Positions 1 to 64,000 of a stretch of 64,000 bases of DNA are shown here, piece by piece. Position 1 is the stretch's first letter. Every line of letters begins with the position of its first letter. This stretch comes from Coriobacteriia bacterium (GTDB lineage Bacteria > Actinomycetota > Coriobacteriia > Anaerosomatales > JAAXUF01), in contig JBBRWO010000002.1 of NCBI GenBank assembly GCA_038249135.1, positions 3,203 through 67,202 of the forward strand. The letters run 5' to 3'. The translations under genes and the position numbers were made by a program. The notes beneath the pieces are model-generated. The model searched no databases and had not been told where the DNA came from. It was given only the letters and a program-made list of their open reading frames with translations.

Positions 1-290
1 TCGAGTTCCGGCTTTGCGACGTAGTCGGGTAGCCAGCCGCCGACCTCCGTCGTCAGCGTGAGCTTGCCGTCCGAGAATGCGCCGGCGCCGCCCCATCCGG
101 TCATGATGTCGCAGGTGCGGCAGCCCACACAGGCGGTCTCGCGCGCAGGGCACTTACGCCGAGGAATCGCGTGGCCCTTCTCGAGGATGAGGATGCGCGT
201 GGACGGCTCACTCCGCATGAGCTCGAGAGCGGCGAAGATGCCGGCGGGGCCGGCACCAACGATGATGACGTCGTAATCGGGGGAAGACAC
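1..290 (-). CDS. FAD-dependent oxidoreductase, N-terminal fragment (gene continues past the window start)
   Basis: Own minus-strand translation from GTG at 290: VSSPDYDVIIVGAGPAGIFAALELMRSEPSTRILILEKGH...CVGCRTCDIMTGWGGAGAFSDGKL. It has a GxGxxG Rossmann motif, and a GAGGAG SD lies 9 nt upstream. An in-frame ATG at 356 would add MITDGLKPEPEPEPETHEESIT. Confidence 0.7.
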   Translation of the reverse strand, partial: MSSPDYDVIIVGAGPAGIFAALELMRSEPSTRILILEKGHAIPRRKCPARETACVGCRTCDIMTGWGGAGAFSDGKLTLTTEVGGWLPDYVAKPEL

Positions 291-307
291 TGTGATGGAC
301 TCCTCGT

Positions 308-344
308 GGGTTTCAGGCTCGGGTTCAGGCTCGGGTTTCAGGCC
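308..344. repeat. Three tandem copies of a 12-13 nt unit
   Basis: Read directly: gggtttcaggctc (308-320), gggttcaggctc (321-332), gggtttcaggcc (333-344). On the minus strand, in frame with the FAD gene, this reads PEPEPEPE. Confidence 0.9.
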
Positions 345-415
345 GTCGGTAATCATACCTGCGGTGTCAAGCGTTGAAGATAAACGGTCGTTCGAAACGG
401 ACAAAGGGGTTCCCT

Positions 416-691
416 GTGCCGACAAGCGGAAACAACAGCCACTCACCCCGGATCACCGTGTTCACGACCCCCTCGTGTCCGTGGTGCAAGGTCGCGAAAC
501 GCTACATCGCCGACAAGGGCCTGCAGTTCCGGGAAGTGAACGTAATCGCCAACCCTAAGGGCCACCAGGAGATGGTGCGCATGACCGGCCAATCCGGGGT
601 CCCCGTGATTCGGGTCGGAGAGCACGCGATGGTTGGGTGGGATGAGCGCGAGTTCGAGAAACTGCTGAGCGGGAAGTTCAAGCAGCGCTGA
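416..691 (+). CDS. Glutaredoxin-like small redox protein (thioredoxin fold, CPWC active site)
   Basis: ITVFTTPSCPWCKVAKRYIADKGLQFREVNV...SGVPVIRVG. The ORF track gives 374..691 from a TTG start. The GTG at 416 has an AAAGGGG SD 6 nt upstream. Confidence 0.8.
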   Translation: MPTSGNNSHSPRITVFTTPSCPWCKVAKRYIADKGLQFREVNVIANPKGHQEMVRMTGQSGVPVIRVGEHAMVGWDEREFEKLLSGKFKQR

Positions 692-763
692 TAGCGTTGG
701 CGCCGGGTAGGGGGCAACGGGGGCCATGCACCTACACGCGGCAGTCAGCGAAGGCTGAACGCC

Positions 764-2149
764 CTAGTTGATGGCGCCCGACGACATGTTGGGCGGATCG
801 ACGAACTTCGTGTAGCGGTCGTTGAAGACCAACTGCACGGTGTCGGTGGGTCCGTTACGATGCTTGGCCACGATGAGCTCGGCCGTGCCCTTCTGCGGAC
901 GACCGTCTTCCTCTTCGCCGCGCGGGTCGGTGTTGCGGTCGATGAACATGACCACGTCGGCGTCCTGCTCGATGGCGCCGGACTCGCGGAGGTCGGAGAG
1001 TTGCGGACGCTTGCCCGCGCGCTGCTCGACCGCTCGGGACAACTGAGAAAGAGCGATGATCGGGACCCCGAGCTCCTTCGCGAGAATCTTGAGGCCTCGG
1101 GAAATCTCGGCAATCTCCGTCTGGCGGCTCTCGGAGCGGCTGTTGTGCGACTGCATGAGCTGCAGGTAGTCGACGATGATCAGACCCTTGGGCTTGTCGC
1201 GGAGCTGACGCCTGGCCTTGGCGCGAATCTCGAGGATCGAGATCGATGGCGTGTCGTCGACGTAGAACTCCAGGTTCGCGAGCTTGCCCATAGCGTTATG
1301 AATCGAGAACCAGTCCGATTCCTTCACGTAGCCGGTGCGCACGTCCTGCAGGTTGATGAGCGCCTCGGCGCAGAGTACACGCTGCATGAGCTGCTCGGCG
1401 CCCATCTCCAGAGAGAACACGGCTACCGCTGCGCCCGCTTTCGCGGCATTGACCGCGATATTGAGAGCCAATGCCGTCTTGCCGACAGCCGGTCGAGCCG
1501 CCAAGACGATGAGGTCGCCAGCGTGCATGCCGGCAAGCAGCCTGTCGAGCTTCTTGAACCCGGTGGGCACTCCGGTGACGTGCTGCTTCTTCTCGGCCAA
1601 CTCCTCGAGCTGTTCGAACGATATCTTGAGGAGGTCGTTGATGTACTTGAAGTTGCTCTGAACGCGCTTGTTGGTAACGTCGAATACGAGCTTCTCGGCG
1701 TCGCCGACTACCTTGCTCATGTTGTCAGGGGCGTCATAACCAAGGGCCACGATCTGCGTGCCGGCACCGATGAGCTGACGCAGCATCGACGTGCGCTGCA
1801 CGATCTCAGCGTAGCGGCTCCAGTTGGCGGTTGTGGGAACCACTCCGGTGACGTCGAGGAGATACGTCTTGCCGCCGGCGGCCTCGAGCTCACCGCTCGA
1901 CTCGAGCCGATCCGCGATCGAAAGATGGTCGATCGGGATCGAGCGATTCTGCAGATCGGCCATGGCGGAGAAGATTCGCGCGTGAGCCGGACGGTAGAAA
2001 TCCTGCGGCTGCAGCATCGCCAACGCGCCCTCAACTGCTTCAGAAGAAAGGAACATCGCGCCGAGAATTGCCTGCTCAGCCTCCAAATTGTGCGGAGGAA
2101 CGCGGTCGAAGCCGCCTGATCGCTCTATCCGGAATTCGCCGTCGGCCAT
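764..2149 (-). CDS. dnaB: Replicative DNA helicase DnaB
   Basis: N-terminus has PPHNLEAEQAILGA, Walker A is ARPAVGKTALALN, and IIVDYLQLM and SQLSR motifs are present. The ATG at 2149 has a GAGGGAG SD 5 nt upstream. The track start at 2185 is less likely. Confidence 0.95.
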   Translation of the reverse strand: MADGEFRIERSGGFDRVPPHNLEAEQAILGAMFLSSEAVEGALAMLQPQDFYRPAHARIFSAMADLQNRSIPIDHLSIADRLESSGELEAAGGKTYLLDVTGVVPTTANWSRYAEIVQRTSMLRQLIGAGTQIVALGYDAPDNMSKVVGDAEKLVFDVTNKRVQSNFKYINDLLKISFEQLEELAEKKQHVTGVPTGFKKLDRLLAGMHAGDLIVLAARPAVGKTALALNIAVNAAKAGAAVAVFSLEMGAEQLMQRVLCAEALINLQDVRTGYVKESDWFSIHNAMGKLANLEFYVDDTPSISILEIRAKARRQLRDKPKGLIIVDYLQLMQSHNSRSESRQTEIAEISRGLKILAKELGVPIIALSQLSRAVEQRAGKRPQLSDLRESGAIEQDADVVMFIDRNTDPRGEEEDGRPQKGTAELIVAKHRNGPTDTVQLVFNDRYTKFVDPPNMSSGAIN

Positions 2150-2217
2150 GTTGCTCCCTCTCGTGTCCGCCGGCACTCGCGACAAAACTGTCGGCGCCTC
2201 ACGGACTGCAGGAGGTG

Positions 2218-2239
2218 ATTCTAGCGAACGTCACTGACA
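2218..2239 (-). promoter_or_regulatory. PafBC-type (RecA-NDp-like) promoter motif upstream of dnaB
   Basis: The minus strand reads c-TGTCAGTG-acgttcgc-TAGAAT. This is an exact fit to the remembered motif TGTCRGTG-N8-TAnnnT. The -10 element ends 69 nt upstream of the dnaB ATG. Confidence 0.5.
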
Positions 2240-2271
2240 GGGGCGACGGCGGTTCAGGCCGTCCATGCGCG

Positions 2272-2353
2272 ATGTCCACAGGCGCCCCGACGCTCACCTG
2301 CGCAGATACGAGTTATCCCCAGTATCCACCGATTCCCGAGTAACTTCTCCACA
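2272..2353 (+). other. Cluster of four DnaA-box-like 9-mers upstream of dnaB
   Basis: ATGTCCACA (2272-2280), TTATCCCCA (2313-2321), GTATCCACC (2322-2330) and TTCTCCACA (2345-2353). All are in the same orientation, with 1-2 mismatches to TTATCCACA/TTGTCCACA. Confidence 0.35.
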
Positions 2354-2424
2354 GACGCGAACAGCGCCGCCCCCACGTGGGAGGCGACGCTGTTCGGTGA
2401 TGAAACCTTGAACCGAAGTGCAGC

Positions 2425-3030
2425 CTACTCGGCGGCCTCGGCTTCGTCGTCCTCGTCGACCGCGACGTCAGTCTCGGCCTGCTCGGCGGTCTCTTCGACG
2501 ATCTCGACGAACGGCTCGCCGTCGGCGCCAATGCCCTCGACCTCGGCCACAACGGTCTCAGCGACCGGAGTGGACTCGACGTGACCCTCGCCCACGACGT
2601 TGATGCTGAGCTCAGCCTTCACGTCACGGTAGATAGAGATGGTGACCGGGTGCAGCCCGGCGGTCTTGATGTGACCGTGGGTCTCGATCTTGCGCTTGTC
2701 CAGCTCGACGCCCAGTTGCGCGACGATGGCGGACTCGATCATGGTCGACGTGACGGAGCCGAACAAACGACCCTCGTCGCCAACCTTGGCCTCGATGGTG
2801 ACGACCTTGTCGTTCAGAGCGGCGGCAAGCTTATCCGCGTCTGACAAACGGCTCTCCTCGCGCACCTTGATGTTCTTGGAGCGCTGCTCGAGCTGCTTGA
2901 GATTGCCCTTGGTGGCCTCGATGGCTACCTTGCGGGGCATGAGGTAGTTGACCGCAAAGCCGCGAGCGACCTCGATCACGTCGCCCTCGCCTCCGCGACC
3001 TTTCAGTTCCTGCAACAGGATGACCTTCAT
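2425..3030 (-). CDS. rplI: 50S ribosomal protein L9 with long acidic C-terminal tail
   Basis: Begins MKVILLQELKGRGGEGDVIEVARGFAVNYLMPRKVA. An AAGGAG SD is present. The protein is 201 aa, and the last ~50 aa are Glu/Asp/Ala-rich. Confidence 0.95.
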   Translation of the reverse strand: MKVILLQELKGRGGEGDVIEVARGFAVNYLMPRKVAIEATKGNLKQLEQRSKNIKVREESRLSDADKLAAALNDKVVTIEAKVGDEGRLFGSVTSTMIESAIVAQLGVELDKRKIETHGHIKTAGLHPVTISIYRDVKAELSINVVGEGHVESTPVAETVVAEVEGIGADGEPFVEIVEETAEQAETDVAVDEDDEAEAAE

Positions 3031-3085
3031 GGTTACTCCTTCAATGTCGCCGGACGGACAGATCCGTCCGGACGGCAGTTCTCAC

Positions 3086-4045
3086 TTACCAACGCCTGGA
3101 TGGCTCCACTGGCGCTGCCGGCAACTCCCCGTCTCGGGGTAGGCGCCGGAAGTTGATCCAAAAATCCAAAAGCCCGGAAAAGCTGATCGCAGCCGTGAAC
3201 ACGTCGAGCGCGGCGAGCGCAGCCAGCCCAAGGATGCGCCCGCCGAGACCGACGCCGGCCCGATCGAGCACTCCCGCAGCCACACCGATTCCCTGAAGGA
3301 AGAACAGTGCGCGTGCACACAACACGAGATTCAGCCCCACGACGCCAAACGTAATCGACGCCGAGAAGGGCCCGTACGAAGCCGCTACCAAGAGGACGCC
3401 CGCAACGAACACCCACAGCACATGCGGCGTGATATCAAGCCGCGACAGTGACGGGACATCGAGCGAGACGCCACCTCCACGAGAGGCCCACGCTATGGCT
3501 GCCACAACGAGTACAGCCAAGAACACCGCTGACTGGAAGTACGTCGACGGCCAAGACGAGACAATCAACTTCGTCGTCTGCGCCATCTGCGCGGCCAGAT
3601 CGGGCGGAGCGGATGCTCCGAGTGATTTGACCAGCCCAGCTGTGACGAGCTTGGCCTGCTCGGCGACCTGCGCGGGAAGTGTTGTCCCGGCAGCGCGAGC
3701 AGCAAGCGCATCGAATCCCGCACCCGTCAACGCGAACACGCCGATAAGGCTGCCCGCAACGACCTGGAACGAGACTTTGGGAAGCAGCGCCACAGCGAGC
3801 ACGACTGCGAGCATGACCGGAGCCACGTAAAGCGCTCCACCGGGCGTGGGGAAACTCGCGAACAAGATCCCGAACCCGGCCGCAGCCGCGGCGATGATGC
3901 CACGACCCCGGTACGTCAAACCAGCGATGCCGGCGGCCGCGATCGGCAGGCCGAAGACCGCCACTGACGATGTCAGCGCCGCTCCCAGGACCGTCGCCAC
4001 GACGAGCAGCAACACGTCACGCGTGCTTGTGGTGCGAACCTCCAC
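3086..4045 (-). CDS. Polytopic membrane protein, DUF2232/YybS-like by context
   Basis: It has about 8 hydrophobic helices. It sits between rpsR and rplI, as yybS does in Firmicutes. It starts with GVG... no: it starts with GTG. The family assignment is from memory and context only. Confidence 0.5.
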   Translation of the reverse strand: MEVRTTSTRDVLLLVVATVLGAALTSSVAVFGLPIAAAGIAGLTYRGRGIIAAAAAGFGILFASFPTPGGALYVAPVMLAVVLAVALLPKVSFQVVAGSLIGVFALTGAGFDALAARAAGTTLPAQVAEQAKLVTAGLVKSLGASAPPDLAAQMAQTTKLIVSSWPSTYFQSAVFLAVLVVAAIAWASRGGGVSLDVPSLSRLDITPHVLWVFVAGVLLVAASYGPFSASITFGVVGLNLVLCARALFFLQGIGVAAGVLDRAGVGLGGRILGLAALAALDVFTAAISFSGLLDFWINFRRLPRDGELPAAPVEPSRRW

Positions 4046-4051
4046 GAAGAA

Positions 4052-4315
4052 CTACCTTCCGCCCCTGCGGTCGATACGGCCGCTGATGACCGGAACGGTG
4101 TACGGGACGAGTGCCATTTCACGACCGCGCTTGACGGCGATCGAGAGCACGTGCTGGTGCTGGGCGCAGTTGCCTGAGACCCGACGCGGCTTGATCTTGC
4201 CACGGTCGGTCATGAACTTGCGCAGCATCTGCACGTCCTTGTAGTCGATGAACTCGACGTGGTCCTTGCAGAACTGGCAGTACTTACGACGCGGCTTGCG
4301 TGCGAAATCGGACAT
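4052..4315 (-). CDS. rpsR: 30S ribosomal protein S18
   Basis: [52 protein letters not shown] is present. Confidence 0.95.
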
Positions 4316-4399
4316 GTTTCTGACCTCCTTCCGCGATGGTAGTCGCGGTGTTGATACGGTGTGCGCCCGAGGGGAGGACGCGGGATAGAGTGTTGGTGC

Positions 4400-4828
4400 C
4401 TAGAACGGGATGTCTTCCTCGACGGGGCTCGACGCCGGAGCGCTCTTGGAAGCAGGTGCGCTGTAGCCGCTTCCGCCACCCTGACCGCCACCTTCGCCAC
4501 GCGCGCTCAAGAACTCGATCTCATCGGCGATGATCTCGACCTTGGAACGCTTGTCGCCCTCGGGAGTCTCCCACTGGCTCCAGCGCAGCTTGCCTTCGAC
4601 CGCGAGCTTCGAACCCTTGCTCAGGAAACGCGAAACGGACTCTGCGCGCGTACCGAACATGGTCACGTCGAAGAAGTTGGGAACGTCCTCCCACTCCCCT
4701 GACTGCGGGTTCTTGCGACGATCGTTGACGGCGATACCCATTTTGAGAATGGGCAGGCCGCCCGCCGACTGACGAAGCTCCGGATCGCGGGTAAGGTTGC
4801 CGCTGATGCAAACTCGGTTGATGCTCAT
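4400..4828 (-). CDS. ssb: Single-stranded DNA-binding protein
   Basis: Begins MSINRVCISGNLTRDPELR, an OB fold. It has a Gly-rich linker and an acidic tip, EEDIPF. Confidence 0.95.
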   Translation of the reverse strand: MSINRVCISGNLTRDPELRQSAGGLPILKMGIAVNDRRKNPQSGEWEDVPNFFDVTMFGTRAESVSRFLSKGSKLAVEGKLRWSQWETPEGDKRSKVEIIADEIEFLSARGEGGGQGGGSGYSAPASKSAPASSPVEEDIPF

Positions 4829-4905
4829 TTTGAAACCACCTTCTGATCTACACGGATTCGGGCATTTGCACCCGAGGCCGCGGAACGAGCCGCATTGCGA
4901 GGGAA

Positions 4906-5220
4906 CTAGGCCTTAACGCCTTTGACCTTGTCCTTGTCCTCGCGATTCACGAGCATGAACCGCACCACGGGATCAGTGATTCGCAGTACGCGGTCGAGCT
5001 CGGCGATTGCGGCCGGCGCGGTGTGGAAGTCAACAAGGACGTAATCGCCCTCGGTTACCTTGTTGATCTCAAAGGCGAGCTTGCGCTTGCCCCACGAGTC
5101 AACGGTATCCACCACGCCCCCGTCAGCGGTGATAACGCCCTGGACCTTGTCCAGAACGCCCGCACGGGCCTCATCATCAAGAGAGGGGTTGAGCATAAGC
5201 AGCAGTTCGTAAGCCTTCAT
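4906..5220 (-). CDS. rpsF: 30S ribosomal protein S6
   Basis: Begins MKAYELLLMLNPSLDDEA. The ATG at 5220 has a GGGGAGGTG SD. The track start at 5304 is an upstream extension. Confidence 0.95.
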   Translation of the reverse strand: MKAYELLLMLNPSLDDEARAGVLDKVQGVITADGGVVDTVDSWGKRKLAFEINKVTEGDYVLVDFHTAPAAIAELDRVLRITDPVVRFMLVNREDKDKVKGVKA

Positions 5221-5300
5221 ATGTGTCACCTCCCCTGGGCTAGTCGGCCCCGGGACTATGAAGGCGCACCCCGGAGCAGGAAATGAGCCTGTGGAGTGTA

Positions 5301-6389
5301 TCACCGGCTCGCGACTGCGGCAACATCGTCTCCTATGGCACTGACAGGAACCTTACCGAGACCTTCCACGCCACCCGCGCGCCACAGCGGCCAGAGCGCG
5401 CCGACCGCACACAGCACCCCCACCGCAAGCAGCGCAGCCGTGCGAGCGCCGCGTCCCGCCACCCTGATTCCCCGGGAGATCGCCGAGCCGAGACGGCCGT
5501 CCTTTGCCGCCGACGACGCAATGCGTGCAACCTTGGCGCCCGTGGAGAGGACTTCGCCCGCATCCGCCAACACGCCCGTTGCCTGCATCACGCCGGTCAC
5601 CGGCTCGCCGCTGCCCGCAAGCGTGACTCCGGGCGCGACCTCACCCGCAGCCTGTACCTCACTTGCACCTGCGACGCCGGAACCCGCGCCTGCGGTCACG
5701 TAAGCTCCCGAGCCGCTCGTAACCGCGACTCCCGACCCAGCGCCAGACAGAGCAGATACCTCGCCTCCAGCACCCACGCTGATTCCGGGCGCGACCTCGG
5801 CCCCGGCCGGCACCCCCGCCTGTGCGCCAGAGGTCGCCCCGAGTGGCTCGCCCGCCGTCTCCGGCTGCTCCTCTGAGTCCGGTCGCGTCGTCACCGGTGC
5901 CGCAAGAAGAGTCGTCGGATCCAGATACAGGCTGCCTGAGCGCAGCCCCATGTGGAGATGCGTTCCGGCTGAAGATCCGTCGCCTCCGGCAGAGACTGTC
6001 CCAACGCTCCCACCCTCATCGACCGAGTCTCCGCGCACTACCGTCGCTCGATCCAGCGGCAGCAGCGTGATCGACCCCTGCGCCGTCCGAATCGTCGCCG
6101 CGAGCATCGTCACGCCTCCGGCCGCAGGGACGCGGCCGACGAAGGTGACCTCACCAGCCAGCGGCGCCACGACCTCGGCGCCTTCTGCGGCAGCCAGGTC
6201 GAGACCGTGGTGTGTCGCGGAGCTTCCGTCGGCAGCGACATAGGTGGCGCCGAAGCCGAGCTGCACCCCGGCGTCACCACTTCCCAACGGCGATCGAGCG
6301 CCTGCGGCAGCCGGCGCGGCAAACACCCCTGTCGCAATGACAACCGCCGCGATCATTCGACCCATGGAAATTCGTAGTGGAGCATGCAT
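5301..6389 (-). CDS. Secreted M23 (LytM-type) metallopeptidase with Gly/Ala/Ser/Val-rich repeats and a C-terminal TM helix
   Basis: The signal-like N-terminus is MHAPLRISMGRMIAAVVIATGVFAAPAAA. M23 motifs are HHGLDLAA and GTHLHMGLRSGSLYLDP. The ATG at 6389 has a GAGGAG SD. The track ORF 5301..6686 runs across the tRNA. Confidence 0.8.
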   Translation of the reverse strand: MHAPLRISMGRMIAAVVIATGVFAAPAAAGARSPLGSGDAGVQLGFGATYVAADGSSATHHGLDLAAAEGAEVVAPLAGEVTFVGRVPAAGGVTMLAATIRTAQGSITLLPLDRATVVRGDSVDEGGSVGTVSAGGDGSSAGTHLHMGLRSGSLYLDPTTLLAAPVTTRPDSEEQPETAGEPLGATSGAQAGVPAGAEVAPGISVGAGGEVSALSGAGSGVAVTSGSGAYVTAGAGSGVAGASEVQAAGEVAPGVTLAGSGEPVTGVMQATGVLADAGEVLSTGAKVARIASSAAKDGRLGSAISRGIRVAGRGARTAALLAVGVLCAVGALWPLWRAGGVEGLGKVPVSAIGDDVAAVASR

Positions 6390-6529
6390 CGTGATCTCCT
6401 CGCCTTCTGGGCAAGGAACGGGTGTCTGAGGGTTATACGAACAGGTGTTCGACGCGAGAGGCGCAACTCCTGCAAGTTCGCCGAGAACGAGCGACGGCCG
6501 CCCTAGGGGGACGGCCGAGAAAGGCGCGC

Positions 6530-6604
<75 letters not shown>

Positions 6605-6648
6605 GCGCCGCGAAAGTGTATCCCAGCGCGCACGAGCGCCGCAAACAC

Positions 6649-6680
6649 GTAGCGCCGCCAGACGAATCCGGCGGCGCTAC
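6649..6680 (-). terminator. Hairpin terminator downstream of the DUF5679 gene
   Basis: The arms form a perfect 11-bp stem, gtagcgccgcc/ggcggcgctac, with a 10-nt loop. On the minus strand it is followed by GTGTTTGCGG. Confidence 0.55.
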
Positions 6681-6704
6681 GATCACTAACTCAAGTGGCT
6701 TGTC

Positions 6705-6854
6705 TTACGACTTGCCGATCTTGAAGATCTTGGTTCCGCATTCAGGACAGATGCCCTGGCTTGCCGGACGTCCGTTCTTCATGGTGATTTCCTGGGCGTC
6801 CTTCATTTCCCTCTTGGCCTTGCACTTAACGCAGTATCCTTCTTTAGCAGCCAT
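6705..6854 (-). CDS. Small zinc-ribbon protein (DUF5679-like)
   Basis: MAAKEGYCVKCKAKREMKDAQEITMKNGRPASQGICPECGTKIFKIGKS, with CxxC...CxxC. The ATG at 6854 has an AAGGAGGTG SD. Confidence 0.7.
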   Translation of the reverse strand: MAAKEGYCVKCKAKREMKDAQEITMKNGRPASQGICPECGTKIFKIGKS

Positions 6855-7019
6855 TCGCGCAGTCACCTCCTTGTTCGATGCGATCTGGCAACGGCCGCAC
6901 ACCCGGGCAGGCATGGCCGTGGCGCTTTGATGGTCCCCTCGGGGCAGGAACTTCCTGCCTTCACTAGGAAATACTACAGAATCCCGCGCAGTTGTCACGC
7001 CTTGCCTATTTCGCGACTT

Positions 7020-7676
7020 TCAGAGTGCGTTTCTTTCCGAGGTCTTGAGCAGCTTCGCAAGCCACGCGAGCACGGCCGCGCCCATCGCCATAGTGAGCGC
7101 CCACGCGGCTCCGGACGTGGCCCAGAAGGGCTCTGGGAACGTCTGGATCAGCAGCGAGTCATACGCGAATGTCCACGTCCCCGAGGCGAAGAACAACCCG
7201 TGAAACGCCGTGAAGAAGCTGTCGAAATTAGAGACGGCCGCGATGACGGCCAGGATGATCAGTGCCAGCGTGAGGATTGCTCCCGCCCGCAGCGCCACAA
7301 CGATGGCGTCGATCCGCTTACGCCTGAACTTCACCACGATCCACCCGGTCACGAGCAGCGTGAGCACGCCAGTGAAGAGTCGCGCGCGGCTCAGAATCAC
7401 GCGCACGTCGACCAGATGTGAACTCGCGGCCGCGTCGAACCCGGATCGGCCGTCGACAGTGACCGGTAGCGTATCAGCATTGCTCTCCACGACAAACGCG
7501 CGAACCTGCTCGGCGACTTCGAGCATGCGCTCGGAGGGCAGCCCGGCCTCCTCGGCAAGGGAATAGCGCGAGGAGAGGGTGCGCGTGAAGGCGGCGCCTG
7601 TGAGGGGCAGGATGGCGATTCCGGCAACCATCAGCGCGAGTGCGAAGCCAATGGCCCATGCCGAGAAGGATCGCAT
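7020..7676 (-). CDS. Integral membrane protein (TIGR01906/DUF1461-like)
   Basis: Four TM segments with an extracytoplasmic loop, and a C-terminal region FHGLFFASGTWTFAYDSLLIQTFPEPFW. The start at 7676 lies 4 nt after the upstream stop. The family was recalled from memory. Confidence 0.6.
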   Translation of the reverse strand: MRSFSAWAIGFALALMVAGIAILPLTGAAFTRTLSSRYSLAEEAGLPSERMLEVAEQVRAFVVESNADTLPVTVDGRSGFDAAASSHLVDVRVILSRARLFTGVLTLLVTGWIVVKFRRKRIDAIVVALRAGAILTLALIILAVIAAVSNFDSFFTAFHGLFFASGTWTFAYDSLLIQTFPEPFWATSGAAWALTMAMGAAVLAWLAKLLKTSERNAL

Positions 7677-7680
7677 CGCG

Positions 7681-8997
7681 CTACAGCTCGGTCGGGTCGG
7701 CGGGGTACAGCGCGTCGTCGTCGGTCGTAAGGTCGTGCTCGGTCGAAGTGTCGTCGCTCTGGCGATCATCGGCCCGAGACAGTTCGAGTGACGATGCCGT
7801 GACCACGACGTTGCCGCCGGCATCGATAGCGGCGGCAAGCGCCTGATCCGCCGCGTCGAGAAGCTCGTCGACGGTGGTGGCGTCGGTGGGGAGTGACGCC
7901 AACCCTACAGAGACGCTGACGCACGCCTCGTCTACGTTCGTGGCGCCGATCGCCCGGCGCAAATTGTCGGCAAGATGGGCGGCGTCGGCGGCGCTGGGAG
8001 CGCTTTGAGTCGCTGCGTCCTCGGCCAGAAGCACCGCGAACTCTTCTCCGCCGATTCTCGCAGCAAGGTTGGATGTGATGTTGGCATCGTCGGTGGTGTC
8101 GAGACATCCGGTGATCGTCGTGGCGATGGCCTGCAGTAGCTTGTCGCCATGCTCGATACCGAATCGCTTGTTGAACTCGCCAAAGCTATCGATGTCGAGC
8201 AGGATCAGGTGGATCGGACGACCGTCACGGTGTGCTCGGCGGATCTCAGAAGCGAGAGCCTGGAGGAAGAATCCGCGCGAGTAAAGGCCCGTGGCAGCGT
8301 CCAACACGGTCAATGACTGGCGGCCTGACTCCTCTACGCGCTGCTCATGCACCAGCTGCGTGGCGACCGCTGCTGTACCGGCGAGAACCGCGACCTGCCA
8401 CAGATAGCGCACAAAGACGAAGACGGGATCACGGTACAGATCCGAGGTGGCAAACGGCATCGTCACGTGTGGAAGCGCGCCCGCAAGCTCAATCAGTTCC
8501 ATGCCGCCGAGCAGCGTCACGCAGAGAATCGCCAGGCCCCAGGCATCTCGGCGACGTTGGAGGATGAATGTGGCTTCGAGGATGAACAGCGAATACATCG
8601 ACCAGAACCACGAGTTCACACTGCCCGAGAAGTACACGAGGACCGTCACAACCAGCGCATCGAGCGCGAGCTGGAGGTTGTTCCATACGGCGATATTGCC
8701 CAGCCGCTTGTAGTTGAGCTGATAGAACATGTTGTAGATGACAACGAAGCCGAGTGCGACGGCGGGTATCGCCATGCGCTGCACCAGCTCGTGGAGAGGC
8801 ATGACGGTCGAATACGCCAGGCCGGCCAACGTCGAGTACGCAACGAGGACGATCAGGAGCGCCCAGCGGATGCGGACGACGAGTCCTACTCGGCGGATAT
8901 TCGCCTGAAGGGCTTCGATGTCGTAGCGCGTAGGCTGCTCTCGCCACGACACCATGAGGGCGCGTTCGATTCGCTTCTTGAGCCGGCTTGGAGTCAA
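7681..8997 (-). CDS. Membrane-bound diguanylate cyclase (GGDEF domain)
   Basis: There are about 6 N-terminal TM helices, then GLYSRGFF...LILLDIDSFGEFNKRFGIEHGDKLL...RIGGEEFAVLL. The TTG start has a GGAGG SD 8 nt upstream. Confidence 0.85.
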   Translation of the reverse strand: MTPSRLKKRIERALMVSWREQPTRYDIEALQANIRRVGLVVRIRWALLIVLVAYSTLAGLAYSTVMPLHELVQRMAIPAVALGFVVIYNMFYQLNYKRLGNIAVWNNLQLALDALVVTVLVYFSGSVNSWFWSMYSLFILEATFILQRRRDAWGLAILCVTLLGGMELIELAGALPHVTMPFATSDLYRDPVFVFVRYLWQVAVLAGTAAVATQLVHEQRVEESGRQSLTVLDAATGLYSRGFFLQALASEIRRAHRDGRPIHLILLDIDSFGEFNKRFGIEHGDKLLQAIATTITGCLDTTDDANITSNLAARIGGEEFAVLLAEDAATQSAPSAADAAHLADNLRRAIGATNVDEACVSVSVGLASLPTDATTVDELLDAADQALAAAIDAGGNVVVTASSLELSRADDRQSDDTSTEHDLTTDDDALYPADPTEL

Positions 8998-9099
8998 GCG
9001 GGGGACCTCCGGACAAAGGCAATGTGGCTCGAATCACGTGCGACCGGTTCGCGCGTGTCAGGAGAGTGTACCTGCGCGCGCGAAACGGGGGCAACAACC

Positions 9100-9105
9100 T
9101 ATACT
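9100..9105 (+). promoter_or_regulatory. Candidate -10 (TATACT) placed for a leaderless ccsA-like transcript
   Basis: TATACT is followed by 6 nt (ggctgc) and then the ATG at 9112. No SD is visible. Confidence 0.3.
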
Positions 9106-9111
9106 GGCTGC

Positions 9112-10146
9112 ATGAATCCACAGCAGACCTACGAACTCATCACCGCGCTCACTACACGTCTACAAGCAATCGGCGCGCCGTTGCAGATTGTCGTGGCGGG
9201 GTTCGCAGTGGTGCTCGCCGGGTGCGCCCTGTTGCCGCTCAGCCTCGCGTGGCGCGGTCGCGCGCTGGCGGCGATGGCGGCGCTCCTGCTGACAGGAGAA
9301 GCGGTTCTGGCGTGGTACCACTTCAGGCTGTGGCAGCTCGCCATCGTGATCGACCCGGCCACGGGGATGATGACCGGACATGTCGCTCCCCCGCTGTGGA
9401 TCGAGTCCGAGAAGCTCTACATCTGGGCGCTGATCACCGCGCTCATGGGCGTGTTCCTGCGCCGTCATCGCGAGGAGTTGCTGCCGGGCGTCATGCTCGC
9501 CGTCGCGGCGCTCGCAGCCGGTGGGGTGCTGTTGGGCCAACCGTTCAGCGATCCGCTGCCGGGGTTCCTCGGCCAGTACTCGGGGTATCTGCAGGCGATG
9601 TCGACAGGCGGTCAGGCCGCCATGGGAGCCTTCCAGGGCATGGAGTCTGCTCGGCAGTTCTACTACAACGCGTGGTTCATGTGGGTGCATCCGCCGCTGT
9701 TGTTCTTCAGCTACGGGGCGTTCACCATCTCGTTTCTGGCGACGGTCCAGATGATGAATCGGCGGCACTCGGCGTACGAGACGACGGCGTATCGCTGGGC
9801 ACGACTTGGGTATCTGCCGCTGACATTTGGGATGCTGATCGGGTTCCCGTGGGCGCTCGCTGCATGGACGGGCGAGGCGTGGTGGTGGTCGGGCAAGGTC
9901 AACATGTCGATCATGATGTGGCTGCTGTACACGGCCGTACTTCACGCGCGGCTTTACCTGCGGCAACGCGGGATGTGGCAGACGGTCGCCGTTCTGGGCG
10001 TGCTGTCGTTTGTGATCCTGATCCTCACCTACATCACGACGTATGTGGTGCCTGGCGCACACAGCTACGCAATGGCGCCGGGCGGTGGCGCAGCGGTGGC
10101 CTCGGCAACGCGCGCAATCGTGGCTGCGATGGGAGGTGCGGCGTGA
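9112..10146 (+). CDS. Cytochrome c assembly protein family (CcsA/ResC-like) with divergent Trp-rich motif
   Basis: WFMWVHPPLLFFSYGAF, GFPWALAAWTGEAWWWSGKVNMSIMMWLLYTAVLHARLY. This aligns with the ResC-type motif W..EAWG.YW.WDPKE...Y..YLHAR, but the Asp and Glu are replaced (WWWSGKV). It is part of track ORF 8347..10146. Confidence 0.7.
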   Translation: MNPQQTYELITALTTRLQAIGAPLQIVVAGFAVVLAGCALLPLSLAWRGRALAAMAALLLTGEAVLAWYHFRLWQLAIVIDPATGMMTGHVAPPLWIESEKLYIWALITALMGVFLRRHREELLPGVMLAVAALAAGGVLLGQPFSDPLPGFLGQYSGYLQAMSTGGQAAMGAFQGMESARQFYYNAWFMWVHPPLLFFSYGAFTISFLATVQMMNRRHSAYETTAYRWARLGYLPLTFGMLIGFPWALAAWTGEAWWWSGKVNMSIMMWLLYTAVLHARLYLRQRGMWQTVAVLGVLSFVILILTYITTYVVPGAHSYAMAPGGGAAVASATRAIVAAMGGAA

Positions 10147-10853
10147 TGGCGGGCATCGAAGACATCCGACAGCGCGTCTGGGACTTCACCCTCACCATCA
10201 TCACCGTCGTGGTTCTGGCGTCGCTGGGCATCCAGTCGTTCGTCGGTACCGTATGGGTGTGGACGGCCGAGCGCAGCGTCGCCGGCTGGAGCCAGACCGC
10301 CGCCTACACCGACTACATCAGCATGATGAACGCGATCGCGGCGCCTCAGGTGCTGGCGCTCGTCGTGGTCATGGGCCTGTGCGTGCCCAAGCGGCTGTTC
10401 TCTCGGCAGGTGCTGATGGTGTCGTCGCTGGCGATGGTGGTCGTGGGAGTCGCCGGCGGAATCGTGTCGGGCAGCCTGGGCCGCGGACTCGCGATCTACT
10501 TGGCGCTGGCTGCGATCATCCAGGTCGCGGTCGTGGTGATGACGGTCGCGGGCGTGCGCGGGCCGTCGTACCTGACCGAGGGCCGGCTGACCAAGACCGG
10601 AAGCGGCCTCTTGCACCTGGGCTTCATCATCTTTGCGATCGTGGTGGTGGCGCTGCAGCGCTCGGCGCTGATGCTGCCGGTGTTCTGGGTGAGCGCCGTG
10701 CTGGTCACCGTAGGCACCGCGATGTCGTTCTACGCCAACCGAGTCGCCTGGCACCGGACGCACCCGCAGGCCGAGGTGTCGTTCGCGGAGGAGTCGGAAG
10801 ACGCCGAGGGACCCGACGCGCCTGAAACTCCGACGGAGTCTGGCGCGCTCTAG
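10146..10853 (+). CDS. Polytopic membrane protein, unknown family, translationally coupled to the ccsA-like gene
   Basis: Its start overlaps the upstream stop as ATGA. A GGGAGG SD is present. It has about 6 TM helices and an acidic C-terminal tail. It is part of track ORF 8988..10853. Confidence 0.6.
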   Translation: MAGIEDIRQRVWDFTLTIITVVVLASLGIQSFVGTVWVWTAERSVAGWSQTAAYTDYISMMNAIAAPQVLALVVVMGLCVPKRLFSRQVLMVSSLAMVVVGVAGGIVSGSLGRGLAIYLALAAIIQVAVVVMTVAGVRGPSYLTEGRLTKTGSGLLHLGFIIFAIVVVALQRSALMLPVFWVSAVLVTVGTAMSFYANRVAWHRTHPQAEVSFAEESEDAEGPDAPETPTESGAL

Positions 10854-12706
10854 GCCTCGCGGATCATGTGCGTGACCAAAGCCGTCACGCGCTCGACGAC
10901 CTCAGGCTCGATGTTCTCGGTGGTGTCGGTCTTCCAGTGCCAGTTGACGGGCACGCCGGTGGACTCGAACGCCATAAGGGTCAGCGCCTTGTAGCCCCGC
11001 GCGAGCGCGGCGGTCGCATCGGTCGAGAGCCCCTTGTATGCGCGCGGCTTCACGAGAATCTCCTGCTCGCGCGACACACGCTTGGCGAGTGAGATCATGC
11101 GACGGTCCGCACGGTAGCGACGCGCCATTCCCTCGGAAGTGACCCAGGAAAGCTGACCGGCGCCGACGTTGTCGAGGTTGATGATCATGGCATCACGCAG
11201 CTCTTCGCCGTAGGCCTCGAGGAACGCCTGCATGCCGACGGTACCGACTTCCTCGGCGCCTGTGGCCACAAACCAGACTTCCTTCTCGGCGAAGTCGCGA
11301 TCGATGGTCTCCGTCACGCGACGTCGGATGCGCGCTGCCTCGTTGGCGGCGAAGTCCTCGTCATCGATGGGGTCGTCGCCCGCCCAGCCGCCCTTCCAGC
11401 CCAGGCCGCCGGCGGAATCGTCGTCATCGTCATCGCCGCCGCTTCCGAACTGGTCCCACGAGCCAATATCCTTGCCGGCCTTGCGCGCGTCGAAGCCGTC
11501 GTCGACTCCGAGCCAGCCCTTCACGTCGGCATCTTCTTCGCGCTTCTTCTTGCCCAGTCCCAGTCCGCCGAGAAGCCCGCGGCGCGGCTTCTCCACTTCA
11601 CGAGGCGCGGGACTACCGAGCCCGGCGAGCGGCTCGTCGGCAGGTGCGTCCGTGACGGCCTCCCAGTTCTCACCATCGTCGAAGGTGGCGTGGGCGCGCG
11701 TGTCTTCTCGGCCGGAGACGGCAGCGAACTCGATGGTCTCGAAGTCGAGCAGACCCTGACCGCGCTGCGGGCCACGCGCCGGCTCGCCGTCAGGCTCGAC
11801 CCAGTTGAAGTCGTCGGGGAGTTCGGTCACGGGTGAGCGGCCACCGGCGGGTGTGTAGGAGAGCAGGGCGCCGTCGGGAACGACGTCGGCCTCGAGCGCT
11901 TCCTCGGCGGTGTGGCGGACGGGCGTGAACTGCGAGGTGGAGAAGCGCGACACATCGGGCTCCGGGACGAGGCTGTGCAGCACGCCGAGCATCGCCGCGA
12001 CTCCGGACGCGTTGTCGTTGGCCCCCGCGACGAAGGGCATCGCCAGCTCGCGGTGGACGTTGATGAGCAGCGGAACCAGCAGGTAGGCGGCGACCACCAG
12101 GGTCGCGTACCAGGTGTAGGTGTCGATGGTGGCGGCGAGGGTCGCCGATACGAACGGCAGCGGCAGCGCCTTGATGAGCAGCAGCACCGGAACGGCGAAC
12201 GTGCAGAACTTCATCAGCGCAAAGGTCATCGGGAACTGACCGACCATGCCGGGCGAGAACGCGAGCGAGGAGCGCGCGGAGTCGTAGTGCGCCACGATGA
12301 CGACCTTCTTCAACTTCTCACCGCGACGAGCACGAGGTACGTGGCGCGCGATCACGTTCTGACTCGGCCCCTTGGGCATCAGCCGCGTGAGCCCCCAGCG
12401 TGTGTCGAGGTCCGACCAGAAGATGGACGCCGTGATAGCCGAGAGCGCGAAGGCAGGCCAAAGCAGCTGCCCGCCGAGAAGCCACGTGCCGGCAACGACC
12501 GCGGAGACAATCGTGAGTAGGTGGTAGAGCACGTACGCCCACGCGTAGGTGCGCGGGGCTTCGAACGACTGGATCTCCGGTACGAGCCCCCGGGCGATAA
12601 ACGCCGACTCGACGTAAGCGGCTGCGCGATGCTCCGCGTCTGTGGTCGCGGGTCGCGGGCCGATCTCGTCGGCGAGCGCTGTGATGTGCTGCATGATCTC
12701 GGCCAT
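10850..12706 (-). CDS. Membrane-embedded M28 family metallopeptidase
   Basis: VVIVAHYDSARSS, AGANDNASGVAAMLGVLHSL, VWFVATGAEEVGTVGMQAFL. TM helices are inserted in the N-terminal half, and there is a disordered D/G-rich insert. The ATG at 12706 has a GGAGG SD. Confidence 0.75.
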   Translation of the reverse strand: MAEIMQHITALADEIGPRPATTDAEHRAAAYVESAFIARGLVPEIQSFEAPRTYAWAYVLYHLLTIVSAVVAGTWLLGGQLLWPAFALSAITASIFWSDLDTRWGLTRLMPKGPSQNVIARHVPRARRGEKLKKVVIVAHYDSARSSLAFSPGMVGQFPMTFALMKFCTFAVPVLLLIKALPLPFVSATLAATIDTYTWYATLVVAAYLLVPLLINVHRELAMPFVAGANDNASGVAAMLGVLHSLVPEPDVSRFSTSQFTPVRHTAEEALEADVVPDGALLSYTPAGGRSPVTELPDDFNWVEPDGEPARGPQRGQGLLDFETIEFAAVSGREDTRAHATFDDGENWEAVTDAPADEPLAGLGSPAPREVEKPRRGLLGGLGLGKKKREEDADVKGWLGVDDGFDARKAGKDIGSWDQFGSGGDDDDDDSAGGLGWKGGWAGDDPIDDEDFAANEAARIRRRVTETIDRDFAEKEVWFVATGAEEVGTVGMQAFLEAYGEELRDAMIINLDNVGAGQLSWVTSEGMARRYRADRRMISLAKRVSREQEILVKPRAYKGLSTDATAALARGYKALTLMAFESTGVPVNWHWKTDTTENIEPEVVERVTALVTHMIREA

Positions 12707-12969
12707 CTGAAAACCTCCGGCACAGGGACGTGCTGGGACGAGCGACCGGGCGGTCACCCATCCATATGGTAGCGCAGCGCAGTGACTTAGTTCGCAAGTA
12801 TCGGCGAGGTTCTCGGCGGGAGGGCGTGGTGTCTCAATGTGTTCACAAGATGCTAACCGTCATTTCACCTCAGGAGCCGTCGACCTGCCTACGCTGCATG
12901 CATGAAGCTGACGCGAAGTGCTACCCGCAGATTCGACACATGCTCCTCGGTATCCAGCCTGGTCCCGAG

Positions 12970-13437
12970 ATGACGGAACGCCGAGGTTTCCGACAACTGC
13001 TTAGGCATCGGCCGAACATGCCTCGCCTACAGGCCAGCATCATCTCCTGGCTCGTTGAGGTGCTGGTTCTGCTGGTGCTCGTCGTGCTGGTCTGGGCGGT
13101 GATTGGCGTGGGTCTCGATGTGTGGACCGCGATCACCACCCGATCGGTCGATGGGTTCAAGATGCTGTCGATCGAGCTGCTGACCGTATTCATCTTCATC
13201 GAGATCTTCCACTCGCTGACCGAGTACCTCCGCTCCAAGCGAATCAGGATCACCACACTGGTCGACGCCTCGCTGGCCTTCGTGCTGCGCGAACTCTGGG
13301 TAGGCATGTACGGCGGCGAGATGGACTGGCAGAAGCTGCTCGCGCTCGCGGTGATGGTGCTTGCTCTCGGCGCCGTACGAACTCTCGCTGTGGTGTACTC
13401 GCCCGGCGAACGCGCGTCCGACCTTGCAGAGGGCTAG
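12970..13437 (+). CDS. PsiE-like small membrane protein (start uncertain: 12940, 12970 or 13018)
   Basis: LSIELLTVFIFIEIFHSLTEYLRSKRIRITTLVDASLAFVLRELWV, with 4 TM helices. None of the candidate starts has a clear SD. Confidence 0.55.
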   Translation: MTERRGFRQLLRHRPNMPRLQASIISWLVEVLVLLVLVVLVWAVIGVGLDVWTAITTRSVDGFKMLSIELLTVFIFIEIFHSLTEYLRSKRIRITTLVDASLAFVLRELWVGMYGGEMDWQKLLALAVMVLALGAVRTLAVVYSPGERASDLAEG

Positions 13438-13441
13438 CGAG

Positions 13442-13651
13442 ATGGGCGTGCTCTTCGACATCGCACAGCAGGTGAATCGCGAGCTCGCCAAGAAGCACGA
13501 TGGTGACGCCATCGGTCTGGTGCTCGCAAAGGGCGAGCTCGCCACGCGCACCGGATTCCTGGTCACTCTCATCTCCCCTACGGATCCCGACGATCCGCAC
13601 AAAGTTCACGCACTCCGAGAAGCCGCGCGCGATCTTGGCATAGCCGTCTAG
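13442..13651 (+). CDS. Hypothetical 69-aa protein
   Basis: Begins MGVLFDIAQQVNRELAKKHDG.... A GAGGG SD lies 8 nt upstream. It is packed between the PsiE-like and HAMP genes, with gaps of 4 and 11 nt. Confidence 0.5.
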   Translation: MGVLFDIAQQVNRELAKKHDGDAIGLVLAKGELATRTGFLVTLISPTDPDDPHKVHALREAARDLGIAV

Positions 13652-13662
13652 AAAGGTTCCCC

Positions 13663-14712
13663 GTGAATTCGACCGTGAAGAGCCGCATAGCGATTGCGAT
13701 GACCGTGCTCGTGGTCGCAAACGCTGCTGGCGCCGCATTCTCGTGGTGGGCGTATGGCGAGGCCGCGCGTCACAGCGCAGAGGCCCGCACCGCATCCCGT
13801 CGCGCTGCACTCGCGAGTGCCGCTACGGAACGCGTCACCGCGTGGTCGGCCGACACCGGCACACTCGCCTTCGCCGCCCGTGAAGCGAACCGTTCCGAGG
13901 ACATCTCGGGCCCGTACGGCAACGTGCTCGGTTCGGAGCTGGCGGCTACGGGCTCGCTGAGAAGGCTCGGCACGGAGTTCGGCGAGGACGCGGAGACCCT
14001 CACTGGCCAGTGGGAGGAGTTGCAACTCCTGACCTACCTCTGGGTGAACTCCGAAGCGGTCGACGGAGGTACCGACATTCGCCTCAGCAGAATGTCCGAC
14101 GGTCGCATTCGCGCCAGCGCGGAATCGAACTTAGTCGCGCCGCAGGGCTTCGAGGACCAGACCGCCTCGCAGTTCCGGGCGACGATCCGCCAGCGGACCG
14201 AGTCTCTCAAGGACGGCACCCTGCGTCTCATCGTCATATCCTCGGAGAAGTCTGCCGTAGAAGCGGAAGCCGCTGCCGCTCAGTCGCTTGCGCTAGCGCG
14301 CAACGGCACCATCGCCACGCTCCTCCTCGTGCTGCTGTTGGCGGTCGCCGCATCGATCTGGCTGTACCGAAGCATCGCCAAACCCCTGACCACCGCTCGC
14401 ATCTTCGCCGACCGCGTCGCCGAAGGCGACTGGTCCGCCACATTCGTCAACCACCGCTCCGATGAAATCGGCGCGCTGACCCACGCCGTCGAGAACATGA
14501 AGGACGCCTTTGTTCGTAAGGCCACCATCATGAGCGAGATGGCAGGCGCGGTACTCGTGACCTCCGGGCAGGTCGATGCCGCCGCCAAGCGCGCTCAGCA
14601 GACGGTCGCGGCAGGCGATGTCTCCCCCGCGGATTTCGCCGAGGACCTGGCGGCGGTCAGCGCGCGCACCGAGACTCTCACCGGGCTCGCAGCTCAGATG
14701 CTGCAGGACTAG
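13663..14712 (+). CDS. Membrane sensor with periplasmic domain and HAMP domain but no recognisable output domain
   Basis: TM1, an extracytoplasmic region of about 190 aa, TM2, then the HAMP-like stretch SIAKPLTTARIFADRVAEGDWSATFVNHRSDEIGALTHAVENMKDAF. Only about 65 aa follow this. Confidence 0.7.
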   Translation: MNSTVKSRIAIAMTVLVVANAAGAAFSWWAYGEAARHSAEARTASRRAALASAATERVTAWSADTGTLAFAAREANRSEDISGPYGNVLGSELAATGSLRRLGTEFGEDAETLTGQWEELQLLTYLWVNSEAVDGGTDIRLSRMSDGRIRASAESNLVAPQGFEDQTASQFRATIRQRTESLKDGTLRLIVISSEKSAVEAEAAAAQSLALARNGTIATLLLVLLLAVAASIWLYRSIAKPLTTARIFADRVAEGDWSATFVNHRSDEIGALTHAVENMKDAFVRKATIMSEMAGAVLVTSGQVDAAAKRAQQTVAAGDVSPADFAEDLAAVSARTETLTGLAAQMLQD

Positions 14713-14750
14713 CGAGGCCCGGCCATCATCCTCCCGTGGCCGGGCCTCGC
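14712..14750. terminator. Bidirectional hairpin between convergent genes
   Basis: A perfect 14-bp stem, gcgaggcccggcca/tggccgggcctcgc, with an 11-nt loop. It is followed on the plus strand by tccgtgtctttgc. Confidence 0.65.
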
Positions 14751-14785
14751 TCCGTGTCTTTGCTCGCATTCAGCGTGCGACGTTC

Positions 14786-15241
14786 TTACTGGACGCCCGG
14801 CTCTTCGTGAGCCGGATTCGTGTTGTGACACTTCATGCAGTCCTTCACGTGACGCACCGAGTGCTTGGCTTGCAGCACTGGATCATCGCTGTGACACGTG
14901 CACCCCGGGATCGGGATGGTGAACCGATAGTTCACCGGTTCGGCCGTGCCAGCGACGACCATGTCGTTGTACGCCGTCTTCATCTCCGGCGTACGGACCC
15001 ACATGCCGCCAAACTGGTACAGCAGCGCCGCAAGCACGATCAGGCCGACGATCGTCACGCCGACGCCGATGAAGATGCGCTTCACCACTCGCTTCCACCG
15101 GGGACCCGCCGGGGCACACGCGGCCTCCTCGGCCACGCTGCCCCGGGCGGTCTCCTCGGCGGGTAGTTCGTCCGCTTCGGCGCTGGTCTCCTCGGCGGTC
15201 TCCTCGGCGGGTGATACTTCTTGGGACTCGAAGTCGCTCAT
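14786..15241 (-). CDS. Membrane-anchored Cys/His protein with one CXXCH heme-c motif
   Basis: Acidic N-terminus, a single TM (IFIGVGVTIVGLIVLAALLY), then GCTCH and CMKCH. It starts 15 nt after the hcp stop. Confidence 0.6.
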   Translation of the reverse strand: MSDFESQEVSPAEETAEETSAEADELPAEETARGSVAEEAACAPAGPRWKRVVKRIFIGVGVTIVGLIVLAALLYQFGGMWVRTPEMKTAYNDMVVAGTAEPVNYRFTIPIPGCTCHSDDPVLQAKHSVRHVKDCMKCHNTNPAHEEPGVQ

Positions 15242-15256
15242 TTTGCAGGTCGCTTT

Positions 15257-16900
15257 CTAGCCGAGGATCTCGGCCAAGTCGGCCGCGGCGGACTCGCCGA
15301 TCGGCTTGATGTTGAAGTTCTCGACGAGCACGCCCAGCACGTTGGGGGTGATGAACGCCGGGAGTGTGGGTCCGAGGCGCATGTCGGTGATGCCGAGGGA
15401 GAGCAGCGTCAGCAGGACCGCGACGGCCTTCTGCTCGTACCACGACAGGATGATCGAGAGCGGCAGCTCGTTTACGCCGACCTCGAACGCGTCGGCAAGG
15501 GCCACGGCGATCTTGATCGCCGAGTAGGCGTCGTTGCACTGGCCTACGTCCATGAGGCGCGGCAGACCGCCGATCTCGCCCAGCTGCTTATCGAAGAAGC
15601 GGAACTTGCCGCATGCGAGCGTCAGTACGATGGTGTCGGCCGGGGTCTGCTCCACGAAATCCGTGTAGTAGTTGCGACCGGGCTTGGCGCCGTCGCAGCC
15701 GCCCACCAGGAAGAAGTGCTTGATCGCGCCGGATTTAACCGCCTCGATAACCGTCGGGGCGACGGACAGCACGGTGTTGTGACCGAAGCCGACCATGACC
15801 TCGACGGCGTCGGCGGTGGTGTCCTCGGCGAATCCGTCCATTGCGAGCGCCTTGTCGACAACCGCCGAGAAGTCAGCGCGCGACACGTGCGGCAGGCCCG
15901 GGAACTGCACGGGGCCGGAGGTGAATACGCGGTCCGTGTAAGACGCCTTGGGCGGCATCAGGCAGTTGGTGGTCATCAGCACGGCGCCGGGGAAGTTCGC
16001 GAACTCCTTGTGCTGGTTTTGCCACGCGGTGCCAAAGTGGCCGATGAACTGCGGATGCTTCTTGAGCTCCGGGTAGGCGTGCGTCGGCAGCATCTCACCG
16101 TGGGTGTAGACGTTGACGCCGGTGCCGTCGGTGGCCTTGAGGATCGCGTCCATATCGGCCAGATCGTGGCCGGAGACGAGAATCGCCTTGCCGGCCGCAT
16201 GGCCGAGCGGGACCTTGGTGGGGACAGGCTGACCGTAGGTGCCGGTGTTGGCCTCGTCGAGGATCTCCATGGCGCGCAGGTTCACCGAGCCACACTCGAG
16301 CGTCAGCGCGACCCAGTCGTTCAGGGTGAGCGACTCGTCGGAGAATGCAGCAAGTGCCTTGAACAGGTAGCTATAGATCATAGGGTCGGTCTTGCCCAGT
16401 GTGCGAGCGTGCTGCTCGTAGGCGCCGACGCCCTTCATGCCGTAAAGCGTGGTCTCCTGCAGCGACTGGATGTCAGGATCGGCCTCGCCGTTCCACGTCA
16501 CGCCCAGCTCCTGGCCCTGGGCGACCTTGCCCTCGACCGAGACGGCCGGGACGAACGTCGCGTAGATGCCCTCGTAGTGTGCGGGGCCACCGGCAGCCGC
16601 AACCGCAGCCTTCAGCGACTCGCGCAACGTGTAGGCCTCGTCGACGATTCCCGCGATGGACTGCGGGTCGAAGTCGACGTTGGTGAGCGTGGTGAACAGC
16701 GCGTCAGCGACGAACGCTCCGGCCGCGGCCGTGTCCACACCAAGCTTCTCGGCGTCGACTGCCACGAGCGCAATTCCGCGGCACGAGTTGACGAGCAGAT
16801 CCTGCAGAGCCGCGACGTCTTCCTTCTTGCCGCACACCCCCACAGTCGTACAGGCCTCGCCGTGAGCCGTCTGCTCACACTGATTACAGAACATAGACAT
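15257..16900 (-). CDS. hcp: Hybrid cluster protein / hydroxylamine reductase
   Basis: The N-terminus MSMFCNQCEQTAHGEACTTVGVCGK carries Cx2Cx8Cx5C. The remainder is conserved (GHDL, TNCLMPP, LACGKFRF). The ATG at 16900 has a GGGGAG SD. Confidence 0.95.
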   Translation of the reverse strand: MSMFCNQCEQTAHGEACTTVGVCGKKEDVAALQDLLVNSCRGIALVAVDAEKLGVDTAAAGAFVADALFTTLTNVDFDPQSIAGIVDEAYTLRESLKAAVAAAGGPAHYEGIYATFVPAVSVEGKVAQGQELGVTWNGEADPDIQSLQETTLYGMKGVGAYEQHARTLGKTDPMIYSYLFKALAAFSDESLTLNDWVALTLECGSVNLRAMEILDEANTGTYGQPVPTKVPLGHAAGKAILVSGHDLADMDAILKATDGTGVNVYTHGEMLPTHAYPELKKHPQFIGHFGTAWQNQHKEFANFPGAVLMTTNCLMPPKASYTDRVFTSGPVQFPGLPHVSRADFSAVVDKALAMDGFAEDTTADAVEVMVGFGHNTVLSVAPTVIEAVKSGAIKHFFLVGGCDGAKPGRNYYTDFVEQTPADTIVLTLACGKFRFFDKQLGEIGGLPRLMDVGQCNDAYSAIKIAVALADAFEVGVNELPLSIILSWYEQKAVAVLLTLLSLGITDMRLGPTLPAFITPNVLGVLVENFNIKPIGESAAADLAEILG

Positions 16901-17000
16901 GGTCAACTCCCCTTTTCCATTTCGTGGTCCTTCCGGCATTTCGTTCTTCAAGCAACTCAGCCGCAGTTTCACGGCGTAATGAACTTCGAGGCTCTTTCGT

Positions 17001-17023
17001 CCTGGACCTGACCATGGTCCAGG
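17001..17023. promoter_or_regulatory. Inverted repeat upstream of hcp (candidate operator)
   Basis: cctggacc-tgaccat-ggtccagg, with 8-bp perfect arms and a 7-nt spacer. It lies about 100 nt upstream of the hcp ATG. Confidence 0.3.
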
Positions 17024-17053
17024 TCTTCCCTAAGCCACATGCAGTCTCACGGA

Positions 17054-17180
17054 GAGCACGGGGCCGTGGGGGTCCCGCGCGAGTTCCGCAGCCGGGGTAG
17101 GTGGTCGGATGCATCGCATCCGTCCACCGAGGGCCCCCGGCAAGGACTGCCGAGCCCGGGACCCCCACGGCCCCGTGCTC
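17054..17180. repeat. 127-nt nested inverted repeat (rod-like hairpin) between the ferredoxin gene and hcp
   Basis: The outer arms are a perfect 24-bp pair: gagcacggggccgtgggggtcccg (17054-17077) and cgggacccccacggccccgtgctc (17157-17180). Inside are ccgggg/ccccgg (6 bp) and ggtggtcggatgc/gcatccgtccacc (13 bp, 1 mismatch, 3-nt loop). Confidence 0.9.
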
Positions 17181-17190
17181 GGCAGCAAGA

Positions 17191-17601
17191 CTACCCGTGG
17201 ATGAGCGCCGGCAAGCACCGAGTGCAAACCCACGTGCTGGTCCCCTGGGTCCGCACCGGCAACAGTGGCCCGTCATCCTCGGATCGGTTGCAGACGTAAC
17301 AGTGCTGCGCGATGTAGACCGGCTTGTTGGCCGCGACCGCCTCGGCGAGCTTCTCGGCGACGCGATCCTCTACGGCGGCCTCGTCAAACGGCACGGCTTC
17401 GCGGGTCTCGAGGGTCAGCGCGCCGGTGGGACATACGCCCAGGCAGAAGCCGGCGCCGTCGCACAACTCCTCTTTGACGACCTTGGCCTTGCCGTCGATC
17501 AGGACGATGGCGCCCTCGGCACACGGGCTGACACAGACGCCGCAGCCGTTGCAGAGCTCTTCATCGATATGGACGATTTGGCGGGTGACGGTGGTACTCA
17601 T
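17191..17601 (-). CDS. 2x[4Fe-4S] ferredoxin-domain protein with C-terminal CxxC...CxxC
   Basis: [16 protein letters not shown] and [16 protein letters not shown], with a C-terminal CYVC...CTRC. An AGGAGG SD is present. Its ATG overlaps the upstream TGA as ATGA. Confidence 0.85.
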
Positions 17602-18188
17602 CGGGTTTCCTCCTGGTGAATGGGGGTGCCGGCGGCCGCGGCGGCGGCCTTCTCGGCGGCGAGTCTCTTGTATTTCCGACCGTCGAGCACGTGCTTGATG
17701 CCGGCGATCGCGTAGCCTTTGCGCCACGACTTGGGACCCGAGTAGCGCATCATGCCCTGCTGCCATGCGCGCTCGTCGGCCTTGTAGCAGTGGGTCTCGC
17801 AGTAGGCGCAGAACGGCTTGGGGTCTTCCGGGCAGTACGCGCGTCGCTTCTCGGCGTAGGCGAGGTGCGCTTCGCACTCCTCACAGAGAACCGGGAGCTT
17901 ACGGCCGTAGATGCCCAGCTGGGCGGCCTCGGTCTGCGCGCTGTGCCGCGTTCGATCGCGGTGATGACCGTCGCACCAGATGGCGATGAAGTCACCGAGC
18001 GTGGTCGTATCGCTGACCACTTCCGAGTCCCTCATGCGCTCCACGAACTTCTGGTTCACTGCCCTGAGCCCTTCCGCGAATGCGACCGTGCGATTGCGGT
18101 ACCGGTCCGGCGATCTCGCGGGCACGTAGTCCTTACCCGCTCTCGCACCGTACGCTCCCCACACGGTGTGTTCTTTGACGCGGGTCAA
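17598..18188 (-). CDS. YgbA-like (nitrous-oxide-stimulated promoter family) Cys-rich protein with N-terminal extension
   Basis: IAIWCDGHH...[36 protein letters not shown]...MMRYSGP, matching the remembered YgbA pattern. The TTG start is from the ORF track and is uncertain. Confidence 0.65.
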
Positions 18189-18244
18189 TTCGCCGAAGAA
18201 TCTTTACACTGGGGGTAGGAAATGAGGGACGCCCCCATCCGATC

Positions 18245-19000
18245 ATGCGCGAATCCAGCGCAGTCACGCCGCGAAAGGCACCTGTGACAGCACCAAGCAA
18301 CATCCGTCCCGACGTGTGGGCCGCACTCCGAGGCTGCCGCCTCTGGCGCACCGCCTCAGATGACGCCGTCGCGGTACTGGCCCGTCGCGCGCACGTTCGC
18401 GAACTGGCTCGCGGTGCGTCGCTGGCACGTGAGGGCGAAGCCGCCGAGGAGTTCGGCGTGCTGGTGACCGGAAAGGCGCGGGTGTTCTATCTTGGCGCCG
18501 ACGGTCGGCAGATCACCTTCGAGACGATCTCTGCCGGCGAGCCACTGGCCGCCGTCGCTGCCATGGCAAACTCGCGCTACCCGGCCAACATCGAGGCTGC
18601 TACTCCGGCGACTGTCGCGTGCATCCCAACCGATGCGCTGTTCGATCTGCTCACCGCAGAGCCCCAGGTGGCGCGAACGCTGGTCGCGGACCTCGCGAAC
18701 CGGGTGGTGAACTTCACGGCCGTCGTTAGCACGCTGGCGCTCGATGTTCCCAGCCGAGTAGCCCGCTACGTCTTCCACCGCGCGCTGCAGTCGGGCACGA
18801 CGAGCTCGCGCGGACTCGAGATCGAGCTTGGCATGAAGAAGGGCGAGCTCGCGATGGCGCTCGGAACCGTGCCCGAGACGCTCTCTCGCGCGTTCGCGAA
18901 GCTCAAGGACGACGGCATCCTCGAGGTGCACGGTCAGTTGGTCACCATCCTGGACATGCGCGCGCTTGCAGCGCTGAGCAGCGGCTACGACGAGGGTTAG
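18245..19000 (+). CDS. Crp/Fnr family transcription regulator (HcpR-like by context)
   Basis: A cNMP-binding-type beta-barrel (GEAAEEFGVLVTGKARVFYLGADGRQITF) and a C-terminal HTH (MKKGELAMALGTVPETLSRAFAKLKDDGIL). It is divergent from the ygbA-fdx-hcp genes. Confidence 0.85.
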   Translation: MRESSAVTPRKAPVTAPSNIRPDVWAALRGCRLWRTASDDAVAVLARRAHVRELARGASLAREGEAAEEFGVLVTGKARVFYLGADGRQITFETISAGEPLAAVAAMANSRYPANIEAATPATVACIPTDALFDLLTAEPQVARTLVADLANRVVNFTAVVSTLALDVPSRVARYVFHRALQSGTTSSRGLEIELGMKKGELAMALGTVPETLSRAFAKLKDDGILEVHGQLVTILDMRALAALSSGYDEG

Positions 19001-19788
19001 TCGGCCGCGTCAGCGGTCTCGGTGGAAACGGTGGCTCCCGCGGCCTCAGCGGCCCGACGCGCCTTGCCTGCCGCAATCGCTTCCTTAGCACCCTTGTCCA
19101 GCGTGCCCGCCATCAGGAATCCCGCGAGAAGCATCGCCGAGGCGACCATCTCGCCCGGGTACAGGCCCACGGACACTCCCGCGCGTGCCATGCCACCGGC
19201 GGCGGCGATGGAGATCGTGCCGGCTGCGATGAGCACGTTGGCCCACACGCGGTACGCGTACTCACGCTTGCGAGCGAACCGGTAGATCGAGATCAGGGCT
19301 CCGCCCAGCAGGAAGACGGTGCCGGAGATGTTGAACGGTAGCGACATGATGCGAGGGAACACTCCGGCCGCGCCCAACGCCTGCCCACCGACGGTGATTC
19401 CCGGCACGAGCTTCTCAAGCCGCAGCGAGGTGTTGAACGCGCCCCACAGGAAGACGAGTTCCCAGCCGAGCAGCATCCCGAGGTAGATGTGCGGACCGGT
19501 CTTCTTCTTGGCGAGCAGATAGAAGGAGCCGAGACCCAGATAGCCGACCATCGACGCTGCCAACACGATGTAGATGCGGTAGACGGTGGGATCCCACACG
19601 CCGCGAAACTCCGAGACGGCCTCCATGAGCGCCGCGACCGCGTACATCATCAGTCCCACGGACCACGCCAACTGATGCGGCTTGCGCCGATCGATCCACT
19701 GCGAGAACACGAGCCACGTGAAGATGAAGCCAAGAATGGCCGTCATCGCGGGCCACCACCAGCCGGACCAGAACTCCATCGCAGTCAT
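18997..19788 (-). CDS. Polytopic membrane protein, unknown family
   Basis: Begins MTAMEFWSGWWWPAMTAILGFIF.... It has about 7 TM helices and an Ala-rich C-terminal tail. Confidence 0.55.
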   Translation of the reverse strand: MTAMEFWSGWWWPAMTAILGFIFTWLVFSQWIDRRKPHQLAWSVGLMMYAVAALMEAVSEFRGVWDPTVYRIYIVLAASMVGYLGLGSFYLLAKKKTGPHIYLGMLLGWELVFLWGAFNTSLRLEKLVPGITVGGQALGAAGVFPRIMSLPFNISGTVFLLGGALISIYRFARKREYAYRVWANVLIAAGTISIAAAGGMARAGVSVGLYPGEMVASAMLLAGFLMAGTLDKGAKEAIAAGKARRAAEAAGATVSTETADAAD

Positions 19789-19855
19789 TGCGCCCCCTCG
19801 TCATCTGCGTGCACCACACCCCACCTCGGGGCCTGCGGCGTCCTGCTCGGGTAGT

Positions 19856-20764
19856 CTACATCGCCTTCAGGGATTGGTCGGCGGCGCTCGCCTTGTCCCG
19901 CGCCTTGAAGTAACGCTCGGTGGGGGTGTCAGCCAGCGACTTGTAAGCGTCGGCGATTGCGGTGATCGGCGAGGGTGGCAGTGCTTTGTACATCGCGATG
20001 CCCTTCGCGTCAGCCTGGTTGTAGGCCGCGATGAAGGTATTGGCCACTGCGGGCTTGCCCGCGAGCCATGCAGCGTCGGACTTTCGCGAGATACCGACCT
20101 GTACCAGCTTCTGGTCCACGTACGCGACGTAGCGATCCAGCCCGGCCTCAGGAAACGCAGTAGCCGCCTGGCTGAACAGGTCGCGCGCGGACTGGAACGC
20201 CTTCTCAGCCTGCGCGTTCTTCACGGCCGAGTCCTGCACGCCGGCCTTGGTGAGCTTGTTGTACGACGCAACCGCCGAGTCCGCGAGTTTGTCGGCGGCG
20301 AGCGTCTCGTCCCACGCCTGCTGCGTCAACGGCTGAGACTTGGCCACCATCACGCTGGCCGAGAGGATTACCGGCGCCTGCTCCAACATGTCCAGCTTCG
20401 CATTCGCGGTCGCTTTCAGCAGATTCGCCTTCGCGCGCTCGGCGTTGTTGAGGTTGGGATATGCGACCTCGATGAGCGACACCGCCTCGGTAAGCTGATT
20501 CTTGGTGGTTGCGACGGTCGGCTCGAGCTCGAGCGCCTGCTGGCCGACCTCCGGTGTGACCTCGGCCCGGATGACCGTATCGATCGCGATCACGGACGTA
20601 TCCGCAGACTCCACGATGATGATCGCTTGGTCCATCTGCTTCGCCGAGGCGAGCCGTTTGCTCATGACACCCCAGCCCAGAATGCCTGCAACAACCACCA
20701 CCAGCACGCCGCCGATGATCAGCGCCGTCCATATCGTGCGTTCTCGACGTGCCTGATCGGTCAT
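19856..20764 (-). CDS. N-terminally anchored, predicted all-helical extracytoplasmic protein, unknown family
   Basis: A single TM (IWTALIIGGVLVVVVAGILGWGV), then about 260 aa rich in Ala/Lys/Gln. Its start overlaps the kinase stop as ATGA. Confidence 0.55.
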   Translation of the reverse strand: MTDQARRERTIWTALIIGGVLVVVVAGILGWGVMSKRLASAKQMDQAIIIVESADTSVIAIDTVIRAEVTPEVGQQALELEPTVATTKNQLTEAVSLIEVAYPNLNNAERAKANLLKATANAKLDMLEQAPVILSASVMVAKSQPLTQQAWDETLAADKLADSAVASYNKLTKAGVQDSAVKNAQAEKAFQSARDLFSQAATAFPEAGLDRYVAYVDQKLVQVGISRKSDAAWLAGKPAVANTFIAAYNQADAKGIAMYKALPPSPITAIADAYKSLADTPTERYFKARDKASAADQSLKAM

Positions 20765-22017
20765 GATGTGGCCTCACTTTCAGACCGCTCAGCGGTCCTG
20801 GGCAGTCGAATGGCGAACGTGCTTCCTGTTGCAGGTAGGCTCGCGACGGTGATGAATCCACCATGAGCCTCCGCGATCACGCGAGCAAGGAACAGGCCGA
20901 TGCCCAGCCCTTCTCGGCCACCGTGCAGGGATGTACCCGAATAGAAACGGTCGAAAATCCGGTCGCGCTCGGACGTATCGATGCCCGAGCCTGTGTCGGC
21001 GACCTCGATCACCACCTCGGTGGCGGTGCTGTAGAGGCTCACTCCGATGCTGGCTTCTTGCGGAGTGTGGCGCAGCGCGTTGTTGATCAGGCTCGCGATC
21101 GCCTGCGCGATTCGCCGGCGGTCAGCCGGAATCGGGCCGAGCCGCGGTTCGAAATCCATCACGACTCGCGTCTCCGCGCCGTGCACTCGGGCCACCGCAT
21201 CGGTGACCGCCGTCGCCAGGTTGGTGGGTTCCACGTTGAGCTCCAGCTCGCCACTCTCCAACTCAAAGATCACGTGGAGGTCGTCAAGAAGTGCCGACAT
21301 CTGTCCGGCGCGTTCCGAGAGGGCGCGGACCGTTCTGCTCCGACGCTCCTCGTCGTTGATGATCGCGGGATGCTGTAGAAGCTGCGTGAACCCGATCACC
21401 GCAGTGAGCGGATCGCGGAGTTCACGTGACACCACCTCGACGAAGTCGTTGCGATGCCGCTCGAGCCTCGTATCCGGTCCCAGCTCGCGCGTCAGCGACA
21501 TGATTGCTGCAGCGTCGCCGTCCTGGTCGAACACGGGAATCAGCACCATGCGCAACATGATGCGCGAGCCGTCTGAACGCATCGCCTGTCCGTCGCGCTC
21601 GGCCACGTAATCGCCAGCCGCGACCGCTCTAAGGTCGCTGATCAGGTGCAGCCGATTCTCCTCGGCGATGTGCGGCAGCTTCTTGCCGAGAACCTCGTGG
21701 GCGCTCCAGCCATACAGGTCCTCGCACGTGGAGTTCCAGCGCAGAACGTGGCCGTCGAGATCGAGCAGCTTGACGCAGTCACCGGAGTGCCGCGCGAGCG
21801 CCTCGAGAACCTCCTCGGCGTTGCCGATATAGAAACTTTCCTTGGCCGGCTGGTCCGAATCGAAACGGACTCCCGCAGAGGAAAGCGGAACGTATCGTGG
21901 TGCCGGTGCGTTGGTCACGCGTGCTCCTGTCCTCGCGTACTGGGTGTACGCTGCCGCTCTCTTGTACCGCACCTGAGCGTCCTCGGCAAAGGTGCCGTCT
22001 TCCGCGAAAATTGGCAT
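20761..22017 (-). CDS. PAS-domain histidine-kinase-like protein whose H-box His is Arg
   Basis: PAS region: LDLDGHVLRWNSTCEDLYGWSAHEVLGK. The H-box position reads FVEVVSRELRDPLTAVIGF, with codon CGT verified on the DNA. The N (INNALRHT), G1 (DTGSGI), F (FDRFY) and G2 (GLGIGL) boxes are intact. The start at 22017 is uncertain. Confidence 0.8.
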   Translation of the reverse strand: MPIFAEDGTFAEDAQVRYKRAAAYTQYARTGARVTNAPAPRYVPLSSAGVRFDSDQPAKESFYIGNAEEVLEALARHSGDCVKLLDLDGHVLRWNSTCEDLYGWSAHEVLGKKLPHIAEENRLHLISDLRAVAAGDYVAERDGQAMRSDGSRIMLRMVLIPVFDQDGDAAAIMSLTRELGPDTRLERHRNDFVEVVSRELRDPLTAVIGFTQLLQHPAIINDEERRSRTVRALSERAGQMSALLDDLHVIFELESGELELNVEPTNLATAVTDAVARVHGAETRVVMDFEPRLGPIPADRRRIAQAIASLINNALRHTPQEASIGVSLYSTATEVVIEVADTGSGIDTSERDRIFDRFYSGTSLHGGREGLGIGLFLARVIAEAHGGFITVASLPATGSTFAIRLPRTAERSESEATS

Positions 22018-22104
22018 GCACGTTGCTTTCACATTTCCGAGTCGCGGCGAACCGCCTCCTCCTCCCCCCTCAGAGGCGGGGAACGCCCGCTCAGGCAATA
22101 GAAC

Positions 22105-22140
22105 GGCCCGCGTCCCCCACGCGGGTCGTTTCGTTTCCCG
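22105..22140 (+). terminator. Terminator-like hairpin with T-rich tail and no upstream plus-strand gene
   Basis: Stem cccgcgt/acgcggg (7 bp, plus 2 flanking pairs), loop ccccc, then tcgtttcgtttcc. It lies in the kinase/pafB intergenic region. Confidence 0.35.
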
Positions 22141-22155
22141 AGACGGTTTGTGCCG

Positions 22156-22161
22156 TACAAT
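22156..22161 (+). promoter_or_regulatory. Candidate -10 (TACAAT) for the pafB-like gene
   Basis: TACAAT lies 38 nt upstream of the ATG at 22200. A GGGGA SD is present. The -35 element is weak. Confidence 0.35.
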
Positions 22162-22199
22162 CTGCCTGTCAGCCGCACGCACCCGAGGGGAACTCCGCA

Positions 22200-23183
22200 A
22201 TGAGCGATGCCGTAGAGCGTCTCGTCAACCTCGCCCTCTTCCTTTCAGATGCCACGGTCCCCGTGACGCGCGATCGCGTGCGCGCCGAGGTCCAGGGCTA
22301 TCCCGCAGGCCAGGATGAGGACGCGTTCCTCCGTATGTTTGAGCGCGACAAGGACCAGCTCCGCGCCGCCGGCTTCACCATCCTCACCGACGAGGACAGC
22401 CGCTACTCCGTCGATCGCGACGCCACATTCGCCTCCACCGTTGACCTCACGCCGCAGGAGATCGCCGCCCTGCGCGCCGCGGGCACCGCGCTCCTCGCCG
22501 ACCCCTCCTTCCCCTTCGGCCCCGACCTTCGCCTCGCACTTGCAAAGATAGCCGCCGGGTCTGACAACGACGGCCCCGCCACCGCCATAGCCGCCGCCTC
22601 GCGACTCGCCGACGAGGACCCGGAGCGTCAGGGCGTCGCCGTCGCTGACCTTACCGCCGCAGCCACCGCCAGCAAGCGCGTCACCTTCGGCTACACCAAC
22701 TCCTACGGCTCCTCGGCCCCGCACGACGTCGAGCCCTACGGCCTCTTCCTGCACGACGGCCGTTGGTACCTCGTGGGCCGCGACCTCGCCCGCGACGAGG
22801 TCCGCACCTACACCGTCTCGCGCATGGACGCGATCGCCGTCAACACCGCCAAGCCCGCCACCCCGGACTTCGAGCGCCCCACCGGCTTCGACGTGGGCAG
22901 CTTCGTCCGCCTCCCCTTCCAGTACGGCCCGCCCGCCGAGGAGTTCGAGGCCGATTTCACCATCGACCCCTCCGCCGCCTGGCGTGCCAAGCGACTCACC
23001 GCCGGACAGGGCGAGCTGGTCGCTGACGGTGACGGCTTCCGCTGGCGCGTCTCGGCGCGGTCGGTTCCTCGGCTGGTGCGATTCGTGGTCGAGAACGAAC
23101 CCGGCGTGCGACTTATCGGCCCCCCACACGCGTGCACCGCGCTGCGCGACGGACTCGAGACGGTGGCGAACCTCCATGGCTAA
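22200..23183 (+). CDS. pafB: PafB-like HTH/WYL-domain transcription regulator
   Basis: MSDAVERLVNLALFL...AFLRMFERDKDQLRAAGF, then a WYL-type region RVTFGYTNSYGSSAPHDVEPYGLFLHDGRWYLVGRDLARDEVRTYTVSRM. Part of track ORF 21897..23183. Confidence 0.8.
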   Translation: MSDAVERLVNLALFLSDATVPVTRDRVRAEVQGYPAGQDEDAFLRMFERDKDQLRAAGFTILTDEDSRYSVDRDATFASTVDLTPQEIAALRAAGTALLADPSFPFGPDLRLALAKIAAGSDNDGPATAIAAASRLADEDPERQGVAVADLTAAATASKRVTFGYTNSYGSSAPHDVEPYGLFLHDGRWYLVGRDLARDEVRTYTVSRMDAIAVNTAKPATPDFERPTGFDVGSFVRLPFQYGPPAEEFEADFTIDPSAAWRAKRLTAGQGELVADGDGFRWRVSARSVPRLVRFVVENEPGVRLIGPPHACTALRDGLETVANLHG

Positions 23184-24108
23184 GCAGACCAGCACAGACA
23201 CCGCGCGCCGCCTCATCGCGCTCCTCGGCCACTTCCAGAACGAGGCGCAGATCCCGCTGGCCACACTCGCCGAGAAGGTCGGCGTGTCGCCCGCGCAACT
23301 CGCCGACGATCTCGCCACGCTCTCAGTCTGTGGCGTCGCGCCGTACTTCCCGGACATGATGGTCGACGTCTTCGTCGAGGACGGCATCGTGGAGGTGACC
23401 TCGCCGCTGCCCGCGATCAAGGGCGCGGTGCGACTGTCGTCCGCAGAGGCCGAGGCGTTGTCAGCCGCACTCGCGGCTGCCGGGTTCTCGGCTGACGACC
23501 CGCTGACCAGCAAGTTGCTCGCGGCCTCCTCGGCAGGCTTCGATGCCGAGGGACTCGCCCACACGCTGCGCACCGAGACCGCCGCGCACGACAGCGGCGT
23601 CTTCGAAACGATCGCCGGCGCAATCGCCGCATCCGAGGCGGTCGCGATCACCTACCAGCGCGACGGTGCCACCGCGCCCAGCACGCGCATCATCGAGCCG
23701 CACCGCCTGATCGCCGAGCGAGGCGCGTGGTACGTGACCGCCTACTGCCGAAGCGTCGGCGAGAACCGCACCTTCCGAGTCGATCGAATCCGTAGCGCCG
23801 AGGCGACCGGCGAGCACTTCGAGGCCGCCAGCCCCGAGGCCCCCGCCGCCGCGTTCACCGGCGAGGGCCTGCCGCTCGCACGCCTGCGATTCGCCGCGGG
23901 CGAGGCCTTCATCGAGCGCGAGTGGTCCGGCGGCCGTGTGCTGGAATCCGCCGAGGACGGCTCAACGCTGGCCGAGGTGCCGTTTGGGGGTACCGGCTGG
24001 ATCGCGCGCGCGGTGACAGCGCGGCTTGGAGCGGTCGAGGTGCTGGAGCCGAGTGAGGTGCGCGAGGCCGTGAGGGCGCTGGTGCGAGCGTTTGGGCGAG
24101 GATTCTGA
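23176..24108 (+). CDS. pafC: PafC-like HTH/WYL-domain transcription regulator
   Basis: RRLIALLGHF...LADDLATLSVCGVAPYFPDMMVDV, then AITYQRDGATAPSTRIIEPHRLIAERGAWYVTAYCRSVGENRTFRVDRI. It overlaps pafB by 8 nt (ATGGCTAA). Confidence 0.8.
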   Translation: MAKQTSTDTARRLIALLGHFQNEAQIPLATLAEKVGVSPAQLADDLATLSVCGVAPYFPDMMVDVFVEDGIVEVTSPLPAIKGAVRLSSAEAEALSAALAAAGFSADDPLTSKLLAASSAGFDAEGLAHTLRTETAAHDSGVFETIAGAIAASEAVAITYQRDGATAPSTRIIEPHRLIAERGAWYVTAYCRSVGENRTFRVDRIRSAEATGEHFEAASPEAPAAAFTGEGLPLARLRFAAGEAFIEREWSGGRVLESAEDGSTLAEVPFGGTGWIARAVTARLGAVEVLEPSEVREAVRALVRAFGRGF

Positions 24109-24218
24109 TGTCAGTGATCACGATCTGGATCGCAGAGCGTCTCGAGCACAAGGCCTCGTAGTCCTTGGGCGCTTGGCCACCGGTGACTTGGGTGAGCCAA
24201 TCCACATCGTCAAACTGG

Positions 24219-24578
24219 CTAGTCTGCGGTCGCCTCATCCAAAGCCTCGAGCTCCCGCATGCACTCCACACGAAGCATGGGCGCCTCGCGCACCGCGATG
24301 GTCCACACGATGGCATCGCTTACCGAGGAGTACTCGTGGGTCAGCTGGTTGCGGAAGTCGACGATCCGGTGCGCCTGCGTGATGCGCGCAAACACCTCAG
24401 GCGCAAGACCCCGCAGCACCCTCATGGCCTCGCCGATCGTGATGAACTCGCGCTCGACGGACGAACGCAGCACCCGGCTCATCTCATACGACTCGAAGTC
24501 CACGCCCTCGAGCGCCGAGGCCACCGCGTCACAAGAGTCCACGATGTCGAGCACATAGGTTCGAGCGTCACGCGGCAT
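24219..24578 (-). CDS. hepT: HEPN-domain toxin (HepT/DUF86)
   Basis: Begins MPRDARTYVLDIVDSCDAV. The RxxxxH motif is RNQLTHEY. It overlaps the upstream MNT gene by 11 nt. Confidence 0.85.
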   Translation of the reverse strand: MPRDARTYVLDIVDSCDAVASALEGVDFESYEMSRVLRSSVEREFITIGEAMRVLRGLAPEVFARITQAHRIVDFRNQLTHEYSSVSDAIVWTIAVREAPMLRVECMRELEALDEATAD

Positions 24579-24876
24579 AGAGGACCTGCTTGGTCCGATC
24601 GATCTCAGCGCGGACGTAGCGATTCTTAACCGCATCCGACATGACAAGATCGACAGGCGTGCCGAGGATGACGCGCAGCTCATCGAGCAGGTCGAAGTAG
24701 GCATCAGTGAGAGCGAACGGATCCAGTGGCTCGAACTCGACGAGCAAGTCGACGTCGCTCCGGCCCGGTTCGAAGTCATCACGCAGTGCTGAGCCAAAAA
24801 CGAACATACGGGCGACGTGATGCGCCGCACACGCCATAGCCACCTGTTCGCGCTTGCTATCGATGATCGCTACCAC
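24568..24876 (-). CDS. mntA: Minimal nucleotidyltransferase antitoxin (MntA)
   Basis: MFVFGSALRDDFEPGRSDVDLLVEF, giving the GS...D.D nucleotidyltransferase motif. Confidence 0.85.
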   Translation of the reverse strand: MVAIIDSKREQVAMACAAHHVARMFVFGSALRDDFEPGRSDVDLLVEFEPLDPFALTDAYFDLLDELRVILGTPVDLVMSDAVKNRYVRAEIDRTKQVLYAA

Positions 24877-24953
24877 CTGACACCTCCTGCCACCATCGTA
24901 CCCGCTGACGCTCTCAGGTGGAAACTGTCGTCACGACCCCGTGTATTCGAGGC

Positions 24954-25304
24954 TCACCAGTGATCATCCGTCTCGCTTTGGGGTGGCTGCCCCGGTCCCA
25001 AGCTAGAGTGCAGTCGCCCGGTTAGGATGTATCGTTTCACGTAAATGAGTTGCCCAATTGAACCCGCATATGTCACCAGTGCAACTAGCAGTCTCTTATC
25101 CTCATCAGCGAGCGAACTTCGCCTCACGTGAGCCACCCAGAAGGTCCCCATTGCCACGTTTCCCGCAACTGCGACGAGCAGCAGGATCGACCCAAGCACA
25201 AATACACCTGTTCCTCCGAAGTACCCCAACAACAGCACGCCGGGAACCATGAGGAGTGGCAATACCGTTACGCCCGCCAACATCCGTGCTCTTGTAGGTC
25301 CCAT
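24954..25304 (-). CDS. Small membrane protein (3 TM), low-GC gene
   Basis: MGPTRARMLAGVTVLPLLMVPGVLLLGYFGG.... The local 60-nt line at 25021 is 26/60 GC by hand count. Confidence 0.5.
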   Translation of the reverse strand: MGPTRARMLAGVTVLPLLMVPGVLLLGYFGGTGVFVLGSILLLVAVAGNVAMGTFWVAHVRRSSLADEDKRLLVALVTYAGSIGQLIYVKRYILTGRLHSSLGPGQPPQSETDDHW

Positions 25305-25410
25305 GATCGCTCTTTCGCTATTCGCCGTGGCTCAAAGTCCAGTCTACTTGGTTTCCATTCTGGGGCGTCACCTTCTCGTCAGGAATCCGGAGCTCGTGAC
25401 ATCGCGCCAC

Positions 25411-28305
25411 CTACCGCCCGAACCGCTCCCCGATCGCGCCGATGACCTGCGCGCCCGGCATCTTCTCGATGTCGGCCACTGGCAGCGCGCCGAGGAAGTC
25501 TCGCCCGTACCCCTTCGACACCACTCGCGCGTCGGCGATCACCAGGCAGCCCACATCCGTCTTCGATCGAATCAGCCGTCCGGCGGCCTGCTTGAGCTCG
25601 ATGACCGCCTCGGGCAGCGTGTACTTGCGCCACGCGCCGCGGCCTTCTCGGCGCTCACGTTCGCGGGCCAGAGGGTCGCTCGGGCGGCCGAAGGGGAGTT
25701 TGGGGACCACGACACAGCGCAGGGTGTCGCCCTTGGCGTCGAAGCCCTCCCAGAACGATTTGAGCGCGAAGAGTGAGAGCCTCTCGTCGGCCAGGAACTC
25801 GTCGCGGAGGCGTTTGGCGCTGGTGCCGCGCTTCTGGCACAGCAGCGAGATGCCGGCACGCTCGAGGCGCGGCTCGAGGATCGCGTGCAGTGCCTCCATG
25901 TCTCGGCGGTTGGTGAAGAGTGTGAGCGTGCTGCCGCCCATAGCCAGATGCACGCCTTCGAGCAGCGCTTCGAGGTCCGCGAGGTAGCCGCGCTCGTTGG
26001 GCAGCGCGATGTCGGTGGGTACGTAGACGGCCATCTGCCGCTCGAAGTCGTAGCTCGACGACAGCCGCAAGCTGCGCCACGCCCCCGGATCCAGTCGGTC
26101 GAGCCCGACGCCGCGCGCGAAGTGACCGAAGTCCTCCCCCGTCGCGATCGTCGCCGAGGTGTAGACCACGCTGTGTACCCGCGGGTACAGGTCGTTGACC
26201 AGCACCTCGCCCACGTCGAGCCGCTCGGCCACCAGCTGTTCCACGTCCGCGGTCGGCCGCCTATCGAGCACCGCCGAGTAGACCAGCGATTCGTCCTCGC
26301 CCGAGAGCACGCGCACGAGGCCGAGGTGCTGGTCCGCGATGCGCGACAGGAGGCCCACGAGGTCTGCTCGGCCATCCATGAGCTCGGGGCCCATCTCCTC
26401 GAGCATGGTGACCAACTCGCGACCGTCAGCGATAAGGAGTTCGAGTCGCTTGGCAAGCGCACTGCCAGTCGAAGCCACGACGCCCCAAGGACCGGTGTCG
26501 CGCGTCTCATCCGTGACCCACACGTCGGCGGAATCGTAGTCGCTGTTCCCGGCCAGCACGCCGAGGTCCTTCACGAAGTCGAACAGCGAGTCGTTGAGCG
26601 TGGCGCAACGAGCGACCTGCTCTTCCATGCGGACGATGACGCCCAGCACCGGCGCTGCGAAGTCGGTCCCGCGCATGCCGCGCCTGAGGTTCTCCAGCAG
26701 CCCTCCGCGACCCTTCGCCGCGAGCGCGCCCAGCACGGTCGCGAGCAGCACGTGGCTGGCACCGATGGTGAGTTGCTCGCGCGCTTCCTTCTCGGCGGAG
26801 TGCGCCTCGTCCACGACCCAGTGGCGCAGGGGTGGCAGGATCGCGCCGTCGGCGACCACGTCGCGGAAGAGCAGCGCGTGGTTGGTGACGACGATATTGG
26901 CGCTGGTTGCTCGGCGACGCACGCCGTGCACGTAGCAGAGGTGCGGGAAGAACCGGCAGCGCTTGTGCGTGCAGTCCGCCTGCGAGGCCGCGATCGCCGA
27001 GCGGAACTCGCGCTTGCCCCAGTGCAGGTTGATGGCGTCCAGATCGCCCCACGAGGACTGCGCGGTCCACGCGAACAGCGCGGCCACGCTCGAGATACGG
27101 TCCTCGTCGACGCCGGTGAGCTCGGCCGCGTAACGCTCGAGCTTGCGCAGGCACGGGTAGTGGTCGTAGCCCTTGAGCGCGACGTAGCGCAGCTCGCCGC
27201 CCAGCGCCTCGTTCAGGCGCGGAAGTTCATGGTAGATGAGCTGGTCCATGAGCGCGTTGGTCTTGGTCGCCACGCCCACGCCCACGCGATTCTCCAGCGA
27301 GTACAGCGCCGAGGGCACCAGGTACGCGATCGACTTGCCGACTCCGGTGCCGGCTTCGATGGCGACGTGCGTCCGCGTGTCGAACGCGCTCAGCACCGCG
27401 CCCGCCATCTCGAGTTGCTCGCCGCGCGACTCGAAGCCCGCGTACATGCGACCCGCGAGCCCGTCCGCCGAGAACTCTGCGAGGACCGATGCGGCGTCCG
27501 GGCACGAACACGCGACCTCGTCGGCGTCGTGGAGCGACTCGGCCTTGTCGGCCGCAACTCGCCGGCGACGTGTGTCCTTGAGGTCGAAGAAGCCGCCAGG
27601 CGGTTCAGCCGCGGCGACGTGAGCGAGCACGGAGCGAATCGGCCACTCGGAATCCGCCGAGAGCTCGACGAGGCGGTGCAGCAGCCCCGCCGGCAGGTCG
27701 CCGATGCCCACCATCGCGATGCGCCACATCGCGCAGAGCGCTTCGACGTCGGGCATCGCGCGGTGCGACGGGCCGCCCGCGTTGACGGCGAATGCCGCCG
27801 CGAGGTCTTGGAGCCGATGCGAGCGCAGCCGCGGCAGCGCGATGCGCACCAGCTGCAACGAGTCGAGCCACTTGCCGCGCAGCGCCGTGCGCCCCGCGAC
27901 GCGCTCGACAAAGCTGCGGTCGAACTGCGCGTTGTGCGCGATGATGTCGCGCGAACCGATGAAGTCGATGAGCGCCGAGACGGCCTTCTCGGCGGAGGGC
28001 TGACCGCGGAGCATCTCGGGCGTGATGCCGGTGAGCTTGGTGATCTCGAGCGATACGGGGATCACGGGGTCGACCAGCATCTCGAAGCGATCGATGACCT
28101 CCGGGCCGCGCATGATGGCGGCGGCGACCTCGATGATGCGGTCGCGCTCGGGGTCCCAGCCGGTGGTCTCGAGGTCGACGACGGCGACCTCTTCCTCGAA
28201 GCCGAAGATCGCCGTGCGTGCACGCTGCGCAAGCGTCGCGTAGGCGGCGCATACATCCGGATCGGTGCCCGGAACGAGGAAGGTGTCGAGGTTCTCCAGA
28301 GTCAC
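25411..28305 (-). CDS. dinG: DnaQ-like 3'-5' exonuclease fused to DinG/XPD-family helicase
   Basis: Exonuclease motif: AVVDLETTGWDPERDRIIEVAA. Helicase motifs: AIEAGTGVGKSIAYL, VVDEAHSAE, and a Cys cluster CTHKRCRFFPHLC. It starts with GTG at 28305. Confidence 0.9.
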   Translation of the reverse strand: MTLENLDTFLVPGTDPDVCAAYATLAQRARTAIFGFEEEVAVVDLETTGWDPERDRIIEVAAAIMRGPEVIDRFEMLVDPVIPVSLEITKLTGITPEMLRGQPSAEKAVSALIDFIGSRDIIAHNAQFDRSFVERVAGRTALRGKWLDSLQLVRIALPRLRSHRLQDLAAAFAVNAGGPSHRAMPDVEALCAMWRIAMVGIGDLPAGLLHRLVELSADSEWPIRSVLAHVAAAEPPGGFFDLKDTRRRRVAADKAESLHDADEVACSCPDAASVLAEFSADGLAGRMYAGFESRGEQLEMAGAVLSAFDTRTHVAIEAGTGVGKSIAYLVPSALYSLENRVGVGVATKTNALMDQLIYHELPRLNEALGGELRYVALKGYDHYPCLRKLERYAAELTGVDEDRISSVAALFAWTAQSSWGDLDAINLHWGKREFRSAIAASQADCTHKRCRFFPHLCYVHGVRRRATSANIVVTNHALLFRDVVADGAILPPLRHWVVDEAHSAEKEAREQLTIGASHVLLATVLGALAAKGRGGLLENLRRGMRGTDFAAPVLGVIVRMEEQVARCATLNDSLFDFVKDLGVLAGNSDYDSADVWVTDETRDTGPWGVVASTGSALAKRLELLIADGRELVTMLEEMGPELMDGRADLVGLLSRIADQHLGLVRVLSGEDESLVYSAVLDRRPTADVEQLVAERLDVGEVLVNDLYPRVHSVVYTSATIATGEDFGHFARGVGLDRLDPGAWRSLRLSSSYDFERQMAVYVPTDIALPNERGYLADLEALLEGVHLAMGGSTLTLFTNRRDMEALHAILEPRLERAGISLLCQKRGTSAKRLRDEFLADERLSLFALKSFWEGFDAKGDTLRCVVVPKLPFGRPSDPLARERERREGRGAWRKYTLPEAVIELKQAAGRLIRSKTDVGCLVIADARVVSKGYGRDFLGALPVADIEKMPGAQVIGAIGERFGR

Positions 28306-28311
28306 TTCGCC

Positions 28312-28333
28312 AGACTAGCACGCTCCACTGACG
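28312..28333 (-). promoter_or_regulatory. PafBC-type (RecA-NDp-like) promoter, leaderless geometry, upstream of dinG
   Basis: The minus strand reads c-GTCAGTG-gagcgtgc-TAGTCT-ggcgaa-GTG. The -10 element ends 6 nt before the GTG start, and there is no SD. Confidence 0.5.
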
Positions 28334-28351
28334 CGGAAGCGGCGTGAAACG

Positions 28352-28387
28352 CAAGCAGGGCGCCTCTGGTGAGAGACGCCCTGCTTG
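28352..28387 (-). terminator. Hairpin downstream of the 28409..28966 gene
   Basis: An 11-bp stem, caagcagggcg/cgccctgcttg, with a 14-nt loop. It is followed on the minus strand by cgtttcacg. Confidence 0.5.
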
Positions 28388-28408
28388 AAATCACTGTGCG
28401 AGGTGAAA

Positions 28409-28966
28409 CTACTTGACGGAACCGCCCATGGTGCGCGATGCCACGAACCAGTCACCGCCGACCTTCTTAAAGGTCCAGGTGTAGGTGATGGGCATCTGCG
28501 GGGTGACCTGCTCGGCGGCGATGGTCATACTGTCGCCGCTGGTGACCGGCTTGCCCATGTTGCCTTTGGTGATGCCGTACGGCTTGACCTGCGACTCGAA
28601 CGATGCGGCACTGCCGTAGCTGTTGCCGACCGGGAGGAACGCGTACGCCTCGGTGAACTTACCGGCGATGACGTCATCGAGGTAGGTCTTGACGAGGACC
28701 TCGGGGGTCATGCCCGCGGGAACCTTCGTGGCGGTCTTCGCGTCGAACGGCGCATCGGCGGCGGGAGGGGAGGCCTGGCCCGGGGTCGTTCCAGGAGCGG
28801 TGACGCCAGGAACAGCGCCGTTGGCCTCAACGGTGCCCACGGGAGCCGGAACCTGCTTGGTGGTCTGGTAGACGACGACGCCGACGATGGCGGCGAGGAG
28901 GGCAGCGATCACCACGAGTGCGATGACGATCATCTGCTGGTTGTTGTTCTGAGTGTTCTCGGACAT
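28409..28966 (-). CDS. N-terminally anchored extracytoplasmic protein, unknown family
   Basis: Begins MSENTQNNNQQMIVIALVVIAALLAAIVGVVVY, followed by a Pro/Ala/Thr linker and a globular domain of about 110 aa. Confidence 0.6.
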   Translation of the reverse strand: MSENTQNNNQQMIVIALVVIAALLAAIVGVVVYQTTKQVPAPVGTVEANGAVPGVTAPGTTPGQASPPAADAPFDAKTATKVPAGMTPEVLVKTYLDDVIAGKFTEAYAFLPVGNSYGSAASFESQVKPYGITKGNMGKPVTSGDSMTIAAEQVTPQMPITYTWTFKKVGGDWFVASRTMGGSVK

Positions 28967-29087
28967 GTGCTTCCTTTCGAGGACGCGTTCCTGTGCTTGC
29001 CTGAACGTGCGCTTTGCGCCCGCACACTATACTCTCGCTGGTGCGTATGCGTACAGCGTGGGCGAATTGTGGTGATAGGATGAGCGA

Positions 29088-29759
29088 ATGGCACGCCAGC
29101 GTAGCGTCTTCGACATAATCGGCCCGGTCATGATCGGTCCGTCCTCAAGCCACACCGCCGGCGCAGTGCGTCTGGGCGAGTTGGCGCGCGCCGTTTTCGG
29201 GGGCACCCCGTCGCGTGTACGCATCCTATTGCACGGCTCATTCGCCTCGACCGGCCCCGGCCACGGCACCGATCTCGCGCTCATCGCCGGCCTCCTGGGC
29301 ATGCGTCCCGACGACGAGCGGATCCCGGAATCCTTCCGCCTCGCCGACGAACTCGGCATGCAGGTCGACTTCGCCGAGGAGGATCTGGGCGACGCCCACC
29401 CCAACACCGCGGTCTTCATCCTCGGCGACGAGAACGGGCGTCAGATGCGCGTGACAGGCTCGTCACTCGGTGGCGGTGACGTGGTCGTGACGGAGATCGA
29501 CTCCTACGACGTGGAGATGACCGGCGAGTTGCCGCTGCTCGTCGTGGGCCACATCGACCGACCGGGCGTCATCGCTGCGGTCACGCGCGTGCTCGCCGAC
29601 AGCGACGTCAACGTCGCGTCCATGCGCGTCTCACGCGAACATCGGGGTGCGGGGGCGCTTATGCTCATCGAGACCGACCACGCCATCAGCGCCGAGACTG
29701 CCGCGCAGATCGATGCACAGCCCGGCACCACCAGCGTCAGGTGCATCGCCGCGATCTAG
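29088..29759 (+). CDS. sdaAB: L-serine dehydratase, iron-sulfur-dependent, beta subunit
   Basis: SVFDIIGPVMIGPSSSHTAGAVRLG, with a C-terminal ACT-like region (GHIDRPGVIAAVTRVLADSDVNVASMRV). Confidence 0.9.
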   Translation: MARQRSVFDIIGPVMIGPSSSHTAGAVRLGELARAVFGGTPSRVRILLHGSFASTGPGHGTDLALIAGLLGMRPDDERIPESFRLADELGMQVDFAEEDLGDAHPNTAVFILGDENGRQMRVTGSSLGGGDVVVTEIDSYDVEMTGELPLLVVGHIDRPGVIAAVTRVLADSDVNVASMRVSREHRGAGALMLIETDHAISAETAAQIDAQPGTTSVRCIAAI

Positions 29760-29793
29760 CCGTGACCGGATCGCGAGGCGAGCTTTCGGCGCC

Positions 29794-30309
29794 TCAGCGC
29801 CAGGCCGACGACCCCGCGTGCTTGGTGAACAGCCGCATCTCCGGAGTCGGCTTGAAGCCAAGACCCTCGTACAGCGGCCGCCCGATGTCGCTCGTGTGCA
29901 GCATCACCGCAGGCGCGCCGCGTTCTTCGGCAGACTCGATGCACGCGGTCATCAGCGTTCGAGCGATGCCGCGTCGGCGATACTCCGGCAGAACGTACAT
30001 GCCGAGGACGTACGCCGCGAGCCCGATGATGTTGCGGGGGCTCGGCGGGACTCGTTGCCACACCACGACCACGCAGCCCACCGCGATGCCGTCCGCCTCG
30101 GCGACAAAGCCGCTGCAGCCGCCGGTCGCGAACCCCTCACGCAGGTGCTCCAGAGCGGCAGGCTCGATCTGCTCGAGGCGGGACTCGTCGTCCCATCCCA
30201 GCTCGCGGAACAAGCGCCAGCGATAGTCGACCGCCAACGGGATGTCATCCGCCGTTGCGGAACGCACTGCGAAGTCAGTGCGCGTGGCGAAGGCGGCGTC
30301 ATCGGTCAT
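29794..30309 (-). CDS. GNAT family N-acetyltransferase
   Basis: The acetyl-CoA binding motif is MYVLPEYRRRGIARTLM. The ATG at 30309 overlaps the stop of the small Cys-rich ORF as ATGA. Confidence 0.8.
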   Translation of the reverse strand: MTDDAAFATRTDFAVRSATADDIPLAVDYRWRLFRELGWDDESRLEQIEPAALEHLREGFATGGCSGFVAEADGIAVGCVVVVWQRVPPSPRNIIGLAAYVLGMYVLPEYRRRGIARTLMTACIESAEERGAPAVMLHTSDIGRPLYEGLGFKPTPEMRLFTKHAGSSAWR

Positions 30310-30482
30310 CCGGCTCGCCTCGGCGGGTCGACAGGCGGCGCCGGCACGGGATCGGTCTTGCAGGAGCTGCCGCATATCGAGCAGGCGCCGGAGCAGCCCA
30401 CCACCTTGAGCGCGTTGCAGCGCGGGCAGCGAGTGTCGTCGGATTCGAAGCCACAGGCCGGGCAGGTGTGTAGGACCGTCAT
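30306..30482 (-). CDS. Unannotated 58-aa Cys-rich protein (11 Cys) in the feo operon
   Basis: Own translation: MTVLHTCPACGFESDDTRCPRCNALKVVGCSGACSICGSSCKTDPVPAPPVDPPRRAG. An AAGGAGG SD starts at the feoB stop codon. It falls below the ORF-track length cutoff. Confidence 0.55.
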   Translation of the reverse strand: MTVLHTCPACGFESDDTRCPRCNALKVVGCSGACSICGSSCKTDPVPAPPVDPPRRAG

Positions 30483-30495
30483 GTCGTCGGCCTCC

Positions 30496-32352
30496 TTACG
30501 CGATTCCGAGGATGTGGGCGATGATACCGCCGAGCAGGAACGCGATGGTGATCGATGACGCCACGAGCCCGAGCGTGTAGACCCAGCCGCGCTCCTTGAG
30601 TACCACCATCACCGATGCGATGCACGGCACGAACAGCGTGATCGTGACCATCGCGACCAGCAGCTGCGGGTCGGTCAGGTTCATCTTGAAGAAACCAGCG
30701 GCACCAAAGTCGCGTCGCACAAAGCCCATCACGAACGCGGTCGCGGCCTGTGGCGGCAGTCCCATCCAGCCCACGGTCAGCGGCTTTGCGACCTTCACAA
30801 TCCAGTCGATCGCGCCCGTGACCTGGAGCGTCGAGATGAAAGCGGCGCCGGCCAGGAAGAAGACGGTGACCTCCTTCATGAAGTGGTAGACCTTCATGCC
30901 CGTCTTGCGGACCACGTTATCGAGACGCGGCAGTCGCAGCGACGGCAGGTCGATGAGCAGCTCCGTCGACTCGCCCGGCACGATCTTGTTCAGCACCGTC
31001 CCCACCAGCACGAAGATGCCGATGAGTATCCCAAAGTACGCCGCCGAGTAGACCGGTGCCGTGTTCGCCATCAGAGCCGCGATGACCGCGATCTGCGCCG
31101 AGCACGGGACCGCGATCGCCATGAGCGCAGTGGCGATGAACCGCTCGCGCCGTGACCCGAGGATGCGCGTGGTGAGCGTCCCCATCGTGATGCAGCCTAG
31201 GCCCAAGATCAGCGGAATCACCGCTCGGCCGTTGAGACCCATCGACGTGAGTGAGCGATCCGCGAGCGCGGCGATTCTCGGCAGGTAGCCGGAGTCCTCC
31301 AGCAGGCCGAGCAGCGCGTAGAAGCTCGCAACAAGTGGCAGGATGACCGCAAGCAGGTACGTGGGCGTCATCGTGAGCACGCCAAACTCGCCGGCAAGGA
31401 TCGTGTACAGCGGGGAGCCTGCTGCGAACACACGCGCGACGAGCTCCTGCACGAACGGAATGTAGTACGTCTGCATGATGTTCACTTCGAGGAAGCCCAC
31501 CACACCGCCCGCGACCCACTGCCCGATCACCACGTACATGCCCGCCAGCAGCGCCAGCAGCATCGGCACGCCGGTCAACGGGTGCATCATCGCGTGCGAC
31601 AGCTTCGCCGAGAAGCTTGCGCCCTGCGTGGTCTCGGTGATGACGTGACCGCACAGGTCGTTGACGCGGTGGCGTCGGCGCAGGTAGATCGCGTCGCGCT
31701 GGGTGCCCGGCTCGACGCCGTGTCGTTCGCTGACCGCCTCGTCGCCCTCAAGCACCATGACCGCCTCGGCACGCGTTCCCACGCGGGTCAGCATCTCGAC
31801 GATCTCGGCCTCGAGTTCGACTTCGGCGCGACCGGCACGCGCGCTCGGAATAGCCGCAACGAGCTCCTCGATCCCCTTGCGCTCGACCGCGACGGTCTCG
31901 ATCACCGGCACGCCGAGCAGATCCTCGAGCAGATCGCGGTCGATGGTGACGCCGCGCTTGCGGGCCTCATCGGCCATGTTGAGCGCCACGATCATGCGCT
32001 TGCCCATGTCGACGAGCTGCAGCGTGAGAAAGAGGTCGCGCTCGAGATGCACGGCATCGACCACGTTGATGATGACGTCGCCGGACAAGATGATGTCGCG
32101 TGCAACGGTCTCTTCGTCGTTAAACGAGCTGACGCCGTAGACGCCGGGAGTGTCGACGATGTCGTGCTCGCCTATCCGGCCGCGCGTCAGCTCGACGGTG
32201 GTGCCGGGAAAGTTGCTGACGTCGACGTAGGTGCCGGTCAGCGCGTTGAACACGACTGACTTGCCCACATTGGGGTTGCCCACGAGTACGACCGTCTCGC
32301 ACCCCGGCCGCACGTCCGTGCTACCCGGTGAGTGACAGCTGGCTTCGCTCAT
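30496..32352 (-). CDS. feoB: Ferrous iron transporter FeoB
   Basis: G-domain motifs VLVGNPNVGKSVVFNALTG and DTPG, followed by a polytopic permease domain. An AAGGAG SD is present. Confidence 0.95.
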   Translation of the reverse strand: MSEASCHSPGSTDVRPGCETVVLVGNPNVGKSVVFNALTGTYVDVSNFPGTTVELTRGRIGEHDIVDTPGVYGVSSFNDEETVARDIILSGDVIINVVDAVHLERDLFLTLQLVDMGKRMIVALNMADEARKRGVTIDRDLLEDLLGVPVIETVAVERKGIEELVAAIPSARAGRAEVELEAEIVEMLTRVGTRAEAVMVLEGDEAVSERHGVEPGTQRDAIYLRRRHRVNDLCGHVITETTQGASFSAKLSHAMMHPLTGVPMLLALLAGMYVVIGQWVAGGVVGFLEVNIMQTYYIPFVQELVARVFAAGSPLYTILAGEFGVLTMTPTYLLAVILPLVASFYALLGLLEDSGYLPRIAALADRSLTSMGLNGRAVIPLILGLGCITMGTLTTRILGSRRERFIATALMAIAVPCSAQIAVIAALMANTAPVYSAAYFGILIGIFVLVGTVLNKIVPGESTELLIDLPSLRLPRLDNVVRKTGMKVYHFMKEVTVFFLAGAAFISTLQVTGAIDWIVKVAKPLTVGWMGLPPQAATAFVMGFVRRDFGAAGFFKMNLTDPQLLVAMVTITLFVPCIASVMVVLKERGWVYTLGLVASSITIAFLLGGIIAHILGIA

Positions 32353-32424
32353 TCGATGAACTCCTTTGTGCGGTACTGGCCGAGCAGGCCTGCGTTGGCG
32401 GCACGTGGCCGCGCGACGCTGGAG

Positions 32425-32724
32425 TTAGCTGCTCAGCCTGCGGACGTTGATTCGCTTTGCGAGCGAACGTCCGACGGCGATCTCCTGTCTTCCGCTCTTG
32501 ATCACGAGCGGACCGGCCGGGACCCTGGTCACGCATTCGACACACGCGCCCTCGGCAACGCCGAATCGCAGTGCCTGAACGCGAGCATGAACATCGTCGA
32601 CAGAGATGATCTCTATCCGCTCACCTTTGCGCACCAGGTCGAGCGTACACAGGTCGCATGCCACCGGAATCGGCGCGACGAAGTCGGTACCGGTGATGGC
32701 TTGCGAGAGGTCTGCGTCGGTCAT
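32425..32724 (-). CDS. feoA: FeoA family protein
   Basis: SH3-like FeoA core, LVRKGERIEIISVDDVHARVQALRFGVAEGACVEC...IAVGRSLA. It lies upstream of feoB. Confidence 0.8.
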   Translation of the reverse strand: MTDADLSQAITGTDFVAPIPVACDLCTLDLVRKGERIEIISVDDVHARVQALRFGVAEGACVECVTRVPAGPLVIKSGRQEIAVGRSLAKRINVRRLSS

Positions 32725-32801
32725 GTATGCGTCTCCTGCGAGTGTCGGTGCCTGCTCATCCTGCGGTTTACTTCGTATATGCTAAGTCTCCCGCTGCGCC
32801 G

Positions 32802-32830
32802 ATACTACGCCTGCTCCTGAGTCCCGTCAA
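32802..32830 (-). promoter_or_regulatory. Candidate sigma-70-type promoter of feoA
   Basis: The minus strand reads TTGACG (32825-32830), a 17-nt spacer, then TAGTAT (32802-32807). Confidence 0.5.
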
Positions 32831-32856
32831 CACCACCTTCCTTGGCACGAATCGTG

Positions 32857-35547
32857 TCAGCTCGCGGAGCGACGCCCCGTGACCACTTTCGCGATGTCGA
32901 TCGCTATGACCGGCAACAGAATCGCCGGCAGCATGATCGACCATTCAGTCCAGCCGAGCGGAGTGGTGCGCAGAATCCTGTCGGCGCCGGGAAGGTAAAC
33001 GACGAGCATTTGCAGCGCGATGCCGCCTGCTATCGCAGCGAGCAACAGCGGGTTCTCGGCGCTGGCACGGGAGAAGATCGAGCGCGTCCTCGAGCGAAAA
33101 CTGAGCGAGAACAGCAGTTTCTGGATGACCAGTGCGGTGAACGCTGCCGTCTGAGCGCTGACGACCGCGCCGGCATACTGCGGAGCAAACGCCTCGTGGG
33201 TAAGCGGCACGCCGTATGCGGCCAGTACCCCCACATAGGCGCCCAGCGTTCCCACTGACAACACGGCGCCTCGCGACAGGATGCTGACGACCGAGCGCCG
33301 CGTGATGATGCCCTCGCTCGCGCCGCGCGGCGGACGCTGCATGATGCCCGGCTCCCCTGGGTCGACACCCAATGCCAGTGCTGGCAGGCTGTCGGTCGCC
33401 ATGTTGGTCCACAGCAACTGAACCGGATAGAGAGGCACCGGCAGGCCGGCAACGGTGGCGACAAACATGAGGAAGACCTGGCTCGCGTTGGCAGAGAGCA
33501 GAAACCGCATGAATTTGGTGAGGTTCGTGAACACCACGCGCCCCGAATGAATCGCCGTGACGATCGTGGCGAAGTTGTCGTCGGCGAGAATCATGTCCGA
33601 GGCGTCCTTCGCAACCTCGGTACCCGTCTGACCCATCGCCACGCCAACATCAGCTGCCGAGAGAGCCGGCGCGTCGTTTACGCCATCGCCCGTCACCGCG
33701 ACGACGTGCCCCTTCGCCTGAAGTGCTTGCACGATCCTCATCTTGTGCAGCGGATCGACGCGCGCGATCACCGTGGCGTCATCGAGCGCGCTCGCCAGTT
33801 CCGCGTCCGTGAAGTGCTCGATATCCCGGCCGTTGAGCACGCGTCCCGACTCGGGCAGGCCGACCTCTGTTGCGATCGCCCGTGCGGTCACCTCGTGGTC
33901 GCCGGTCACCATGATCACGCGCACGCCGGCCCCATGCGCCTGGCGCATCGCCTCGGGCACCTCGGCGCGTGGAGGATCGATCAGGCCGATAAGCCCGAGC
34001 AGCGTCATCTGCTGCTCGGCGGTCTCGAGCGCCACGGGTCGTTCGGCGAAGCGGCGCTCGGCGACGGCAAGAGTTCGCAGGCCGTTCTCGGCCATTCCGA
34101 GCACGGCGGCCTCTGCCTCCTTTCGCGTCGACTCGTCGATCACGCAGCGAGCGAGAATGACCTCCGGCGCGCCCTTGGTGAAGGCGACCCAGCCGTCGGG
34201 CTCGCGATGCAGCGTGGTCATCATCTTGCGCTCCGAGGTGAATCCGATCTCGCTCTCACGCGGCGCCTCGGCCTCCGCCGTCGTCTTCTCACGTCCGACC
34301 TTGCCGGCGGCCGCGACCAGCGCCGTCTCCGTGGGATCGCCGATCACGTCGTCCCCGGTCACCTCGGAGTCGTTGACCAGTGCGGCCGCCCGCAGCAACG
34401 CGCGCGCCCACTCCGGCGAGTCCCCGGAAAACTCAGGCTCGCCCAGAAGCCGTCCGCCGAGTCCGTCGAGTTTCACGACCGTCATGCGGTTGAGCGTCAG
34501 CGTGCCGGTCTTGTCGGTGACGATGACGTCGGTGGACCCCAAGGTCTCGACCGAGTGCATCTTGCGGATGATGGCGTTTTGCTCGGCCATGCGCTTCACG
34601 CCGACACCGAGGGTGATGGTGACGACAGCCGTCAGCGCCTCCGGAATCGCCGAGACGGCAAGCGCGATCGCTGCCAGTGCCATCTCGTCGAACGGGCGGC
34701 CCGCCGTCACGCCGGAGATGAACACGATGCTCGAGGCCCCGACGACGAACAGCGCGATCGCTCGGCCTACCCGCTTGAGCTCCTTTTGCAGCGGCGTGAC
34801 CGGCTCCTGGCCACTCGCGTACTCGGCGATGCGCCCAAGCTCGGTGCGGCTACCTGTGGCAACGACCACGCCCGCGCCCCGCCCGCGCTGAACTGTCGCG
34901 CCAAGGCTCGCCAGGTTGCGCTGATCGCCCAACCCGACGTGGTCGAGATCGATGGCCTCAACCGACTTGAGCACAGGCAGTGATTCGCCGGTGAGCGAGG
35001 ATTCATCGACCTCAAGGTCGGCGACCTCGATGAGTCGCATGTCTGCAGGAACCACATCGCCCGCCGCAAGCACGACGACGTCACCCACCACGAGAGCTCG
35101 GGCCGGAATGGATCGTTTGCTCCCCCCGCGCAGGACTGTGGCGATCGGAGCCGACATCTCCCGCAGCGCGTCGACGGCCGCCTGAGCCTTGTCTTCCTGA
35201 ATGAAGCCGAGAAACGCATTGAGAACGAGGATCACGCCGATGACTGCGGCGTCCACGAAGTCTCTGCCGGCTGCAGCAATCAGCGCCGCAGCGATGAGTA
35301 ACCACACCATCAGGTCGTTGAACTGAGAGAAGAACATTCCCAGCCGAGAGGTCCTCTTGGGCGGTGGCAGTTCATTGGGTCCGTCGACACTGAGCCTCTC
35401 GGCGGCGACGCTCGGCTCAAGGCCGTTGTTGGCGCTGCTGCCGGTGCGCTCGAGTGCTTCTTCCACCGTGGCTCGATACCACGCGGGCAGAACAGGGTCG
35501 GGAGTGGCGACGTCATTGAGATTCGCGCGAGTCTGGGTCTTGGGCAC
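32857..35547 (-). CDS. P-type cation-transporting ATPase (P2-like)
   Basis: DKTGTLTLNRM, TGES, MVTGDH and VAVTGDGVNDAPAL motifs, with 10 TM helices. The GTG at 35547 has a GGAGG SD 5 nt upstream. The track start at 35640 abuts the riboswitch. Confidence 0.9.
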   Translation of the reverse strand: MPKTQTRANLNDVATPDPVLPAWYRATVEEALERTGSSANNGLEPSVAAERLSVDGPNELPPPKRTSRLGMFFSQFNDLMVWLLIAAALIAAAGRDFVDAAVIGVILVLNAFLGFIQEDKAQAAVDALREMSAPIATVLRGGSKRSIPARALVVGDVVVLAAGDVVPADMRLIEVADLEVDESSLTGESLPVLKSVEAIDLDHVGLGDQRNLASLGATVQRGRGAGVVVATGSRTELGRIAEYASGQEPVTPLQKELKRVGRAIALFVVGASSIVFISGVTAGRPFDEMALAAIALAVSAIPEALTAVVTITLGVGVKRMAEQNAIIRKMHSVETLGSTDVIVTDKTGTLTLNRMTVVKLDGLGGRLLGEPEFSGDSPEWARALLRAAALVNDSEVTGDDVIGDPTETALVAAAGKVGREKTTAEAEAPRESEIGFTSERKMMTTLHREPDGWVAFTKGAPEVILARCVIDESTRKEAEAAVLGMAENGLRTLAVAERRFAERPVALETAEQQMTLLGLIGLIDPPRAEVPEAMRQAHGAGVRVIMVTGDHEVTARAIATEVGLPESGRVLNGRDIEHFTDAELASALDDATVIARVDPLHKMRIVQALQAKGHVVAVTGDGVNDAPALSAADVGVAMGQTGTEVAKDASDMILADDNFATIVTAIHSGRVVFTNLTKFMRFLLSANASQVFLMFVATVAGLPVPLYPVQLLWTNMATDSLPALALGVDPGEPGIMQRPPRGASEGIITRRSVVSILSRGAVLSVGTLGAYVGVLAAYGVPLTHEAFAPQYAGAVVSAQTAAFTALVIQKLLFSLSFRSRTRSIFSRASAENPLLLAAIAGGIALQMLVVYLPGADRILRTTPLGWTEWSIMLPAILLPVIAIDIAKVVTGRRSAS

Positions 35548-35651
35548 AAAAGCCTCCACACGTTGACGAAACGGACAACGCGGTACCGATGCGACTCTCG
35601 AGGAATAGCTCCAGGGAATCAGGATTCGAGACTCCGGCACGGTATCGCACC

Positions 35652-35742
35652 GAAGGTCTCGTCGCGGAGTGTCCGCCCGGGGCGAATGCCCGAGATGACG
35701 AACGGACCGCCCGGCTCATCGCCGGACCGACTACTCCCCTTC
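35652..35742 (-). ncRNA. yybP-ykoY-like (Mn2+) riboswitch leader of the minus-strand ATPase
   Basis: Minus strand reads GAAGGGGAGTAGTCGGTCCGGCgatgaGCCGGGCGGTCCG...CGGACACTCCGCGACGAGACCTTC. The closing helix is GAAGG/CCTTC. The conserved GGGGAGUAG and GACGAGACC-type 3' segment are present. Confidence 0.7.
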
Positions 35743-35879
35743 GCTGTGGTGATTGTCCATTATGAGCAGCCACGAAACAAGCGACGCTTCCTCCGCGCTA
35801 CAATCCGTCCTGTCCCCGCCGCCCGATGGGCCGGCACAACCAGACCGCCGGAATCGGCGTGCTTGTGGAAGGAATCACC

Positions 35880-36752
35880 ATGGCGTACGCGTCATTCGAG
35901 GAACTGCTGGAGGCCGCAGCGGATGCAGGTGGGCTCGGGCAGGCCGTGCTCGATCGCGAGGTGTTGGAGTCGGGTCTGGGTGCGACCGAACTCCGCGAGC
36001 GCATGGGTCTGGCCCTGACGGTGATGCGCGACGCGGTCGAGGTGGGGCTTGCCGGGCAGGCGCACTCGCGCTCCGGGCTTATCGGCGGAGACGCGGCACT
36101 CGTGCTCGGCTCGCACGCAGGACCTCTCGGCGGAGCGTTCGCCACCGTGCTGGCGACGGCGCTCGCCACCGGGGAGGTCAACGCGTCCATGGGCCGTATC
36201 GTGGCCGCGCCAACGGGCGGTGCGTCGGGGGTGCTTCCGGCGGTCATCCTTACCATCGGGGCGAAGTACGGAGCCAGCGAGGACCAGCTCATCGACGCGC
36301 TCTTCGCCGCAGCAGGCATCGGCAGTGTCATCGCAGCCCGAGCGACACTGTCCGGAGCCATCGGTGGCTGCCAGGCGGAGATCGGCTCGGGCTCGGCGAT
36401 GGCAGCCGCAGCAGCGGTGCAACTCGCCGGCGGTACTCCCGCGCAAGCGGGGCACGCCGCCGCGTTCGCGCTCCAGGGCCTGATGGGACTCGTCTGCGAC
36501 CCGGTGGGCGGCCTCGTGGAAATCCCGTGCGTGTTTCGCAACGCCACCGGAGCCGCAGTCGCACTGTCCGGCGCCGAGATGGCGCGTGCCGGCGTGGAGT
36601 TTCCCATCCCCTTGGACGAGGTGGTGGATGCGATGGATTCCGTCGGGCGCTCTTTGCCGCCTTCGCTGCGAGAGACCGCGCTGGGTGGTCTGGCGGTCAC
36701 TCCCTGTGGTCGAGAGCTCGCCGCACGCGCCTCCGAGCCGCGCGAGCACTAG
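35880..36752 (+). CDS. sdaAA: L-serine dehydratase, iron-sulfur-dependent, alpha subunit
   Basis: GGCQAEIGSGSAMAAAAAV, GLVCDPVGGLVEIPC, and TALGGLAV at the C-terminus. The ATG at 35880 has a GGAAGGA SD. Confidence 0.9.
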   Translation: MAYASFEELLEAAADAGGLGQAVLDREVLESGLGATELRERMGLALTVMRDAVEVGLAGQAHSRSGLIGGDAALVLGSHAGPLGGAFATVLATALATGEVNASMGRIVAAPTGGASGVLPAVILTIGAKYGASEDQLIDALFAAAGIGSVIAARATLSGAIGGCQAEIGSGSAMAAAAAVQLAGGTPAQAGHAAAFALQGLMGLVCDPVGGLVEIPCVFRNATGAAVALSGAEMARAGVEFPIPLDEVVDAMDSVGRSLPPSLRETALGGLAVTPCGRELAARASEPREH

Positions 36753-36825
36753 CCGCTCCGGACTAGCCGGATCCGGCCGCATTTCGCTACTGCCACCGCG
36801 CGCGACATGCTAGCATCGTCGGTGT

Positions 36826-36922
36826 CGAGGGGGAGTAGCGCCCCGAGCGAACGATGCTCGGGGAGGCAGGCCGTCAGCACGGGCTCAGACCCCGGTTCTG
36901 TCCCCTAGCAGCGAGACTCTCG
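36826..36922 (+). ncRNA. yybP-ykoY-like (Mn2+) riboswitch leader of the plus-strand ATPase
   Basis: CGAGGGGGAGTAGCGCCCCGAGCgaacgatGCTCGGGGA...CCCCTAGCAGCGAGACTCTCG. The closing helix is CGAG/CTCG. The conserved GGGGAGUAGC and AGCGAGAC segments are present. An extended -10-like TGCTAGCAT lies at 36808-36816. Confidence 0.75.
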
Positions 36923-36961
36923 GCGGTACGTACACCTACGTTACCTGCCGAGGAGACACCT

Positions 36962-39787
36962 GTGATCAAGACCGACATCTCAGTTGCTGAAGCCGACGGT
37001 GCAGTCGCCGTCCAACCACCCGTCGCGTACCACACACTCACCATCGACCAGGTCGCGGCCGCCCTCGCGACAGACCCTGTCGGCGGCCTGAGCGCGGCAG
37101 AAGCCACACGCCGTCACGCCGAGAACGGGCCCAACCTGCTTCGTGAGACCAAGCCCACGCCCAAGTGGAAGCTGCTGGCGCGCCAGTTCGAGGACTTCAT
37201 GATCTGGGTGCTCATGGGAGCTGCGCTGCTTGCCGGACTCCAGGGCGAGTGGATTGACACTGCGGCCATCGTCACGATCCTGGTACTCAACGCAGTACTC
37301 GGATTCGCGCAGGAGTTCCGAGCCGAGCAGGCGCTTGCGGCGCTGAAGGAACTCTCAGCGCCAACCGCCCACGTGGTACGTGATGGCATCGAGTCCTCCA
37401 TCCACGCCTCGGAGCTTGTCGTGGGCGACGTCGTGGTCCTTGAGGCCGGCGACCAGATTCCTGCCGACGGTCGACTCCAGGAAGCGGCAGCACTGCGAAT
37501 CATCGAGTCCGCGCTGACCGGTGAAAGCGAGCCGGTCCACAAGTCGACCGTGCCGGTCCCAGATCCCAACGCATCGCTGGGCGACCGCGTGGACATGGTA
37601 TTCGCAGGCACTGCAGTCGCCGTAGGCCGTGGCCGCGTGATCATCACTGCCACCGGAACCGCTACCCAGGTAGGCAAGATCGCCGACCTCCTCGCGGAGC
37701 AAGAAGATGAGCAGACGCCGCTCCAGGCCGAGCTTCAGCGCGTGGGCAAGCGTATCGCCCTCATCGTGCTGGTCATCGCCGCCCTCATCTTCGCCGAGCA
37801 GCTCGCAACGGTCTTCGTAAGCACCGGCGACACCTTCGTCGAGGCGATCAACGACCCGGTCTTCCGCGTGGGTTTCACCGGCGCACTCCTGATCGCCGTC
37901 TCGCTCGCGGTCGCCGCGATTCCCGAGGGGCTGCCCGCTGTCGTCACCATCGCGCTCTCGCTGGGAGTGCGTCGCATGGCCGAGCACAACGCGATCGTCC
38001 GGCGCCTGACAGCTGTTGAGACGCTGGGCTCCACCACGTTCATCTGCTCGGACAAGACCGGCACGCTGACGCGCAACGAGATGACGGTGCGCCGCGCCGT
38101 GGTCGGGTTCGACTCCATCGCGATCAGTGCGGACTGGGGCATCGAACCCGAGGACCGCGTGCCGCACGGCGACGACATGGCACTGCTGCTCCAGATGGCC
38201 GCCGCCAACAACGATGCGCGTCCTAAACCGGACGGCGGTTTCCTCGGCGATCCGACGGAGACGGCGCTTCTCGAGGCTGCGAGCCGACTCGCTCCCGGTC
38301 ACCTGCGTCCTCGGCGTGTGAGTGAAGTCCCCTTCGATTCCGAGCGTAAGCGCATGACCACCATCCATGCGCTTGAGGATGAGCGGATCGCGTTCGTGAA
38401 GGGCGGCGCCGACGTGGTGCTCGGCCTGTGCACTCGCGCGCGTATCCGCGGCGAAGTCATCGAGCTCGACGACTCCGGTCGCGAAAAGCTGCGCACCACC
38501 AACGAGAATCTCGCATCGAGCGGGTTTCGCACGCTCGCCTTCGCCACCCGGACCCTCTCCGCCGATGAGGACGTCGAGAGCGAGACAATCGAGCGCGACC
38601 TGACGTATGTCGGCATTCTCGGCCTGGTCGATCCGCCGCGTGAAGAGGTGGCGGCGGCGCTCGCGGAGTGCAAGCATGCCGGCATCAAGGTCGCCATGGT
38701 CACGGGCGACCACGCGCTGACTGCTCGTGCCATCGCGATCCAGATCGGGTTGCTCGATGCGGATGCGCCGGAGACCTCGGTCATCACCGGCACAGAGCTC
38801 GCCTCGATGACCGACCAAGAACTGTGCGCTCGCGCCGAGGACGTTCGTGTCTACGCCCGCGTGAACCCTGAGGATAAGATCAGAATCGTCTCGGCGCTGA
38901 AGAACGACGGCGAGATAGTCGCCATGACCGGCGACGGAGTGAACGATGCGCCAGCGCTCAAGCGTGCTGACATCGGCATCGCGATGGGCAACATCGGTAC
39001 CGACGTGGCCCGAGAAGCCGCCGACATGGTGCTCGCCGACGACAACTTCGCGACGATCGTCGAGGCCGTGGGAGAAGGCCGCACCGTCTTCGATAACCTA
39101 CAGAAGGTCATCCTCTTCCTGCTTTCGTGCAACATGAGCGAGGTGCTGGTCGTGTTCACGACCGCCATCTTCGTCGCGTTCTTCCCTGAGCACGCACTGC
39201 TTGCGCTCCTGCCGTTGCAGTTGCTGTGGATCAACTTGGTCACAGACGGTCCACCTGCGCTCGCGTTGGGCGTCGACCCCGCCGATCCCACGGTCATGGA
39301 CCGTATGCCCCGCGACTCCAAGGAGCCGATCCTCTCGGGTCCGAGGATGAGCGAGGTCATCTGGCAGGGTGCGGTCATGACCGTCTTCGCGCTGGGAGCG
39401 ACGTTCGCTGCCGGCCCCCTCCTCGGCAGCACCGACGGCGCCGAGAACACGATGCTGTTCACCATCTTGGTGCTGTCGCAGAAACTCCATGCGTTCAACT
39501 ATCGCAGCGCGCGCGGTACCGTCTTCTCGATGCAGTCACTGCAGAACCGCTGGCTCAACATCGCCTTCGTGGCGACGGTGGCGTTGCAGATATCGGTCGT
39601 TCACTGGGAGCCGATGCAGAAGCTCTTCAAGACGACCGCACTCGGTACTCAAGAATGGATGCTGGTCGTCGGCTCGGCGTTCGCCTCGTTGCTGGTCATG
39701 GATCTGGTCAAGATAGTCATCGAGCGACGTCTGGCTGCCCGCGAAGCAACGGGCCGCGGTTCCGGTAGAGCGGAGGGTGCACGATGA
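36962..39787 (+). CDS. P-type cation-transporting ATPase (P2A/Ca2+-ATPase-like)
   Basis: CSDKTGTLTRNEM, TGESEPV, MVTGDH and AMTGDGVNDAPAL motifs. The GTG at 36962 has a GAGGAG SD 6 nt upstream. The track start at 36854 lies inside the riboswitch. Confidence 0.9.
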   Translation: MIKTDISVAEADGAVAVQPPVAYHTLTIDQVAAALATDPVGGLSAAEATRRHAENGPNLLRETKPTPKWKLLARQFEDFMIWVLMGAALLAGLQGEWIDTAAIVTILVLNAVLGFAQEFRAEQALAALKELSAPTAHVVRDGIESSIHASELVVGDVVVLEAGDQIPADGRLQEAAALRIIESALTGESEPVHKSTVPVPDPNASLGDRVDMVFAGTAVAVGRGRVIITATGTATQVGKIADLLAEQEDEQTPLQAELQRVGKRIALIVLVIAALIFAEQLATVFVSTGDTFVEAINDPVFRVGFTGALLIAVSLAVAAIPEGLPAVVTIALSLGVRRMAEHNAIVRRLTAVETLGSTTFICSDKTGTLTRNEMTVRRAVVGFDSIAISADWGIEPEDRVPHGDDMALLLQMAAANNDARPKPDGGFLGDPTETALLEAASRLAPGHLRPRRVSEVPFDSERKRMTTIHALEDERIAFVKGGADVVLGLCTRARIRGEVIELDDSGREKLRTTNENLASSGFRTLAFATRTLSADEDVESETIERDLTYVGILGLVDPPREEVAAALAECKHAGIKVAMVTGDHALTARAIAIQIGLLDADAPETSVITGTELASMTDQELCARAEDVRVYARVNPEDKIRIVSALKNDGEIVAMTGDGVNDAPALKRADIGIAMGNIGTDVAREAADMVLADDNFATIVEAVGEGRTVFDNLQKVILFLLSCNMSEVLVVFTTAIFVAFFPEHALLALLPLQLLWINLVTDGPPALALGVDPADPTVMDRMPRDSKEPILSGPRMSEVIWQGAVMTVFALGATFAAGPLLGSTDGAENTMLFTILVLSQKLHAFNYRSARGTVFSMQSLQNRWLNIAFVATVALQISVVHWEPMQKLFKTTALGTQEWMLVVGSAFASLLVMDLVKIVIERRLAAREATGRGSGRAEGAR

Positions 39788-40458
39788 GCGAGGGTCTGGA
39801 CGGTACACAGCTGGCGCTCCTGGCTCATGAGCTCCGGGGGGCGCTGACGGTGGTGCGTGGCCTGAATGATCTGCTACTCACCGGGCTGCCTCCTGCGCAG
39901 CAGATCTCCGCGCTCGAAGGCATCGATCGCGCGGTGCTGCGCGCTAACGCGCTCATCGAGTCGGCCCTCGCAGGTGAGATGCCCGCGCAGGTCGTGTCGC
40001 GAGAGCGCGTGGACCTTGCACCGCTGGTGGCGGGCATGGTCGCCGATCAGCGGGCGATCACGGGCCGTGAGATCGTTCTCGAGGCCTCCGCTGCTCCTGT
40101 CGTTGCGGGCGATGCGAATGCGCTGAGCCGCGTGCTGACCAACCTGATCGACAACGCGCTGAAGTATTCACTGGAGAAACAGACCATCGAGGTGAGCGTC
40201 TCTGTCGAGGGCTCCTCGGCAGTGATCGAAGTCTCTGACCATGGGCCGGGGATTCCCGAGGGCTGTGCGGAGACCATCTTCGAGCCCTTCGAGCGTCTGG
40301 GCCGAGACGCCTCTGTGCCGGGAACGGGACTGGGCCTGTCGGTGGTACGCGGCGTGACGGAGTCGCTCGGCGGCACGATCATCGCCGTGCCTCGCGACGG
40401 CGGCGGCACGATCATGCGGATGACGTTGCCGCTCGCGACGGGCCCAGGCGCGGTCTAG
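39784..40458 (+). CDS. Soluble histidine kinase core (DHp + CA) without sensor or TM domain
   Basis: The H-box is LALLAHELRGALTVV at residues ~11-25. N box LIDNALKYS, G1 DHGPGI, G2 GTGLGLSVV. Its start overlaps the ATPase stop as ATGA. Confidence 0.8.
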   Translation: MSEGLDGTQLALLAHELRGALTVVRGLNDLLLTGLPPAQQISALEGIDRAVLRANALIESALAGEMPAQVVSRERVDLAPLVAGMVADQRAITGREIVLEASAAPVVAGDANALSRVLTNLIDNALKYSLEKQTIEVSVSVEGSSAVIEVSDHGPGIPEGCAETIFEPFERLGRDASVPGTGLGLSVVRGVTESLGGTIIAVPRDGGGTIMRMTLPLATGPGAV

Positions 40459-41399
40459 CGGCGCGGCTCCAGCGCGAACTCGACGAGATTACGGCACAGC
40501 TCGGGGAACTCGATGCCGGCGGCACGAGCTGCGTCGGGAACGAGTGATGTCGAGGTCATGCCCGGGATCGTATTGACCTCGAGCAGCCAGACCGAGCCAT
40601 CCTCGGCGACGATCGTATCCGCTCGCGACAGTCCGCGGCATCCAAGCGTCTTGTGGGCTTCGACCGACAGTCGCTGGCACTCCTCGGCGGCAGCGGCGCT
40701 CACCCTCGCCGGGATGATGTGACGACACATGCCGGGGACGTACTTGGAGTCGTAGTCGTAGAACTCGTTTTGGGGCACGATCTCGAGCGTCGGGAGCGCG
40801 GTGGCGTTGTCGTTGCCCAGAACCGCGACGGTGACCTCCGTGCCAGCGACGAACCGCTCGACCAGCACCTGGCGGTCGAAGCCGAATGCCTTCTCGATCG
40901 CCTCGGACAACTCCGACGGGTTATGCACGATCGTCATGCCGACCGATGAGCCTTCGTTGGCGGGCTTCACGACGGTCTTCTCGCCGAGGGCCTCCACCAG
41001 CGCATTGATGTCGTAGAGCGCGTGGCGCTGCAGCACTGCGTAGTCAGGCGTAGCCAGCCCCGCATCCGAGAAGAACCTCTTGCTCATGACCTTGTCCATG
41101 GCCAGCGCACTGGCGAGCACGCCCGAGCCGACGTACGGCAGGTCGAGCAGTTCGCAGAGCCCCTGGACGGTGCCGTCCTCGCCAAAGCGGCCGTGCAGTG
41201 CGATGAACACGACGTCGGCAGCGGCGGAGCTCAGCTCGGCTATGAAGTCATCCTCACCGGTATCGATCTCGACCACATCGAAGCCGGCAGTTCGCAGCGC
41301 AATGGCGGCCTGAGTGCCGCTATTGAGCGAGACGGCCCTCTCGGCGGACCTGCCACCTTTGAGGACTGCGACGCGGATGTCAGTGGGATTGATGGTCAC
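40455..41399 (-). CDS. ddl: D-alanine--D-alanine ligase
   Basis: VAVLKGGRSAERAVSLNSG, ALHGRFGEDGTVQGLCELLDLPYVGSG, EVNTIPGMT. It starts with GTG. Confidence 0.95.
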   Translation of the reverse strand: MTINPTDIRVAVLKGGRSAERAVSLNSGTQAAIALRTAGFDVVEIDTGEDDFIAELSSAAADVVFIALHGRFGEDGTVQGLCELLDLPYVGSGVLASALAMDKVMSKRFFSDAGLATPDYAVLQRHALYDINALVEALGEKTVVKPANEGSSVGMTIVHNPSELSEAIEKAFGFDRQVLVERFVAGTEVTVAVLGNDNATALPTLEIVPQNEFYDYDSKYVPGMCRHIIPARVSAAAAEECQRLSVEAHKTLGCRGLSRADTIVAEDGSVWLLEVNTIPGMTSTSLVPDAARAAGIEFPELCRNLVEFALEPRR

Positions 41400-41417
41400 G
41401 GTGGAGAGTCCTTCCGA

Positions 41418-42065
41418 TTAGAGCAGTCGGCCGAGACGGAGATAATCGATGATCACAAGCGACGCCCACCAGATGATAGCGCCGCTGAGCGTGACGAAGG
41501 CACCCTTCATGAGTGCCGAGGTGAGAAGACCTGAACGCTCCTGCGCCGAGCGGTTGGCACGGGTTGCGAGCCACACGGCAAGGATGAGTAGCGGGCCCAT
41601 GGCGGTCATGATCAGGCCGCCGAGGATTGTCATCACGTAAGCCTGAGACTCGTAGACGACTTGATCGACCGGAAGCTGGAGCAGCTGCCACACGGCGGCG
41701 GCGGCCAGCACGACCCACGCGCCCAGATACGCCAAGAACGGCCACCACGACACCTGTCCCGCTGCCAAAGCCGGCTCAGGCACCTGCGAGACGGGTGCCG
41801 CCGCAGGCTCCGGTGCAACGATATCGTCGAACGAGTCGGCGTCGGCCGGAGCCTCAGCGGCGTCCTCACTCGAAAGCGACTTCGAGATCTCATCGATCTC
41901 ATCGGGCGCAGCGTCGGCTTCGGGTGGTGCCTCTGGCGTGATCTCCCCCGCAACATCAGCAACGGCGTCGATCGCGAGCTCGGTCACTTCCTCGGCAGGT
42001 GAATCTGGCTCCGTTCCGTCCTCGGCGTGCGAAGACGGTGGCACGAACTCGTCGGTCTCCCCCAT
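41418..42065 (-). CDS. Membrane protein with long acidic N-terminal region, unknown family
   Basis: About 100 aa are rich in Glu/Asp/Ala/Pro, followed by 4 TM helices. A GAGGAGG SD is present. Confidence 0.6.
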   Translation of the reverse strand: MGETDEFVPPSSHAEDGTEPDSPAEEVTELAIDAVADVAGEITPEAPPEADAAPDEIDEISKSLSSEDAAEAPADADSFDDIVAPEPAAAPVSQVPEPALAAGQVSWWPFLAYLGAWVVLAAAAVWQLLQLPVDQVVYESQAYVMTILGGLIMTAMGPLLILAVWLATRANRSAQERSGLLTSALMKGAFVTLSGAIIWWASLVIIDYLRLGRLL

Positions 42066-42077
42066 GCATCCTCCTCA

Positions 42078-42096
42078 TAGACTCTCCGAGAGTCTA
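42078..42096. promoter_or_regulatory. Perfect 19-bp palindrome next to the SD of the 41418..42065 gene
   Basis: tagactctc-c-gagagtcta, with 9-bp arms. It ends 5 nt from the GAGGAGG SD on the minus strand. Confidence 0.35.
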
Positions 42097-42325
42097 CGCA
42101 CCCGAGCCGAACACCTCAACTACGGGTATCAAATTCGCGAAACGTGGCATGTAGTGACTACGGAGGTTTCGTGAAGTCCTCCCCGTTTCACTGTCGCGGG
42201 CGGCATGATGCGGAATGAACTCCCCGCGAGGCCGAACGCTTAATTCCCCGCACCCGACCAAACAACACGGATGCGGCGAGAGATACGAGTATACGCTCGG
42301 CGCCATCGTCAACGAAGGAGCAGCG

Positions 42326-43621
<1,296 letters not shown>

Positions 43622-43641
43622 CTTCCACCCGCGATCGCTTC

Positions 43642-43684
43642 GCGACCTCGCGCGCTCCGAGAACTTCGGGGTGAGCGAGGTCGC
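43642..43684 (+). terminator. Hairpin downstream of htrA
   Basis: A 10-bp stem, gcgacctcgc/gcgaggtcgc, with a 23-nt structured loop. The T-tail is weak (ttgagg). Confidence 0.4.
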
Positions 43685-43744
43685 TTGAGGATGGGTACAC
43701 TCACCTCCCACACGTGAACCACCGTTCTCCTGAAAGGAGCCCCC

Positions 43745-44257
43745 ATGATCGAGATGTATCGTTGCAGCAGTTGTGGCTACCTCCACGTCGGGCCCGCCCC
43801 CGACGTCTGTCCTGTCTGTGGCGCCCCCAAGTCCGCCTTCGTACTGTTCGAGACGCTTCCGGATCTCGCCGGTACCAAGACGCTCGAAAACCTGGCCGCT
43901 GCCTTCGCCGGCGAGTCGCAGGCCAACCGCCGCTACACCTTGTGGCGCCGCATTGCCGAGCTCGAGGGCGCGCCGCAGTCCACCCTCGACGCCTTCGAGC
44001 GCGCCGCCGCCGAGGAGACCGCGCACGCTCTCGGTCACCTCGCCTACATGGGCGGATTCGGCAACACCGCCAAGAATCTCAAGGCCGCTGCCGCTGGCGA
44101 AGGCTATGAGACCGCCGAGATGTACCCGACCTTCGCCGAGCAGGCCGAGGCCGAGGGGCTCAACGACATCGCCCAGTACTTCCGCCGGGTCGGTTCCTAC
44201 GAGAGCTCGCATCAGAAAGAGTATCTGGCTGCGCTCGAGGAGCTCGAGAAGGCCTAG
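43745..44257 (+). CDS. rbr: Reverse rubrerythrin (N-terminal rubredoxin-like CxxC...CxxC, C-terminal ferritin-like diiron domain)
   Basis: N-terminus: YRCSSCGYLHVGPAPDVCPVCGAPK. Then ENLAAAFAGESQANRRY...EETAHALGH...EGYE...ESSHQKEY. A GAAAGGAG SD is present. Confidence 0.9.
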   Translation: MIEMYRCSSCGYLHVGPAPDVCPVCGAPKSAFVLFETLPDLAGTKTLENLAAAFAGESQANRRYTLWRRIAELEGAPQSTLDAFERAAAEETAHALGHLAYMGGFGNTAKNLKAAAAGEGYETAEMYPTFAEQAEAEGLNDIAQYFRRVGSYESSHQKEYLAALEELEKA

Positions 44258-45309
44258 TGACAACAGCGAATGAAGCCGCCGGCATCAAAGCGCTCGATCG
44301 TGCCGGCCTGGGCGCACTCGTCGAGGAGCTCGGCGAGAAGCGGTTTCGGGTCGGACAGATCGAACGCTGGCTGTACGGCGTCGGCGTCGGCTCGTTCGCT
44401 GAGATGACGGACCTGTCGGCCGGCCTGCGAGAGAAACTCGCGGGCCGGTTGGCGCTCCCGTCGTTGCGTGTCGTCACGAGGCAGGAGTCGAGTGACGGCA
44501 CTCGCAAGTACCTCGTCGCGCTCGGCGACGGGACCACCGTCGAAGTCGTAGGGCTCCCCACTCCGGACCGCCTCACCGTGTGCTTCTCGACACAGGCCGG
44601 CTGTGCGATGGGATGCTCGTTCTGCGCGACCGGTCTCGCGGGCCTCACGCGCGACCTCGGTCCGGGCGAGATGGTCGACCAGATTCGCCTCGTCGCCGAC
44701 GACTTCGGCAGGCGCGTCACCAACGCCGTCGCAATGGGCCAAGGCGAACCGTTCACGAACTACGACGCCACCCTCGGCGCACTCCGCTTCATGAACAATC
44801 CCGACACCATCGGCATCGGCGCACGGCACATCACCGTATCCACCTGCGGCCTCCTCAATGGAATCCGCAAGTTCGCCGATGAGCCCGAACAGTTCACCCT
44901 CGCCGTCTCGCTTCACTCGGCCGTGCAAAAGACCCGGGATCGACTCATGCCCGGCGTCCGCGGCATCGCCCTCCCCGACCTGCGCCGCGAGCTCGTCGCT
45001 TACGCCGAGAAGACCGGACGACGGCCCTCGCTCGAATATGCGCTGATCGCCGGAGTCAACGACACCGCCGAGGAACTGACCGCGCTCATCCGCTTCGCTC
45101 GAGGTCTTCTCGTCCACGTGAACCTCATACCCGTGAATCCGGTGCGGGAGAGCGGCTTCGGCCGTGCCACCGGCGAGCGTGTCGCCGTGTTCCAGCGCGA
45201 ACTCCACATGTCCGGCATTCAGGCGTCGGTTCGTGCAGAACGCGGCGCCGACATCGACGCCGCCTGCGGCCAGCTCAGACAGCGGTCCGAGAAGCCCGAT
45301 AAATCCTAG
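44257..45309 (+). CDS. rlmN: 23S rRNA/tRNA (adenine-C2)-methyltransferase RlmN (radical SAM)
   Basis: FRVGQIERWLY, STQAGCAMGCSFCATG, SLH, NLIPVNP. Confidence 0.9.
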   Translation: MTTANEAAGIKALDRAGLGALVEELGEKRFRVGQIERWLYGVGVGSFAEMTDLSAGLREKLAGRLALPSLRVVTRQESSDGTRKYLVALGDGTTVEVVGLPTPDRLTVCFSTQAGCAMGCSFCATGLAGLTRDLGPGEMVDQIRLVADDFGRRVTNAVAMGQGEPFTNYDATLGALRFMNNPDTIGIGARHITVSTCGLLNGIRKFADEPEQFTLAVSLHSAVQKTRDRLMPGVRGIALPDLRRELVAYAEKTGRRPSLEYALIAGVNDTAEELTALIRFARGLLVHVNLIPVNPVRESGFGRATGERVAVFQRELHMSGIQASVRAERGADIDAACGQLRQRSEKPDKS

Positions 45310-48300
45310 CCGCGGCCTTGGCTACGCTCCTGGCCGCACTCTGAGCCGCGCTGCGGTGGCGCGTCGATCGGGCAGAGACCTCCTAGAGCCGGACAGCTAC
45401 TACACACGTTTGCGTCGTAGTGAGTCAGGTGCGTGCTCTGCTCCTCGGCGATTCGGTCGATTCTCGATGCGATCTCGGAACGGATGGCTTCGTGGTCGGC
45501 GTTGCGCGAGAACTCGTGCGTGATCGTCGCGTCGGCGTGCTCGACGAAACTGAACGCGACCTCGACACCCTCGGCCCCGCTTTCGAACGCCGCCAGTGCG
45601 TAACACCTGGCCTGGAGCTCGTACGCGGCGCACCTCTCGCCGGTCGCATCCTCGGGGCCCTTTCCGGTTTTGTAGTCGACGACCAGCGCGTCGCGGCCCG
45701 CCCATGAAATCGCGTCGATGTTGCCCACGAGCACCGTTTCACCCAGCCGGATTCGAAGCGGTTCTTCTCGGCGGAGTCGGTCCCCGGCGTGCAACCTCCG
45801 GGCGACATCGGATGTCGTGAAAGAACCGACCGCTTGCTCGAGCCGCGCACGCTGTGCATCATCAAGGTCGAATCGTCTGACGACGCCCTGGATGGACTCG
45901 GCCGTCGGGCCCTCAGCCGGCGCGGCCTCGAGGACTGCATGCACCGCGGAGCCAAAGCCCGTCGGCGACTGCTCGGCCTGGTCCACGAACCTGCCCAGTC
46001 GCAGCGAATGCTTCACCTGATAGGACAGCGAGCACCGCTCATGAAGGTGTAGCGCGGAGTAAGAAACCTCGCTCGGGCGCCGGATCTCTCCTGCGTAGAC
46101 GCGCGCCGTATGCCACGGTGTTGCGAATGCGGGAGCCGATTCGGCCGGCTCAGCGGATGCGTCCGGCCGAATCTCCTCTTCAGGAGTGAGAACTGTGACG
46201 GTCACCTGTGCTTCGCCGAGGAGAACCGTACCGCTCGCATCCGGATCGCCGAGCGCCTCGCGCACCCAATCGATCAGACTCGTTCCCTCGGCCGCCGGCT
46301 TGCCCATCTTGGCTGCTCCGGAGAACACGAGCAGTTCCTCGGCTCGAGTGGCGGCAACGTACAGGCACCGCTTCTCCTCCTCAACTCCCGCAGCCCGAGC
46401 GGCCGGTTCCAATAGGAGATAGGTCGCAGTCCTCATGTCACCAAAGGACAAAGGCGCTCGCATGCCCACGATGGGTACTTCTCGGCCATCGACGACGTCA
46501 CGGCCGATCACCAGAGAACCCCCCGACCTGCTTTGGCTGCTGGACATGTCCGAGACGAACACGACGGGAAACTCCAAGCCCTTTGCGGAATGCACGGTCA
46601 TGATCCGAACAGCGTCCTTGCCCGCATCCGCCGCTGCCGACTTGTCTTTCGCGCTGTCCTTGCGCTCCCATAGATACGCGACAAACGCGGCAAGGTCCCC
46701 GGATCCTGAAGCGTCGAAACCGTCGGCGAACCGGGCGAGCTTGAGTACATTTGCCCACGCGCGGACGCCTTCTGTGCCCTGGGCGAAAAGGGTGAGGTCG
46801 AAGTCGAACTCCTCACATGCTCTATGGATGAGTTCGGCAACTCCGTACCTCCCCTGGTCTCGCCCAAACGATTCAATCACGTGGTGCGCATGGATGATTG
46901 CGGCGCGGTCCCATTCCGGCAGCGGAATCAACCGCTCGGTGTCTTGCGCGAGGGAACCAAGGCCGCTCCACAGGGAGTCCCTTCCGGCGGTCGCCGCGCG
47001 CACGGCGAGCATCCCATCGTCGCTCAGGGCCACGAGCCTCCCGCCCAAGACCTGCAGCAATGCCTCGTCATCCATCGGCACAGCGATGGCCCTGAGCAGC
47101 GAAAGCACCTCGCCGGTCTCGCGCGCATCGAATAAACTCATGCCCGCACTGACAAGCACTGGGACGCCATGCCGCTCCAGCGCAGACGCGAACAGCGGCG
47201 CTTGAGAACTCGCGCGCAGGAGGATCGCGATGTCTTCTCCGCGGAGCCCGTCATGGGCCAGCAGCTCCGCGATACGAGCTGCCACGTGCTCCGCCTCGGC
47301 CTGCCTGGCCACGCCGACGTTGCAGTCATCCTGCACGACCAACACGCATTCCACGCGCGGTTCCGCGTCCGGGAGCTTGAGTTTCCAGTTAGTGGTACGC
47401 CCCGCTCCGAGCTTCATGAAGCTCGCACCAAACAAGTGGGGCATCGAGAACGCCGCGTTCACCGCCGCCATGATCTCAGGGCGCGATCGGAAGTTCTTCG
47501 CCAGTTCAACGGTGGCCCCAAGTTCCGCTCTTAGCTGCTGAAACACCTTCACATCGGCGTATCGGAACCCGTAGATCGACTGTCGTTCGTCACCCACGAT
47601 GCAGAGGTTCTCGTTGCGGATCGGGTTAAGAACCCGCATCTGGAGCTCGTTGGTGTCTTGGAACTCGTCGACCATGATCATCCGGAATCGTGAACGGTAC
47701 TGCTCCCTCACCTCAGGGTGCTCGCCGAGAAGCTTGACTGCGCGCTCTTGCAGATCATCGAAGTCGAGCGCATTTCGCTGGTTCTTGATAGCCGAGAACT
47801 CGTGCGTATAAGCTCGTAGGAGCTGCTGCAACGCCGATGTGAGCTCAGGCTTCGCTGCCGCGGTCAAAGCCGCCGAGAGAAGCTTGCGTGAGTCCTGGTA
47901 GGCATCACCCGTTGAGGACTTGGGTCTGCCCCCGACCTTGCCGCCCTCATCAAGCTCGCACAGGCGCATGCACAGATCATCGTCGGGGCCGCATGACCCC
48001 GCAGATCGGCACCATGAACTGAGCGTCTCGACGGACGCCACCACCCCCGGGGTCTGCTTCGCTTGCTCGAGTTCAGCAAGCCGCTCTCTTGCCAGATCCA
48101 GCGTGCGACCGAGAATCTCCGCAAGCGCAACCTCATCGTTGGGTACGATCGCCTCGGCGGGGCTCAGGCCCATTGACCGAATCTTTTCGTGTGCGCCGGA
48201 GATGGCCTCCTGGAGCGCTGTTGCCCCCCATTCGTCGATGAGCTGACGCACGTGCGTGTCCGACTCGTACAGCGGCGCGCTGCATGACTCGAAGGCCGCA

Positions 48301-48701
48301 ACCGCGATCGTCGTGGCTCCAACCTCGTCCAATTGCGCGAAGCCCGGTTCGATCCCCGCCTCGAGCACGTGTCTGCGAACCAGACGCCCGCAGAAGGTGT
48401 GAAACGTCGAGATCCAGGCCTCGCTCACGCGCCTACCGGCTGCGACGGATACTCTCTTGTTTACGACTCGCCGAACACGCTCCGCGATCTCGCTCGCCGC
48501 CTTCTTGGTGAACGTGATGGTGAGCACCTGGTCGACTGCCGCCGGCGCCCACGACGCCTCGGAAGACGCATCGAGCGCTTGGGCGAAACGCTCTGCGAGC
48601 ACCGTTGTCTTACCTGAGCCAGCCCCGGCGCTGATTGCGAGGTTGCCATCGATCTGCTCCACCGCGGCCTTTTGCTCGGGAGTCATTCGTGCATCGCTCA
48701 T
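45306..48701 (-). CDS. addA: ATP-dependent helicase/nuclease subunit A (UvrD-like motor plus RecB-family nuclease)
   Basis: MTPEQKAAVEQIDGNLAISAGAGSGKTTVLAERF, VDEFQDTN, TVHSAKGLEF, with a C-terminal nuclease region (VDYKTG). The ATG at 48701 overlaps the addB stop as ATGA. Confidence 0.85.
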   Translation of the reverse strand: MSDARMTPEQKAAVEQIDGNLAISAGAGSGKTTVLAERFAQALDASSEASWAPAAVDQVLTITFTKKAASEIAERVRRVVNKRVSVAAGRRVSEAWISTFHTFCGRLVRRHVLEAGIEPGFAQLDEVGATTIAVAAFESCSAPLYESDTHVRQLIDEWGATALQEAISGAHEKIRSMGLSPAEAIVPNDEVALAEILGRTLDLARERLAELEQAKQTPGVVASVETLSSWCRSAGSCGPDDDLCMRLCELDEGGKVGGRPKSSTGDAYQDSRKLLSAALTAAAKPELTSALQQLLRAYTHEFSAIKNQRNALDFDDLQERAVKLLGEHPEVREQYRSRFRMIMVDEFQDTNELQMRVLNPIRNENLCIVGDERQSIYGFRYADVKVFQQLRAELGATVELAKNFRSRPEIMAAVNAAFSMPHLFGASFMKLGAGRTTNWKLKLPDAEPRVECVLVVQDDCNVGVARQAEAEHVAARIAELLAHDGLRGEDIAILLRASSQAPLFASALERHGVPVLVSAGMSLFDARETGEVLSLLRAIAVPMDDEALLQVLGGRLVALSDDGMLAVRAATAGRDSLWSGLGSLAQDTERLIPLPEWDRAAIIHAHHVIESFGRDQGRYGVAELIHRACEEFDFDLTLFAQGTEGVRAWANVLKLARFADGFDASGSGDLAAFVAYLWERKDSAKDKSAAADAGKDAVRIMTVHSAKGLEFPVVFVSDMSSSQSRSGGSLVIGRDVVDGREVPIVGMRAPLSFGDMRTATYLLLEPAARAAGVEEEKRCLYVAATRAEELLVFSGAAKMGKPAAEGTSLIDWVREALGDPDASGTVLLGEAQVTVTVLTPEEEIRPDASAEPAESAPAFATPWHTARVYAGEIRRPSEVSYSALHLHERCSLSYQVKHSLRLGRFVDQAEQSPTGFGSAVHAVLEAAPAEGPTAESIQGVVRRFDLDDAQRARLEQAVGSFTTSDVARRLHAGDRLRREEPLRIRLGETVLVGNIDAISWAGRDALVVDYKTGKGPEDATGERCAAYELQARCYALAAFESGAEGVEVAFSFVEHADATITHEFSRNADHEAIRSEIASRIDRIAEEQSTHLTHYDANVCSSCPALGGLCPIDAPPQRGSECGQERSQGRG

Positions 48702-51526
48702 CGCGCGCCTCCGCACACGGCGCGCGCGCGGCACTTCACACAACTGGCCGGATCGTGCGGCTCCTGTTCGATCCGTCCTGCCCGCATTCCGGCGACAGCG
48801 CCTCGAGCAAGCTCAAGCGCGCCTGCCACGATCGCATCGTACTCGGCTTTCGTCTTGAGGTCTGTTCCCGTGAAGCACCCGGTCACCTCTGCTTCCGACA
48901 GGATGAGACCGCGGTCGCTTCGTTTGCGCAGCCCTCGGTAGATGCCCGCCACCGGATTCACTTTCAGCCCGATTCGGGCCGCTTCGAGATACAGCGGCAC
49001 TTGAATCTTGCGATTCTTGAGGATGTTATCCGCGCTCGGTCCGGATGTGCGCTTGTAGTCGACGACGATCGCTCGATTGGCATCGTCCGTGTCCACGCGA
49101 TCGATTCTGCCACGCAGCGCCAACCCACCGATATCGACCGGCTCCTCACCCGCCATGCCAAACGCCCACTCCATGTGGGTCGGCTTGAATCCCAGGGCGA
49201 ACGTTGCGTCGTCTTCAAGAATACGTTTCACCCATACGAGAGTCGCCCTACGTTCCGAACGCTCAACGACCTTGGTCGGCCCCTGGGCGTCTCCTCCGAG
49301 TTCATCCCATACCATCTCGGCGGCGTCGTGCGCCTGCCGCAACGTCTCCGGCGAGACCCGGCCAACGCCTGTGGCCAAGAGTCGGCTGTATGTTTGCGAC
49401 AGAATTTCGTGTGCGAGAGTTCCCTGCTCGCGAGCATCAAACTCCGATTCCAAAGTCTGGGCCCCTATGGCCCTCGAATAGAACCAGAGATATGGGCATT
49501 CCAGGTAGGTTTCCAGAGCGCTGGGCGAGTACGCGGCGGCGGCGGCCAGGCGCTCTAGCGAGCTCTGCTCGCGGATGGCGGAGACTCGTGACTGGGACCG
49601 CCACAGCGCCGCTCGAGCTCGCGCGCCGCCTGAACGACCTTGCGCCTCAGCGCGAAGGCGCTCACGCGGGGTCGCCATGGCCGAAAGACGGGGGGTCTGG
49701 GATAGAGCGCGTTCCTCTGCGGGGGGGCGAATATCGTCGGGCTCCACGCGGCAGAAGTCCGCGACCGTTTCAAACAGGTGCGAGACGCCCGCCGGGTCCC
49801 CGTCGGAGTCGGCGGTGCGGGTGCTCAACACGATTCTTCGCTCCGCGCGAGTCAGTGCCATGTAGAACAGCAGTTGCTCATGCTCGACGCCCTTGGGATG
49901 CTCCCCGCGTCCGCCAAACTCCTCCAGCACCGCAGCCACAGCGCTGCCCGGGAGCATGGTTTCCGAGGGTGCAGCAGGGAACTCGTCGGTGTTCAGACCA
50001 CCGATGATCACGGTGTCGTAGCGCCGGCCGCGAACCCTGTCGACAGCGGTGACCTCGACCCCGCCCCCGCGCCCTGCAGTGTTCATGGTCACTACAGACC
50101 GCCTCAGCACATCGATGACGTCCTGGAGCTGAATGGATGGGTCATCAACCGACGCGACCTGGGTGAGAAGCCTCTGAATTGCGGCATGAGCCGCCGCATC
50201 CTCGGCCACGATCGCCTCAGCCTTGCCGCCACGGCCGTATCCTGCCACCAAAAGCGTGCCAACCGCTTCCGAGAGCTGAAGTGCCGCCGACGCGTCCATC
50301 GAGCCACGAGTCGCCCGCGCTGCAAGCCGAACGATGCGCTGGAGAGGTTTGCTTGCGCTCCACATCCCATCGATCAGTTCGACTCGGGTCGTTACCCCTT
50401 CGCTACGCCATCGACGTTCAAGATCAAGAGTTGCCTCACGCTCGCCGTCACAGTAGGGCGACTTCAGCAGAGACAGCAGGAGGTCCCGGTCGCCTGAAAC
50501 CAAGAACTGAAGGAGTGAAACCGCGGCCGAGCCAAATGTGGTCGACCCCAACGGGAGACGAATGTCGTATTCGGCATCTATGCCGGCCTCGTCGAACGCT
50601 TCCTTGATGTAGCGGAAATGCCTTTCAGGGTGGCGGAACACGACAGCGATGGAGGCTGCGTCCGCTTCACTTCCATATATTGTCAATGCGTGACGCACTT
50701 CCTCGGCGATTCTGTGCGCCTCGGCTTCGTAGCCCTCGGCGAACGAGAACCTCACCTCGTCCCCGGGAGGAATGGGCGTGACCGAAGAGAAGAGACAGTC
50801 CGCAAGAAGGGCAAGCTCCGGTTTCGTGTGAAACATCGGCTCCGACGTCGCTTCTGAATCGATCGCTAGTCTGCTGACCAGCGCATCCAGAGCCTTGGTG
50901 GGTGCAAAACCGGTTTCCCAGGTGAGCGTGACCAGCACCTCGCGCGTCTTGGCCGCCCCCGCAAGGAGCTGTTCCTGCCAAGGGGCGAAATCAATGAACC
51001 CCTGCACCACGAGGGGATCTCCCGGAAGCTCAGGCGCTCCGGCGAGCGCGTGCGCGGCCTCTTCGCGTTCGACCAAGCCCAAGCGATCCAGAGCGTCTCG
51101 ATAAAGCAGGATCGTTCGGATCAGCCCTGCTCCCGGTCCGTCGACTTCTGGTGCCGCTGCACGCCACCGCTCCCCCACCTGACCCGCAAGCGCGCTGACG
51201 CAAGAGACGGCGAGCTCGCCCGTACCGGTGCCTGCGCCGGCGCGACGAGCGGCAGCGTTCGCGAGGAGCTGCCGAGCGAAGCCCTTGACTATCGTCCGCC
51301 CATCACCGCAGCGTGCCCAGGCGTCATCCATGTACGCTTCGAATGTGGTTACCCGAAACCCAAGCGCATCATCTGCCACAAGTTCATCTGCGGCGCGTTG
51401 CACGTCAGGTTGCGAAGGAAGCACAAGGATAGGTGCGCGCCCAGAGCCATGAGCGCGCCGAACGAGATCAAGCGCCGCGCCCGTCTTTCCTGTGTTCGCC
51501 CTGCCTACTACGAGCCTGAGTGCCAT
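48698..51526 (-). CDS. addB: ATP-dependent helicase/nuclease subunit B (AddB/RexB-like, Fe-S Cys cluster)
   Basis: N-terminus: VVGRANTGKTG. C-terminal nuclease region has IDRVD and VDYK plus Cys residues (ECPYLWF ... CVKCRARAVC). The ATG at 51526 has a GGGGGAG SD. Confidence 0.8.
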   Translation of the reverse strand: MALRLVVGRANTGKTGAALDLVRRAHGSGRAPILVLPSQPDVQRAADELVADDALGFRVTTFEAYMDDAWARCGDGRTIVKGFARQLLANAAARRAGAGTGTGELAVSCVSALAGQVGERWRAAAPEVDGPGAGLIRTILLYRDALDRLGLVEREEAAHALAGAPELPGDPLVVQGFIDFAPWQEQLLAGAAKTREVLVTLTWETGFAPTKALDALVSRLAIDSEATSEPMFHTKPELALLADCLFSSVTPIPPGDEVRFSFAEGYEAEAHRIAEEVRHALTIYGSEADAASIAVVFRHPERHFRYIKEAFDEAGIDAEYDIRLPLGSTTFGSAAVSLLQFLVSGDRDLLLSLLKSPYCDGEREATLDLERRWRSEGVTTRVELIDGMWSASKPLQRIVRLAARATRGSMDASAALQLSEAVGTLLVAGYGRGGKAEAIVAEDAAAHAAIQRLLTQVASVDDPSIQLQDVIDVLRRSVVTMNTAGRGGGVEVTAVDRVRGRRYDTVIIGGLNTDEFPAAPSETMLPGSAVAAVLEEFGGRGEHPKGVEHEQLLFYMALTRAERRIVLSTRTADSDGDPAGVSHLFETVADFCRVEPDDIRPPAEERALSQTPRLSAMATPRERLRAEAQGRSGGARARAALWRSQSRVSAIREQSSLERLAAAAAYSPSALETYLECPYLWFYSRAIGAQTLESEFDAREQGTLAHEILSQTYSRLLATGVGRVSPETLRQAHDAAEMVWDELGGDAQGPTKVVERSERRATLVWVKRILEDDATFALGFKPTHMEWAFGMAGEEPVDIGGLALRGRIDRVDTDDANRAIVVDYKRTSGPSADNILKNRKIQVPLYLEAARIGLKVNPVAGIYRGLRKRSDRGLILSEAEVTGCFTGTDLKTKAEYDAIVAGALELARGAVAGMRAGRIEQEPHDPASCVKCRARAVCGGAR

Positions 51527-51549
51527 CTCTCCCCCTTCGACCTTGGATG

Positions 51550-51571
51550 AGTTTGCACTCTGGCTCTGACA
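51550..51571 (-). promoter_or_regulatory. Weak PafBC-type motif upstream of addB
   Basis: The minus strand reads TGTCAGaG-ccagagtg-cAAACT, with one mismatch in each element. It lies 24 nt upstream of the addB ATG, inside the 3' end region of ytxH. Confidence 0.2.
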
Positions 51572-51573
51572 CG

Positions 51574-51870
51574 CTAGGAAGTCTGGGTCTGCGTGTAGCG
51601 CTGAACGCCCTCTCGAATCTCTTTCACCTTGCGCCACGCGACTTCCTCGTCACGCCCCAGGTAGTGTTCGACGCGCCCACCGAGCATCTCTGCAGCGTGC
51701 TCGGCACGTTCTGCGAGTCCGCGCGCAACCTCCGCCGCTCGCAACGCCTCATCCGCCAGCCTCTGCCTCGTCTTCTGGCCGCTACTCGGAGCCAACAACA
51801 GCCCGCCGAGGAAACCCGCGACGGCACCGACGATAAGCCCAATGGCTAAATATTCCAGATTGCGCTTCAT
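51574..51870 (-). CDS. YtxH-domain protein
   Basis: LAIGLIVGAVAGFLGGLLLAPSSGQKTRQRL. Its ATG overlaps the parB stop as ATGA. Confidence 0.7.
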   Translation of the reverse strand: MKRNLEYLAIGLIVGAVAGFLGGLLLAPSSGQKTRQRLADEALRAAEVARGLAERAEHAAEMLGGRVEHYLGRDEEVAWRKVKEIREGVQRYTQTQTS

Positions 51871-52748
51871 TCGTCATCCCTTCCGGGTACTGCTACTGCC
51901 TCGGCGTCAGTGAGAAGCCGGAATATCCTCTCGAGCTCCTCTTCACCATGGAAATCAATCTCTATCTTGCCCTTATCCTTTGTGAGCTTCACCTTGACGT
52001 TGGTGTTCAGGAGCCGACGGAGCGACCGGGCGACCACCTTGAACGTCTTAGGGGTTGCAGGACGAGGCGTCCGCTCGGTCTGCCCTGCAGCGTAGAGCCG
52101 CGCGAGGTTTTCGGCCTCCCGAACCGAGAGCCCGTCCTCGACAATTCTTTTTGCCAGCCTGGATCGAACCTCGTCATCGGGCACTGATAGAACCGCACGG
52201 GCGTGACCAGCGGAAAGCCGACCGTCGTAGACGAACTCCTGCACATCCTCTGGCAGATCAAGAAGACGAAGTGCATTTGTGATGGTCGAGCGAGATTTCG
52301 AGACCTTATCCGCGAGCTCCGCTTGCGTCATGCGATGAACTGTCAATAATTTCCTGTAGCCTCGAGCCTCTTCGACGGCATTCAGGTCACGGCGCTGAAG
52401 GTTCTCGATAAGCGCCATCTCGAGGGATTCGATTTCAGTCGATGCGCGTACACACACTGGCACGCGCTCTAGGCCCGCGATTCGGGACGCCCTCCATCGA
52501 CGCTCACCGGCGATGATCTGATATCCCTCGCCCTGTGGTCTCACGAGAATAGGATTCAGGAGGCCGAACTTGGAAATGGAGTCCGCGAGCTCTGCAATCG
52601 ATTCATCGTCTAGGTCTGTTCGGGGCTGATCAGGGTTCGGGGTGATGAGGTCGACCGACAACTCACGCACGTCTTCTGAGGTCTGTGACTCTTGCGACGC
52701 GCTCGGAATGAGCGCCGAAAGACCCCTGCCAAGCCCACGCTTAGTCAC
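51867..52748 (-). CDS. parB: Chromosome partitioning protein ParB (Spo0J)
   Basis: GLGRGLSALIP, NPDQPR, ILVRP...YQIIAGERRWRAS, and an HTH (MTQAELADKVSKSRSTITNALRLL). Confidence 0.95.
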   Translation of the reverse strand: MTKRGLGRGLSALIPSASQESQTSEDVRELSVDLITPNPDQPRTDLDDESIAELADSISKFGLLNPILVRPQGEGYQIIAGERRWRASRIAGLERVPVCVRASTEIESLEMALIENLQRRDLNAVEEARGYRKLLTVHRMTQAELADKVSKSRSTITNALRLLDLPEDVQEFVYDGRLSAGHARAVLSVPDDEVRSRLAKRIVEDGLSVREAENLARLYAAGQTERTPRPATPKTFKVVARSLRRLLNTNVKVKLTKDKGKIEIDFHGEEELERIFRLLTDAEAVAVPGRDDE

Positions 52749-53541
52749 GATCGATCACTTCCTTAGCCAGATTCATATAGGCCTCAGCACCCTTGCCAGT
52801 GGGATCGTACAACGTAACCGGCTGGCCAAAGCTAGGAGCTTCAGAGAGTCGGACCGTTCTAGGGATAAGTGTCTTGAACACCTTGTCGTCGAAGAAATCA
52901 CGTACTTCTTCGACGACCTGCTGAGCGAGCCTGGTTCTCGAGTCATACATCGTCATGACAACACCGAACACTTCCAGCTCGGGGTTCAGGTGAGTCTTCA
53001 CCAGGCGGACGCTGTCAAGAAGCTTAGACAGGCCCTCAAGGGCATAGAATTCGCACTGGATTGGAATGAGGAGCCCATCGGCGGCGGTCAGCGCGTTGAG
53101 CGTCAGGAGCCCGAGCGATGGCGGGCAGTCAATGATGATGAAATCAAAGTCTTTACGGACCGTTTTGAGGATTGCGCGGAGCTTCGTCTCCCGACTCATG
53201 GCCGAAACTAACTCAATCTCTGCTCCAGCAAGCTGAATAGTTGCAGGAACGACGAACACGTGTTCGATTTCCACGGGCTCAATCATCTGTTCAATCGACG
53301 CATCACCAAGCAGCGCGTTGTAGATACAGAGCTCACGCTGATTCTTGTTGAGGCCAAAACCCGAGGTCGCGTTGCCCTGGGGATCTAGGTCGACCAGAAG
53401 GACCTTACTCCCCAATTGACCGAGCGACGCCGAAAGGTTCACGGCCGTCGTGCTCTTGCCAACCCCGCCCTTCTGGTTGACCACAGCAAGAACCCGGGCA
53501 GATCGAACGGGTGACTCACCTCCGGCGGCAAACTCGTTCAC
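52741..53541 (-). CDS. parA: Chromosome partitioning ATPase ParA (Soj)
   Basis: The deviant Walker A is AVVNQKGGVGKSTTAVNL. DLDPQGN and IIIDCPPSLG are also present. The GTG start has a GGGGGA SD. Confidence 0.95.
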   Translation of the reverse strand: MNEFAAGGESPVRSARVLAVVNQKGGVGKSTTAVNLSASLGQLGSKVLLVDLDPQGNATSGFGLNKNQRELCIYNALLGDASIEQMIEPVEIEHVFVVPATIQLAGAEIELVSAMSRETKLRAILKTVRKDFDFIIIDCPPSLGLLTLNALTAADGLLIPIQCEFYALEGLSKLLDSVRLVKTHLNPELEVFGVVMTMYDSRTRLAQQVVEEVRDFFDDKVFKTLIPRTVRLSEAPSFGQPVTLYDPTGKGAEAYMNLAKEVIDRD

Positions 53542-53612
53542 GCATCCCCCTTATTCAGAGCAACCATTCGACTCGCAAGTATAGCGAACTCAGTACCGGA
53601 AAGGAACAGAGC

Positions 53613-54338
53613 CTACCCGAGCGGCGAGTGTTGAGCGAGACCTTCACGACGGGGCAAGGAGACAGCACTCCGCCCCGTCTTGACGTATGCGATGACACAT
53701 CGCTGCTCGTCACCTCCTGGAAGCCTGAAGTGGCGCTTCGATTTGAGGCGAAGCCCAACAATTCCTGCGGCAACGTCTCCAGAGTCGAGTTCGCCCTGCG
53801 ACGGATCTCCCTTTAGCGCAACTAGGACTCCGCCATCACAAAGAAGGGGAGCCGCGAGTTCGGCCAGGCTGGCTAGCGGAGCGACCGCTCGGGCAGTAAT
53901 GACTGCGTACTCGCCGGCATGTTTCCGTGCATGCTGTTCAGCACGGTCATGGCTTACCCGAATCTGACGGTCCAGGCCCATGTCCATCAGAATTCCGGCG
54001 GCAATGTCCGCCTTCTTTCGAACGGAATCAAGAAGCGTGCAGTCGCGTCCGGAGACCACGGCAAGCGGGACGCCGGGAAAGCCGGCTCCCGTACCTATAT
54101 CGCACAAGGGGCCATCAACGGCTGAGCGGATTTCAGTAAGCGCGCATAGGCTATCGAGGATGTGCAGACGCAGCGCCTGTTCGGGATCGGTGATTCTTGT
54201 TAGATTCGTCGTTTCATTGGCAGCGAGGACAGCGTTCAGATACCGCACCAGCACAATTAGAGATTGGTCCGATGCCTCGATCGACGATTCAGCACACCGT
54301 CTAGAGAGCAACGCCGTTTGGGACTCGGAATGTTTCAC
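53613..54338 (-). CDS. rsmG: 16S rRNA (guanine527-N7)-methyltransferase RsmG (GidB)
   Basis: NLTRITDPEQALRLHILDSL, and the SAM-binding motif DIGTGAGFPGVPLA. The GTG start lies inside the first parS site. Confidence 0.9.
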   Translation of the reverse strand: MKHSESQTALLSRRCAESSIEASDQSLIVLVRYLNAVLAANETTNLTRITDPEQALRLHILDSLCALTEIRSAVDGPLCDIGTGAGFPGVPLAVVSGRDCTLLDSVRKKADIAAGILMDMGLDRQIRVSHDRAEQHARKHAGEYAVITARAVAPLASLAELAAPLLCDGGVLVALKGDPSQGELDSGDVAAGIVGLRLKSKRHFRLPGGDEQRCVIAYVKTGRSAVSLPRREGLAQHSPLG

Positions 54339-54346
54339 GTGAAACT
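54331..54346. other. parS centromere-like site (15/16 to TGTTTCACGTGAAACA)
   Basis: Reads TGTTTCACGTGAAACt. It overlaps the rsmG GTG start codon (54336-54338). Confidence 0.8.
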
Positions 54347-54515
54347 CCTATCTGGGAATCGTCATTCTAACATGGCCGAAATCCATAGTCGCTGTCGACA
54401 GATCGGTTGGGCTTGCCCGAGGCAGCGATTTCGCCTCGCGAATCGGCGCCGCTGCTCGATCTGCGCTAGATTGCACTCACGAATTCGACGTTCCACGCTT
54501 CATCAGGCCATCGTA

Positions 54516-54531
54516 TGTTTCACGTGAAACC
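54516..54531. other. parS centromere-like site (15/16 to TGTTTCACGTGAAACA)
   Basis: Reads TGTTTCACGTGAAACc. It lies 185 bp from the first copy. Both copies are preceded by A, so ATGTTTCACGTGAAAC is shared. Confidence 0.8.
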
Positions 54532-54783
54532 CTCGCATGAGTTCAACTGACCGGAATGCATGCCAGAACTTGGCGACTCGTGGAGTCTTGGCAGCAAACG
54601 GCCGGTTGAATACCCGGTTTAGGTGATGCGCGCATTGTCCCGGGGGACTTTGCTCGATCGTCGATGTGCTTCCTGCAGTTCGCCATGGGCTGAGCGGACT
54701 TTGAGCCGTAGGCGCTCCACGCCAAGGGTAAGGATGAATCTGGGCTCGCTCGGCGCGTGACGAAGCACTCACTTGCCAAACAC

Positions 54784-55107
54784 CTACCTCGGCAGCCAGC
54801 CCGCTAAGGTCCAGTAGCCGTTGCCGTGCAATTCAGCAGCTGAACGATCCTTGCTGGCGGATATTCCGGAATCGCCACCAAGCAGCGAGGTCTGGCGATC
54901 TCCAGCAATTGGCCAGACACTGTTGGCCTGAACAGAAGTTCGCCCGACTGTCCCGGCGGAGTCGGTCGCCCCGTCCGCTTCGAGAAAGTAGGTTCCGATA
55001 CGCCACGAGTTGGAACTATTCACAGGTCCCGACCGAGCCATCTGCGCTGCTGCGCGGATGGAGTACCCAGGTGGACGTCTCCCGTCGCGACGCTCGACAA
55101 CCTGCAT
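54784..55107 (-). CDS. Hypothetical protein (weak call)
   Basis: A 107-aa ORF with no recognisable motif and no clear SD. It starts just after the jag terminator. It is the only sizeable ORF in the 840-bp rsmG-jag gap. Confidence 0.25.
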   Translation of the reverse strand: MQVVERRDGRRPPGYSIRAAAQMARSGPVNSSNSWRIGTYFLEADGATDSAGTVGRTSVQANSVWPIAGDRQTSLLGGDSGISASKDRSAAELHGNGYWTLAGWLPR

Positions 55108-55129
55108 ACCTCTCTGCTGGAGATAGCAA

Positions 55130-55153
55130 ACGAGGCGCCCGGGGGCGCCTCGT
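55130..55153 (-). terminator. Hairpin terminator downstream of jag
   Basis: A 10-bp stem, acgaggcgcc/ggcgcctcgt, with a 4-nt loop. It is followed on the minus strand by TTGCTATCT. Confidence 0.6.
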
Positions 55154-55177
55154 CGGATTACCTATGCAGAACAGACC

Positions 55178-55942
55178 CTATCTGGGAGCCACAACGACCA
55201 TTCGGAACGGCTCATCGCCTTCACTATGTGTTACGACACGTTGATCGTCACGAAGCGCGACGTGAACGACGCGACGTTCATATGCGGTCATCGGGCGCAT
55301 CTTTACGGCACCGTGCTGGCGTGCCGCACGATCCGCCGAGCGCCGTGCAATTTCCTCGATCTTCTGGCGGCGGCGATGCCTGTAGCCCTCTACATCAACA
55401 ATGACGGGGTACCTGAAGCCGAGCTGCTTGTTGGTAATAGCAGACACCAGCGCCTGCAGTGCGTCGAGCGTACGTCCATGACGACCAATAAGAAGCGCCA
55501 GGTCCCCACCGACGACATCCAAGATGATTTCGCCTTCATCCCCTTCATACTCTTCAATGGAGCTGCCTTCGATACCGAAGGTGTTCAGGATCGTCTGCAG
55601 AGCGGCGACTGCGGTGTCGGCGACCTTGTCCAGGTCCTCGTCGGCGAGCTCGCCAACTTCCCGGTACCGTTTCAGCTCATCGGGGACGTCCTCAGCGGGG
55701 TCGACCAGCACATCAGGATCGGCAGCATCGACGTTTCGTGCCTCCTCGAGCTCGGCCAGGTATGAATCCTTAACCCACACACGTACCTTGGCGTCTCGCT
55801 CGGATCCGATTCCAAATACCTTCCGACCCGCCGTTTCGAGTATTTCGTACTCGACGGCATCCTGTTGGACACCAAGCTGCTCGAGGGCCGCGTCAACAGC
55901 CTCTTCGACTGAGGCAGCCTCAGTCACGCATTCTCTCTCCAT
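55178..55942 (-). CDS. jag: Jag/KhpB RNA-binding protein (Jag_N, KH, R3H)
   Basis: N-terminus: EEAVDAALEQLGVQQDAVEYEILE. C-terminal R3H region: MTAYERRVVHVALRDDQRVVTHSEGDEPFRMVVV. The ATG is at 55942, and the track start at 56104 is an extension. Confidence 0.85.
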   Translation of the reverse strand: MERECVTEAASVEEAVDAALEQLGVQQDAVEYEILETAGRKVFGIGSERDAKVRVWVKDSYLAELEEARNVDAADPDVLVDPAEDVPDELKRYREVGELADEDLDKVADTAVAALQTILNTFGIEGSSIEEYEGDEGEIILDVVGGDLALLIGRHGRTLDALQALVSAITNKQLGFRYPVIVDVEGYRHRRRQKIEEIARRSADRAARQHGAVKMRPMTAYERRVVHVALRDDQRVVTHSEGDEPFRMVVVAPR

Positions 55943-55982
55943 CAGACAGACTCCATTCCTACAGCGCCGAGGCGCGGGATCG

Positions 55983-56762
55983 CTAGGACTTCTTGCCGCC
56001 GGACTTCTTGTTTGCCGGCTTCTTCTCGGCAACATCCTCGGCGGGGGAGACCTTCTTCTTAGATGACTTCTTTGTCTCAACTTCAAGAGCGACGTCTGCC
56101 GCAAGACTCTTCTTGACCGACATCATGGTCAGCTGCTGCTGGGCAACGCCCCAGATGCTTGAGACATCCCAGTAGAGCAGCACGCCAGCGGGGCTGGTCC
56201 AACCGAACCACAGCATGACAATCGCCATGTAGGCGCCGATCATCTTCTGTTGCTTGTCACCGGGCATGAGAGCTTGGGGCAGCCAGACGCTCACAGCGAA
56301 CAGAACTACGAGAATTGCGTAAGGAATAACCGAAACGAGGCCCTGTTCAGTGAAAACGACCTTCGGGGTGTTCGACAGATTGGGAATAATTGACAGAAAT
56401 GTCCAGGCATCTGTCGCCCTGTTGCGCAATACACTGAAGAGCGCAAAGAAGATCGGCATCTGGAGAATGAGGGGAAGACACCCGCCAAACGGGTTCACCT
56501 TGTTCTCGGAGTAGAACTTCATCGTCTCTTCTTGGAGCTTCTCTTTGTCGTCCTTGTACTTGGCCTGCAACTCTTTGATCTTTGGCTGAATTCTCTGAAG
56601 CTCGGCCATGGACTTCGTCTGCTTGACCGTGAGCGGCAGAATCAGAATCCGAATAGCCACGGTAAGGAGAATAATCGCCACACCCCAGTCACCTGTTAGC
56701 TGCTCGAGCCAGACAAGCGCTGCATAGATAATGTCCTGAAACTGGGTCCATAGTCCTGACAC
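55983..56762 (-). CDS. yidC: Membrane protein insertase YidC (short Gram-positive type)
   Basis: ILLTVAIRILILPLTVKQTKSM, NPFGGCLPLILQMPIFFALF, with a Lys-rich C-terminal tail. Confidence 0.9.
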   Translation of the reverse strand: MSGLWTQFQDIIYAALVWLEQLTGDWGVAIILLTVAIRILILPLTVKQTKSMAELQRIQPKIKELQAKYKDDKEKLQEETMKFYSENKVNPFGGCLPLILQMPIFFALFSVLRNRATDAWTFLSIIPNLSNTPKVVFTEQGLVSVIPYAILVVLFAVSVWLPQALMPGDKQQKMIGAYMAIVMLWFGWTSPAGVLLYWDVSSIWGVAQQQLTMMSVKKSLAADVALEVETKKSSKKKVSPAEDVAEKKPANKKSGGKKS

Positions 56763-56798
56763 CCTGGAATACCTCCTCGGTTGTTTACGTGCAGGCCC

Positions 56799-57041
56799 CT
56801 AAGGGACCGGGTCATATCCGCCTGGGTTCCACGGGTGGCAACGACCAATTCGTCGCAGCGCAAGCCAGCCACCCTTAAGTAGCCCGTATTTCTCCAATGA
56901 TGTTAGCGCATAAGCCGAGCATGTCGGTGTGAACCTACACGAGGGGGGGAATGCCGGCGAGATGAAACGCCGATAGAAGCGAATCAGAAGCATCGCAAAC
57001 TGTCGCGGAAAAGCCTCAATGTGCCCACGTGGGGCGTTCAT
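56799..57041 (-). CDS. yidD: Membrane protein insertion efficiency factor YidD
   Basis: [35 protein letters not shown]...[17 protein letters not shown]. Its ATG overlaps the rnpA stop as ATGA. Confidence 0.85.
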
Positions 57042-57370
57042 CGGGTCAGCCTGGCTCGTGACGTCACGTTCTCGAACGCACGGTCGACTTCCTGTGGAAC
57101 GGCGTCTCCGAGACCCGGGCGGGCGATGATCGCCACATCTGAACCAGGCCACGGCCCGCCGGCACGCCGGAGGGACGCTCTAAGCACGCGCTTGCAACGA
57201 TTGCGGTGAACCGCATTGCCAAGTTTCTTCCCCGCAACAAAAGCGACGCGACCTGTCTGGTCGCGTCCTTCTGGTGTTGCTGAGACGAGCAGTATGATGA
57301 GCGGATGAGCCACGCGCGTCGCCTCTTGAAAGATCCTATCGATCTCTCGCGACGACTTGATGGTACTCAC
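57038..57370 (-). CDS. rnpA: Ribonuclease P protein component
   Basis: [25 protein letters not shown]. It lies downstream of rpmH. It starts with GTG. Confidence 0.85.
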
Positions 57371-57405
57371 GCGATCACGGGCCGGCGAAACGCCTAGTCC
57401 GAAGA

Positions 57406-57540
57406 CTAGGCGCTCAGGACCTTGCGCCCCTTGCGCCGGCGTGCAGCGAGAACCGCGCGTCCGCCGCGGGTTGCCATGCGAGCTCGAAAGCCGTGCGTCT
57501 TGGCACGCTTCCGGGTGTTAGGCTGATATGTTCTCTTCAC
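57406..57540 (-). CDS. rpmH: 50S ribosomal protein L34
   Basis: (V)[43 protein letters not shown]. The GTG at 57540 has an AGGAGG SD. The track ORF extends to 57606. Confidence 0.95.
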
Positions 57541-57586
57541 TGTTCCTCCTAGGTGCGCCCCCTCGGAGCGGGGGCAAAGCCCGACG

Positions 57587-57616
57587 ATTATATGCGTGTG
57601 GTTCACGGCGTGTCAA
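57587..57616 (-). promoter_or_regulatory. Consensus-like promoter of rpmH
   Basis: The minus strand reads TTGACA (57611-57616), an 18-nt spacer, then TATAAT (57587-57592). Confidence 0.6.
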
Positions 57617-57764
57617 ACGGGGTATCTCCGGGGCCCCTCACGGGGACCAGCGGGGCTTGATCGGCCTTGTTATGCCCAAGCGGCGGATACCGAACGTGTG
57701 TTTGCCTTCGTGTTCCCGCAGGTCAGGACCTACGCCGCTGGAGTCAGAAAAGTCGACCGGAATC

Positions 57765-58300
57765 TGTGGATACTGTGGAAAACCCAGTATGCACGCTTGT
57801 GGAACCTGTGGACAACCCGCCGCCGACCATTGTTGGTCGCCGAGGCCTTTGGTATTCTCGGCGCTCACGAATCAGCTGTGGACAACCGCTGCTCGTGAGA
57901 TTGAAAACACCCGCTCAGGGCCTCATATTCACCTAGGGACGCTCCTGGGGTGCTGGAGCCTCACCGGGTGGTCGTCGTGACCTCCGGCGCCGGATCGGGC
58001 CACCCCTGACGTGTGCGCCGCTTTCCACAGTTGTTCCCCGTCCGGAATGACCTTTCCACAGTTTGCATCGCCAGCTCTAGAGCGAACGCCGAGCGTGAGC
58101 AGCGATTTCTCTACTCGGCCCGTCTGGCCGGCTTCCGTAGTTTCCACAGTTGTGGAAAGCGTTGTGGACAATCAAGGAAAGCCCATGTCAGGGGCTTCCA
58201 CTCGGTGGTTGTGTGGTGGAAAACTTGTGGTGGATACGGCCGTGTACTGGTGAATTGTGAGAGCAGTTAGCGGGGCGTCAATGGGGAGACCTGTGGATTA
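57765..58300. other. oriC, upstream DnaA-box arrays
   Basis: TGTGGATAC 57765, TGTGGAAAA 57774, TGTGGAACC 57798, TGTGGACAA 57807, TGTGGACAA 57877, TTTCCACA 58022, 58053 and 58141, TGTGGAAAG 58151, TGTGGACAA 58163, TGTGGATTA 58292. Gene-strand polarity switches here. Confidence 0.75.
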
Positions 58301-58311
58301 CTCGCACTGAA

Positions 58312-59202
58312 ATGGAAAGCATGGGGGATATGAGATCGTTTTACGGAGATTCCAACCGGAGCCTTGGGACCATGGGTTCGACCATAGTCGTGGATGCGCA
58401 TTCGCCACTCGATAACCCTATAGGCTCGCGCGCGCGGGTTGCGGTATATGAGGCCCCCGGCGCGGCCCCGCGTGTCGAAGAGGTCGAACCGGGACCCACC
58501 GGTGAGTACATCGAACGGCTCACCACGACCATTCACCGGCTCGCGCGTGAGCAGGGGAGCGACATTCCCTACACCGTCGTCCGTGAGGTAACAGAGAACT
58601 TCATCCACGCGCGATTCGCCGAGCCTGTGGTATCGATTCTCGACAAGGGGATGACCATTCGCTTTGCGGATCAAGGGCCGGGGATTGCAGACAAAGCGAA
58701 TGCTGTTCAGCCTGGCTTCACTACCGCCGCCGGTGATATGAAGCGCTACATCCGTGGAGTGGGCTCCGGTCTTCCGTTGGTGCGCGACTTTCTATCACTA
58801 TCCGGAGGCACTTTGGTACTCGAGGACAATCTGGGAGCCGGCTCAGTCGTGACAATCAGTTCACACCCTGAGGCACTCCCTGTGTATCAACCCCTTATGC
58901 CTGAAGGTGCGGAAGCGGCGTCTGCCCGCCAGTTCACCGCCCCTTCCGCCCAGCAGCATTTTGTAACATCAGACGAGCGGGTGTTGCGTTTGCCCACAAG
59001 ACAACAGCAGGTTTTGGCCTTGGTTATGGAAACAGGTCTCGTCGGCCCGAGTATCGTCGCCAAGGAACTTGGTGTCGGGGTTTCCACCGCGTACCGGGAC
59101 CTGGCCTCTCTGGAAGACGCCAATTTAATCGAAGCTGACGGCGGCAAACGAACCCTGACCGAACAGGGACTGCGCTACATCAATGAATACATGGCTCGCT
59201 GA
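58312..59202 (+). CDS. GHKL-type ATPase-like domain fused to C-terminal winged-HTH; family not recognised
   Basis: N box VREVTENFIHA, G1 FADQGPGI, G2 IRGVGSGLPLV, then GAGSVVTIS. The C-terminal HTH is QQQVLALVMETGLVGPSIVAKELGVGVSTAYRDLASLEDANLIEADGGKR. The start is uncertain (58312, 58321 or 58372). Confidence 0.65.
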   Translation: MESMGDMRSFYGDSNRSLGTMGSTIVVDAHSPLDNPIGSRARVAVYEAPGAAPRVEEVEPGPTGEYIERLTTTIHRLAREQGSDIPYTVVREVTENFIHARFAEPVVSILDKGMTIRFADQGPGIADKANAVQPGFTTAAGDMKRYIRGVGSGLPLVRDFLSLSGGTLVLEDNLGAGSVVTISSHPEALPVYQPLMPEGAEAASARQFTAPSAQQHFVTSDERVLRLPTRQQQVLALVMETGLVGPSIVAKELGVGVSTAYRDLASLEDANLIEADGGKRTLTEQGLRYINEYMAR

Positions 59203-59245
59203 GTCATCCGCTTTCTTGACGACCCAATTGATTGAGGCCTTACCA

Positions 59246-60622
59246 ATGATCACCACTGATATTGAAACGATTTGGAGCCGGGTGCTCGATATCATCCGTG
59301 TCGAACTGAACGAGCCCAACTTTAAGACGTGGTTTGAGCACACGGTGCCTATCCAAACCAACGAGCCGGGCGTCTTCCTTGTGGGTGTGCAGAACGACTT
59401 TGCCCGTGCGTGGCTCGAGGAGAGGTACACACAGCGCCTGAGCGCCGCAGTGTCACAGGTGATTGGGGATGACATCTGTGTGAAGATTGTTGTTGATGGC
59501 AATCTCTCTGTTGAGAAATTCTCCCCCTCGGTGGAACGGCCAAGTGTTATTACGGAGGAAGTCGCGCCCGTCAGCTCCACTGTTGTTGAAGCTGAAGAGG
59601 AGTACAACCCTCGCTACACGTTTGACTCTTTCGTCGTAGGTGATTCAAACGCTTTCGCAAGAAATGCTGCGCTTGCTGTCGCTGAACAGCCTGGGTTGAA
59701 GTACAACCCTCTCTTCCTTTGGGGTGGACCGGGCCTCGGAAAGACCCACCTTCTTCACGCGATTGCTCAATATGTGAATGAGAGCTTCCCCCACAAGAAG
59801 GTCCTTCTGGTGACTGCAGAACGCTTCCTGAATGACTTCGTGGAATCGGTAAACGCAAGAACATCAAATGAGTTCCGCCGTAAGTACCGCACAGTGGATG
59901 TTCTACTGATCGACGATATTCAGTTCCTTCAGAAGAAGGAGGGAATTCAGGAGCAGTTCTTCAATACCTTCAACGAGCTCATGCAGCGCGGTAAAGCGGT
60001 CGTTCTCGCCTCGGATCGCTCTCCGCGCGATATAAATATGGAGGAACGCTATACAAGCCGCTTCGCTTCGGGGCTTCCTGCCGACATCCAGCCGCCTAAC
60101 TACGAAACGCGGCTGGCCATCCTTCGGCAGTACGTAGAGCGCGAGAAGATGCCGGTCGAGCGCGAGGCTCTTTCCTACGTTGCTGAGATAAGCACCCCTA
60201 ACATCCGCGAGATGGAAGGTGCTATGAACCGCATAGGGGCATGGCTACATCTCTCTAAACGCCCTGTGGTTGATCTTGAGATGGCCCGTGAAGTTCTTCT
60301 GACGGTGTTTCCGGATCACTCGGCTCGTCCCATCTCCTTGGCTTCCATTCAGCGTGAGGTGTGCCGTTTCTATGGGATTGCTCACAATGACCTGATTGGT
60401 AGTAAACGGTCACAGAACATCGTCTATCCTCGACAGATAGCCATGTACCTCGCGCGTGACCTTACTGATCTCTCACTTCCAAAGATTGGTGATGCTTTTG
60501 GTGGTCGCGACCACACCACAGTGATGCACGCCACCGCGAAGATTCATAAACTCATGAGCGAACAGCGTGACGTGTACAACCAGATCCAAACTCTTACGAA
60601 TCAGATTCGGCAGAAAAACTGA
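59246..60622 (+). CDS. dnaA: Chromosomal replication initiator DnaA
   Basis: Begins [24 protein letters not shown]+ motifs are [17 protein letters not shown] and LLIDDIQF. Domain IV is [11 protein letters not shown]. The track start at 59183 overlaps the upstream gene. Confidence 0.95.
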
Positions 60623-60632
60623 TCTACCCTTC

Positions 60633-60860
60633 GTGAGAGGCCTGTTGATAACCGTGTAGAAAGCATGGGGACAACCTCGGGAAGATCAGCGGAACCTGTT
60701 GATGAAATCTTGGACCTGAGGATAGTGTGGACGGCGAGAGCAATCCACCAACAGCGTTGAGATAAGAGACACGCCGACCGTAAGCAGCGGAAACGTACGT
60801 CATCCACATATCCACAGCCCTTAGTGGTGGTACTGGTAATCATTTAAGGAAGAAGAAAGG
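60633..60860. other. oriC, dnaA-dnaN intergenic DnaA boxes plus AT-rich stretch
   Basis: TGTtGATAA 60633, TGTtGATgA 60687, TGTGGACGG 60716, TCATCCACA 60790, ATATCCACA 60798. These are followed by ttagtggtggtactggtaatcatttaaggaagaagaaagg, the most AT-rich patch of the region. Confidence 0.6.
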
Positions 60861-60868
60861 ACTATTAC

Positions 60869-61969
60869 ATGAAGATCAGTATCGCCCGCAGTGAATTGCT
60901 TGAGGGTCTGTCTACCGTTGGCAAAGGAATGTCGGCCCGATCGACACTCCCGATTCTTTCTGGAATTCTCATTACCGCAGGAGAGGGAGAAATTCTTCTG
61001 CAGGCAACGGATCTCGAGGTATCCATAAAACACACCAGCCCAGCCTTGATTGAGCAGACCGGGCAGATCGTTGTTCCGGGCAAATTGCTCATGGACATCG
61101 TGAGAAGTCTCCCTGAAGCCGCGGTCACAATCGAGACAGAAGGAGAGACTGCTCATATCAGGTGTCAGCAATCCTCGTTTACCGTGAAGACATTGAAGCC
61201 CGGGGACTTTCCGAAGTTTCCAGAAGTAGAGGTTGAGAAATCACTCGTGCTTCCCTCCGCCACTCTCGTCTCAATGGTTCGCCAGGTTTCAAGAGCCGTA
61301 AGCAGGGATGAGACAAGAGCCATCCTCACAGGAATTCTTCTGATTATTGAAGGACCCTCAATCAAGATGGTGGCTACTGACTCATATCGCCTTGCAGTCA
61401 GAGAAGTCGTCCTCGAGAAAGAGGCCGGCGAGGACATTGAAGTGGTAATCCCCGGGAAAGCCCTCGAGGAAGTAACCCGTCTTGGATCAGAAGCAGAATC
61501 TGTGGTCCTGGGCATATCCGAGAATCAGATCGTCTTTGAATTTGGGAGCACGGTATTCATCACCCGTCGAATCGAGGGGACCTTCCCAAACTACAAACAA
61601 CTCATTCCAAAGGAATCTGAAACAACGGCGGTTGTTTCAGGAGAAGAGCTGAGCGCAGCTGTGAAGAGAGTTTCACTGATGGCCCTTCACAACACCCCAC
61701 TGCGTATATCTGTGAACATTGAAGATCAGACGCTGTCCCTGTCAGCGGCCACCCAGGATGTTGGGGACGCATCTGAAGATCTGATGGTCAAAGCTGAAGG
61801 GCACGATGTTGAGATCGCGTTCAATCACGCTTTCTTGATGGATGGCTTGGGCTCCATCGGTACAGACTCAGTGCGTCTTGAGGTGCAGAGCGCCCTGAAG
61901 CCTGGGCTGCTCAAGAGCGTGGAGCAGGAAGGATTCCTCTACCTTCTTATGCCTGTACGGCTCGGCTAG
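60869..61969 (+). CDS. dnaN: DNA polymerase III beta sliding clamp
   Basis: Begins MKISIARSELLEGLSTVGKGMSARSTLPILSGILI. MVATDSYRLA is present, and the protein ends LLMPVRL. Confidence 0.95.
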   Translation: MKISIARSELLEGLSTVGKGMSARSTLPILSGILITAGEGEILLQATDLEVSIKHTSPALIEQTGQIVVPGKLLMDIVRSLPEAAVTIETEGETAHIRCQQSSFTVKTLKPGDFPKFPEVEVEKSLVLPSATLVSMVRQVSRAVSRDETRAILTGILLIIEGPSIKMVATDSYRLAVREVVLEKEAGEDIEVVIPGKALEEVTRLGSEAESVVLGISENQIVFEFGSTVFITRRIEGTFPNYKQLIPKESETTAVVSGEELSAAVKRVSLMALHNTPLRISVNIEDQTLSLSAATQDVGDASEDLMVKAEGHDVEIAFNHAFLMDGLGSIGTDSVRLEVQSALKPGLLKSVEQEGFLYLLMPVRLG

Positions 61970-61975
61970 GGAGTC

Positions 61976-63064
61976 ATGGGTCTTTCGGTAACACATCTTC
62001 AACTACAAAACTTCCGTAGCTACGAGAGTTTTGAGTTGCTACCGGATCCTCATCTCACGGTCATAGTTGGGCCAAACGCTATAGGCAAAACAAACGTCAT
62101 CGAAGCCCTACAGCTTCTGACTGCAGCTGAATCGTTTCGGCGTCCCCAGTGGGGTGAAACGATTCGCTGGGGGGCCGAGGAGACTTCGGCTGTTCTAACG
62201 GCCGAGGGTGATGGGCGCCTGCTCGAAATGAGTGTGACAATTGGTAGTGCGGGAAAGCGCGAGTACCGAGTAAACGGCAAACCCAGAAGAAGGATCGCCG
62301 AGGTCACAGGAATCCTTCCATGTGTTCTTTTCACACCGGAGGATCTGCGGTTGGTCAAGGATTCAGCCGATAAACGAAGATCCGCTTTGGATTCCCTTGG
62401 GGTTCAACTGTCTCCCTCATATCGCTCACTGAAGAGTGAATATGAGCGGCTGGTCAGACAGCGCAACGCACAGCTACGGGCGCCCTCCATGAATAAGGAG
62501 GTGCTCGCGACAGTCACCGACCAAACCATCCTCGTCGGAGCGTCCTTCATGGCAGCCAGGATGAGACTCTTCGCTCGCATCGATCACAAGATGTCAGAGT
62601 TGTATGACACGTTGTCTTCAGGAGAAACACTCTCGTCCCACTATTCTCCTTCGTGGGATACCGCCAAAACGGTTTCTGGAGGGGCCCTAGAGGACAGCCT
62701 CCGGAGTAGTGCCAACCTTCGGCACGATGAGGAAGTTGCCAGAGGCACCACGCTGTTCGGGCCACACCGAGATGATGTGTTCTTTGAAATCAACGGAAAA
62801 GGGGCAAGGGCGTTCTCTTCACAGGGGCAACAACGAACCATTGCCCTGGCCTGGAAGCTGGCGGAGGTCTCCGTGGTGAAGGATATAGCCGGACAGGCAC
62901 CACTACTTCTACTTGATGACGTCATGTCTGAGTTGGATGAGGATCGCCGTCACAGTCTCGCGCTATCGGTGGGAGAGGCGGCCCAAACCGTGATCACGAC
63001 GACCAACATCGGATACTTCGATAGGGAACTGCTGGATCGAGCAAAGGTGGTAACCCTGCGGTGA
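61976..63064 (+). CDS. recF: DNA replication and repair protein RecF
   Basis: LQLQNFRSYE, GPNAIGKTNVIEAL, SQGQQRTIALAWKLAE, LLLLDDVMSELD. Confidence 0.95.
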   Translation: MGLSVTHLQLQNFRSYESFELLPDPHLTVIVGPNAIGKTNVIEALQLLTAAESFRRPQWGETIRWGAEETSAVLTAEGDGRLLEMSVTIGSAGKREYRVNGKPRRRIAEVTGILPCVLFTPEDLRLVKDSADKRRSALDSLGVQLSPSYRSLKSEYERLVRQRNAQLRAPSMNKEVLATVTDQTILVGASFMAARMRLFARIDHKMSELYDTLSSGETLSSHYSPSWDTAKTVSGGALEDSLRSSANLRHDEEVARGTTLFGPHRDDVFFEINGKGARAFSSQGQQRTIALAWKLAEVSVVKDIAGQAPLLLLDDVMSELDEDRRHSLALSVGEAAQTVITTTNIGYFDRELLDRAKVVTLR

Positions 63065-63609
63065 GTAGAAGAGGAAAGACCCAGCCGCTCGGACAAGGCA
63101 TATCTCAACTCATAGGGAGGCTCGACCGGAAGGCCGGCGGAGCATATACACAGGCGCGTGTGGGGATACTGTGGCAGGAGCTGGCCGGACCGATGGTGAC
63201 CGGCCACACAACGGGCGCCCACCTCCGCGACGGAACACTGGTGATTTACGTCGACGGGCCAACGTGGGCTACCGAGCTCACTGCAATGTCAGAGACGTAT
63301 AGGAAGCGAATCAACTCAGATCTTGGTAAGAACGCGGTTAGAAACATCAGGTTCACTATCTCCAGGAAGGTGGCCGAGGAGTACCGCCTCAAAAAGACAG
63401 AACTCGAGGATGAAGAATTCTACCTTCAGGATGTGGTGGATTCGGTTCCCTTGACAGAGAGCGAACGTGCGCAAGTTGAGGCTTCAACCGAATGTATCCC
63501 CGACGGACAACTGCGGGAGGCGGCAGTGAGGGCTACAGTCGCTGATCTCGAGTGGAAAAAGGGTCTTACCGCCCGGAAAGTCCGCGAGGCGGGACGAGAG
63601 GGCTCCTGA
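63061..63609 (+). CDS. DUF721 (DciA-like) protein
   Basis: The core is WQELAGPMVTGHTTGAHLRDGTLVIYVDGPTWATELTAMSETYRKRIN. It occupies the conserved recF-gyrB position. It overlaps the recF stop as GTGA. Confidence 0.8.
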   Translation: MSRRGKTQPLGQGISQLIGRLDRKAGGAYTQARVGILWQELAGPMVTGHTTGAHLRDGTLVIYVDGPTWATELTAMSETYRKRINSDLGKNAVRNIRFTISRKVAEEYRLKKTELEDEEFYLQDVVDSVPLTESERAQVEASTECIPDGQLREAAVRATVADLEWKKGLTARKVREAGREGS

Positions 63610-63739
63610 GACGCATTCTAGGGTCTCTCACCCTACACGTTGTGGTAAGATGCGGAGGGGTACCACCACATATCGTATCCAACGTGGACGAGGGCGCTGT
63701 CGCCCAGTTTCTCACGCGTAAGTAAGCAAAGGAGCAAGT

Positions 63740-64000
63740 GTGGCGAAAGAAGCTTCGTACTCAGGAAAAGACATCCAGGTACTGGAGGGTCTTGAGGCGG
63801 TTCGCAAGCGCCCTGGTATGTATATCGGCTCCACGGGCCCACGAGGACTCCATCACCTCGTGTACGAAATCGTGGACAACGCCGTCGACGAGGCCCTCGC
63901 GGGATACTGCACCCATGCAGAGGTGGTCATTCACGCCGACAACTCCATTAGCGTTACCGACAACGGTCGCGGCATCCCCGTGGATAAGCACCCAAAACTG
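63740..64000 (+). CDS. gyrB: DNA gyrase subunit B, N-terminal fragment (continues beyond window end)
   Basis: Own translation from GTG at 63740: [56 protein letters not shown]...[13 protein letters not shown]. An AAGGAG SD is present. Confidence 0.95.

Follow-up and report, generated by a model that had tools for sequence, protein, structure and literature searches.

A palindromic repeat family of uncultured Coriobacteriia with a conserved core and locus-specific arms, and its copy in a ygbA-fdx-hcp operon

The Rickettsia palindromic elements (RPE) are palindromes of ~100–150 bp that occur in intergenic regions and in frame within genes, where they are translated as additional stretches of peptide. 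The ERIC/IRU sequences of enterobacteria are imperfect palindromes of ~127 bp with a conserved central core. Each genome carries tens of copies, located in transcribed intergenic regions; internal deletions and insertions give rise to shorter or longer variants, and in Yersinia the elements affect mRNA stability. Intercistronic RNase III hairpins, such as those of phage T7 early mRNA and of the rRNA and pnp leaders, are long duplexes with internal loops, the cleavage of which leaves a 3′ hairpin that stabilises the upstream segment. REP sequences are imperfect palindromes of 20–40 bp, one end of which carries an unpaired GTAG or CGTC tag, located between unidirectional and convergent ORFs and in some cases inside genes (PMC3733652). 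RNA hairpins of the Correia elements of Neisseria (CREE/NEMIS) bind RNase III and are either cleaved or protected (PMC2649163).

Here we analysed a 64-kb stretch of Coriobacteriia DNA (the window), in which a 127-nt hairpin separates the ferredoxin and hcp genes of a ygbA-fdx-hcp operon. It is well supported that this hairpin belongs, as an old copy, to a family of small palindromic mobile repeats of uncultured Coriobacteriia that had not been described before. Its parts and setting are:

17054–17180, minus strand (mRNA sense): whole rod-like hairpin, one copy of the repeat family; −105 kcal/mol as RNA, z ~ −11
17157–17180, minus strand: 5′ arm in the mRNA sense, its distal ~13 nt locus-specific
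17054–17077, minus strand: 3′ arm, exact reverse complement of the 5′ arm
17071–17159, minus strand: conserved, strand-asymmetric family core (...GCUCGGCAGUCCUUGCCGGGGGCCCU...CCCCGGCUGCGGAACUCGC...), described by covariance model R1
17085–17146, minus strand: region of the core helices, two helices plus conserved unpaired bases
17100–17128, minus strand: apical stem-loop GGUGG-A-CGGAUGC-GAU-GCAUCCG-A-CCACC
17191–17601, minus strand: fdx, 4Fe-4S ferredoxin gene; stop codon 17191–17193, 10 nt upstream of the hairpin
15257–16900, minus strand: hcp, hybrid-cluster protein/hydroxylamine reductase; ATG 16898–16900
17598–18035, minus strand: ygbA, YgbA_NO-family gene, first of the operon; start near 18035 inferred from a 145-aa orthologue
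18175–18188, strand not assigned: Crp/Fnr-type box TTGAC-N4-GTCAA, between the divergent crp-like gene and ygbA
18245–19000, plus strand: Crp/Fnr-family regulator (cNMP_binding and HTH_Crp_2), divergent from the operon

An earlier note on this DNA had described the two arms as exact reverse complements with further pairings inside them, and both observations hold. The arms extend to 27 nt at 96% identity, are separated by a 79-nt spacer and form the strongest inverted repeat in the window, with zero matches expected from 100 dinucleotide shuffles. The proximal part of the 5′ arm, GGGGGTCCCG, is common to other type-A copies (see below). Within the arms, UCC (17144–17146) pairs with GGA (17085–17087) in core helix 1 and GCCGGGG (17135–17141) with CCCCGGC (17091–17097) in core helix 2, the unpaired UU, GCCCU, UA and UGC between the core helices being conserved, and the inner stem of 13 nt (17100–17112/17116–17128) is paired at 12 of its 13 positions around a 3-nt loop at 17113–17115. 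The folding check proposed in the note likewise gave a clear result: as RNA the hairpin folds at −105.1 kcal/mol on the plus and −105.3 kcal/mol on the minus strand, compared to −63 ± 3.8 kcal/mol for shuffled versions, none of 200 shuffles being as stable, and as single-stranded DNA at −63.2 kcal/mol (z = −11.7). The 24-bp perfect stem has the length needed for RNase III (at least 20–22 bp, or about two turns, of uninterrupted dsRNA) and, because it offers a perfect duplex of at least 22 bp, makes the hairpin a candidate substrate of this enzyme.

The hairpin begins 10 nt past the ferredoxin stop codon, as noted earlier, and ends 153 nt (previously ~150 nt) before the hcp ATG, which is preceded by the ribosome-binding site GGGGAG. 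The ygbA stop overlaps the fdx start (ATGA), and the TTGAC-N4-GTCAA box at 18175–18188 is the only Crp/Fnr box in the window. One such box stands upstream of ygbA in all eight lineages in which we found the fdx-hcp copy, and none between hairpin and hcp in any of the eight. A scan of positions 16800–18300 returned no terminator site and neither a sigma-70-like promoter site nor a second promoter ahead of hcp, and no T-run follows the stem on either strand. Since the sole Crp/Fnr box lies upstream of ygbA and no promoter- or terminator-like signal was found near the hairpin, the hairpin is probably transcribed within a single ygbA-fdx-hcp mRNA. The alternative of a transcription terminator or attenuator, parting a ygbA-fdx unit from an independently transcribed hcp, draws on a very stable GC-rich hairpin directly after a stop codon and on the many family members located between convergent genes, where bidirectional terminators are expected. 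It is very improbable given the missing U-tract, for which the earlier note had rightly set aside a classical terminator, the absence of any terminator-like site, the position of the only Crp/Fnr box upstream of ygbA with none before hcp, the gap of only 42 nt that the L009 lineage leaves between hairpin and hcp ATG for a promoter, and the members inside hypF coding sequence, which must be transcribed through.

Searching metagenomes with a 19-base core pattern returned 30 loci, ~19 of which are full hairpins in Coriobacteriia contigs; these share the same 3′ half, which formed no part of the search pattern, and have unrelated outer stems. The carriers are uncultured Coriobacteriia and the homologues, where named, belong to Coriobacteriia or Anaerosomatales. 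Covariance model R1 scored 78 bits (E = 7e-20) on the minus strand of the window and 14.9 bits on the plus strand, with metagenome members at 62–96 bits, and 96% of cells in the core structure are paired compared to 50–57% when the partners are slid. The consensus core reads AGUCCU-N-GCCGGGG-GCCCN-[variable apical hairpin]-UN-CCCCGGC-UGC-GGA, its unpaired bases being conserved. In subtype A, to which the window copy belongs, the proximal arms are partly conserved (GGGGUCCSG/CSGGACCCC), only the proximal ~9 bp being common to its members, whilst in subtype B the core is flanked by GTAG base-paired with CUAC. The distal 12–20 bp differ wholly between loci and are nevertheless perfectly paired, giving an uninterrupted stem of 13 to 24 bp, with 24 bp in the window copy and perfect runs of 13–23 bp in most members; the total length is 92–135 nt. 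One locus, L027, has a second, divergent copy 6 kb from the first, in which GCCGGGG/CCCCGGC is replaced by GGCGGGG/CCCCGCC. Dispersal is thus established in the relatives; the window of the source contig holds one copy, the by-eye impression of the earlier note that there is no second being upheld by arm search, blastn-short, the covariance model with filters off and motif regexes, and ~150 kb of orthologous flanks yielded no further copies.

Members lie beside dnaE2, pth, nadA, hisB, trpE, trpB, hypF and other genes. Some stand between convergent genes (dnaE2/dinB, pth/M23) and others in either orientation within nad, his and trp operons, packed tightly into transcribed spacers beside stop codons; the his copy (L047) and the trp copies (L044, L027) are oriented antisense to their mRNA, so that a strand-specific core is unnecessary for any role in mRNA. 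None of the ~19 metagenome members is near hcp or fdx. The core being present in ~19 unrelated contexts, and in frame in hypF, the element is not specific to hcp: the framing of the hairpin as an hcp-operon element in the earlier note is not supported, the many dispersed copies that it had named as evidence to the contrary being present in the relatives, with one copy in the window. A cis-regulatory RNA proper to hcp, i.e. a riboswitch or protein-binding leader sensing nitrosative stress, would account for a sense-oriented structure upstream of hcp conserved in eight lineages, but is contradicted by the distribution (the same core stands beside unrelated genes in both orientations), by a locus (L020) at which hcp has a Crp/Fnr box instead of the element and by the lack of any Rfam family match, and we regard it as extremely unlikely. 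We infer that the element is neither an hcp-specific ligand or nitric-oxide sensor nor an efficient terminator.

Comparison with known families gave no match. Rfam 15 run on the window at permissive thresholds produced only noise, with nothing near a gathering score (the best overlaps were mir-3155, with 22.4 bits on one strand and 21.6 on the other against a gathering score of 70, and Deinococcus Y RNA, with 17.5 bits against 80), and ten other family members returned nothing from Rfam. Searches of plasmids, phages and IMG/VR viral contigs found no match, and a literature search found no described repeat of this kind in Coriobacteriia or Actinobacteria. A 20-mer of the arm had five single matches among species-representative genomes, each without the partner arm, which we attribute to chance because the three inspected (two Streptomyces and one Thermoanaerobaculia) fall in KDPHGPVL-type coding sequence. 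Other assignments fail on structure. The outer boxes of an integron attC site (RYYYAAC/GTTRRRY) are missing, and here the ends are variable and the interior conserved. A hairpin ribozyme has a loop A (A/GUC opposite AGAA) between helices 1 and 2, and a loop B. The core contains GACAGUCCU, a 9-nt identity with the substrate of the sTRSV hairpin ribozyme, but UCC-GGA is paired and covaries to UAC/GUA, and a partner for helix 2, a loop B and an Rfam match are all lacking. K-turn, loop E, SRP and HDV-like readings of the core do not fit its pairing and covariation.

At the fdx-hcp junction the element is present in eight lineages (the window, L006, L008, L009, L017, L019, L051 and L052), always 1–12 nt past the fdx stop and always in the mRNA sense. 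Hcp identity across these carriers is 75–94%, and the copy therefore predates the split of lineages whose Hcp proteins differ to this extent; no empty allele was found, all eight sampled lineages being filled. The outer stems differ in sequence between the lineages whilst keeping their pairing, 23 of 24 indexed outer-stem pairs showing at least two types of Watson-Crick pair across the lineages and a single G.U pair occurring in all, and the inner core is conserved: between the window and L008 and L017 it is 83–85% identical, compared to 54–61% for the outer arm, 46–49% for the downstream spacer and 61–63% for synonymous third positions. The UCC/GGA helix covaries to UAC/GUA in L019 and L052. 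The apical stem-loop is dispensable, being replaced or deleted in the short variants L009, L019, L051 and L052.

Mobility is evident in hypF. In L036 the Sua5/YrdC domain of hypF is interrupted by an in-frame copy, whilst the orthologues P0254, P0256, P0258, P0271 and P0284 lack the ~38-aa insert, and by tblastn the insertions in hypF fall at two sites, which differ in reading frame and orientation. Presence/absence polymorphism at orthologous sites, a mark of MITEs, is thus found; there is no target-site duplication at the hypF insertion, and the window hairpin has no flanking direct repeat, as the earlier note observed, and hence no target-site duplication either. A MITE with conserved terminal inverted repeats does not fit, since the distal arms differ completely between loci. 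Together with the ~19 other contexts, the hypF insertions bear out the small palindromic mobile or repeat element that the earlier note had listed amongst its candidate roles.

In metagenome assemblies the core was also seen to flip. L034 and L038 have flanks ~95% identical (by eye over the alignment) and near-identical arms, with one difference at the 3′ end of the 3′ arm, and yet the core between them is inverted; P0253 and P0255 are ~98% identical around the insert (again by eye) and encode opposite strands of the element. In the hypF copy, conserved coding sequence (T-L-A-P-S) forms one of the distal arms, and its reverse complement, written over a variable linker, forms the other. This disfavours insertion into pre-existing terminator hairpins as the source of the variable arms, and suggests, from this one locus and its protein alignment, that arms are extended into their flanks. 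Template switching is known to homogenise arms and to invert the spacer between them (PMC8604942; PMC8794818). Most likely, therefore, the arms are kept perfect and extended into the flanks by replication template switching from arm to arm, and the same process would have inverted the core at other loci.

The pairing data have to be read in this light. G.U pairs make up one of 359 core cells and one of ~185 outer-stem pairs, the reverse strand of members is more stable by 4.7 kcal/mol on average, and a strand test (G.U versus A.C pairs, and fold energy) showed no preference for the core-sense strand. With G.U pairs nearly absent and the reverse strand folding better, homogenisation of the arms at the DNA level explains the covariation as well as RNA selection does, and since no preference for the core-sense strand was found we make no claim of RNA-level selection from it. 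A generic stem does not account for the strong conservation of the core, unpaired bases included, which points to a trans-acting partner, e.g. a transposase, an RNA-binding or a DNA-binding protein.

Such a partner could act on DNA. Y1 transposases read folded single strands, which the conserved asymmetric bulges recall, and a cruciform or folded single strand serving as a protein site (for a Y1/RAYT-like transposase, recombinase, gyrase or nucleoid protein), with a role in the chromosome rather than in mRNA, would agree with orientation independent of transcription, flip-flop inversion, perfect Watson-Crick arms with almost no G.U and an ssDNA fold that is exceptional too. We nonetheless consider this quite unlikely: long spacers between arms disfavour cruciform extrusion and that of the window copy is 79 nt, copies are packed in transcribed spacers beside stop codons, and a transposase or other partner gene was seen at no locus, and the Pfam tables of the loci read, each a fragment of a carrier genome, list no transposase-like gene. 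The unpaired bases conserved in the core, its covarying helices, the long duplex of every member, perfect yet variable in sequence, and the lack of an Rfam match would suit an independent structured RNA or small-RNA precursor, the core of which recruits a dedicated protein whilst the locus-specific duplex (at least 20 bp) undergoes processing or acts in trans. No promoter was seen for such an RNA, however; the five single matches aside, the arms recur neither in the window nor in species-representative genomes, and mobile-element behaviour with arm conversion explains the variable arms more simply. This, too, is very unlikely.

Set against the systems described above, the family resembles each in part. 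It shares with RPE the in-frame insertion into genes, as at the two hypF sites, but is unrelated to them in sequence and host phylum, RPE copies are conserved throughout, and we know of no flip-flop or locus-specific arms described for them. Its size, conserved central core, transcribed intergenic setting and length variants are those of ERIC, which differs in sequence and host and is conserved end to end; neither copies within ORFs nor inverted cores are known to us for ERIC. Intercistronic RNase III hairpins are signals proper to their loci, whereas the window hairpin belongs to a mobile repeat family and is a candidate substrate only. Like REP and REPIN, the family consists of dispersed palindromes that follow genes, lie between unidirectional or convergent ORFs or at times fall within a gene, are plausibly transcribed as RNA hairpins and persist vertically over the long term (PMC3733652; REPIN papers); the distribution of members in relatives fits the REP pattern, with two copies in L027 and one in the window, and subtype B has GTAG beside the core. 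However, in a REPIN a variable spacer separates two conserved REPs, whereas the present family has a conserved interior of 65–90 nt within a variable outer stem; the element is much longer than a REP, the window copy has neither GTAG nor CGTC, and the GTAG of subtype B is paired. No RAYT gene was seen at the loci read, and REPs were not reported in Actinobacteria in the REP survey. The Correia elements, at ~100–155 bp, with an inverted repeat and a conserved core and often co-transcribed with their neighbours, are by analogy the best functional counterpart of the hcp-operon copy. Their conserved 26-bp terminal inverted repeats, TA target duplication, IHF site and promoter-forming ends were not seen in the Coriobacteriia family, the arms of which are locus-specific at their distal ends.

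We therefore favour, with moderate confidence, a mobile palindrome of the REP/RPE/Correia kind that is transcribed in the ygbA-fdx-hcp operon and most likely acts there as a generic RNA stem. Arguing from physics and from the analogous elements, the effect on the mRNA would be as follows. Within a single ygbA-fdx-hcp mRNA made under the Crp/Fnr (HcpR-like) box, the element would form a −105 kcal/mol rod starting 10 nt past the fdx stop codon; acting generically in the manner of REP and Correia elements, this rod would block 3′-to-5′ exonucleases, be a substrate of RNase III, or both, the RNase III or stabiliser role listed in the earlier note being a plausible generic consequence of such a hairpin in an mRNA, and may hinder the ribosome terminating at the fdx stop, so that the mRNA segments upstream and downstream would then differ in stability and yield. 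Persistence at the fdx-hcp site could be neutral.

Indeed, the copy may be a neutral or selfish passenger, decaying or self-maintaining palindromic DNA that is unselected here, its arms a by-product of template switching and any effect on the mRNA incidental and small; this is a serious but less probable alternative. In-frame hypF insertions with empty-site orthologues, the tolerance of either orientation in operons and between convergent genes, the near-absence of G.U pairs and the loss of the apical domain in several lineages all speak for it. It is less easily squared with a site kept in all eight fdx-hcp lineages down to 75% Hcp identity whilst the adjacent spacer was randomised, with an orientation constant in all eight although near-identical strains flip it elsewhere, and with the retention of an outer stem of at least 21 bp in lineages that lost the interior; moreover, a structure of −105 kcal/mol 10 nt past a stop codon would hardly be without effect on the mRNA. 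More speculative, and in our view unlikely, is that the family is a new self-maintaining palindrome system, in which a dedicated protein reads the strand-asymmetric core as a folded single strand of DNA or RNA and which grows by turning one of its flanks into the reverse complement of the opposite one. If true, this would explain the perfect locus-specific outer duplexes of at least 20 bp, the core flips and the in-frame survivors, and in its most interesting version the locus-specific duplexes would be processed (RNase III-like) into small RNAs tied to neighbouring genes.

For annotation, the favoured reading of a transcribed mobile palindrome removes the tempting but wrong call of an hcp-specific structured RNA or NO-responsive leader, and a covariance model and consensus are now supplied for a family that is absent from Rfam and recurs in uncultured Coriobacteriia and Anaerosomatales; inside hypF the element inflates the protein by ~80 residues. 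It also carries a warning: a long stem can show perfect ‘compensatory’ covariation without its RNA structure being under selection. For the biology of mobile DNA, the family offers a clean natural example of how arms are homogenised and a core flip-flops, and probably of how a palindrome spreads outwards into its flanks. For that of hcp, the prediction is that ygbA-fdx-hcp forms one Crp/Fnr-controlled transcript, the segments of which may be uncoupled post-transcriptionally.

The 127-nt hairpin lies in a minus-strand operon, in the gene order YgbA_NO, ferredoxin, hairpin, hcp.

Features of the hcp operon region
18245-19000, plus strand: Crp/Fnr-family regulator gene, divergent from the operon
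18175-18188: TTGAC-N4-GTCAA box (Crp/Fnr or HcpR-type), flanked by ygbA and the divergent crp-like gene; the sole match in the 64-kb window
Before the ferredoxin gene, minus strand: YgbA_NO gene (ygbA)
17601-17191, minus strand: 4Fe-4S ferredoxin gene (fdx), stop codon 17193-17191
17180-17054, minus strand: hairpin element, between fdx and hcp
16900-15257, minus strand: hcp (Prismane family, E = 3e-159)

The hairpin begins 10 nt past the ferredoxin stop and the hcp ATG follows 153 nt further on, matching the earlier note's placement (10 nt and about 150 nt). Its outer arms, at 17054-17077 and 17157-17180, match each other exactly as reverse complements, as that note had claimed, and the match extends to 27 nt at 96%; none of 100 dinucleotide-preserving shuffles produced an arm match of this kind, and the element is the strongest inverted repeat of the window. 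The interior holds a GCCGGGG/CCCCGGC helix and an inner 13-nt stem around a 3-nt loop (17113-17115), with 12 of the 13 stem positions paired, in line with the earlier note. The RNA fold is about -105 kcal/mol on either strand (z about -11, since shuffled controls reached only -63 ± 3.8 kcal/mol) and the single-stranded DNA fold -63 kcal/mol (z = -11.7).

Hcp homologues came from uncultured Coriobacteriia, and contigs were fetched for those at 94, 89, 88, 85, 76, 76 and 75% identity. All seven have the ygbA-fdx-hcp arrangement and a rod-like hairpin in mRNA sense starting 1-12 nt past the fdx stop. Among the eight lineages, the window and relatives L006, L008 and L017 have the long form, and L009, L019, L051 and L052 a short form with a 5-7-bp hairpin in place of the apical domain. 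At a further locus, L020, hcp occurs without fdx and without the element, and a Crp/Fnr box lies directly before hcp, 106 nt upstream. The outer stem has 21-25 pairs in the eight lineages; of 24 indexed positions, 23 show at least two Watson-Crick pair types, with G-C to C-G swaps frequent, and G.U pairing occurs once. Identity between the window and L008 and L017 is 83-85% in the inner core, 54-61% in the outer arm, 46-49% in the spacer towards hcp and 61-63% at synonymous third positions of hcp, so the core sequence is conserved and the arm sequence drifts at about the neutral rate with pairing maintained.

The hairpin has no U-tract, and a consensus scan of 16800-18300 turned up neither terminator-like nor sigma-70-like sites, which agrees with the earlier view that this is not a classical terminator. 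Each of the eight lineages has a single TTGAC-N4-GTCAA box at the equivalent place upstream of ygbA and none between hairpin and hcp; in L009 the gap from hairpin to hcp ATG is just 42 nt. Because the sole box of this type is upstream of ygbA, with none before hcp, we infer that ygbA-fdx-hcp forms one regulated transcript reading through the element, which would then be no efficient terminator since that transcript must pass through it. In the L009 lineage (7005-8720, and identical contigs) a tandem pair of Crp/Fnr-family regulator genes lies upstream of ygbA-fdx-hcp, against one in the others, and there are two TTGA-N6-TCAA boxes. A perfect 8-bp inverted repeat at 17001-17023 (CCTGGACC-N7-GGTCCAGG), between hairpin and hcp, has not been conserved in L006, the closest relative.

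The element is a member of a repeat family that is not tied to hcp. The conserved 5' core GTCCTNGCCGGGGGCCCNCGG, used as the pattern for a scan of JGI metagenome contigs, gave 30 loci, about 19 of them complete hairpins, the remainder being rejected as chance or coding matches. These hairpins share the 3' half CCU-N-CCCCGGCUGCGGA, absent from the search pattern, and their long outer stems are unrelated in sequence. In an alignment of 18 core sequences, 96% of cells pair versus 50-57% with slid partners, with double changes at six pairs. The covariance model built from it scored members at 62-96 bits but their reverse strands no higher than about 15-23 bits, which makes the core strand-asymmetric; the model also detected a second, divergent copy in L027, 6 kb from the first, in which GGCGGGG/CCCCGCC replaces GCCGGGG/CCCCGGC. 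None of these metagenome loci encodes Hcp, ferredoxin, YgbA or the regulator, and the earlier framing as an hcp-operon element is not supported. The named homologues of one flanking DnaE2 and of HypF belong to Coriobacteriia or Anaerosomatales MAGs.

Genomic contexts of family members in metagenome loci
Between convergent genes: dnaE2/dinB (L024, L041, L049); pth/M23 peptidase (L034, L038); CDGSH protein/P-type ATPase (L032); BFN/FtsX (L039); Wzy/AdoHcyase (L045)
Inside operons, sense: nadA-nadB (L030); trpE-trpGD (L027)
Inside operons, antisense: hisB-hisH (L047); trpB-trpA (L044, L027, L031)

The ATPase beside the L032 copy is 40-44% identical to two paralogous P-type cation ATPases of the window, whose genes (32887-35490, minus strand; 37025-39643, plus strand) lie about 1.5 kb apart. 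In L027 a trpE reading frame (5380-7158) traverses the divergent copy (6861-7033) and overlaps the trpG/D start through ATGA at its end; this is either a repeat-encoded C-terminal extension or a frame left open by chance in GC-rich DNA.

Within the window, arm searches (three mismatches), blastn-short and motif regexes found no second copy, and the covariance model with filters off gave 78 bits for the 17054-17180 copy and 13 bits for the next best, confirming the impression gained by eye. About 150 kb of orthologous flanks held no further copy and about 115 kb of carrier contigs one. Rfam 15 gave noise only on the element and ten relatives, and plasmid, phage and IMG/VR collections held no match to the element; the collection scans took exact matches only, so divergent members are under-sampled. 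The arm 20-mer GCACGGGGCCGTGGGGGTCC matched five single exact sites in species-representative genomes (Streptomyces L001, L003, L004 and L005; Thermoanaerobaculia L002), each lacking the partner arm. These were rejected as copies, L001, L002 and L003 encoding or overlapping KDPHGPVL-type coding sequence (in Streptomyces presumably DUF397-like); they are chance matches and counsel care with short GC-rich probes. In the final 12 kb of the window (52000-64000) G+C drops from about 0.65 to 0.52-0.58, and this segment may be foreign or otherwise distinct.

In L036 the element (236-386) lies in frame inside hypF, the frame staying open throughout and the Sua5/YrdC domain being split (profile positions 2-79 before, 98-177 after). 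In alignment, five HypF orthologues (775-791 aa) lack about 38 residues present in L036 and relatives. Comparison of HypF proteins with element DNA (tblastn) placed insertions at two sites, around residue 200 and residue 355 of the ~865-aa forms, and the frames and orientations in which they are read differ. HypF proteins P0244-P0253 and P0255, from several Coriobacteriia, carry two in-frame copies and are about 80 residues longer than the 775-791-aa orthologues; frame and orientation of the insert vary among lineages. Since orthologues exist with and without the insert, the hypF alleles are a presence/absence polymorphism and evidence for mobile DNA, which, with the dispersed family, upholds the earlier candidate of a small palindromic mobile or repeat element. 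In-frame insertions are known for Rickettsia palindromic elements (RPEs), which those in hypF resemble. They also resemble in-frame insertions of some REPs (PMC3733652).

The orthologous copies in L034 (1091-1273) and L038 (1444-1629), with flanks about 95% identical by eye over the alignment, differ at one outer-arm position, yet have their cores inverted relative to each other. Likewise P0253 and P0255, about 98% identical either side of the insert (by eye from the alignment), encode opposite element strands (…GPRRGLSEHA… and …SDSPRRGPS…), and orientation differs between lineages at the dnaE2/dinB site; the observed flips derive from metagenome assemblies. The near absence of G.U pairs, transversion-type 'compensatory' changes and core inversions suggest template switching between the arms during replication, which would homogenise them and invert the core; such switching homogenises arms and inverts spacers (PMC8604942) and can create and maintain hairpins (PMC8794818). 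At hypF, the distal right arm ACGCTCGCCCCC is conserved T-L-A-P-S coding sequence found in empty alleles too, and its reverse complement forms the distal left arm, occupying a variable linker with no length added; one flank would have been overwritten by the reverse complement of the other, a step for which the basis is a single locus and an alignment of proteins. The covariation is not read as proof of selection on RNA, because template switching would explain the paired changes and sense versus antisense folds gave the mRNA-sense strand no G.U advantage.

The element falls within the broad class of small palindromic mobile repeats, closest to RPEs in its in-frame insertions and to REP, Correia and ERIC elements as a transcribed intergenic hairpin. 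It is no REP, having the wrong size and no unpaired GTAG/CGTC tag, and neither a MITE nor a Correia element, lacking conserved terminal repeats and direct target duplication, the latter as the earlier note had observed. It also fails the defining tests for attC sites and intrinsic terminators and matches no Rfam family. We found no published description of such a Coriobacteriia or Actinobacteria repeat in the literature; the unusual traits of the family are the flip-flop of the core and a conserved interior framed by outer arms that pair perfectly and are specific to each locus.

In ygbA-fdx-hcp RNA a 24-bp perfect duplex would form 10 nt past a stop codon, where it would block 3' exonucleases, present an RNase III target and possibly impede the terminating ribosome; such generic effects are likely by analogy with REP (PMC3733652) and Correia elements (PMC2649163). 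Since copies lie antisense within the his and trp operons, an mRNA role does not require the strand-specific core. Two features hint at, and do not prove, some selection at the fdx-hcp site: all eight lineages share the sense orientation, and the stem is kept where the apex is lost. The conservation of unpaired core bases, for which a generic stem does not account, suggests a putative partner.

What the first reader, a model, noticed from the sequence alone, without database searches (positions are those of the whole stretch)
20761..22017. PAS kinase with an intact ATP-binding domain but Arg in place of the phospho-acceptor His
The H-box position reads VVSRELRDPLTAVIGF. HisKA kinases have SHELR(T/N)PL at this position. 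I checked the DNA codon: it is CGT, one transition away from CAT. The N, G1, F and G2 boxes are all intact, so this is not a decayed gene.

There are two main possibilities. It could be a pseudokinase or scaffold. Alternatively it could be a trans-acting CA domain that phosphorylates a partner DHp. The only other kinase in the window (39784-40458) is the mirror image, with a His-containing DHp but no sensor. This raises the speculative idea of a heteromeric sensor-plus-acceptor pair.
Basis: partly seen in the sequence, partly recalled or inferred. Interest (0 to 1): 0.6.

Follow-up and report, generated by a model that had tools for sequence, protein, structure and literature searches.

The report
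Conserved histidine-less sensor pseudokinase
This gene encodes a sensor-kinase look-alike that lost its phosphorylatable histidine long ago and has been kept that way by selection in a small group of anaerobic Actinomycetota, so it is a member of the already known class of "pseudo-histidine kinases", not a sequencing error or a decaying gene.

Summary
A PAS–HisKA–HATPase_c protein on the minus strand has Arg (CGT, 21424-21426) where the phospho-acceptor His should be, and its N, G1, F and G2 boxes are intact. The real start is probably GTG 21918 (385 aa), not ATG 22017.

The Arg is not strain-specific. All close orthologs (89% down to 44% identity) have Arg, encoded by CGT, CGC or CGG. None of about 65 family representatives has His; they carry R, Q, E, D, A, K, V, S, T or G. 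dN/dS is 0.03-0.09.

Most branches of the family have also lost the ATP-binding motifs. A trans-phosphorylating catalytic domain therefore cannot be the conserved function. The proposed partner at 39784-40458 is a complete DHp+CA kinase core from a much larger family.

Best reading: a DivL/PsmA/NifL-like pseudokinase that signals through its PAS domain and DHp dimer by protein contacts. Nucleotide binding is retained in this clade as a regulatory input.

The gene sits in a conserved block: dinG–pafC–pafB, then divergently the pseudokinase and a 302-aa membrane-anchored helical protein. No receiver domain was detected in the 64 kb.

In passing I found a conserved, covarying RNA of about 100 nt with C-rich loops, resembling 6C/αr14, between the pseudokinase and pafB.

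The parts
20761..21918 (-). Probable CDS of the His-less PAS–DHp–CA pseudokinase (385 aa from GTG 21918).
   Evidence: Translation. Pfam domains. AGGAG lies 6 nt upstream of GTG 21918. Most close orthologs are called at 385 aa. The stretch 21919-22017 shows low dS, aligns with non-3n indels and contains promoter blocks.
21481..21789 (-). PAS domain (residues 77-179 of the 418-aa numbering). It holds the largest group of family-invariant residues.
   Evidence: PAS_4 E=8e-12. Invariant D86 L87 D88 G89 W94 N95 E99 G103 G111 P115 R130 G150 P161 D164 across 18 family members. AF2 pLDDT is about 82-93.
21268..21453 (-). DHp / HisKA domain with a degenerate H box, SRELRDPL.
   Evidence: HisKA 37.1 bits against a cut-off of 26.9. 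Helices 184-214 and 223-254 in the AF2 model. dN/dS 0.03-0.05.
21424..21426 (-). Arg codon (CGT) at the phospho-acceptor position.
   Evidence: Orthologs use CGC and CGG at this site, and one more distant member has AAG (Lys). The residue aligns with His of canonical kinases and Tyr550 of DivL.
20794..21123 (-). HATPase_c (CA) domain with intact N, G1, F and G2 boxes.
   Evidence: 84 bits. Box table. dN/dS 0.06.
21961..21989 (-). Probable sigma-A type promoter of the pseudokinase gene (TTGCCG-N17-TACAAG).
   Evidence: The same TTGC(C/G)N-N17/18-TACAA(G/A/C) element lies upstream of the gene in most syntenic loci, including ones with saturated synonymous divergence. It was not flagged by the strict consensus scan. 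The assignment is inferred, not shown.
19856..20764 (-). Co-transcribed partner gene 'p302'. It has an N-terminal membrane anchor and about 265 aa of all-helical domain, probably extracytoplasmic. Its ATG overlaps the pseudokinase stop codon (ATGA).
   Evidence: ORF coordinates. It is conserved directly downstream in nearly all loci. 37 clusters, all with no Pfam domain on record; the only source names are 'hypothetical protein', one from a Coriobacteriia MAG. AF2 pLDDT 93, seven long helices. No significant fold match. No Pfam or NCBIfam hit.
18997..19788 (-). Third gene on the same strand ('p263'), a multi-pass membrane protein present in only some lineages.
   Evidence: ORF. Present in L007, L015, L017, L021 and L030 but not L001 or L002. 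No family hits.
22200..24108 (+). Divergent pafB-pafC-like pair of WYL-domain regulators (pafB 22200-23183, pafC 23173-24108).
   Evidence: WYL, HTH_PafC and WCX domains. The divergent arrangement is conserved in about 15 species-level genomes.
22028..22144 (+). Conserved structured RNA between the pseudokinase and pafB. It has a three-part hairpin with loop CUCCUCCCCCCUC, then a terminator-like hairpin with loop (U/C)CCCCCA followed by a U-rich tail.
   Evidence: Present once per locus in 19 of 19 complete syntenic loci plus one truncated copy. 87.6-91.7% of cells are paired, and 11 pairs carry compensatory changes, reached by 1/500 and 0/500 shuffles. MFE z = -3.9 on + against -0.65 on -. 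33 G·U against 18 A·C cells. No Rfam family reaches its gathering score.
22012..22027 (+). Invariant TGGCAY-N5-TTGCW block directly upstream of the RNA. It matches the sigma-54 -24/-12 consensus.
   Evidence: GGCA and TTGCT are invariant in all 19 loci while the 6 nt between them vary. It is the only match in the window, with 0.07 expected. No rpoN or enhancer-binding protein was found in the window or the loci. Actinobacteria are reported to lack sigma-54 (PMC3162934), so the assignment is unverified.
39784..40458 (+). The 'other kinase': a sensor-less but complete DHp+CA histidine kinase core. It is not part of the pseudokinase locus.
   Evidence: HisKA 27.4 bits and HATPase_c 96 bits. His is invariant in 120/120 homologs, with only 14-41 residues before it. 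Its start overlaps the stop of a P-type ATPase gene. Conserved beside P-type ATPase, Ddl and HtrA.

Best explanation
The gene encodes a soluble pseudo-histidine kinase with PAS, DHp and CA domains.

Shown:
- It cannot autophosphorylate at the canonical site, because that residue is Arg.
- The loss of His is ancient, fixed and under purifying selection.
- The whole family of about 65 representatives lacks the His.
- The PAS domain and the DHp helices are the parts conserved family-wide.
- ATP-binding motifs survive only in some branches, including this one.

Inferred:
- The protein forms a DHp-mediated dimer whose PAS domain receives a cytoplasmic signal.
- Its output is a change in protein-protein contacts rather than phosphotransfer. 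This is how DivL works (Tyr at the His site, all boxes retained, no kinase or phosphatase activity, senses a phosphorylated response regulator). It is also how PsmA and NifL work.
- In this clade the intact CA domain most likely still binds ATP or ADP as an allosteric input. The Arg may contact the nucleotide phosphate and so stabilise a CA-on-DHp closed state; this last point is speculative.

The likeliest functional partner is the translationally coupled membrane-anchored helical protein p302. The divergently encoded PafBC regulators and the small RNA between them are candidates only by conserved adjacency.
For: - Arg at the His position in the window and in P0001-P0012 (89 to 44% identity).
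- The codon is CGT, CGC or CGG in different orthologs. dN/dS is 0.07 for PAS, 0.03 for DHp and 0.06 for CA.
- Syntenic orthologs from about 15 species-level genomes carry R, D, G, V or A at this site and never His. One further, more distant relative (L087) carries K.
- A profile search of 1.84 billion representatives gives about 65 single-module family members with R, Q, E, D, A, K, V, S, T or G. Only one edge sequence, a canonical kinase, has His.
- CA boxes are intact in the window clade and the basal Q-type branch, and degraded elsewhere.
- Invariant family columns include a large group in the PAS domain and further ones in the DHp helices.
- The AF2 model shows a standard PAS-DHp-CA fold.
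- The best solved-structure sequence hit is the pseudokinase DivL (E=1e-32). Foldseek finds WalK, VicK, YF1, DivL (TM 0.81) and NifL.
- DivL retains the H, N, G1, F and G2 boxes yet has no kinase or phosphatase activity (PMC4211667).
- PsmA is an actinobacterial histidine pseudokinase with a variable residue at the His site (PMC12963549).
- 0.9% of HisKA domains lack the His (PMC12632262).
- The operon and synteny are conserved.
Against: - No biochemical data exist. Nucleotide binding is inferred from motifs only, and DivL shows that intact boxes can accompany weak ATP binding.
- No partner has been identified. p302 has only about 10 cytoplasmic residues, so direct contact with a soluble protein is not obvious.
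- Conserved adjacency to pafBC may simply reflect block synteny in a narrow lineage. The neighbouring crp/hcp genes are equally conserved.
- Strong conservation of the CA boxes in this clade would also fit a catalytic role.
Confidence: 0.7

Rival explanations
1. Trans-acting catalytic domain. The intact CA domain phosphorylates the His of another kinase's DHp, either the sensor-less kinase at 39784-40458 or another paralog. The two would form a heteromeric sensor-plus-acceptor pair, as in M. tuberculosis HK1/HK2.
For: - CA boxes are intact and under purifying selection in this clade.
- The small kinase has no sensor domain.
- HK1-HK2-TcrA is listed among M. tuberculosis two-component systems in the review read here (PMC9321153). 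That it is a split kinase, with the ATP-binding and His-carrying parts on separate proteins, is from my own knowledge.
Against: - The small kinase has its own complete CA domain (HATPase_c 96 bits, all boxes) and needs no donor.
- Its family is far larger than the pseudokinase family.
- The genes are 18 kb apart, in different operons.
- The DHp regions align only weakly (score 41).
- Most pseudokinase family members have lost the N/G1/G2 motifs while keeping everything else.
Confidence: 0.07
2. Phosphatase-only, or response-regulator-binding, remnant of a two-component kinase. It dephosphorylates or sequesters an orphan response regulator encoded elsewhere.
For: - The conserved His is not essential for HisKA phosphatase activity (PMC12632262).
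- Glu at His+1 is kept in the closest orthologs.
- The basal Q-type branch keeps a full E-x-x-N motif, SQELRNPLT.
- DivL works by binding a phosphorylated regulator.
Against: - In this clade the His+4 position is Asp, not the Thr/Asn required by the E/DxxT/N phosphatase motif.
- Glu at +1 is Q or R in P0011 and P0012.
- No receiver domain was detected in the 64-kb window by phmmer with PhoB and CheY.
- None appears among the called genes of the syntenic loci whose Pfam content was listed.
Confidence: 0.1
3. Non-canonical kinase. The CA domain phosphorylates the Arg itself (a phosphoramidate, like phospho-His) or another residue or substrate such as Ser, Thr or Tyr.
For: - Arg together with Glu at +1 and a full set of ATP-binding boxes is strictly conserved in the closest clade.
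- Nothing in the sequence excludes it.
Against: - Many family branches keep Arg but have a degraded CA domain, so Arg is retained without a kinase.
- Glu at +1 is not conserved in the R/CA+ members P0011 and P0283.
- From my own knowledge, no GHKL histidine kinase is known to phosphorylate arginine.
Confidence: 0.04
4. Artefact or recent lesion: a sequencing error, a strain-specific mutation of CAT to CGT, or a decaying pseudogene.
For: CGT is one transition from CAT.
Against: - Independent assemblies from many samples show Arg, with three different Arg codons.
- dN/dS is 0.08 overall.
- The reading frame is intact, and the operon and promoter are conserved.
Confidence: 0.01

Closest known systems
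DivL (Caulobacter crescentus pseudo-histidine kinase, PDB 4q20)
   Same: - PAS-containing HisKA-type protein with a non-His residue fixed at the phospho-acceptor site and all other boxes retained.
- Best sequence match among solved structures (E=1e-32, about 34% identity over DHp-CA; TM 0.81).
- Acts without kinase or phosphatase activity.
   Different: - DivL has Tyr, not Arg.
- It has several PAS domains and a membrane anchor.
- It is alphaproteobacterial and is defined by its partners DivK and CckA.
- No DivK-like receiver is seen here. The similarity is generic HisKA similarity, not orthology.
PsmA (Streptomyces histidine pseudokinase; PMC12963549)
   Same: - Actinobacterial HisKA-type protein lacking the His.
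- The residue at that site varies among orthologs.
- The H box lacks the E/DxxT/N phosphatase motif.
- No autokinase activity, and function is independent of restoring the His.
   Different: - PsmA is a large hybrid kinase-like protein with a receiver domain and a DivIVA-binding N-terminus, restricted to Streptomycetaceae.
- The present protein is a 385-aa PAS-DHp-CA module in Coriobacteriia-like lineages.
NifL (anti-activator of NifA)
   Same: - PAS sensor, then an H-type helical domain, then a GHKL nucleotide-binding domain.
- From my own knowledge, it signals by protein-protein contact, with nucleotide binding as a regulatory input rather than for phosphotransfer.
- It appears among the fold matches (9qq6).
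   Different: - NifL is co-transcribed with its target NifA, a sigma-54 activator.
- No such activator is found here.
PhoR / PnpS / WalK / VicK-type kinases (cytoplasmic PAS next to HisKA)
   Same: - Same domain order.
- These are the best-scoring curated families: PnpS 157 bits, PhoR 149, WalK 130.
- WalK and VicK are the top fold matches.
   Different: - All scores are far below the equivalog cut-offs (334-725 bits).
- Those kinases have the His, transmembrane segments and an adjacent response regulator.
M. tuberculosis HK1/HK2 (Rv0600c/Rv0601c) split kinase
   Same: HK1-HK2-TcrA is listed as an M. tuberculosis two-component system in the review read here; the split-kinase mechanism is from my own knowledge.
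   Different: - From my own knowledge, HK1 and HK2 are adjacent genes that each lack what the other has.
- Here the candidate acceptor has its own CA domain and lies 18 kb away.

Membership tests
Functional HisKA-type sensor histidine kinase | DHp (HisKA) four-helix-bundle domain | tested here: met
   PF00512 at 37.1 bits against a cut-off of 26.9. Two long helices at 184-254 in the AF2 model.
Functional HisKA-type sensor histidine kinase | Phospho-acceptor His in the H box | tested here: not met
   Arg (CGT) at the aligned position. No conserved alternative His nearby: H188 and H216 are not conserved beyond about 60% identity.
Functional HisKA-type sensor histidine kinase | HATPase_c domain with N, G1, F and G2 boxes | tested here: met
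   PF02518 at 84 bits. Boxes intact.
Functional HisKA-type sensor histidine kinase | Cognate response regulator, usually adjacent | tested here: inconclusive
   No receiver domain was detected in the 64-kb window by phmmer with PhoB and CheY. None appears among the called genes of the syntenic loci whose Pfam content was listed. An orphan regulator elsewhere cannot be excluded.
Functional HisKA-type sensor histidine kinase | ATP-dependent autophosphorylation | not testable with these tools
   Needs an in vitro assay.
Pseudo-histidine kinase (class: DivL, PsmA and others) | Recognisable HK fold lacking the phosphorylatable His | tested here: met
Pseudo-histidine kinase (class: DivL, PsmA and others) | The loss is fixed in orthologs and the gene is under purifying selection, so it is not a pseudogene | tested here: met
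   About 65 representatives without His. dN/dS 0.03-0.09.
Pseudo-histidine kinase (class: DivL, PsmA and others) | No autokinase activity; function through protein interaction | not testable with these tools
   Inference only.
DivL orthologs | Tyr at the His site, multi-PAS architecture, alphaproteobacterial DivK/CckA context | tested here: not met
   Arg at the site, a single PAS domain, Coriobacteriia-like MAG context.
HisKA phosphatase-competent DHp | E/D at His+1 and T/N at His+4 (the E/DxxT/N motif) | tested here: not met
   The sequence is R-E-L-R-D: +1 is Glu and +4 is Asp. The motif definition is cited from PMC12963549.
Split kinase pair (HK1/HK2 type) with 39784-40458 | The partner has a DHp with His but lacks its own ATP-binding domain, and the genes are adjacent | tested here: not met
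   The partner has HATPase_c at 96 bits with N, G1, F and G2 boxes. It lies 18 kb away in another operon.
6C RNA (Rfam RF01066), for the RNA found in passing | Two hairpins whose loops each carry a run of six or more C, in an actinobacterium | tested here: met
   Loops are CUCCUCCCCCCUC and (U/C)CCCCCA in 19 loci. In the window itself the second loop has five C.
6C RNA (Rfam RF01066), for the RNA found in passing | Score at or above the family's gathering threshold | tested here: not met
   17.6 bits against 47. ar14 scores higher, at 22-27 bits against 58.8. I therefore do not file it as 6C, only as 6C-like in design.
Sigma-54 promoter, for the block at 22012-22027 | -24 GG / -12 GC consensus TGGCAC-N5-TTGCW | tested here: met
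   TGGCATGCACGTTGCT. It is invariant at GGCA and TTGCT in 19 loci.
Sigma-54 promoter, for the block at 22012-22027 | The organism encodes RpoN and an enhancer-binding ATPase | tested here: inconclusive
   Neither is found in the window or the held loci. Actinobacteria are reported to lack the system.

The most novel reading that the evidence does not exclude
In the Arg-plus-intact-CA clade, the conserved Arg with Glu at +1 might itself be the phospho-acceptor. The kinase would then autophosphorylate on arginine, giving a phosphoramidate chemically akin to phospho-His, and start an Arg-based relay.

A less radical but still new reading is that the pseudokinase, the C-rich-loop small RNA and PafBC form one conserved stress or DNA-damage regulatory module. 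In that reading the pseudokinase would act like NifL on a transcription activator.
Probability: 0.03. Interest if true: 0.9.

Novelty: new member of a known kind. Interest (0 to 1): 0.35.

Why it matters
Pseudo-histidine kinases are a small class: about 0.9% of HisKA domains lack the His (PMC12632262). Few have been studied; DivL and PsmA are the ones read for this report.

This family offers a natural series within one orthologous, syntenic lineage. It runs from His-less with intact ATP-binding motifs, carrying Gln or Arg, to His-less with a degraded catalytic domain. That is a useful system for asking what a kinase fold does after it stops transferring phosphate, and whether nucleotide binding persists as a regulatory input.

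Its fixed position next to PafBC and a conserved small RNA gives concrete candidates for partners. For genome annotation, these proteins should not be called 'sensor histidine kinase'.

Tried and rejected
- **Sequencing error or strain-specific mutation.** Rejected by orthologs and synonymous Arg codons.
- **Pseudogene.** Rejected by dN/dS.
- **Nearby response regulator.** None detected with phmmer using PhoB and CheY.
- **PafBC-type promoter motif between pafB and the pseudokinase.** Absent there. The motif tGTCgg-N10-tA-N3-T (PMC8635444) was searched as TGTCRGTG-N7-9-TANNNT. The only hits are at 841-861 and 2218-2239.
- **Known RNA family in the intergenic region.** None reaches its gathering score. 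The weak ar14 and 6C hits are far below threshold.
- **Reading the conserved intergenic block as an N-terminal extension of the protein.** Rejected, because indels are not multiples of three and conservation exceeds that of the CDS.
- **The RNA lies on the pseudokinase strand, as a 5' UTR.** Disfavoured. z is -0.65 against -3.9, there are fewer G·U pairs, there is no conserved U tail, and the predicted pseudokinase promoter lies downstream of it.
- **Function of p302.** No Pfam, NCBIfam or fold match.
- **A published description of Arg-substituted histidine kinases.** None found.
- **The weak covariance-model hit at 55115-55180.** It is just a similar terminator hairpin after the gene ending at 55178.
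Full report
**Observation.** The minus-strand ORF at 20761-22017 translates to a 418-aa protein with the sequence VVSRELRDPLTAVIGF. Pfam finds PAS (77-179), HisKA (189-250, 37 bits) and HATPase_c (299-408, 84 bits). The residue at the phospho-acceptor position is R198, codon CGT at 21424-21426. It aligns with the His of canonical kinases and with Tyr550 of DivL. The N, G1, F and G2 boxes are intact.

**Gene boundary.** ATG 22017 is probably not the start, for five reasons.
- Most of the close ortholog gene calls are 385 aa and begin at the equivalent of GTG 21918.
- That GTG has an AGGAG 6 nt upstream.
- The first 62 residues of the long version are disordered in the AF2 model.
- The DNA between 21919 and about 22140 is more conserved than the coding sequence and aligns with indels that are not multiples of three.
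- A conserved TTGC(C/G)N-N17-TACAA(G/A) promoter-like element sits at 21989-21961, downstream of that ATG, in most related loci.

**Is the Arg fixed?** Yes.
- The twelve closest clusters (89% down to 44% identity) all have Arg.
- The codon is CGT here, CGC in two relatives and CGG in a third.
- Against the nearest relatives, dN/dS is 0.07-0.09 for PAS, 0.03-0.05 for DHp and 0.06-0.07 for CA.
- Syntenic orthologs from about 15 species-level MAGs (Coriobacteriia, Anaerosomatales, 'Actinomycetota bacterium') carry R, D, G, V or A, and a further, more distant relative (L087) carries K. None has His.
- A profile search of 1.84 billion representatives returned about 65 single-module family members of 300-508 aa. 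They have R (the commonest), Q, E, D, A, K, V, S, T or G at the site. The only one with His is a canonical kinase at the family's edge.

Sequencing error, strain-specific mutation and pseudogene are therefore excluded.

**State of the catalytic domain across the family.** The N-box Asn, the G1 DxGxG motif and the G2 GxGxG motif are intact in the window's clade and in a Q-type group (SQELRNPLT, often about 500 aa). They are partly or wholly lost in most other branches. A rough neighbour-joining tree without support values places the Q/CA-intact forms basally. It places the window's R/CA-intact clade as sister to a large CA-degraded clade. This suggests an old H to Q to R path and repeated later decay of ATP binding. 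Family-invariant columns include a large group in the PAS domain and further ones in the DHp helices. The conserved function therefore rests on PAS and DHp. ATP binding is dispensable in many lineages but is maintained by selection here.

**Context.** The block is conserved down to about 32% protein identity. Its order is:
- dinG-like exonuclease-helicase, pafC and pafB;
- then, divergently, the pseudokinase, p302 and, in some lineages, p263;
- then a convergent crp/fnr-type gene and an hcp (hybrid cluster protein) group.

The stop codon of the pseudokinase overlaps the ATG of p302 (ATGA). p302 is a 302-aa protein with one N-terminal membrane helix and an all-helical body (AF2 pLDDT 93). It has no family or fold match, and its 37 clusters carry no Pfam domain; the only source names are 'hypothetical protein', one from a Coriobacteriia MAG. 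No receiver domain was detected in the 64 kb.

**Comparison with known proteins.**
- The best-scoring curated families are PnpS, PhoR and WalK, all far below their cut-offs.
- Fold matches are WalK, VicK, the LOV-kinase YF1, DivL and NifL.
- The best solved-structure sequence match is DivL itself (E=1e-32).
- DivL has Tyr at the His site, keeps all boxes, has no kinase or phosphatase activity, binds ATP weakly and acts by sensing a phosphorylated response regulator (PMC4211667).
- PsmA of Streptomyces is another actinobacterial histidine pseudokinase, with a variable residue at the site and no autokinase activity (PMC12963549).
- About 0.9% of HisKA domains lack the His (PMC12632262).

The class is therefore known. 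This family appears undescribed.

**The heteromeric-pair idea.**
- The protein at 39784-40458 is not a DHp in need of a catalytic domain. It has HisKA plus a full HATPase_c (96 bits).
- Its His is invariant in 120 of 120 homologs, and only 14-41 residues precede it.
- Its family is much larger than the pseudokinase family, with 706 hits.
- It is translationally coupled to a P-type ATPase gene and conserved beside Ddl and HtrA.
- The two genes do co-occur on the same contigs in related genomes, but so does everything else in this syntenic region.
- Most of the pseudokinase family has lost its ATP-binding motifs.

For these reasons I rate the trans-kinase model as unlikely (0.07), although it is not excluded for this particular clade.

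**Mechanism.** Shown: there is no canonical phospho-acceptor; the loss is ancient; selection acts on all three domains; and the E/DxxT/N phosphatase motif is incomplete, because Asp occupies His+4. Inferred:
- The protein is a DHp dimer whose PAS domain takes a cytoplasmic input.
- Its output is a change in protein contacts, as in DivL, NifL and PsmA.
- Nucleotide binding persists as an allosteric input in this clade.
- The Arg possibly contacts the nucleotide phosphate; this is speculative.

Partners are unknown. p302 is the best candidate because of translational coupling. PafBC and the RNA described below are candidates by adjacency only.

**Found in passing: a conserved RNA.**
- Between the pseudokinase and pafB lies an element present once in every complete syntenic locus (19 of 19, plus one truncated copy). 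It is conserved even where the proteins are about 32% identical.
- On the window's + strand (about 22038-22140) it folds into a three-part hairpin with loop CUCCUCCCCCCUC. A second hairpin follows, with loop (U/C)CCCCCA and a U-rich tail.
- On a sequence-only alignment, 87.6% of cells pair, against 34-48% when partners are slid. Eleven pairs show compensatory changes, reached by 1 of 500 shuffles.
- On the model-fitted alignment the figures are 91.7% and 0 of 500.
- The + strand is favoured by the folding z-score (-3.9 against -0.65), by 33 G·U against 18 A·C cells and by the U tail.
- Directly upstream is an invariant TGGCAY-N5-TTGCW block at 22012-22027, which is the sigma-54 -24/-12 consensus. 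It is the only such site in the window, with 0.07 expected.
- I could not find rpoN or an enhancer-binding protein, and Actinobacteria are reported to lack sigma-54 (PMC3162934). That reading is therefore unverified.
- No Rfam family reaches its gathering score. ar14 (22-27 bits) and 6C (17.6 bits) are the nearest in design, both being small RNAs with C-rich, anti-Shine-Dalgarno-like loops.
- The PafBC structure paper raised an RNA-based ligand as a possible activator of PafBC and discussed 6C RNA in that context (PMC6789036). A 6C-like RNA gene fixed next to pafBC is therefore worth a follow-up of its own.

**Verdict.** The 'mirror-image pair' half is not supported. This is a new, conserved family within a known class. 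Interest is moderate to low for the kinase itself, and somewhat higher for the conserved pafBC, small RNA and pseudokinase arrangement.

Noticed in passing
window 22028-22144 (+), with promoter-like block 22012-22027 (+): A conserved, covarying structured RNA of about 100 nt with two C-rich loops and a terminator-like 3' hairpin. It lies between the pseudokinase gene and pafB and is present in all 19 complete syntenic loci. It is preceded by an invariant TGGCAY-N5-TTGCW block that matches the sigma-54 consensus. No Rfam family reaches threshold; the design resembles 6C and ar14.
   Followed up: yes
window 21961-21989 (-): A conserved TTGCCG-N17-TACAAG promoter-like element for the pseudokinase gene. 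It lies back to back with the RNA's promoter-like block, which implies that ATG 22017 is not the start codon.
   Followed up: partly
window 2218-2239 (-) and 841-861 (+): Two exact matches to the mycobacterial PafBC-dependent promoter motif, searched as TGTCRGTG-N7-9-TANNNT (0.04 expected). One lies about 30 nt upstream of dnaB (767-2185, minus strand). The other lies inside the 3' part of dnaB on the opposite strand. This suggests a PafBC-type regulon in this organism.
   Followed up: partly
window 39784-40458 (+): A sensor-less, soluble histidine kinase core of 224 aa whose start overlaps the stop of a P-type (Ca-type) ATPase gene (ATGA). It belongs to a large family with an invariant AHELRGA H box and only 14-41 residues before the His. 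It is conserved beside P-type ATPase, Ddl and HtrA, and no response regulator is nearby.
   Followed up: partly
window 19856-20764 (-) and 18997-19788 (-): Two membrane proteins downstream of the pseudokinase with no family or fold match. p302 has a single anchor and a confidently predicted seven-helix body. p263 is multi-pass.
   Followed up: partly
window 13663-19000: A nitrosative-stress-type cluster next to the locus: a crp/fnr-family regulator (18245-19000, +), a ferredoxin-like protein (17191-17877, -), hybrid cluster protein Hcp (15257-16972, -) and a HAMP-only protein (13663-14712, +). The same cluster, with a YgbA_NO gene, is conserved in related loci.
   Followed up: no
window 32857-35640 (-) and 36854-39787 (+): Two divergently oriented P-type cation ATPase genes of the same Pfam architecture lie side by side. 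FeoB (30496-32352, -) is next to them.
   Followed up: no
window 55115-55180 (-): A terminator hairpin (ACGAGGCGCC-CCC-GGGCGCCTCGTTTGCT) after the gene ending at 55178. It closely resembles the 3' hairpin of the small RNA, which supports reading that hairpin as a terminator.
   Followed up: partly
family members P0286, P0293, P0296, P0297, P0320, P0336 (not in the window): A basal branch of the His-less family has Gln at the His site, a complete E-x-x-N phosphatase motif (SQELRNPLT) and intact ATP-binding boxes. Several of these members also carry an N-terminal extension of about 130 aa. They may be phosphatase-only relatives.
   Followed up: no

Follow-up and report, generated by a model that had tools for sequence, protein, structure and literature searches.

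The locus addressed here carries two related P-type ATPase genes diverging around sdaAA, each behind a leader of similar make-up, and raises the question whether these leaders belong to the metal-sensing yybP-ykoY (Mn2+) riboswitch family, as an earlier note on the sequence had claimed, and what they would control. The main features of the window, i.e. the whole 64-kb stretch of DNA that was analyzed, are:

32857..35547, minus strand: ATPase A, P2A-type (LMCA1/SPCA/SERCA-like) P-type ATPase, 896 aa, start GTG 35547
35647..35747, minus strand: predicted aptamer of riboswitch A, three-way junction (model R1: 60.2 bits, E 3.8e-15)
35880..36752, plus strand: sdaAA, L-serine dehydratase alpha subunit, likely start ATG 35880
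36822..36926, plus strand: predicted aptamer of riboswitch B, three-way junction (model R1: 46.3 bits, E 4.4e-11)
36962..39787, plus strand: ATPase B, P2A-type P-type ATPase, 941 aa, start GTG 36962

The leaders and the pumps behind them

The sequence GGGGAGTAG occurs exactly twice in the 64 kb, once per ATPase leader (35731-35739, minus strand; 36830-36838, plus strand), while 0.18 copies are expected by chance. The composite pattern GGGAGTAG..CCCCGG..CGAGAC matched at both leaders only and was absent from 100 shuffles. Hence, the two hallmark leaders described in the earlier note are real: each combines the exact 5' motif with a CGAGAC-containing 3' segment (GACGAGAC in leader A, AGCGAGAC in leader B) and a closing helix of 8-9 pairs. 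The GC-rich internal hairpins recognized at the same time form helix P2 in both leaders (arms GUCCGGC/GCCGGGC in A and CCCCGAGC/GCUCGGGG in B), and the boundaries originally drawn, 35652-35742 and 36826-36922, lie within 5 nt of those from the covariance model, 35647-35747 (minus) and 36822-36926 (plus). Each element has a promoter-like box on its 5' side and the SD of a P2A ATPase gene on its 3' side. A scan for consensus sigma-70 promoters and canonical terminators detected none in either leader, and therefore the promoter boxes were read by eye:

35759..35764, minus strand: CATAAT, -10-like box of a putative promoter, ~13 nt upstream of P1 of riboswitch A, assigned by eye
36808..36816, plus strand: TGCTAGCAT, putative extended -10-like box, ~8 nt upstream of P1 of riboswitch B, assigned with the help of the alignment

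The TGCTAGCAT box is conserved in the orthologous loci L007 and L133, and TACCCT (L001) or TACGCT (L113) is found at the equivalent place.

Recognition of the leaders had led to downstream start codons for both pumps, and these assignments held. Start GTG 35547, preceded by the SD GGAGG (35557-35553, minus strand), yields a product of 896 aa, for which a database protein of the same length is an exact match, and GTG 36962 aligns with GTG, ATG and TTG starts of orthologues, each behind a conserved GAGGAG. The longer starts of the ORF track, 35640 and 36854, fall within the RNA elements. The sdaAA ORF opens at 35826, but ATG 35880 aligns with the ATG of the orthologous locus L003; this gene is a bystander separating the two riboswitch-ATPase modules.

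ATPases A and B share 42% identity, and the top NCBIfam model for them is the PMR1-type. Ion-site motifs are canonical in ATPase B (IPEGLP, N..SEV, TDGPP) and atypical in ATPase A (IPEALT, N..SQV, TDSLP). Since the TM4, TM5 and TM6 motifs differ consistently between the clades of the two pumps, the idea that A and B may differ in ion specificity gains indirect support.

Assignment to the yybP-ykoY family

In both leaders the following structure was traced (coordinates in reading direction of the RNA).

Riboswitch A, minus strand:
35746-35738 / 35656-35648: P1.1
35737-35732: L1 5' segment GGAGUA
35731-35728 / 35664-35661: P1.2
35727-35709: P2 hairpin
35707-35699 / 35679-35671: P3.1
35698-35692: L3 bulge UCAUCUC
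35691-35680: P3.2 hairpin
35670-35665: linker ACUCCG
35660-35657: L1 3' segment GAGA

Riboswitch B, plus strand:
36824-36831 / 36917-36924: P1.1
36832-36837: L1 5' segment GGAGUA
36838-36839 / 36911-36912: P1.2
36841-36863: P2 hairpin
36865-36873 / 36893-36902: P3.1
36874-36880: L3 bulge UCAGCAC
36881-36892: P3.2 hairpin
36903-36910: linker CCCUAGCA
36913-36916: L1 3' segment GAGA

The nucleotides that define the family are the L1 5' segment, an invariant AGA, the C-A of L3 and the adjoining C-G pair (Martin et al. 2019, PMC6649816). All of them are present: the L1 5' segment GGGGAGUAG is exact in both leaders, its GGAGUA being invariant in 70/70 aligned family members; the AGA of the L1 3' side, followed by the P1 3' strand, appears as CGAGAC; and the L3 C-A stands next to a C-G pair (CG|UCAUCUC|GGGC in A, CG|UCAGCAC|GGGC in B). 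NCA is found in L3 of every real member, with flanking C-G and G-C pairs in 64/69 and 68/69 cases, respectively. In L. lactis, the L3 C-A corresponds to the metal-coordinating C40/A41.

Single-sequence MFE folding gave unremarkable whole-leader z-scores (-1.6 and +0.4) and was dropped as uninformative for this fold. An RNAalifold consensus, in which the conserved L1 loop was paired wrongly and P3.1 was lacking, was replaced by a test of the explicit structure. In a MAFFT alignment of the wider set, which was not fitted to the structure, 82.9% of the cells were paired as compared to 38-52% in slid controls, and double changes occurred at 23/33 pairs. For the orthologue groups of the window (nine sequences), 88.5% were paired, with double changes at 17/33 pairs. 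Covariation supports P1.1, P1.2, P2, P3.1 and P3.2. P4 is absent from both leaders, where 6-8 unpaired nt separate P3.1 from P1.2.

Model R1 is a covariance model made from 44 unrelated metagenomic elements, leaving out the window and its relatives. Its training set was gathered with a 20-nt pattern from the window, which renders the R1 score partly circular, and a chance-match control puts this share at ~17 bits at most: ~22 sequences that fit the pattern by chance obtained no more than 16.8 bits from R1. Besides the two leaders, the best hit in the window reached 9.4 bits. Orthologous copies scored 58.6, 51.6 and 48.0 bits for riboswitch A, and 57.0 (L007), 43.5 (L082/L133), 39.9 (L113) and 35.3 bits (L001) for riboswitch B. 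E. coli mntP, an experimentally validated member, was also found by R1 at the coordinates of its RF00080 match, albeit weakly (21.3 bits, E 0.004).

The Rfam yybP-ykoY model RF00080, with which the earlier note had proposed to verify or refute the assignment, matched neither leader, either at its gathering threshold (45 bits) or at E<=10, in slices of 1.5 kb and 131 nt. Seven orthologous loci likewise gave no match even at E<=10. This silence was counted as a real negative because the positive control worked: the E. coli mntP leader was found with 41.6 bits (E 7e-10), below gathering. Five members of the R1 training set obtained sub-threshold scores of 18.8-29.8 bits. Along with the R1 match to mntP, these scores tie the window copies to experimentally validated members, though weakly and indirectly. 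The failure of RF00080 reflects blindness of the model to a high-GC, P4-less lineage. Canonical four-way-junction members, which do score on RF00080, possess a P4 hairpin and the L3 sequence ACAUAC, whereas the window copies lack both. Other Rfam families gave no relevant match on the window or its orthologues. This includes RF02617 ("SSRC10", Streptococcus sRNA 10), which did not match the window copies and yet scored 25-32 bits on their relatives from rumen. Its consensus runs GGGAGUAG, P2 hairpin, CCGUCAAUACGG (P3.1 and L3), UGAAA linker, CAGCGAGAC and terminator, equaling the three-way-junction layout of the window, although the family is filed as sRNA rather than riboswitch.

The lack of RF00080 matches and the unremarkable fold z-scores would also suit structured leaders devoid of metal sensing, such as protein-binding sites or generic attenuators, which carry GGGGAGUAG by coincidence. 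However, the model scores of 46-60 bits stand against at most 17 bits for chance matches, none of the defining loop nucleotides is missing, the helices covary, and the cargo of ~60 independent elements consists nearly entirely of cation transporters, which makes such a coincidence hardly credible. In the wider set, this cargo is typical of the family (MntP, TerC, GDT1, CaCA, P-type ATPases). Taken together, R1 scores, defining nucleotides and covariation bear out the core of the earlier reading, one yybP-ykoY-type riboswitch per ATPase, and on these sequence grounds we consider it likely that both leaders are metal-sensing members of this family in its three-way-junction form.

The closest counterpart is the mgtA riboswitch of S. 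pneumoniae, which shares the three-helix layout with a single-stranded linker in place of P4 (PMC6649816), the conserved nucleotides of L1 and L3, and a PII/P2A Ca2+/Mn2+ ATPase as cargo. The window copies differ from it by a G+C content of ~70% and by escaping RF00080. They also differ in the linker, which is an invariant UNAAA in streptococci but ACUCCG (A) or CCCUAGCA (B) here; the linkers of the orthologues deviate from UNAAA as well. Novelty of the P4-less architecture was ruled out, since the three-way-junction form, together with PII-ATPase cargo, is already documented (Martin et al. 2019, PMC6649816). The L. lactis yoaB and E. coli mntP and alx riboswitches have in common with the window copies the GGGGAGUAG L1, the 3' AGA, an L3 starting with NCA and metal-exporter cargo, which is again a P-type ATPase in case of yoaB. 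Two yybP-ykoY copies per genome are normal, as seen in E. coli and B. subtilis.

Expression platforms, proposed circuit and ligand

Downstream of each aptamer, folding revealed a hairpin competing with P1:

35627..35661, minus strand: expression platform of riboswitch A, competitor hairpin CGAGACCUUCGGUGCG-AUAC-CGUGCCGGAGUCUCG
36915..36957, plus strand: expression platform of riboswitch B, hairpin pairing GACUCUCGGCGG with CUGCCGAGGAGAC

The hairpin of riboswitch A takes up the 3' side of L1 and the P1 3' strand, is not followed by a U-tract and is kept with compensatory changes in loci L139, L141 and L144. In riboswitch B, GACUCUCGGCGG comprises the end of L1 and the P1 3' strand, and the SD GAGGAG (36950-36955) is buried; the stem is conserved while the loop varies, and fold z-scores of this platform are -2.3 in the window, -3.1 in L001 and -2.3 in L007.

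In yoaB, mntP and alx, L1 docks on L3 around the metal; in the window leaders, a rise of cytoplasmic divalent cations is predicted to dock the L1 internal loop (GGGGAGUAG / GAGA) on the L3 bulge (UCA...), which would lock helix P1. As the P1 3' strand also provides the 5' arm of the downstream hairpin in each leader, P1 and this hairpin exclude each other. The hairpin of leader B pairs with the SD; locked P1 would free the SD and thereby turn on translation of ATPase B. In leader A, the hairpin, which comprises 15 bp and lies ~70 nt upstream of the SD, most likely stops or destabilizes the transcript in the manner of a terminator without U-tract, and locked P1 would block its formation and thus switch on ATPase A. 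We infer the ON direction for both, and for A the transcriptional mode. [quoted passage not shown] As both pumps are P2A-type cation exporters, the circuit would represent feed-forward detoxification. Regulation here is of a well-understood kind and not new.

The ligand is probably Mn2+, with Ca2+ possibly bound as well. The same fold could alternatively be triggered by Ca2+, or by Ca2+ together with Mn2+, and control Ca2+ export. Among solved structures, the best match of both pumps is the Listeria Ca2+-ATPase LMCA1, followed by SPCA1 and SERCA, and in vitro the three-way-junction aptamer of S. pneumoniae has a higher affinity for Ca2+ than for Mn2+ (PMC6649816). Moreover, the L3 sequences of both leaders follow the UCA..(A/U)C pattern; metagenomic elements with this pattern accompany CaCA exchangers and P2A pumps, while those with ACAU go with MntP and GDT1. 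However, read-through in S. pneumoniae is activated far better by Mn2+ than by Ca2+, and MgtA protein is not raised by Ca2+ stress (PMC6649816). In addition, all nucleotides of the Mn2+ site including the L3 C-A are kept, and the Bordetella CaCA protein under riboswitch control exports Mn2+ (PMC8546581), so that a Ca2+ trigger appears unlikely. In this latter case, the B. pertussis BP3410 leader, a yybP-ykoY riboswitch precedes a CaCA-family Mn2+ exporter rather than a P-type ATPase, and the element is recognized by Rfam (E 8.5e-15; PMC8546581). It illustrates that "calcium-type" transporters under yybP-ykoY control can export Mn2+, which bears on the LMCA1-like pumps considered here and also weakens a Ca2+-specific subclass as suggested by Na_Ca_ex cargo.

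A further reading, which we judge quite improbable, is that the elements and their Coriobacteriia-like lineage form a shifted yybP-ykoY branch, devoted to Ca2+ sensing or Ca2+/Mn2+ discrimination, with A serving a remodeled pump. It rests on L3 sequences (UCAGCAC, UCAUCUC) other than the ACAUAC of E. coli and MntP-type elements, through which ligand preference could differ, and on linkers not conforming to UNAAA. The ion site of the pump A sub-clade is remodeled from PEGLP to PEALT and, in TM5, from E to Q. If true, the locus would work through two channels whose ion set-points differ.

Origin of the modules and implications

Synteny ruled out local gene duplication as the source of the two modules. 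An older arrangement of feoB, riboswitch B and ATPase B received ATPase A together with its own riboswitch as an insertion. The A module accompanies ATPase-A orthologues in unrelated neighborhoods, and generally orthologous pumps bear orthologous leaders even where neighborhoods differ.

Both aptamers are cleanly deleted in the closest relative, L003 (90% protein identity), and the A-type copy of L142/L143 is decayed with L1 destroyed; the elements are therefore dispensable. Accordingly, they could be evolutionary relics without regulatory role, the pumps being constitutive or governed by other signals. Yet neither window copy has lost a conserved loop nucleotide or a helix, the competing hairpins are intact in both, and riboswitch copies have been maintained, with compensatory changes, across 50-87% divergence of the proteins, which indicates purifying selection. 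We thus regard relics as very unlikely and adhere to functional metal-sensing riboswitches as the preferred reading.

The locus leaves current understanding of the riboswitch class unchanged. Its significance lies, first, in showing that the standard Rfam Mn2+ model overlooks a whole high-GC, P4-less lineage, so that genome annotations under-count these riboswitches, and that pump start codons can be wrongly placed within the RNA if such elements are not recognized, as in the long ORF-track calls. Second, with one aptamer type joined to two platforms in a single genome, SD sequestration can be compared naturally with a hairpin that competes with P1, and a sister genome with precise deletion of both riboswitches adds to this. 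Finally, the pump A sub-clade, with its altered ion-site residues and its own riboswitch, is a candidate for defining how bacterial P2A pumps select between Mn2+ and Ca2+.

The two leaders and their yybP-ykoY layout

The nonamer GGGGAGTAG is found exactly twice in the 64-kb window (minus strand, 35731-35739; plus strand, 36830-36838; chance expectation 0.18). Each copy sits 5' of a P-type ATPase gene, in its untranslated leader, and is oriented towards this gene. An earlier note had interpreted each leader as a yybP-ykoY-type riboswitch. The hairpins it described (GUCCGGC/GCCGGGC in leader A; CCCCGAGC/GCUCGGGG in leader B) and the 3' segments GACGAGAC and AGCGAGAC with their closing helices are indeed present, and a composite pattern derived from the two window copies themselves (GGGAGTAG-N38-68-CCCCGG-N14-17-CGAGAC) matched solely these leaders in the window and nothing in 100 shuffles.

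The note also expected the Rfam model of this class, RF00080, to recognize both leaders, which it did not: there was no match at E<=10, neither in 35500-37050 nor in each 131-nt element alone, and the sole match of Rfam 15 in the whole window at gathering thresholds was one tRNA (gene at 6533-6604, minus strand, 70.7 bits). With the same library, RF00080 detected the mntP leader of E. coli (41.6 bits, E 7e-10), and therefore the miss does not reflect a library gap. According to this control alignment, RF00080 expects loop L1, helix P2 and the P3.1-L3-P3.2 leg, followed by an extra 3' hairpin. With its 41.6 bits, the textbook mntP riboswitch of E. coli K-12 (locus L018, 2462-2558) itself stays below the RF00080 gathering threshold of 45 bits and would therefore be missed by a default scan.

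Scanning of metagenomes with the composite pattern yielded more than 120 stretches, which is a lower bound, and several of them scored 18.8-29.8 bits on RF00080, i.e. below threshold. Most of the real matches listed share a common layout: P1.1, GGGAGUAG, a P1.2 of 2-4 bp, the P2 hairpin, a P3.1 of 9-11 bp, a 7-8-nt bulge starting with NCA, P3.2, a short unpaired linker, (G/A)CGAGAC and the 3' strand of P1.1. In sequenced MAGs, clearly homologous leaders accompany ATPase B relatives (loci L001 and L007; 72% and 50% protein identity). This three-way-junction layout is already published: the S. pneumoniae mgtA riboswitch, a yybP-ykoY member located 5' of a PII-type Ca2+/Mn2+ ATPase, forms a three-way junction in which a single-stranded linker replaces P4 (Martin et al. 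2019, PMC6649816). The defining nucleotides are the conserved 5' side of L1, the invariant AGA on its 3' side, and the invariant C-A in the L3 bulge together with the neighbouring C-G pair in P3.1 (PMC6649816). Both the layout and the cargo class of the window leaders have been described for the mgtA form. Rumen-type copies also match RF02617 'SSRC10' (metagenomic loci L132, 859-978, and L047, 1477-1598). In this 'Streptococcus sRNA' family, the consensus shows the layout described above and, in addition, a terminator (L1, P2, P3.1, L3 UCAAUAC, UGAAA linker, CGAGAC, terminator). RF02617 is apparently the mgtA-type three-way-junction Mn2+ riboswitch of streptococci, classified as an sRNA.

A set of 44 non-redundant metagenomic elements, leaving out the window together with its five nearest relatives, was aligned using MAFFT. 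On this alignment, the three-way-junction structure pairs 82.9% of the cells as compared to 38-52% with slid partners, compensatory double changes occur in 23 of the 33 pairs, and the observed covariation score was reached by none of 500 shuffles. A covariance model built from the alignment (R1) was run on the whole window with filters off and returned exactly two strong matches, the leaders.

R1 matches in the window and neighbouring promoter-like boxes
35647-35747, minus strand: leader A, 60.2 bits, E 3.8e-15
36822-36926, plus strand: leader B, 46.3 bits, E 4.4e-11
29619-29711, minus strand: next-best match, 9.4 bits, E 2.5
35759-35764: putative promoter-like box CATAAT just 5' of riboswitch A P1, read by eye
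36808-36816: putative promoter-like box TGCTAGCAT just 5' of riboswitch B P1, read by eye, position conserved in orthologues

Since the pattern used to collect the training elements also fits the window, the R1 score is partly circular; as a control, about 22 chance pattern matches inside coding sequence all scored at most 16.8 bits. R1 also matched the mntP leader of E. coli, at the same coordinates as RF00080 (21.3 bits, E 0.004), which would weakly tie the metagenomic set to validated members. A model-fitted alignment of 70 sequences (87.7% of cells paired; 31 of 33 pairs covarying; GGAGUA, NCA at the L3 start and GAGA in every real member) is biased towards the structure of the model and therefore supportive only. 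In the nine sequences of the A and B orthologue groups, 88.5% of cells are paired versus at most 48% with slid partners, with double changes in 17 of 33 pairs. The R1 scores, the defining nucleotides and the covariation bear out the core interpretation of the note, and both leaders are ordinary new examples of a known riboswitch form, the three-way-junction variant of the Mn2+ (yybP-ykoY) class.

Pumps, start codons and proposed switching

ATPases A and B, which share 42% identity, are P2A-type pumps with the full Pfam P-type architecture; in NCBIfam, they match best to PMR1-type and SERCA-type Ca2+ ATPase models, and their nearest solved relatives are, in descending order, the Listeria Ca2+-ATPase LMCA1, human SPCA1 and SERCA. 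The downstream start codons proposed previously were correct in both cases. GTG 35547 of ATPase A gives an 896-aa product identical to a database entry of the same length and aligns with the ATG in L003, a MAG locus; GTG 36962 of ATPase B coincides in alignment with the starts of L003, L007 and L001 (GTG, ATG and TTG), all of which follow a conserved GAGGAG. The ORF track sets longer frames that start at 35640 and 36854, both within the RNA elements. A 224-aa ORF (39784-40458, plus strand) comprising only HisKA and HATPase_c domains, with neither sensor nor membrane part, begins 4 nt upstream of the ATPase B stop codon, which suggests a truncated or soluble histidine kinase translationally coupled to ATPase B.

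In leader B, GACUCUCGGCGG, representing the last L1 bases and the P1 3' strand, pairs with CUGCCGAGGAGAC, a stretch that includes the Shine-Dalgarno sequence (SD) GAGGAG at 36950-36955. Folding predicts this SD hairpin for the window as well as for L001 and L007 (z-scores -2.3, -3.1 and -2.3), its stem being conserved and its loop unrelated. P1 formation and SD sequestration exclude each other, so that leader B may act as a translational ON switch, the direction of which we infer. In leader A, CGAGACCUUCGG... provides the 5' arm of a predicted 15-bp hairpin (35661-35627), which is kept in the orthologous loci L139, L141 and L144 with compensatory changes (GGUGCG/CGUGCC, GGC/GCC, GGCAC/GUGCC). 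The hairpin carries no U-tract, a canonical terminator was not detected, and the SD follows about 70 nt 3' of it. It could represent a U-tract-poor terminator or a destabilising structure whose formation ligand binding would prevent, which is the least certain step of the proposal.

Orthologous leaders, gene order and loss

R1 scored the leaders of ATPase-B orthologues at 57.0 (L007), 43.5 (L082/L133), 39.9 (L113) and 35.3 bits (L001). A-type orthologues, located by protein search with ATPase A and subsequent contig inspection, carry leaders of 58.6, 51.6 and 48.0 bits (87%, 73% and 63% identity) in differing gene neighbourhoods. RF00080 matched none of the orthologous leaders of either type, and its blind spot therefore comprises the whole lineage. 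In the window, sdaAA lies between both ATPase genes and feoB on the far side of ATPase A.

Gene orders at orthologous loci
L082/L133: feoB, then divergent riboswitch B and ATPase B
L001, L007: the same, plus sdaAA inserted 5' of riboswitch B
Window, L003, L139: as in L001/L007, plus ATPase A between feoB/feoA and sdaAA

According to this series, ATPase A joined an older gene arrangement and brought along its own riboswitch. An origin of ATPase A as local duplicate of B is rejected by the gene orders across relatives. The feoB gene (30496-32352, minus strand, in the window) is conserved next to the riboswitch-pump module in L001, L007, L082, L133 and L139 (relatives at 50-90% identity), in L139 along with feoA, placing Fe2+ uptake beside a presumed Mn2+/Ca2+ export system.

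In the closest relative, L003 (MAG CAYMAN010000001.1; both pumps ~90% identical in protein), both riboswitches are cleanly deleted (4915-5075 and 5940-6000; window equivalents 35562-35737 and about 36753-36912), and R1 found no match in this locus. In front of B, the stop codon of sdaAA directly abuts the SD-sequestering hairpin, and in front of A, ...CAGGGGGA is joined straight to the SD GTGTGGAGG. An ATPase-A orthologue in L142/L143 (71% identity) is preceded by a decayed element (1403-1497, 19.3 bits) with intact P2 and P3, in which GGGGAGUAG is changed to GGGGUGG, GAGAC is gone and the end lies directly at the SD; by its sequence, it looks like a pseudo-riboswitch. In the Coriobacteriia MAG L007, the ATPase-B orthologue is split into several reading-frame pieces (6001-8788; first ORF 81 aa), reflecting either a pseudogene or assembly errors, and its riboswitch is intact (57.0 bits).

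Ligand and ion specificity

ATPase A differs from ATPase B and canonical relatives in TM4, TM5 and TM6, at positions that map to the ion sites of SERCA.

Motifs in database relatives of ATPase A versus ATPase B and canonical relatives
TM4: IPEALT (P0001-P0012, >=70% identity) versus IPEGLP
TM5: N..SQV (P0001-P0021, >=61% identity) versus N..SEV
TM6: TDSLP (20 of 21 of P0001-P0021; P0011 was missed by the regex) versus TDG(L/P)P

ATPase A belongs to a P2A sub-clade with these atypical ion-site motifs. The next relatives (<=53% identity) have canonical motifs again, and in the one examined, L145, the riboswitch is absent. The consistent differences lend indirect support to the suggestion of the note that the pumps may differ in specificity.

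Both leaders keep every nucleotide implicated in metal binding, and the ligand is therefore expected by default to be Mn2+. Alternatively, the window's riboswitches may respond to Ca2+: both pumps are LMCA1-like, the window L3 is of the UCA type and not of the ACAU type accompanying MntP and GDT1 in metagenomes, and the streptococcal three-way-junction aptamer binds Ca2+ with higher affinity than Mn2+ in vitro, but Mn2+ is the better activator of that riboswitch (PMC6649816). A Bordetella CaCA-family protein under yybP-ykoY control exports Mn2+ (PMC8546581), which speaks against Ca2+.

Within the metagenome sample, L3 type correlates with cargo: the UCA type precedes CaCA (20), Na/Pi (8), P2A (6), OAD-beta (3) and CitMHS (2) genes, and the ACA type MntP (9), GDT1 (3) and P2A (3). 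Genes that do not belong to the usual Mn2+ regulon follow rumen and gut three-way-junction elements with an L3 of UCAGUAC or UCAUCAC: Na/Pi cotransporter-PhoU (e.g. L050, L085, L064), the oxaloacetate decarboxylase (OAD) beta Na+ pump subunit (e.g. L038/L041/L063), CitMHS citrate-metal transporters (e.g. L037/L094/L132) and an AI-2E transporter (L068).

The modest interest of the two modules lies in an Rfam false negative that spans a whole high-GC lineage, in two different expression platforms side by side, in natural deletion and decay variants among relatives, and in the atypical ion site of pump A.
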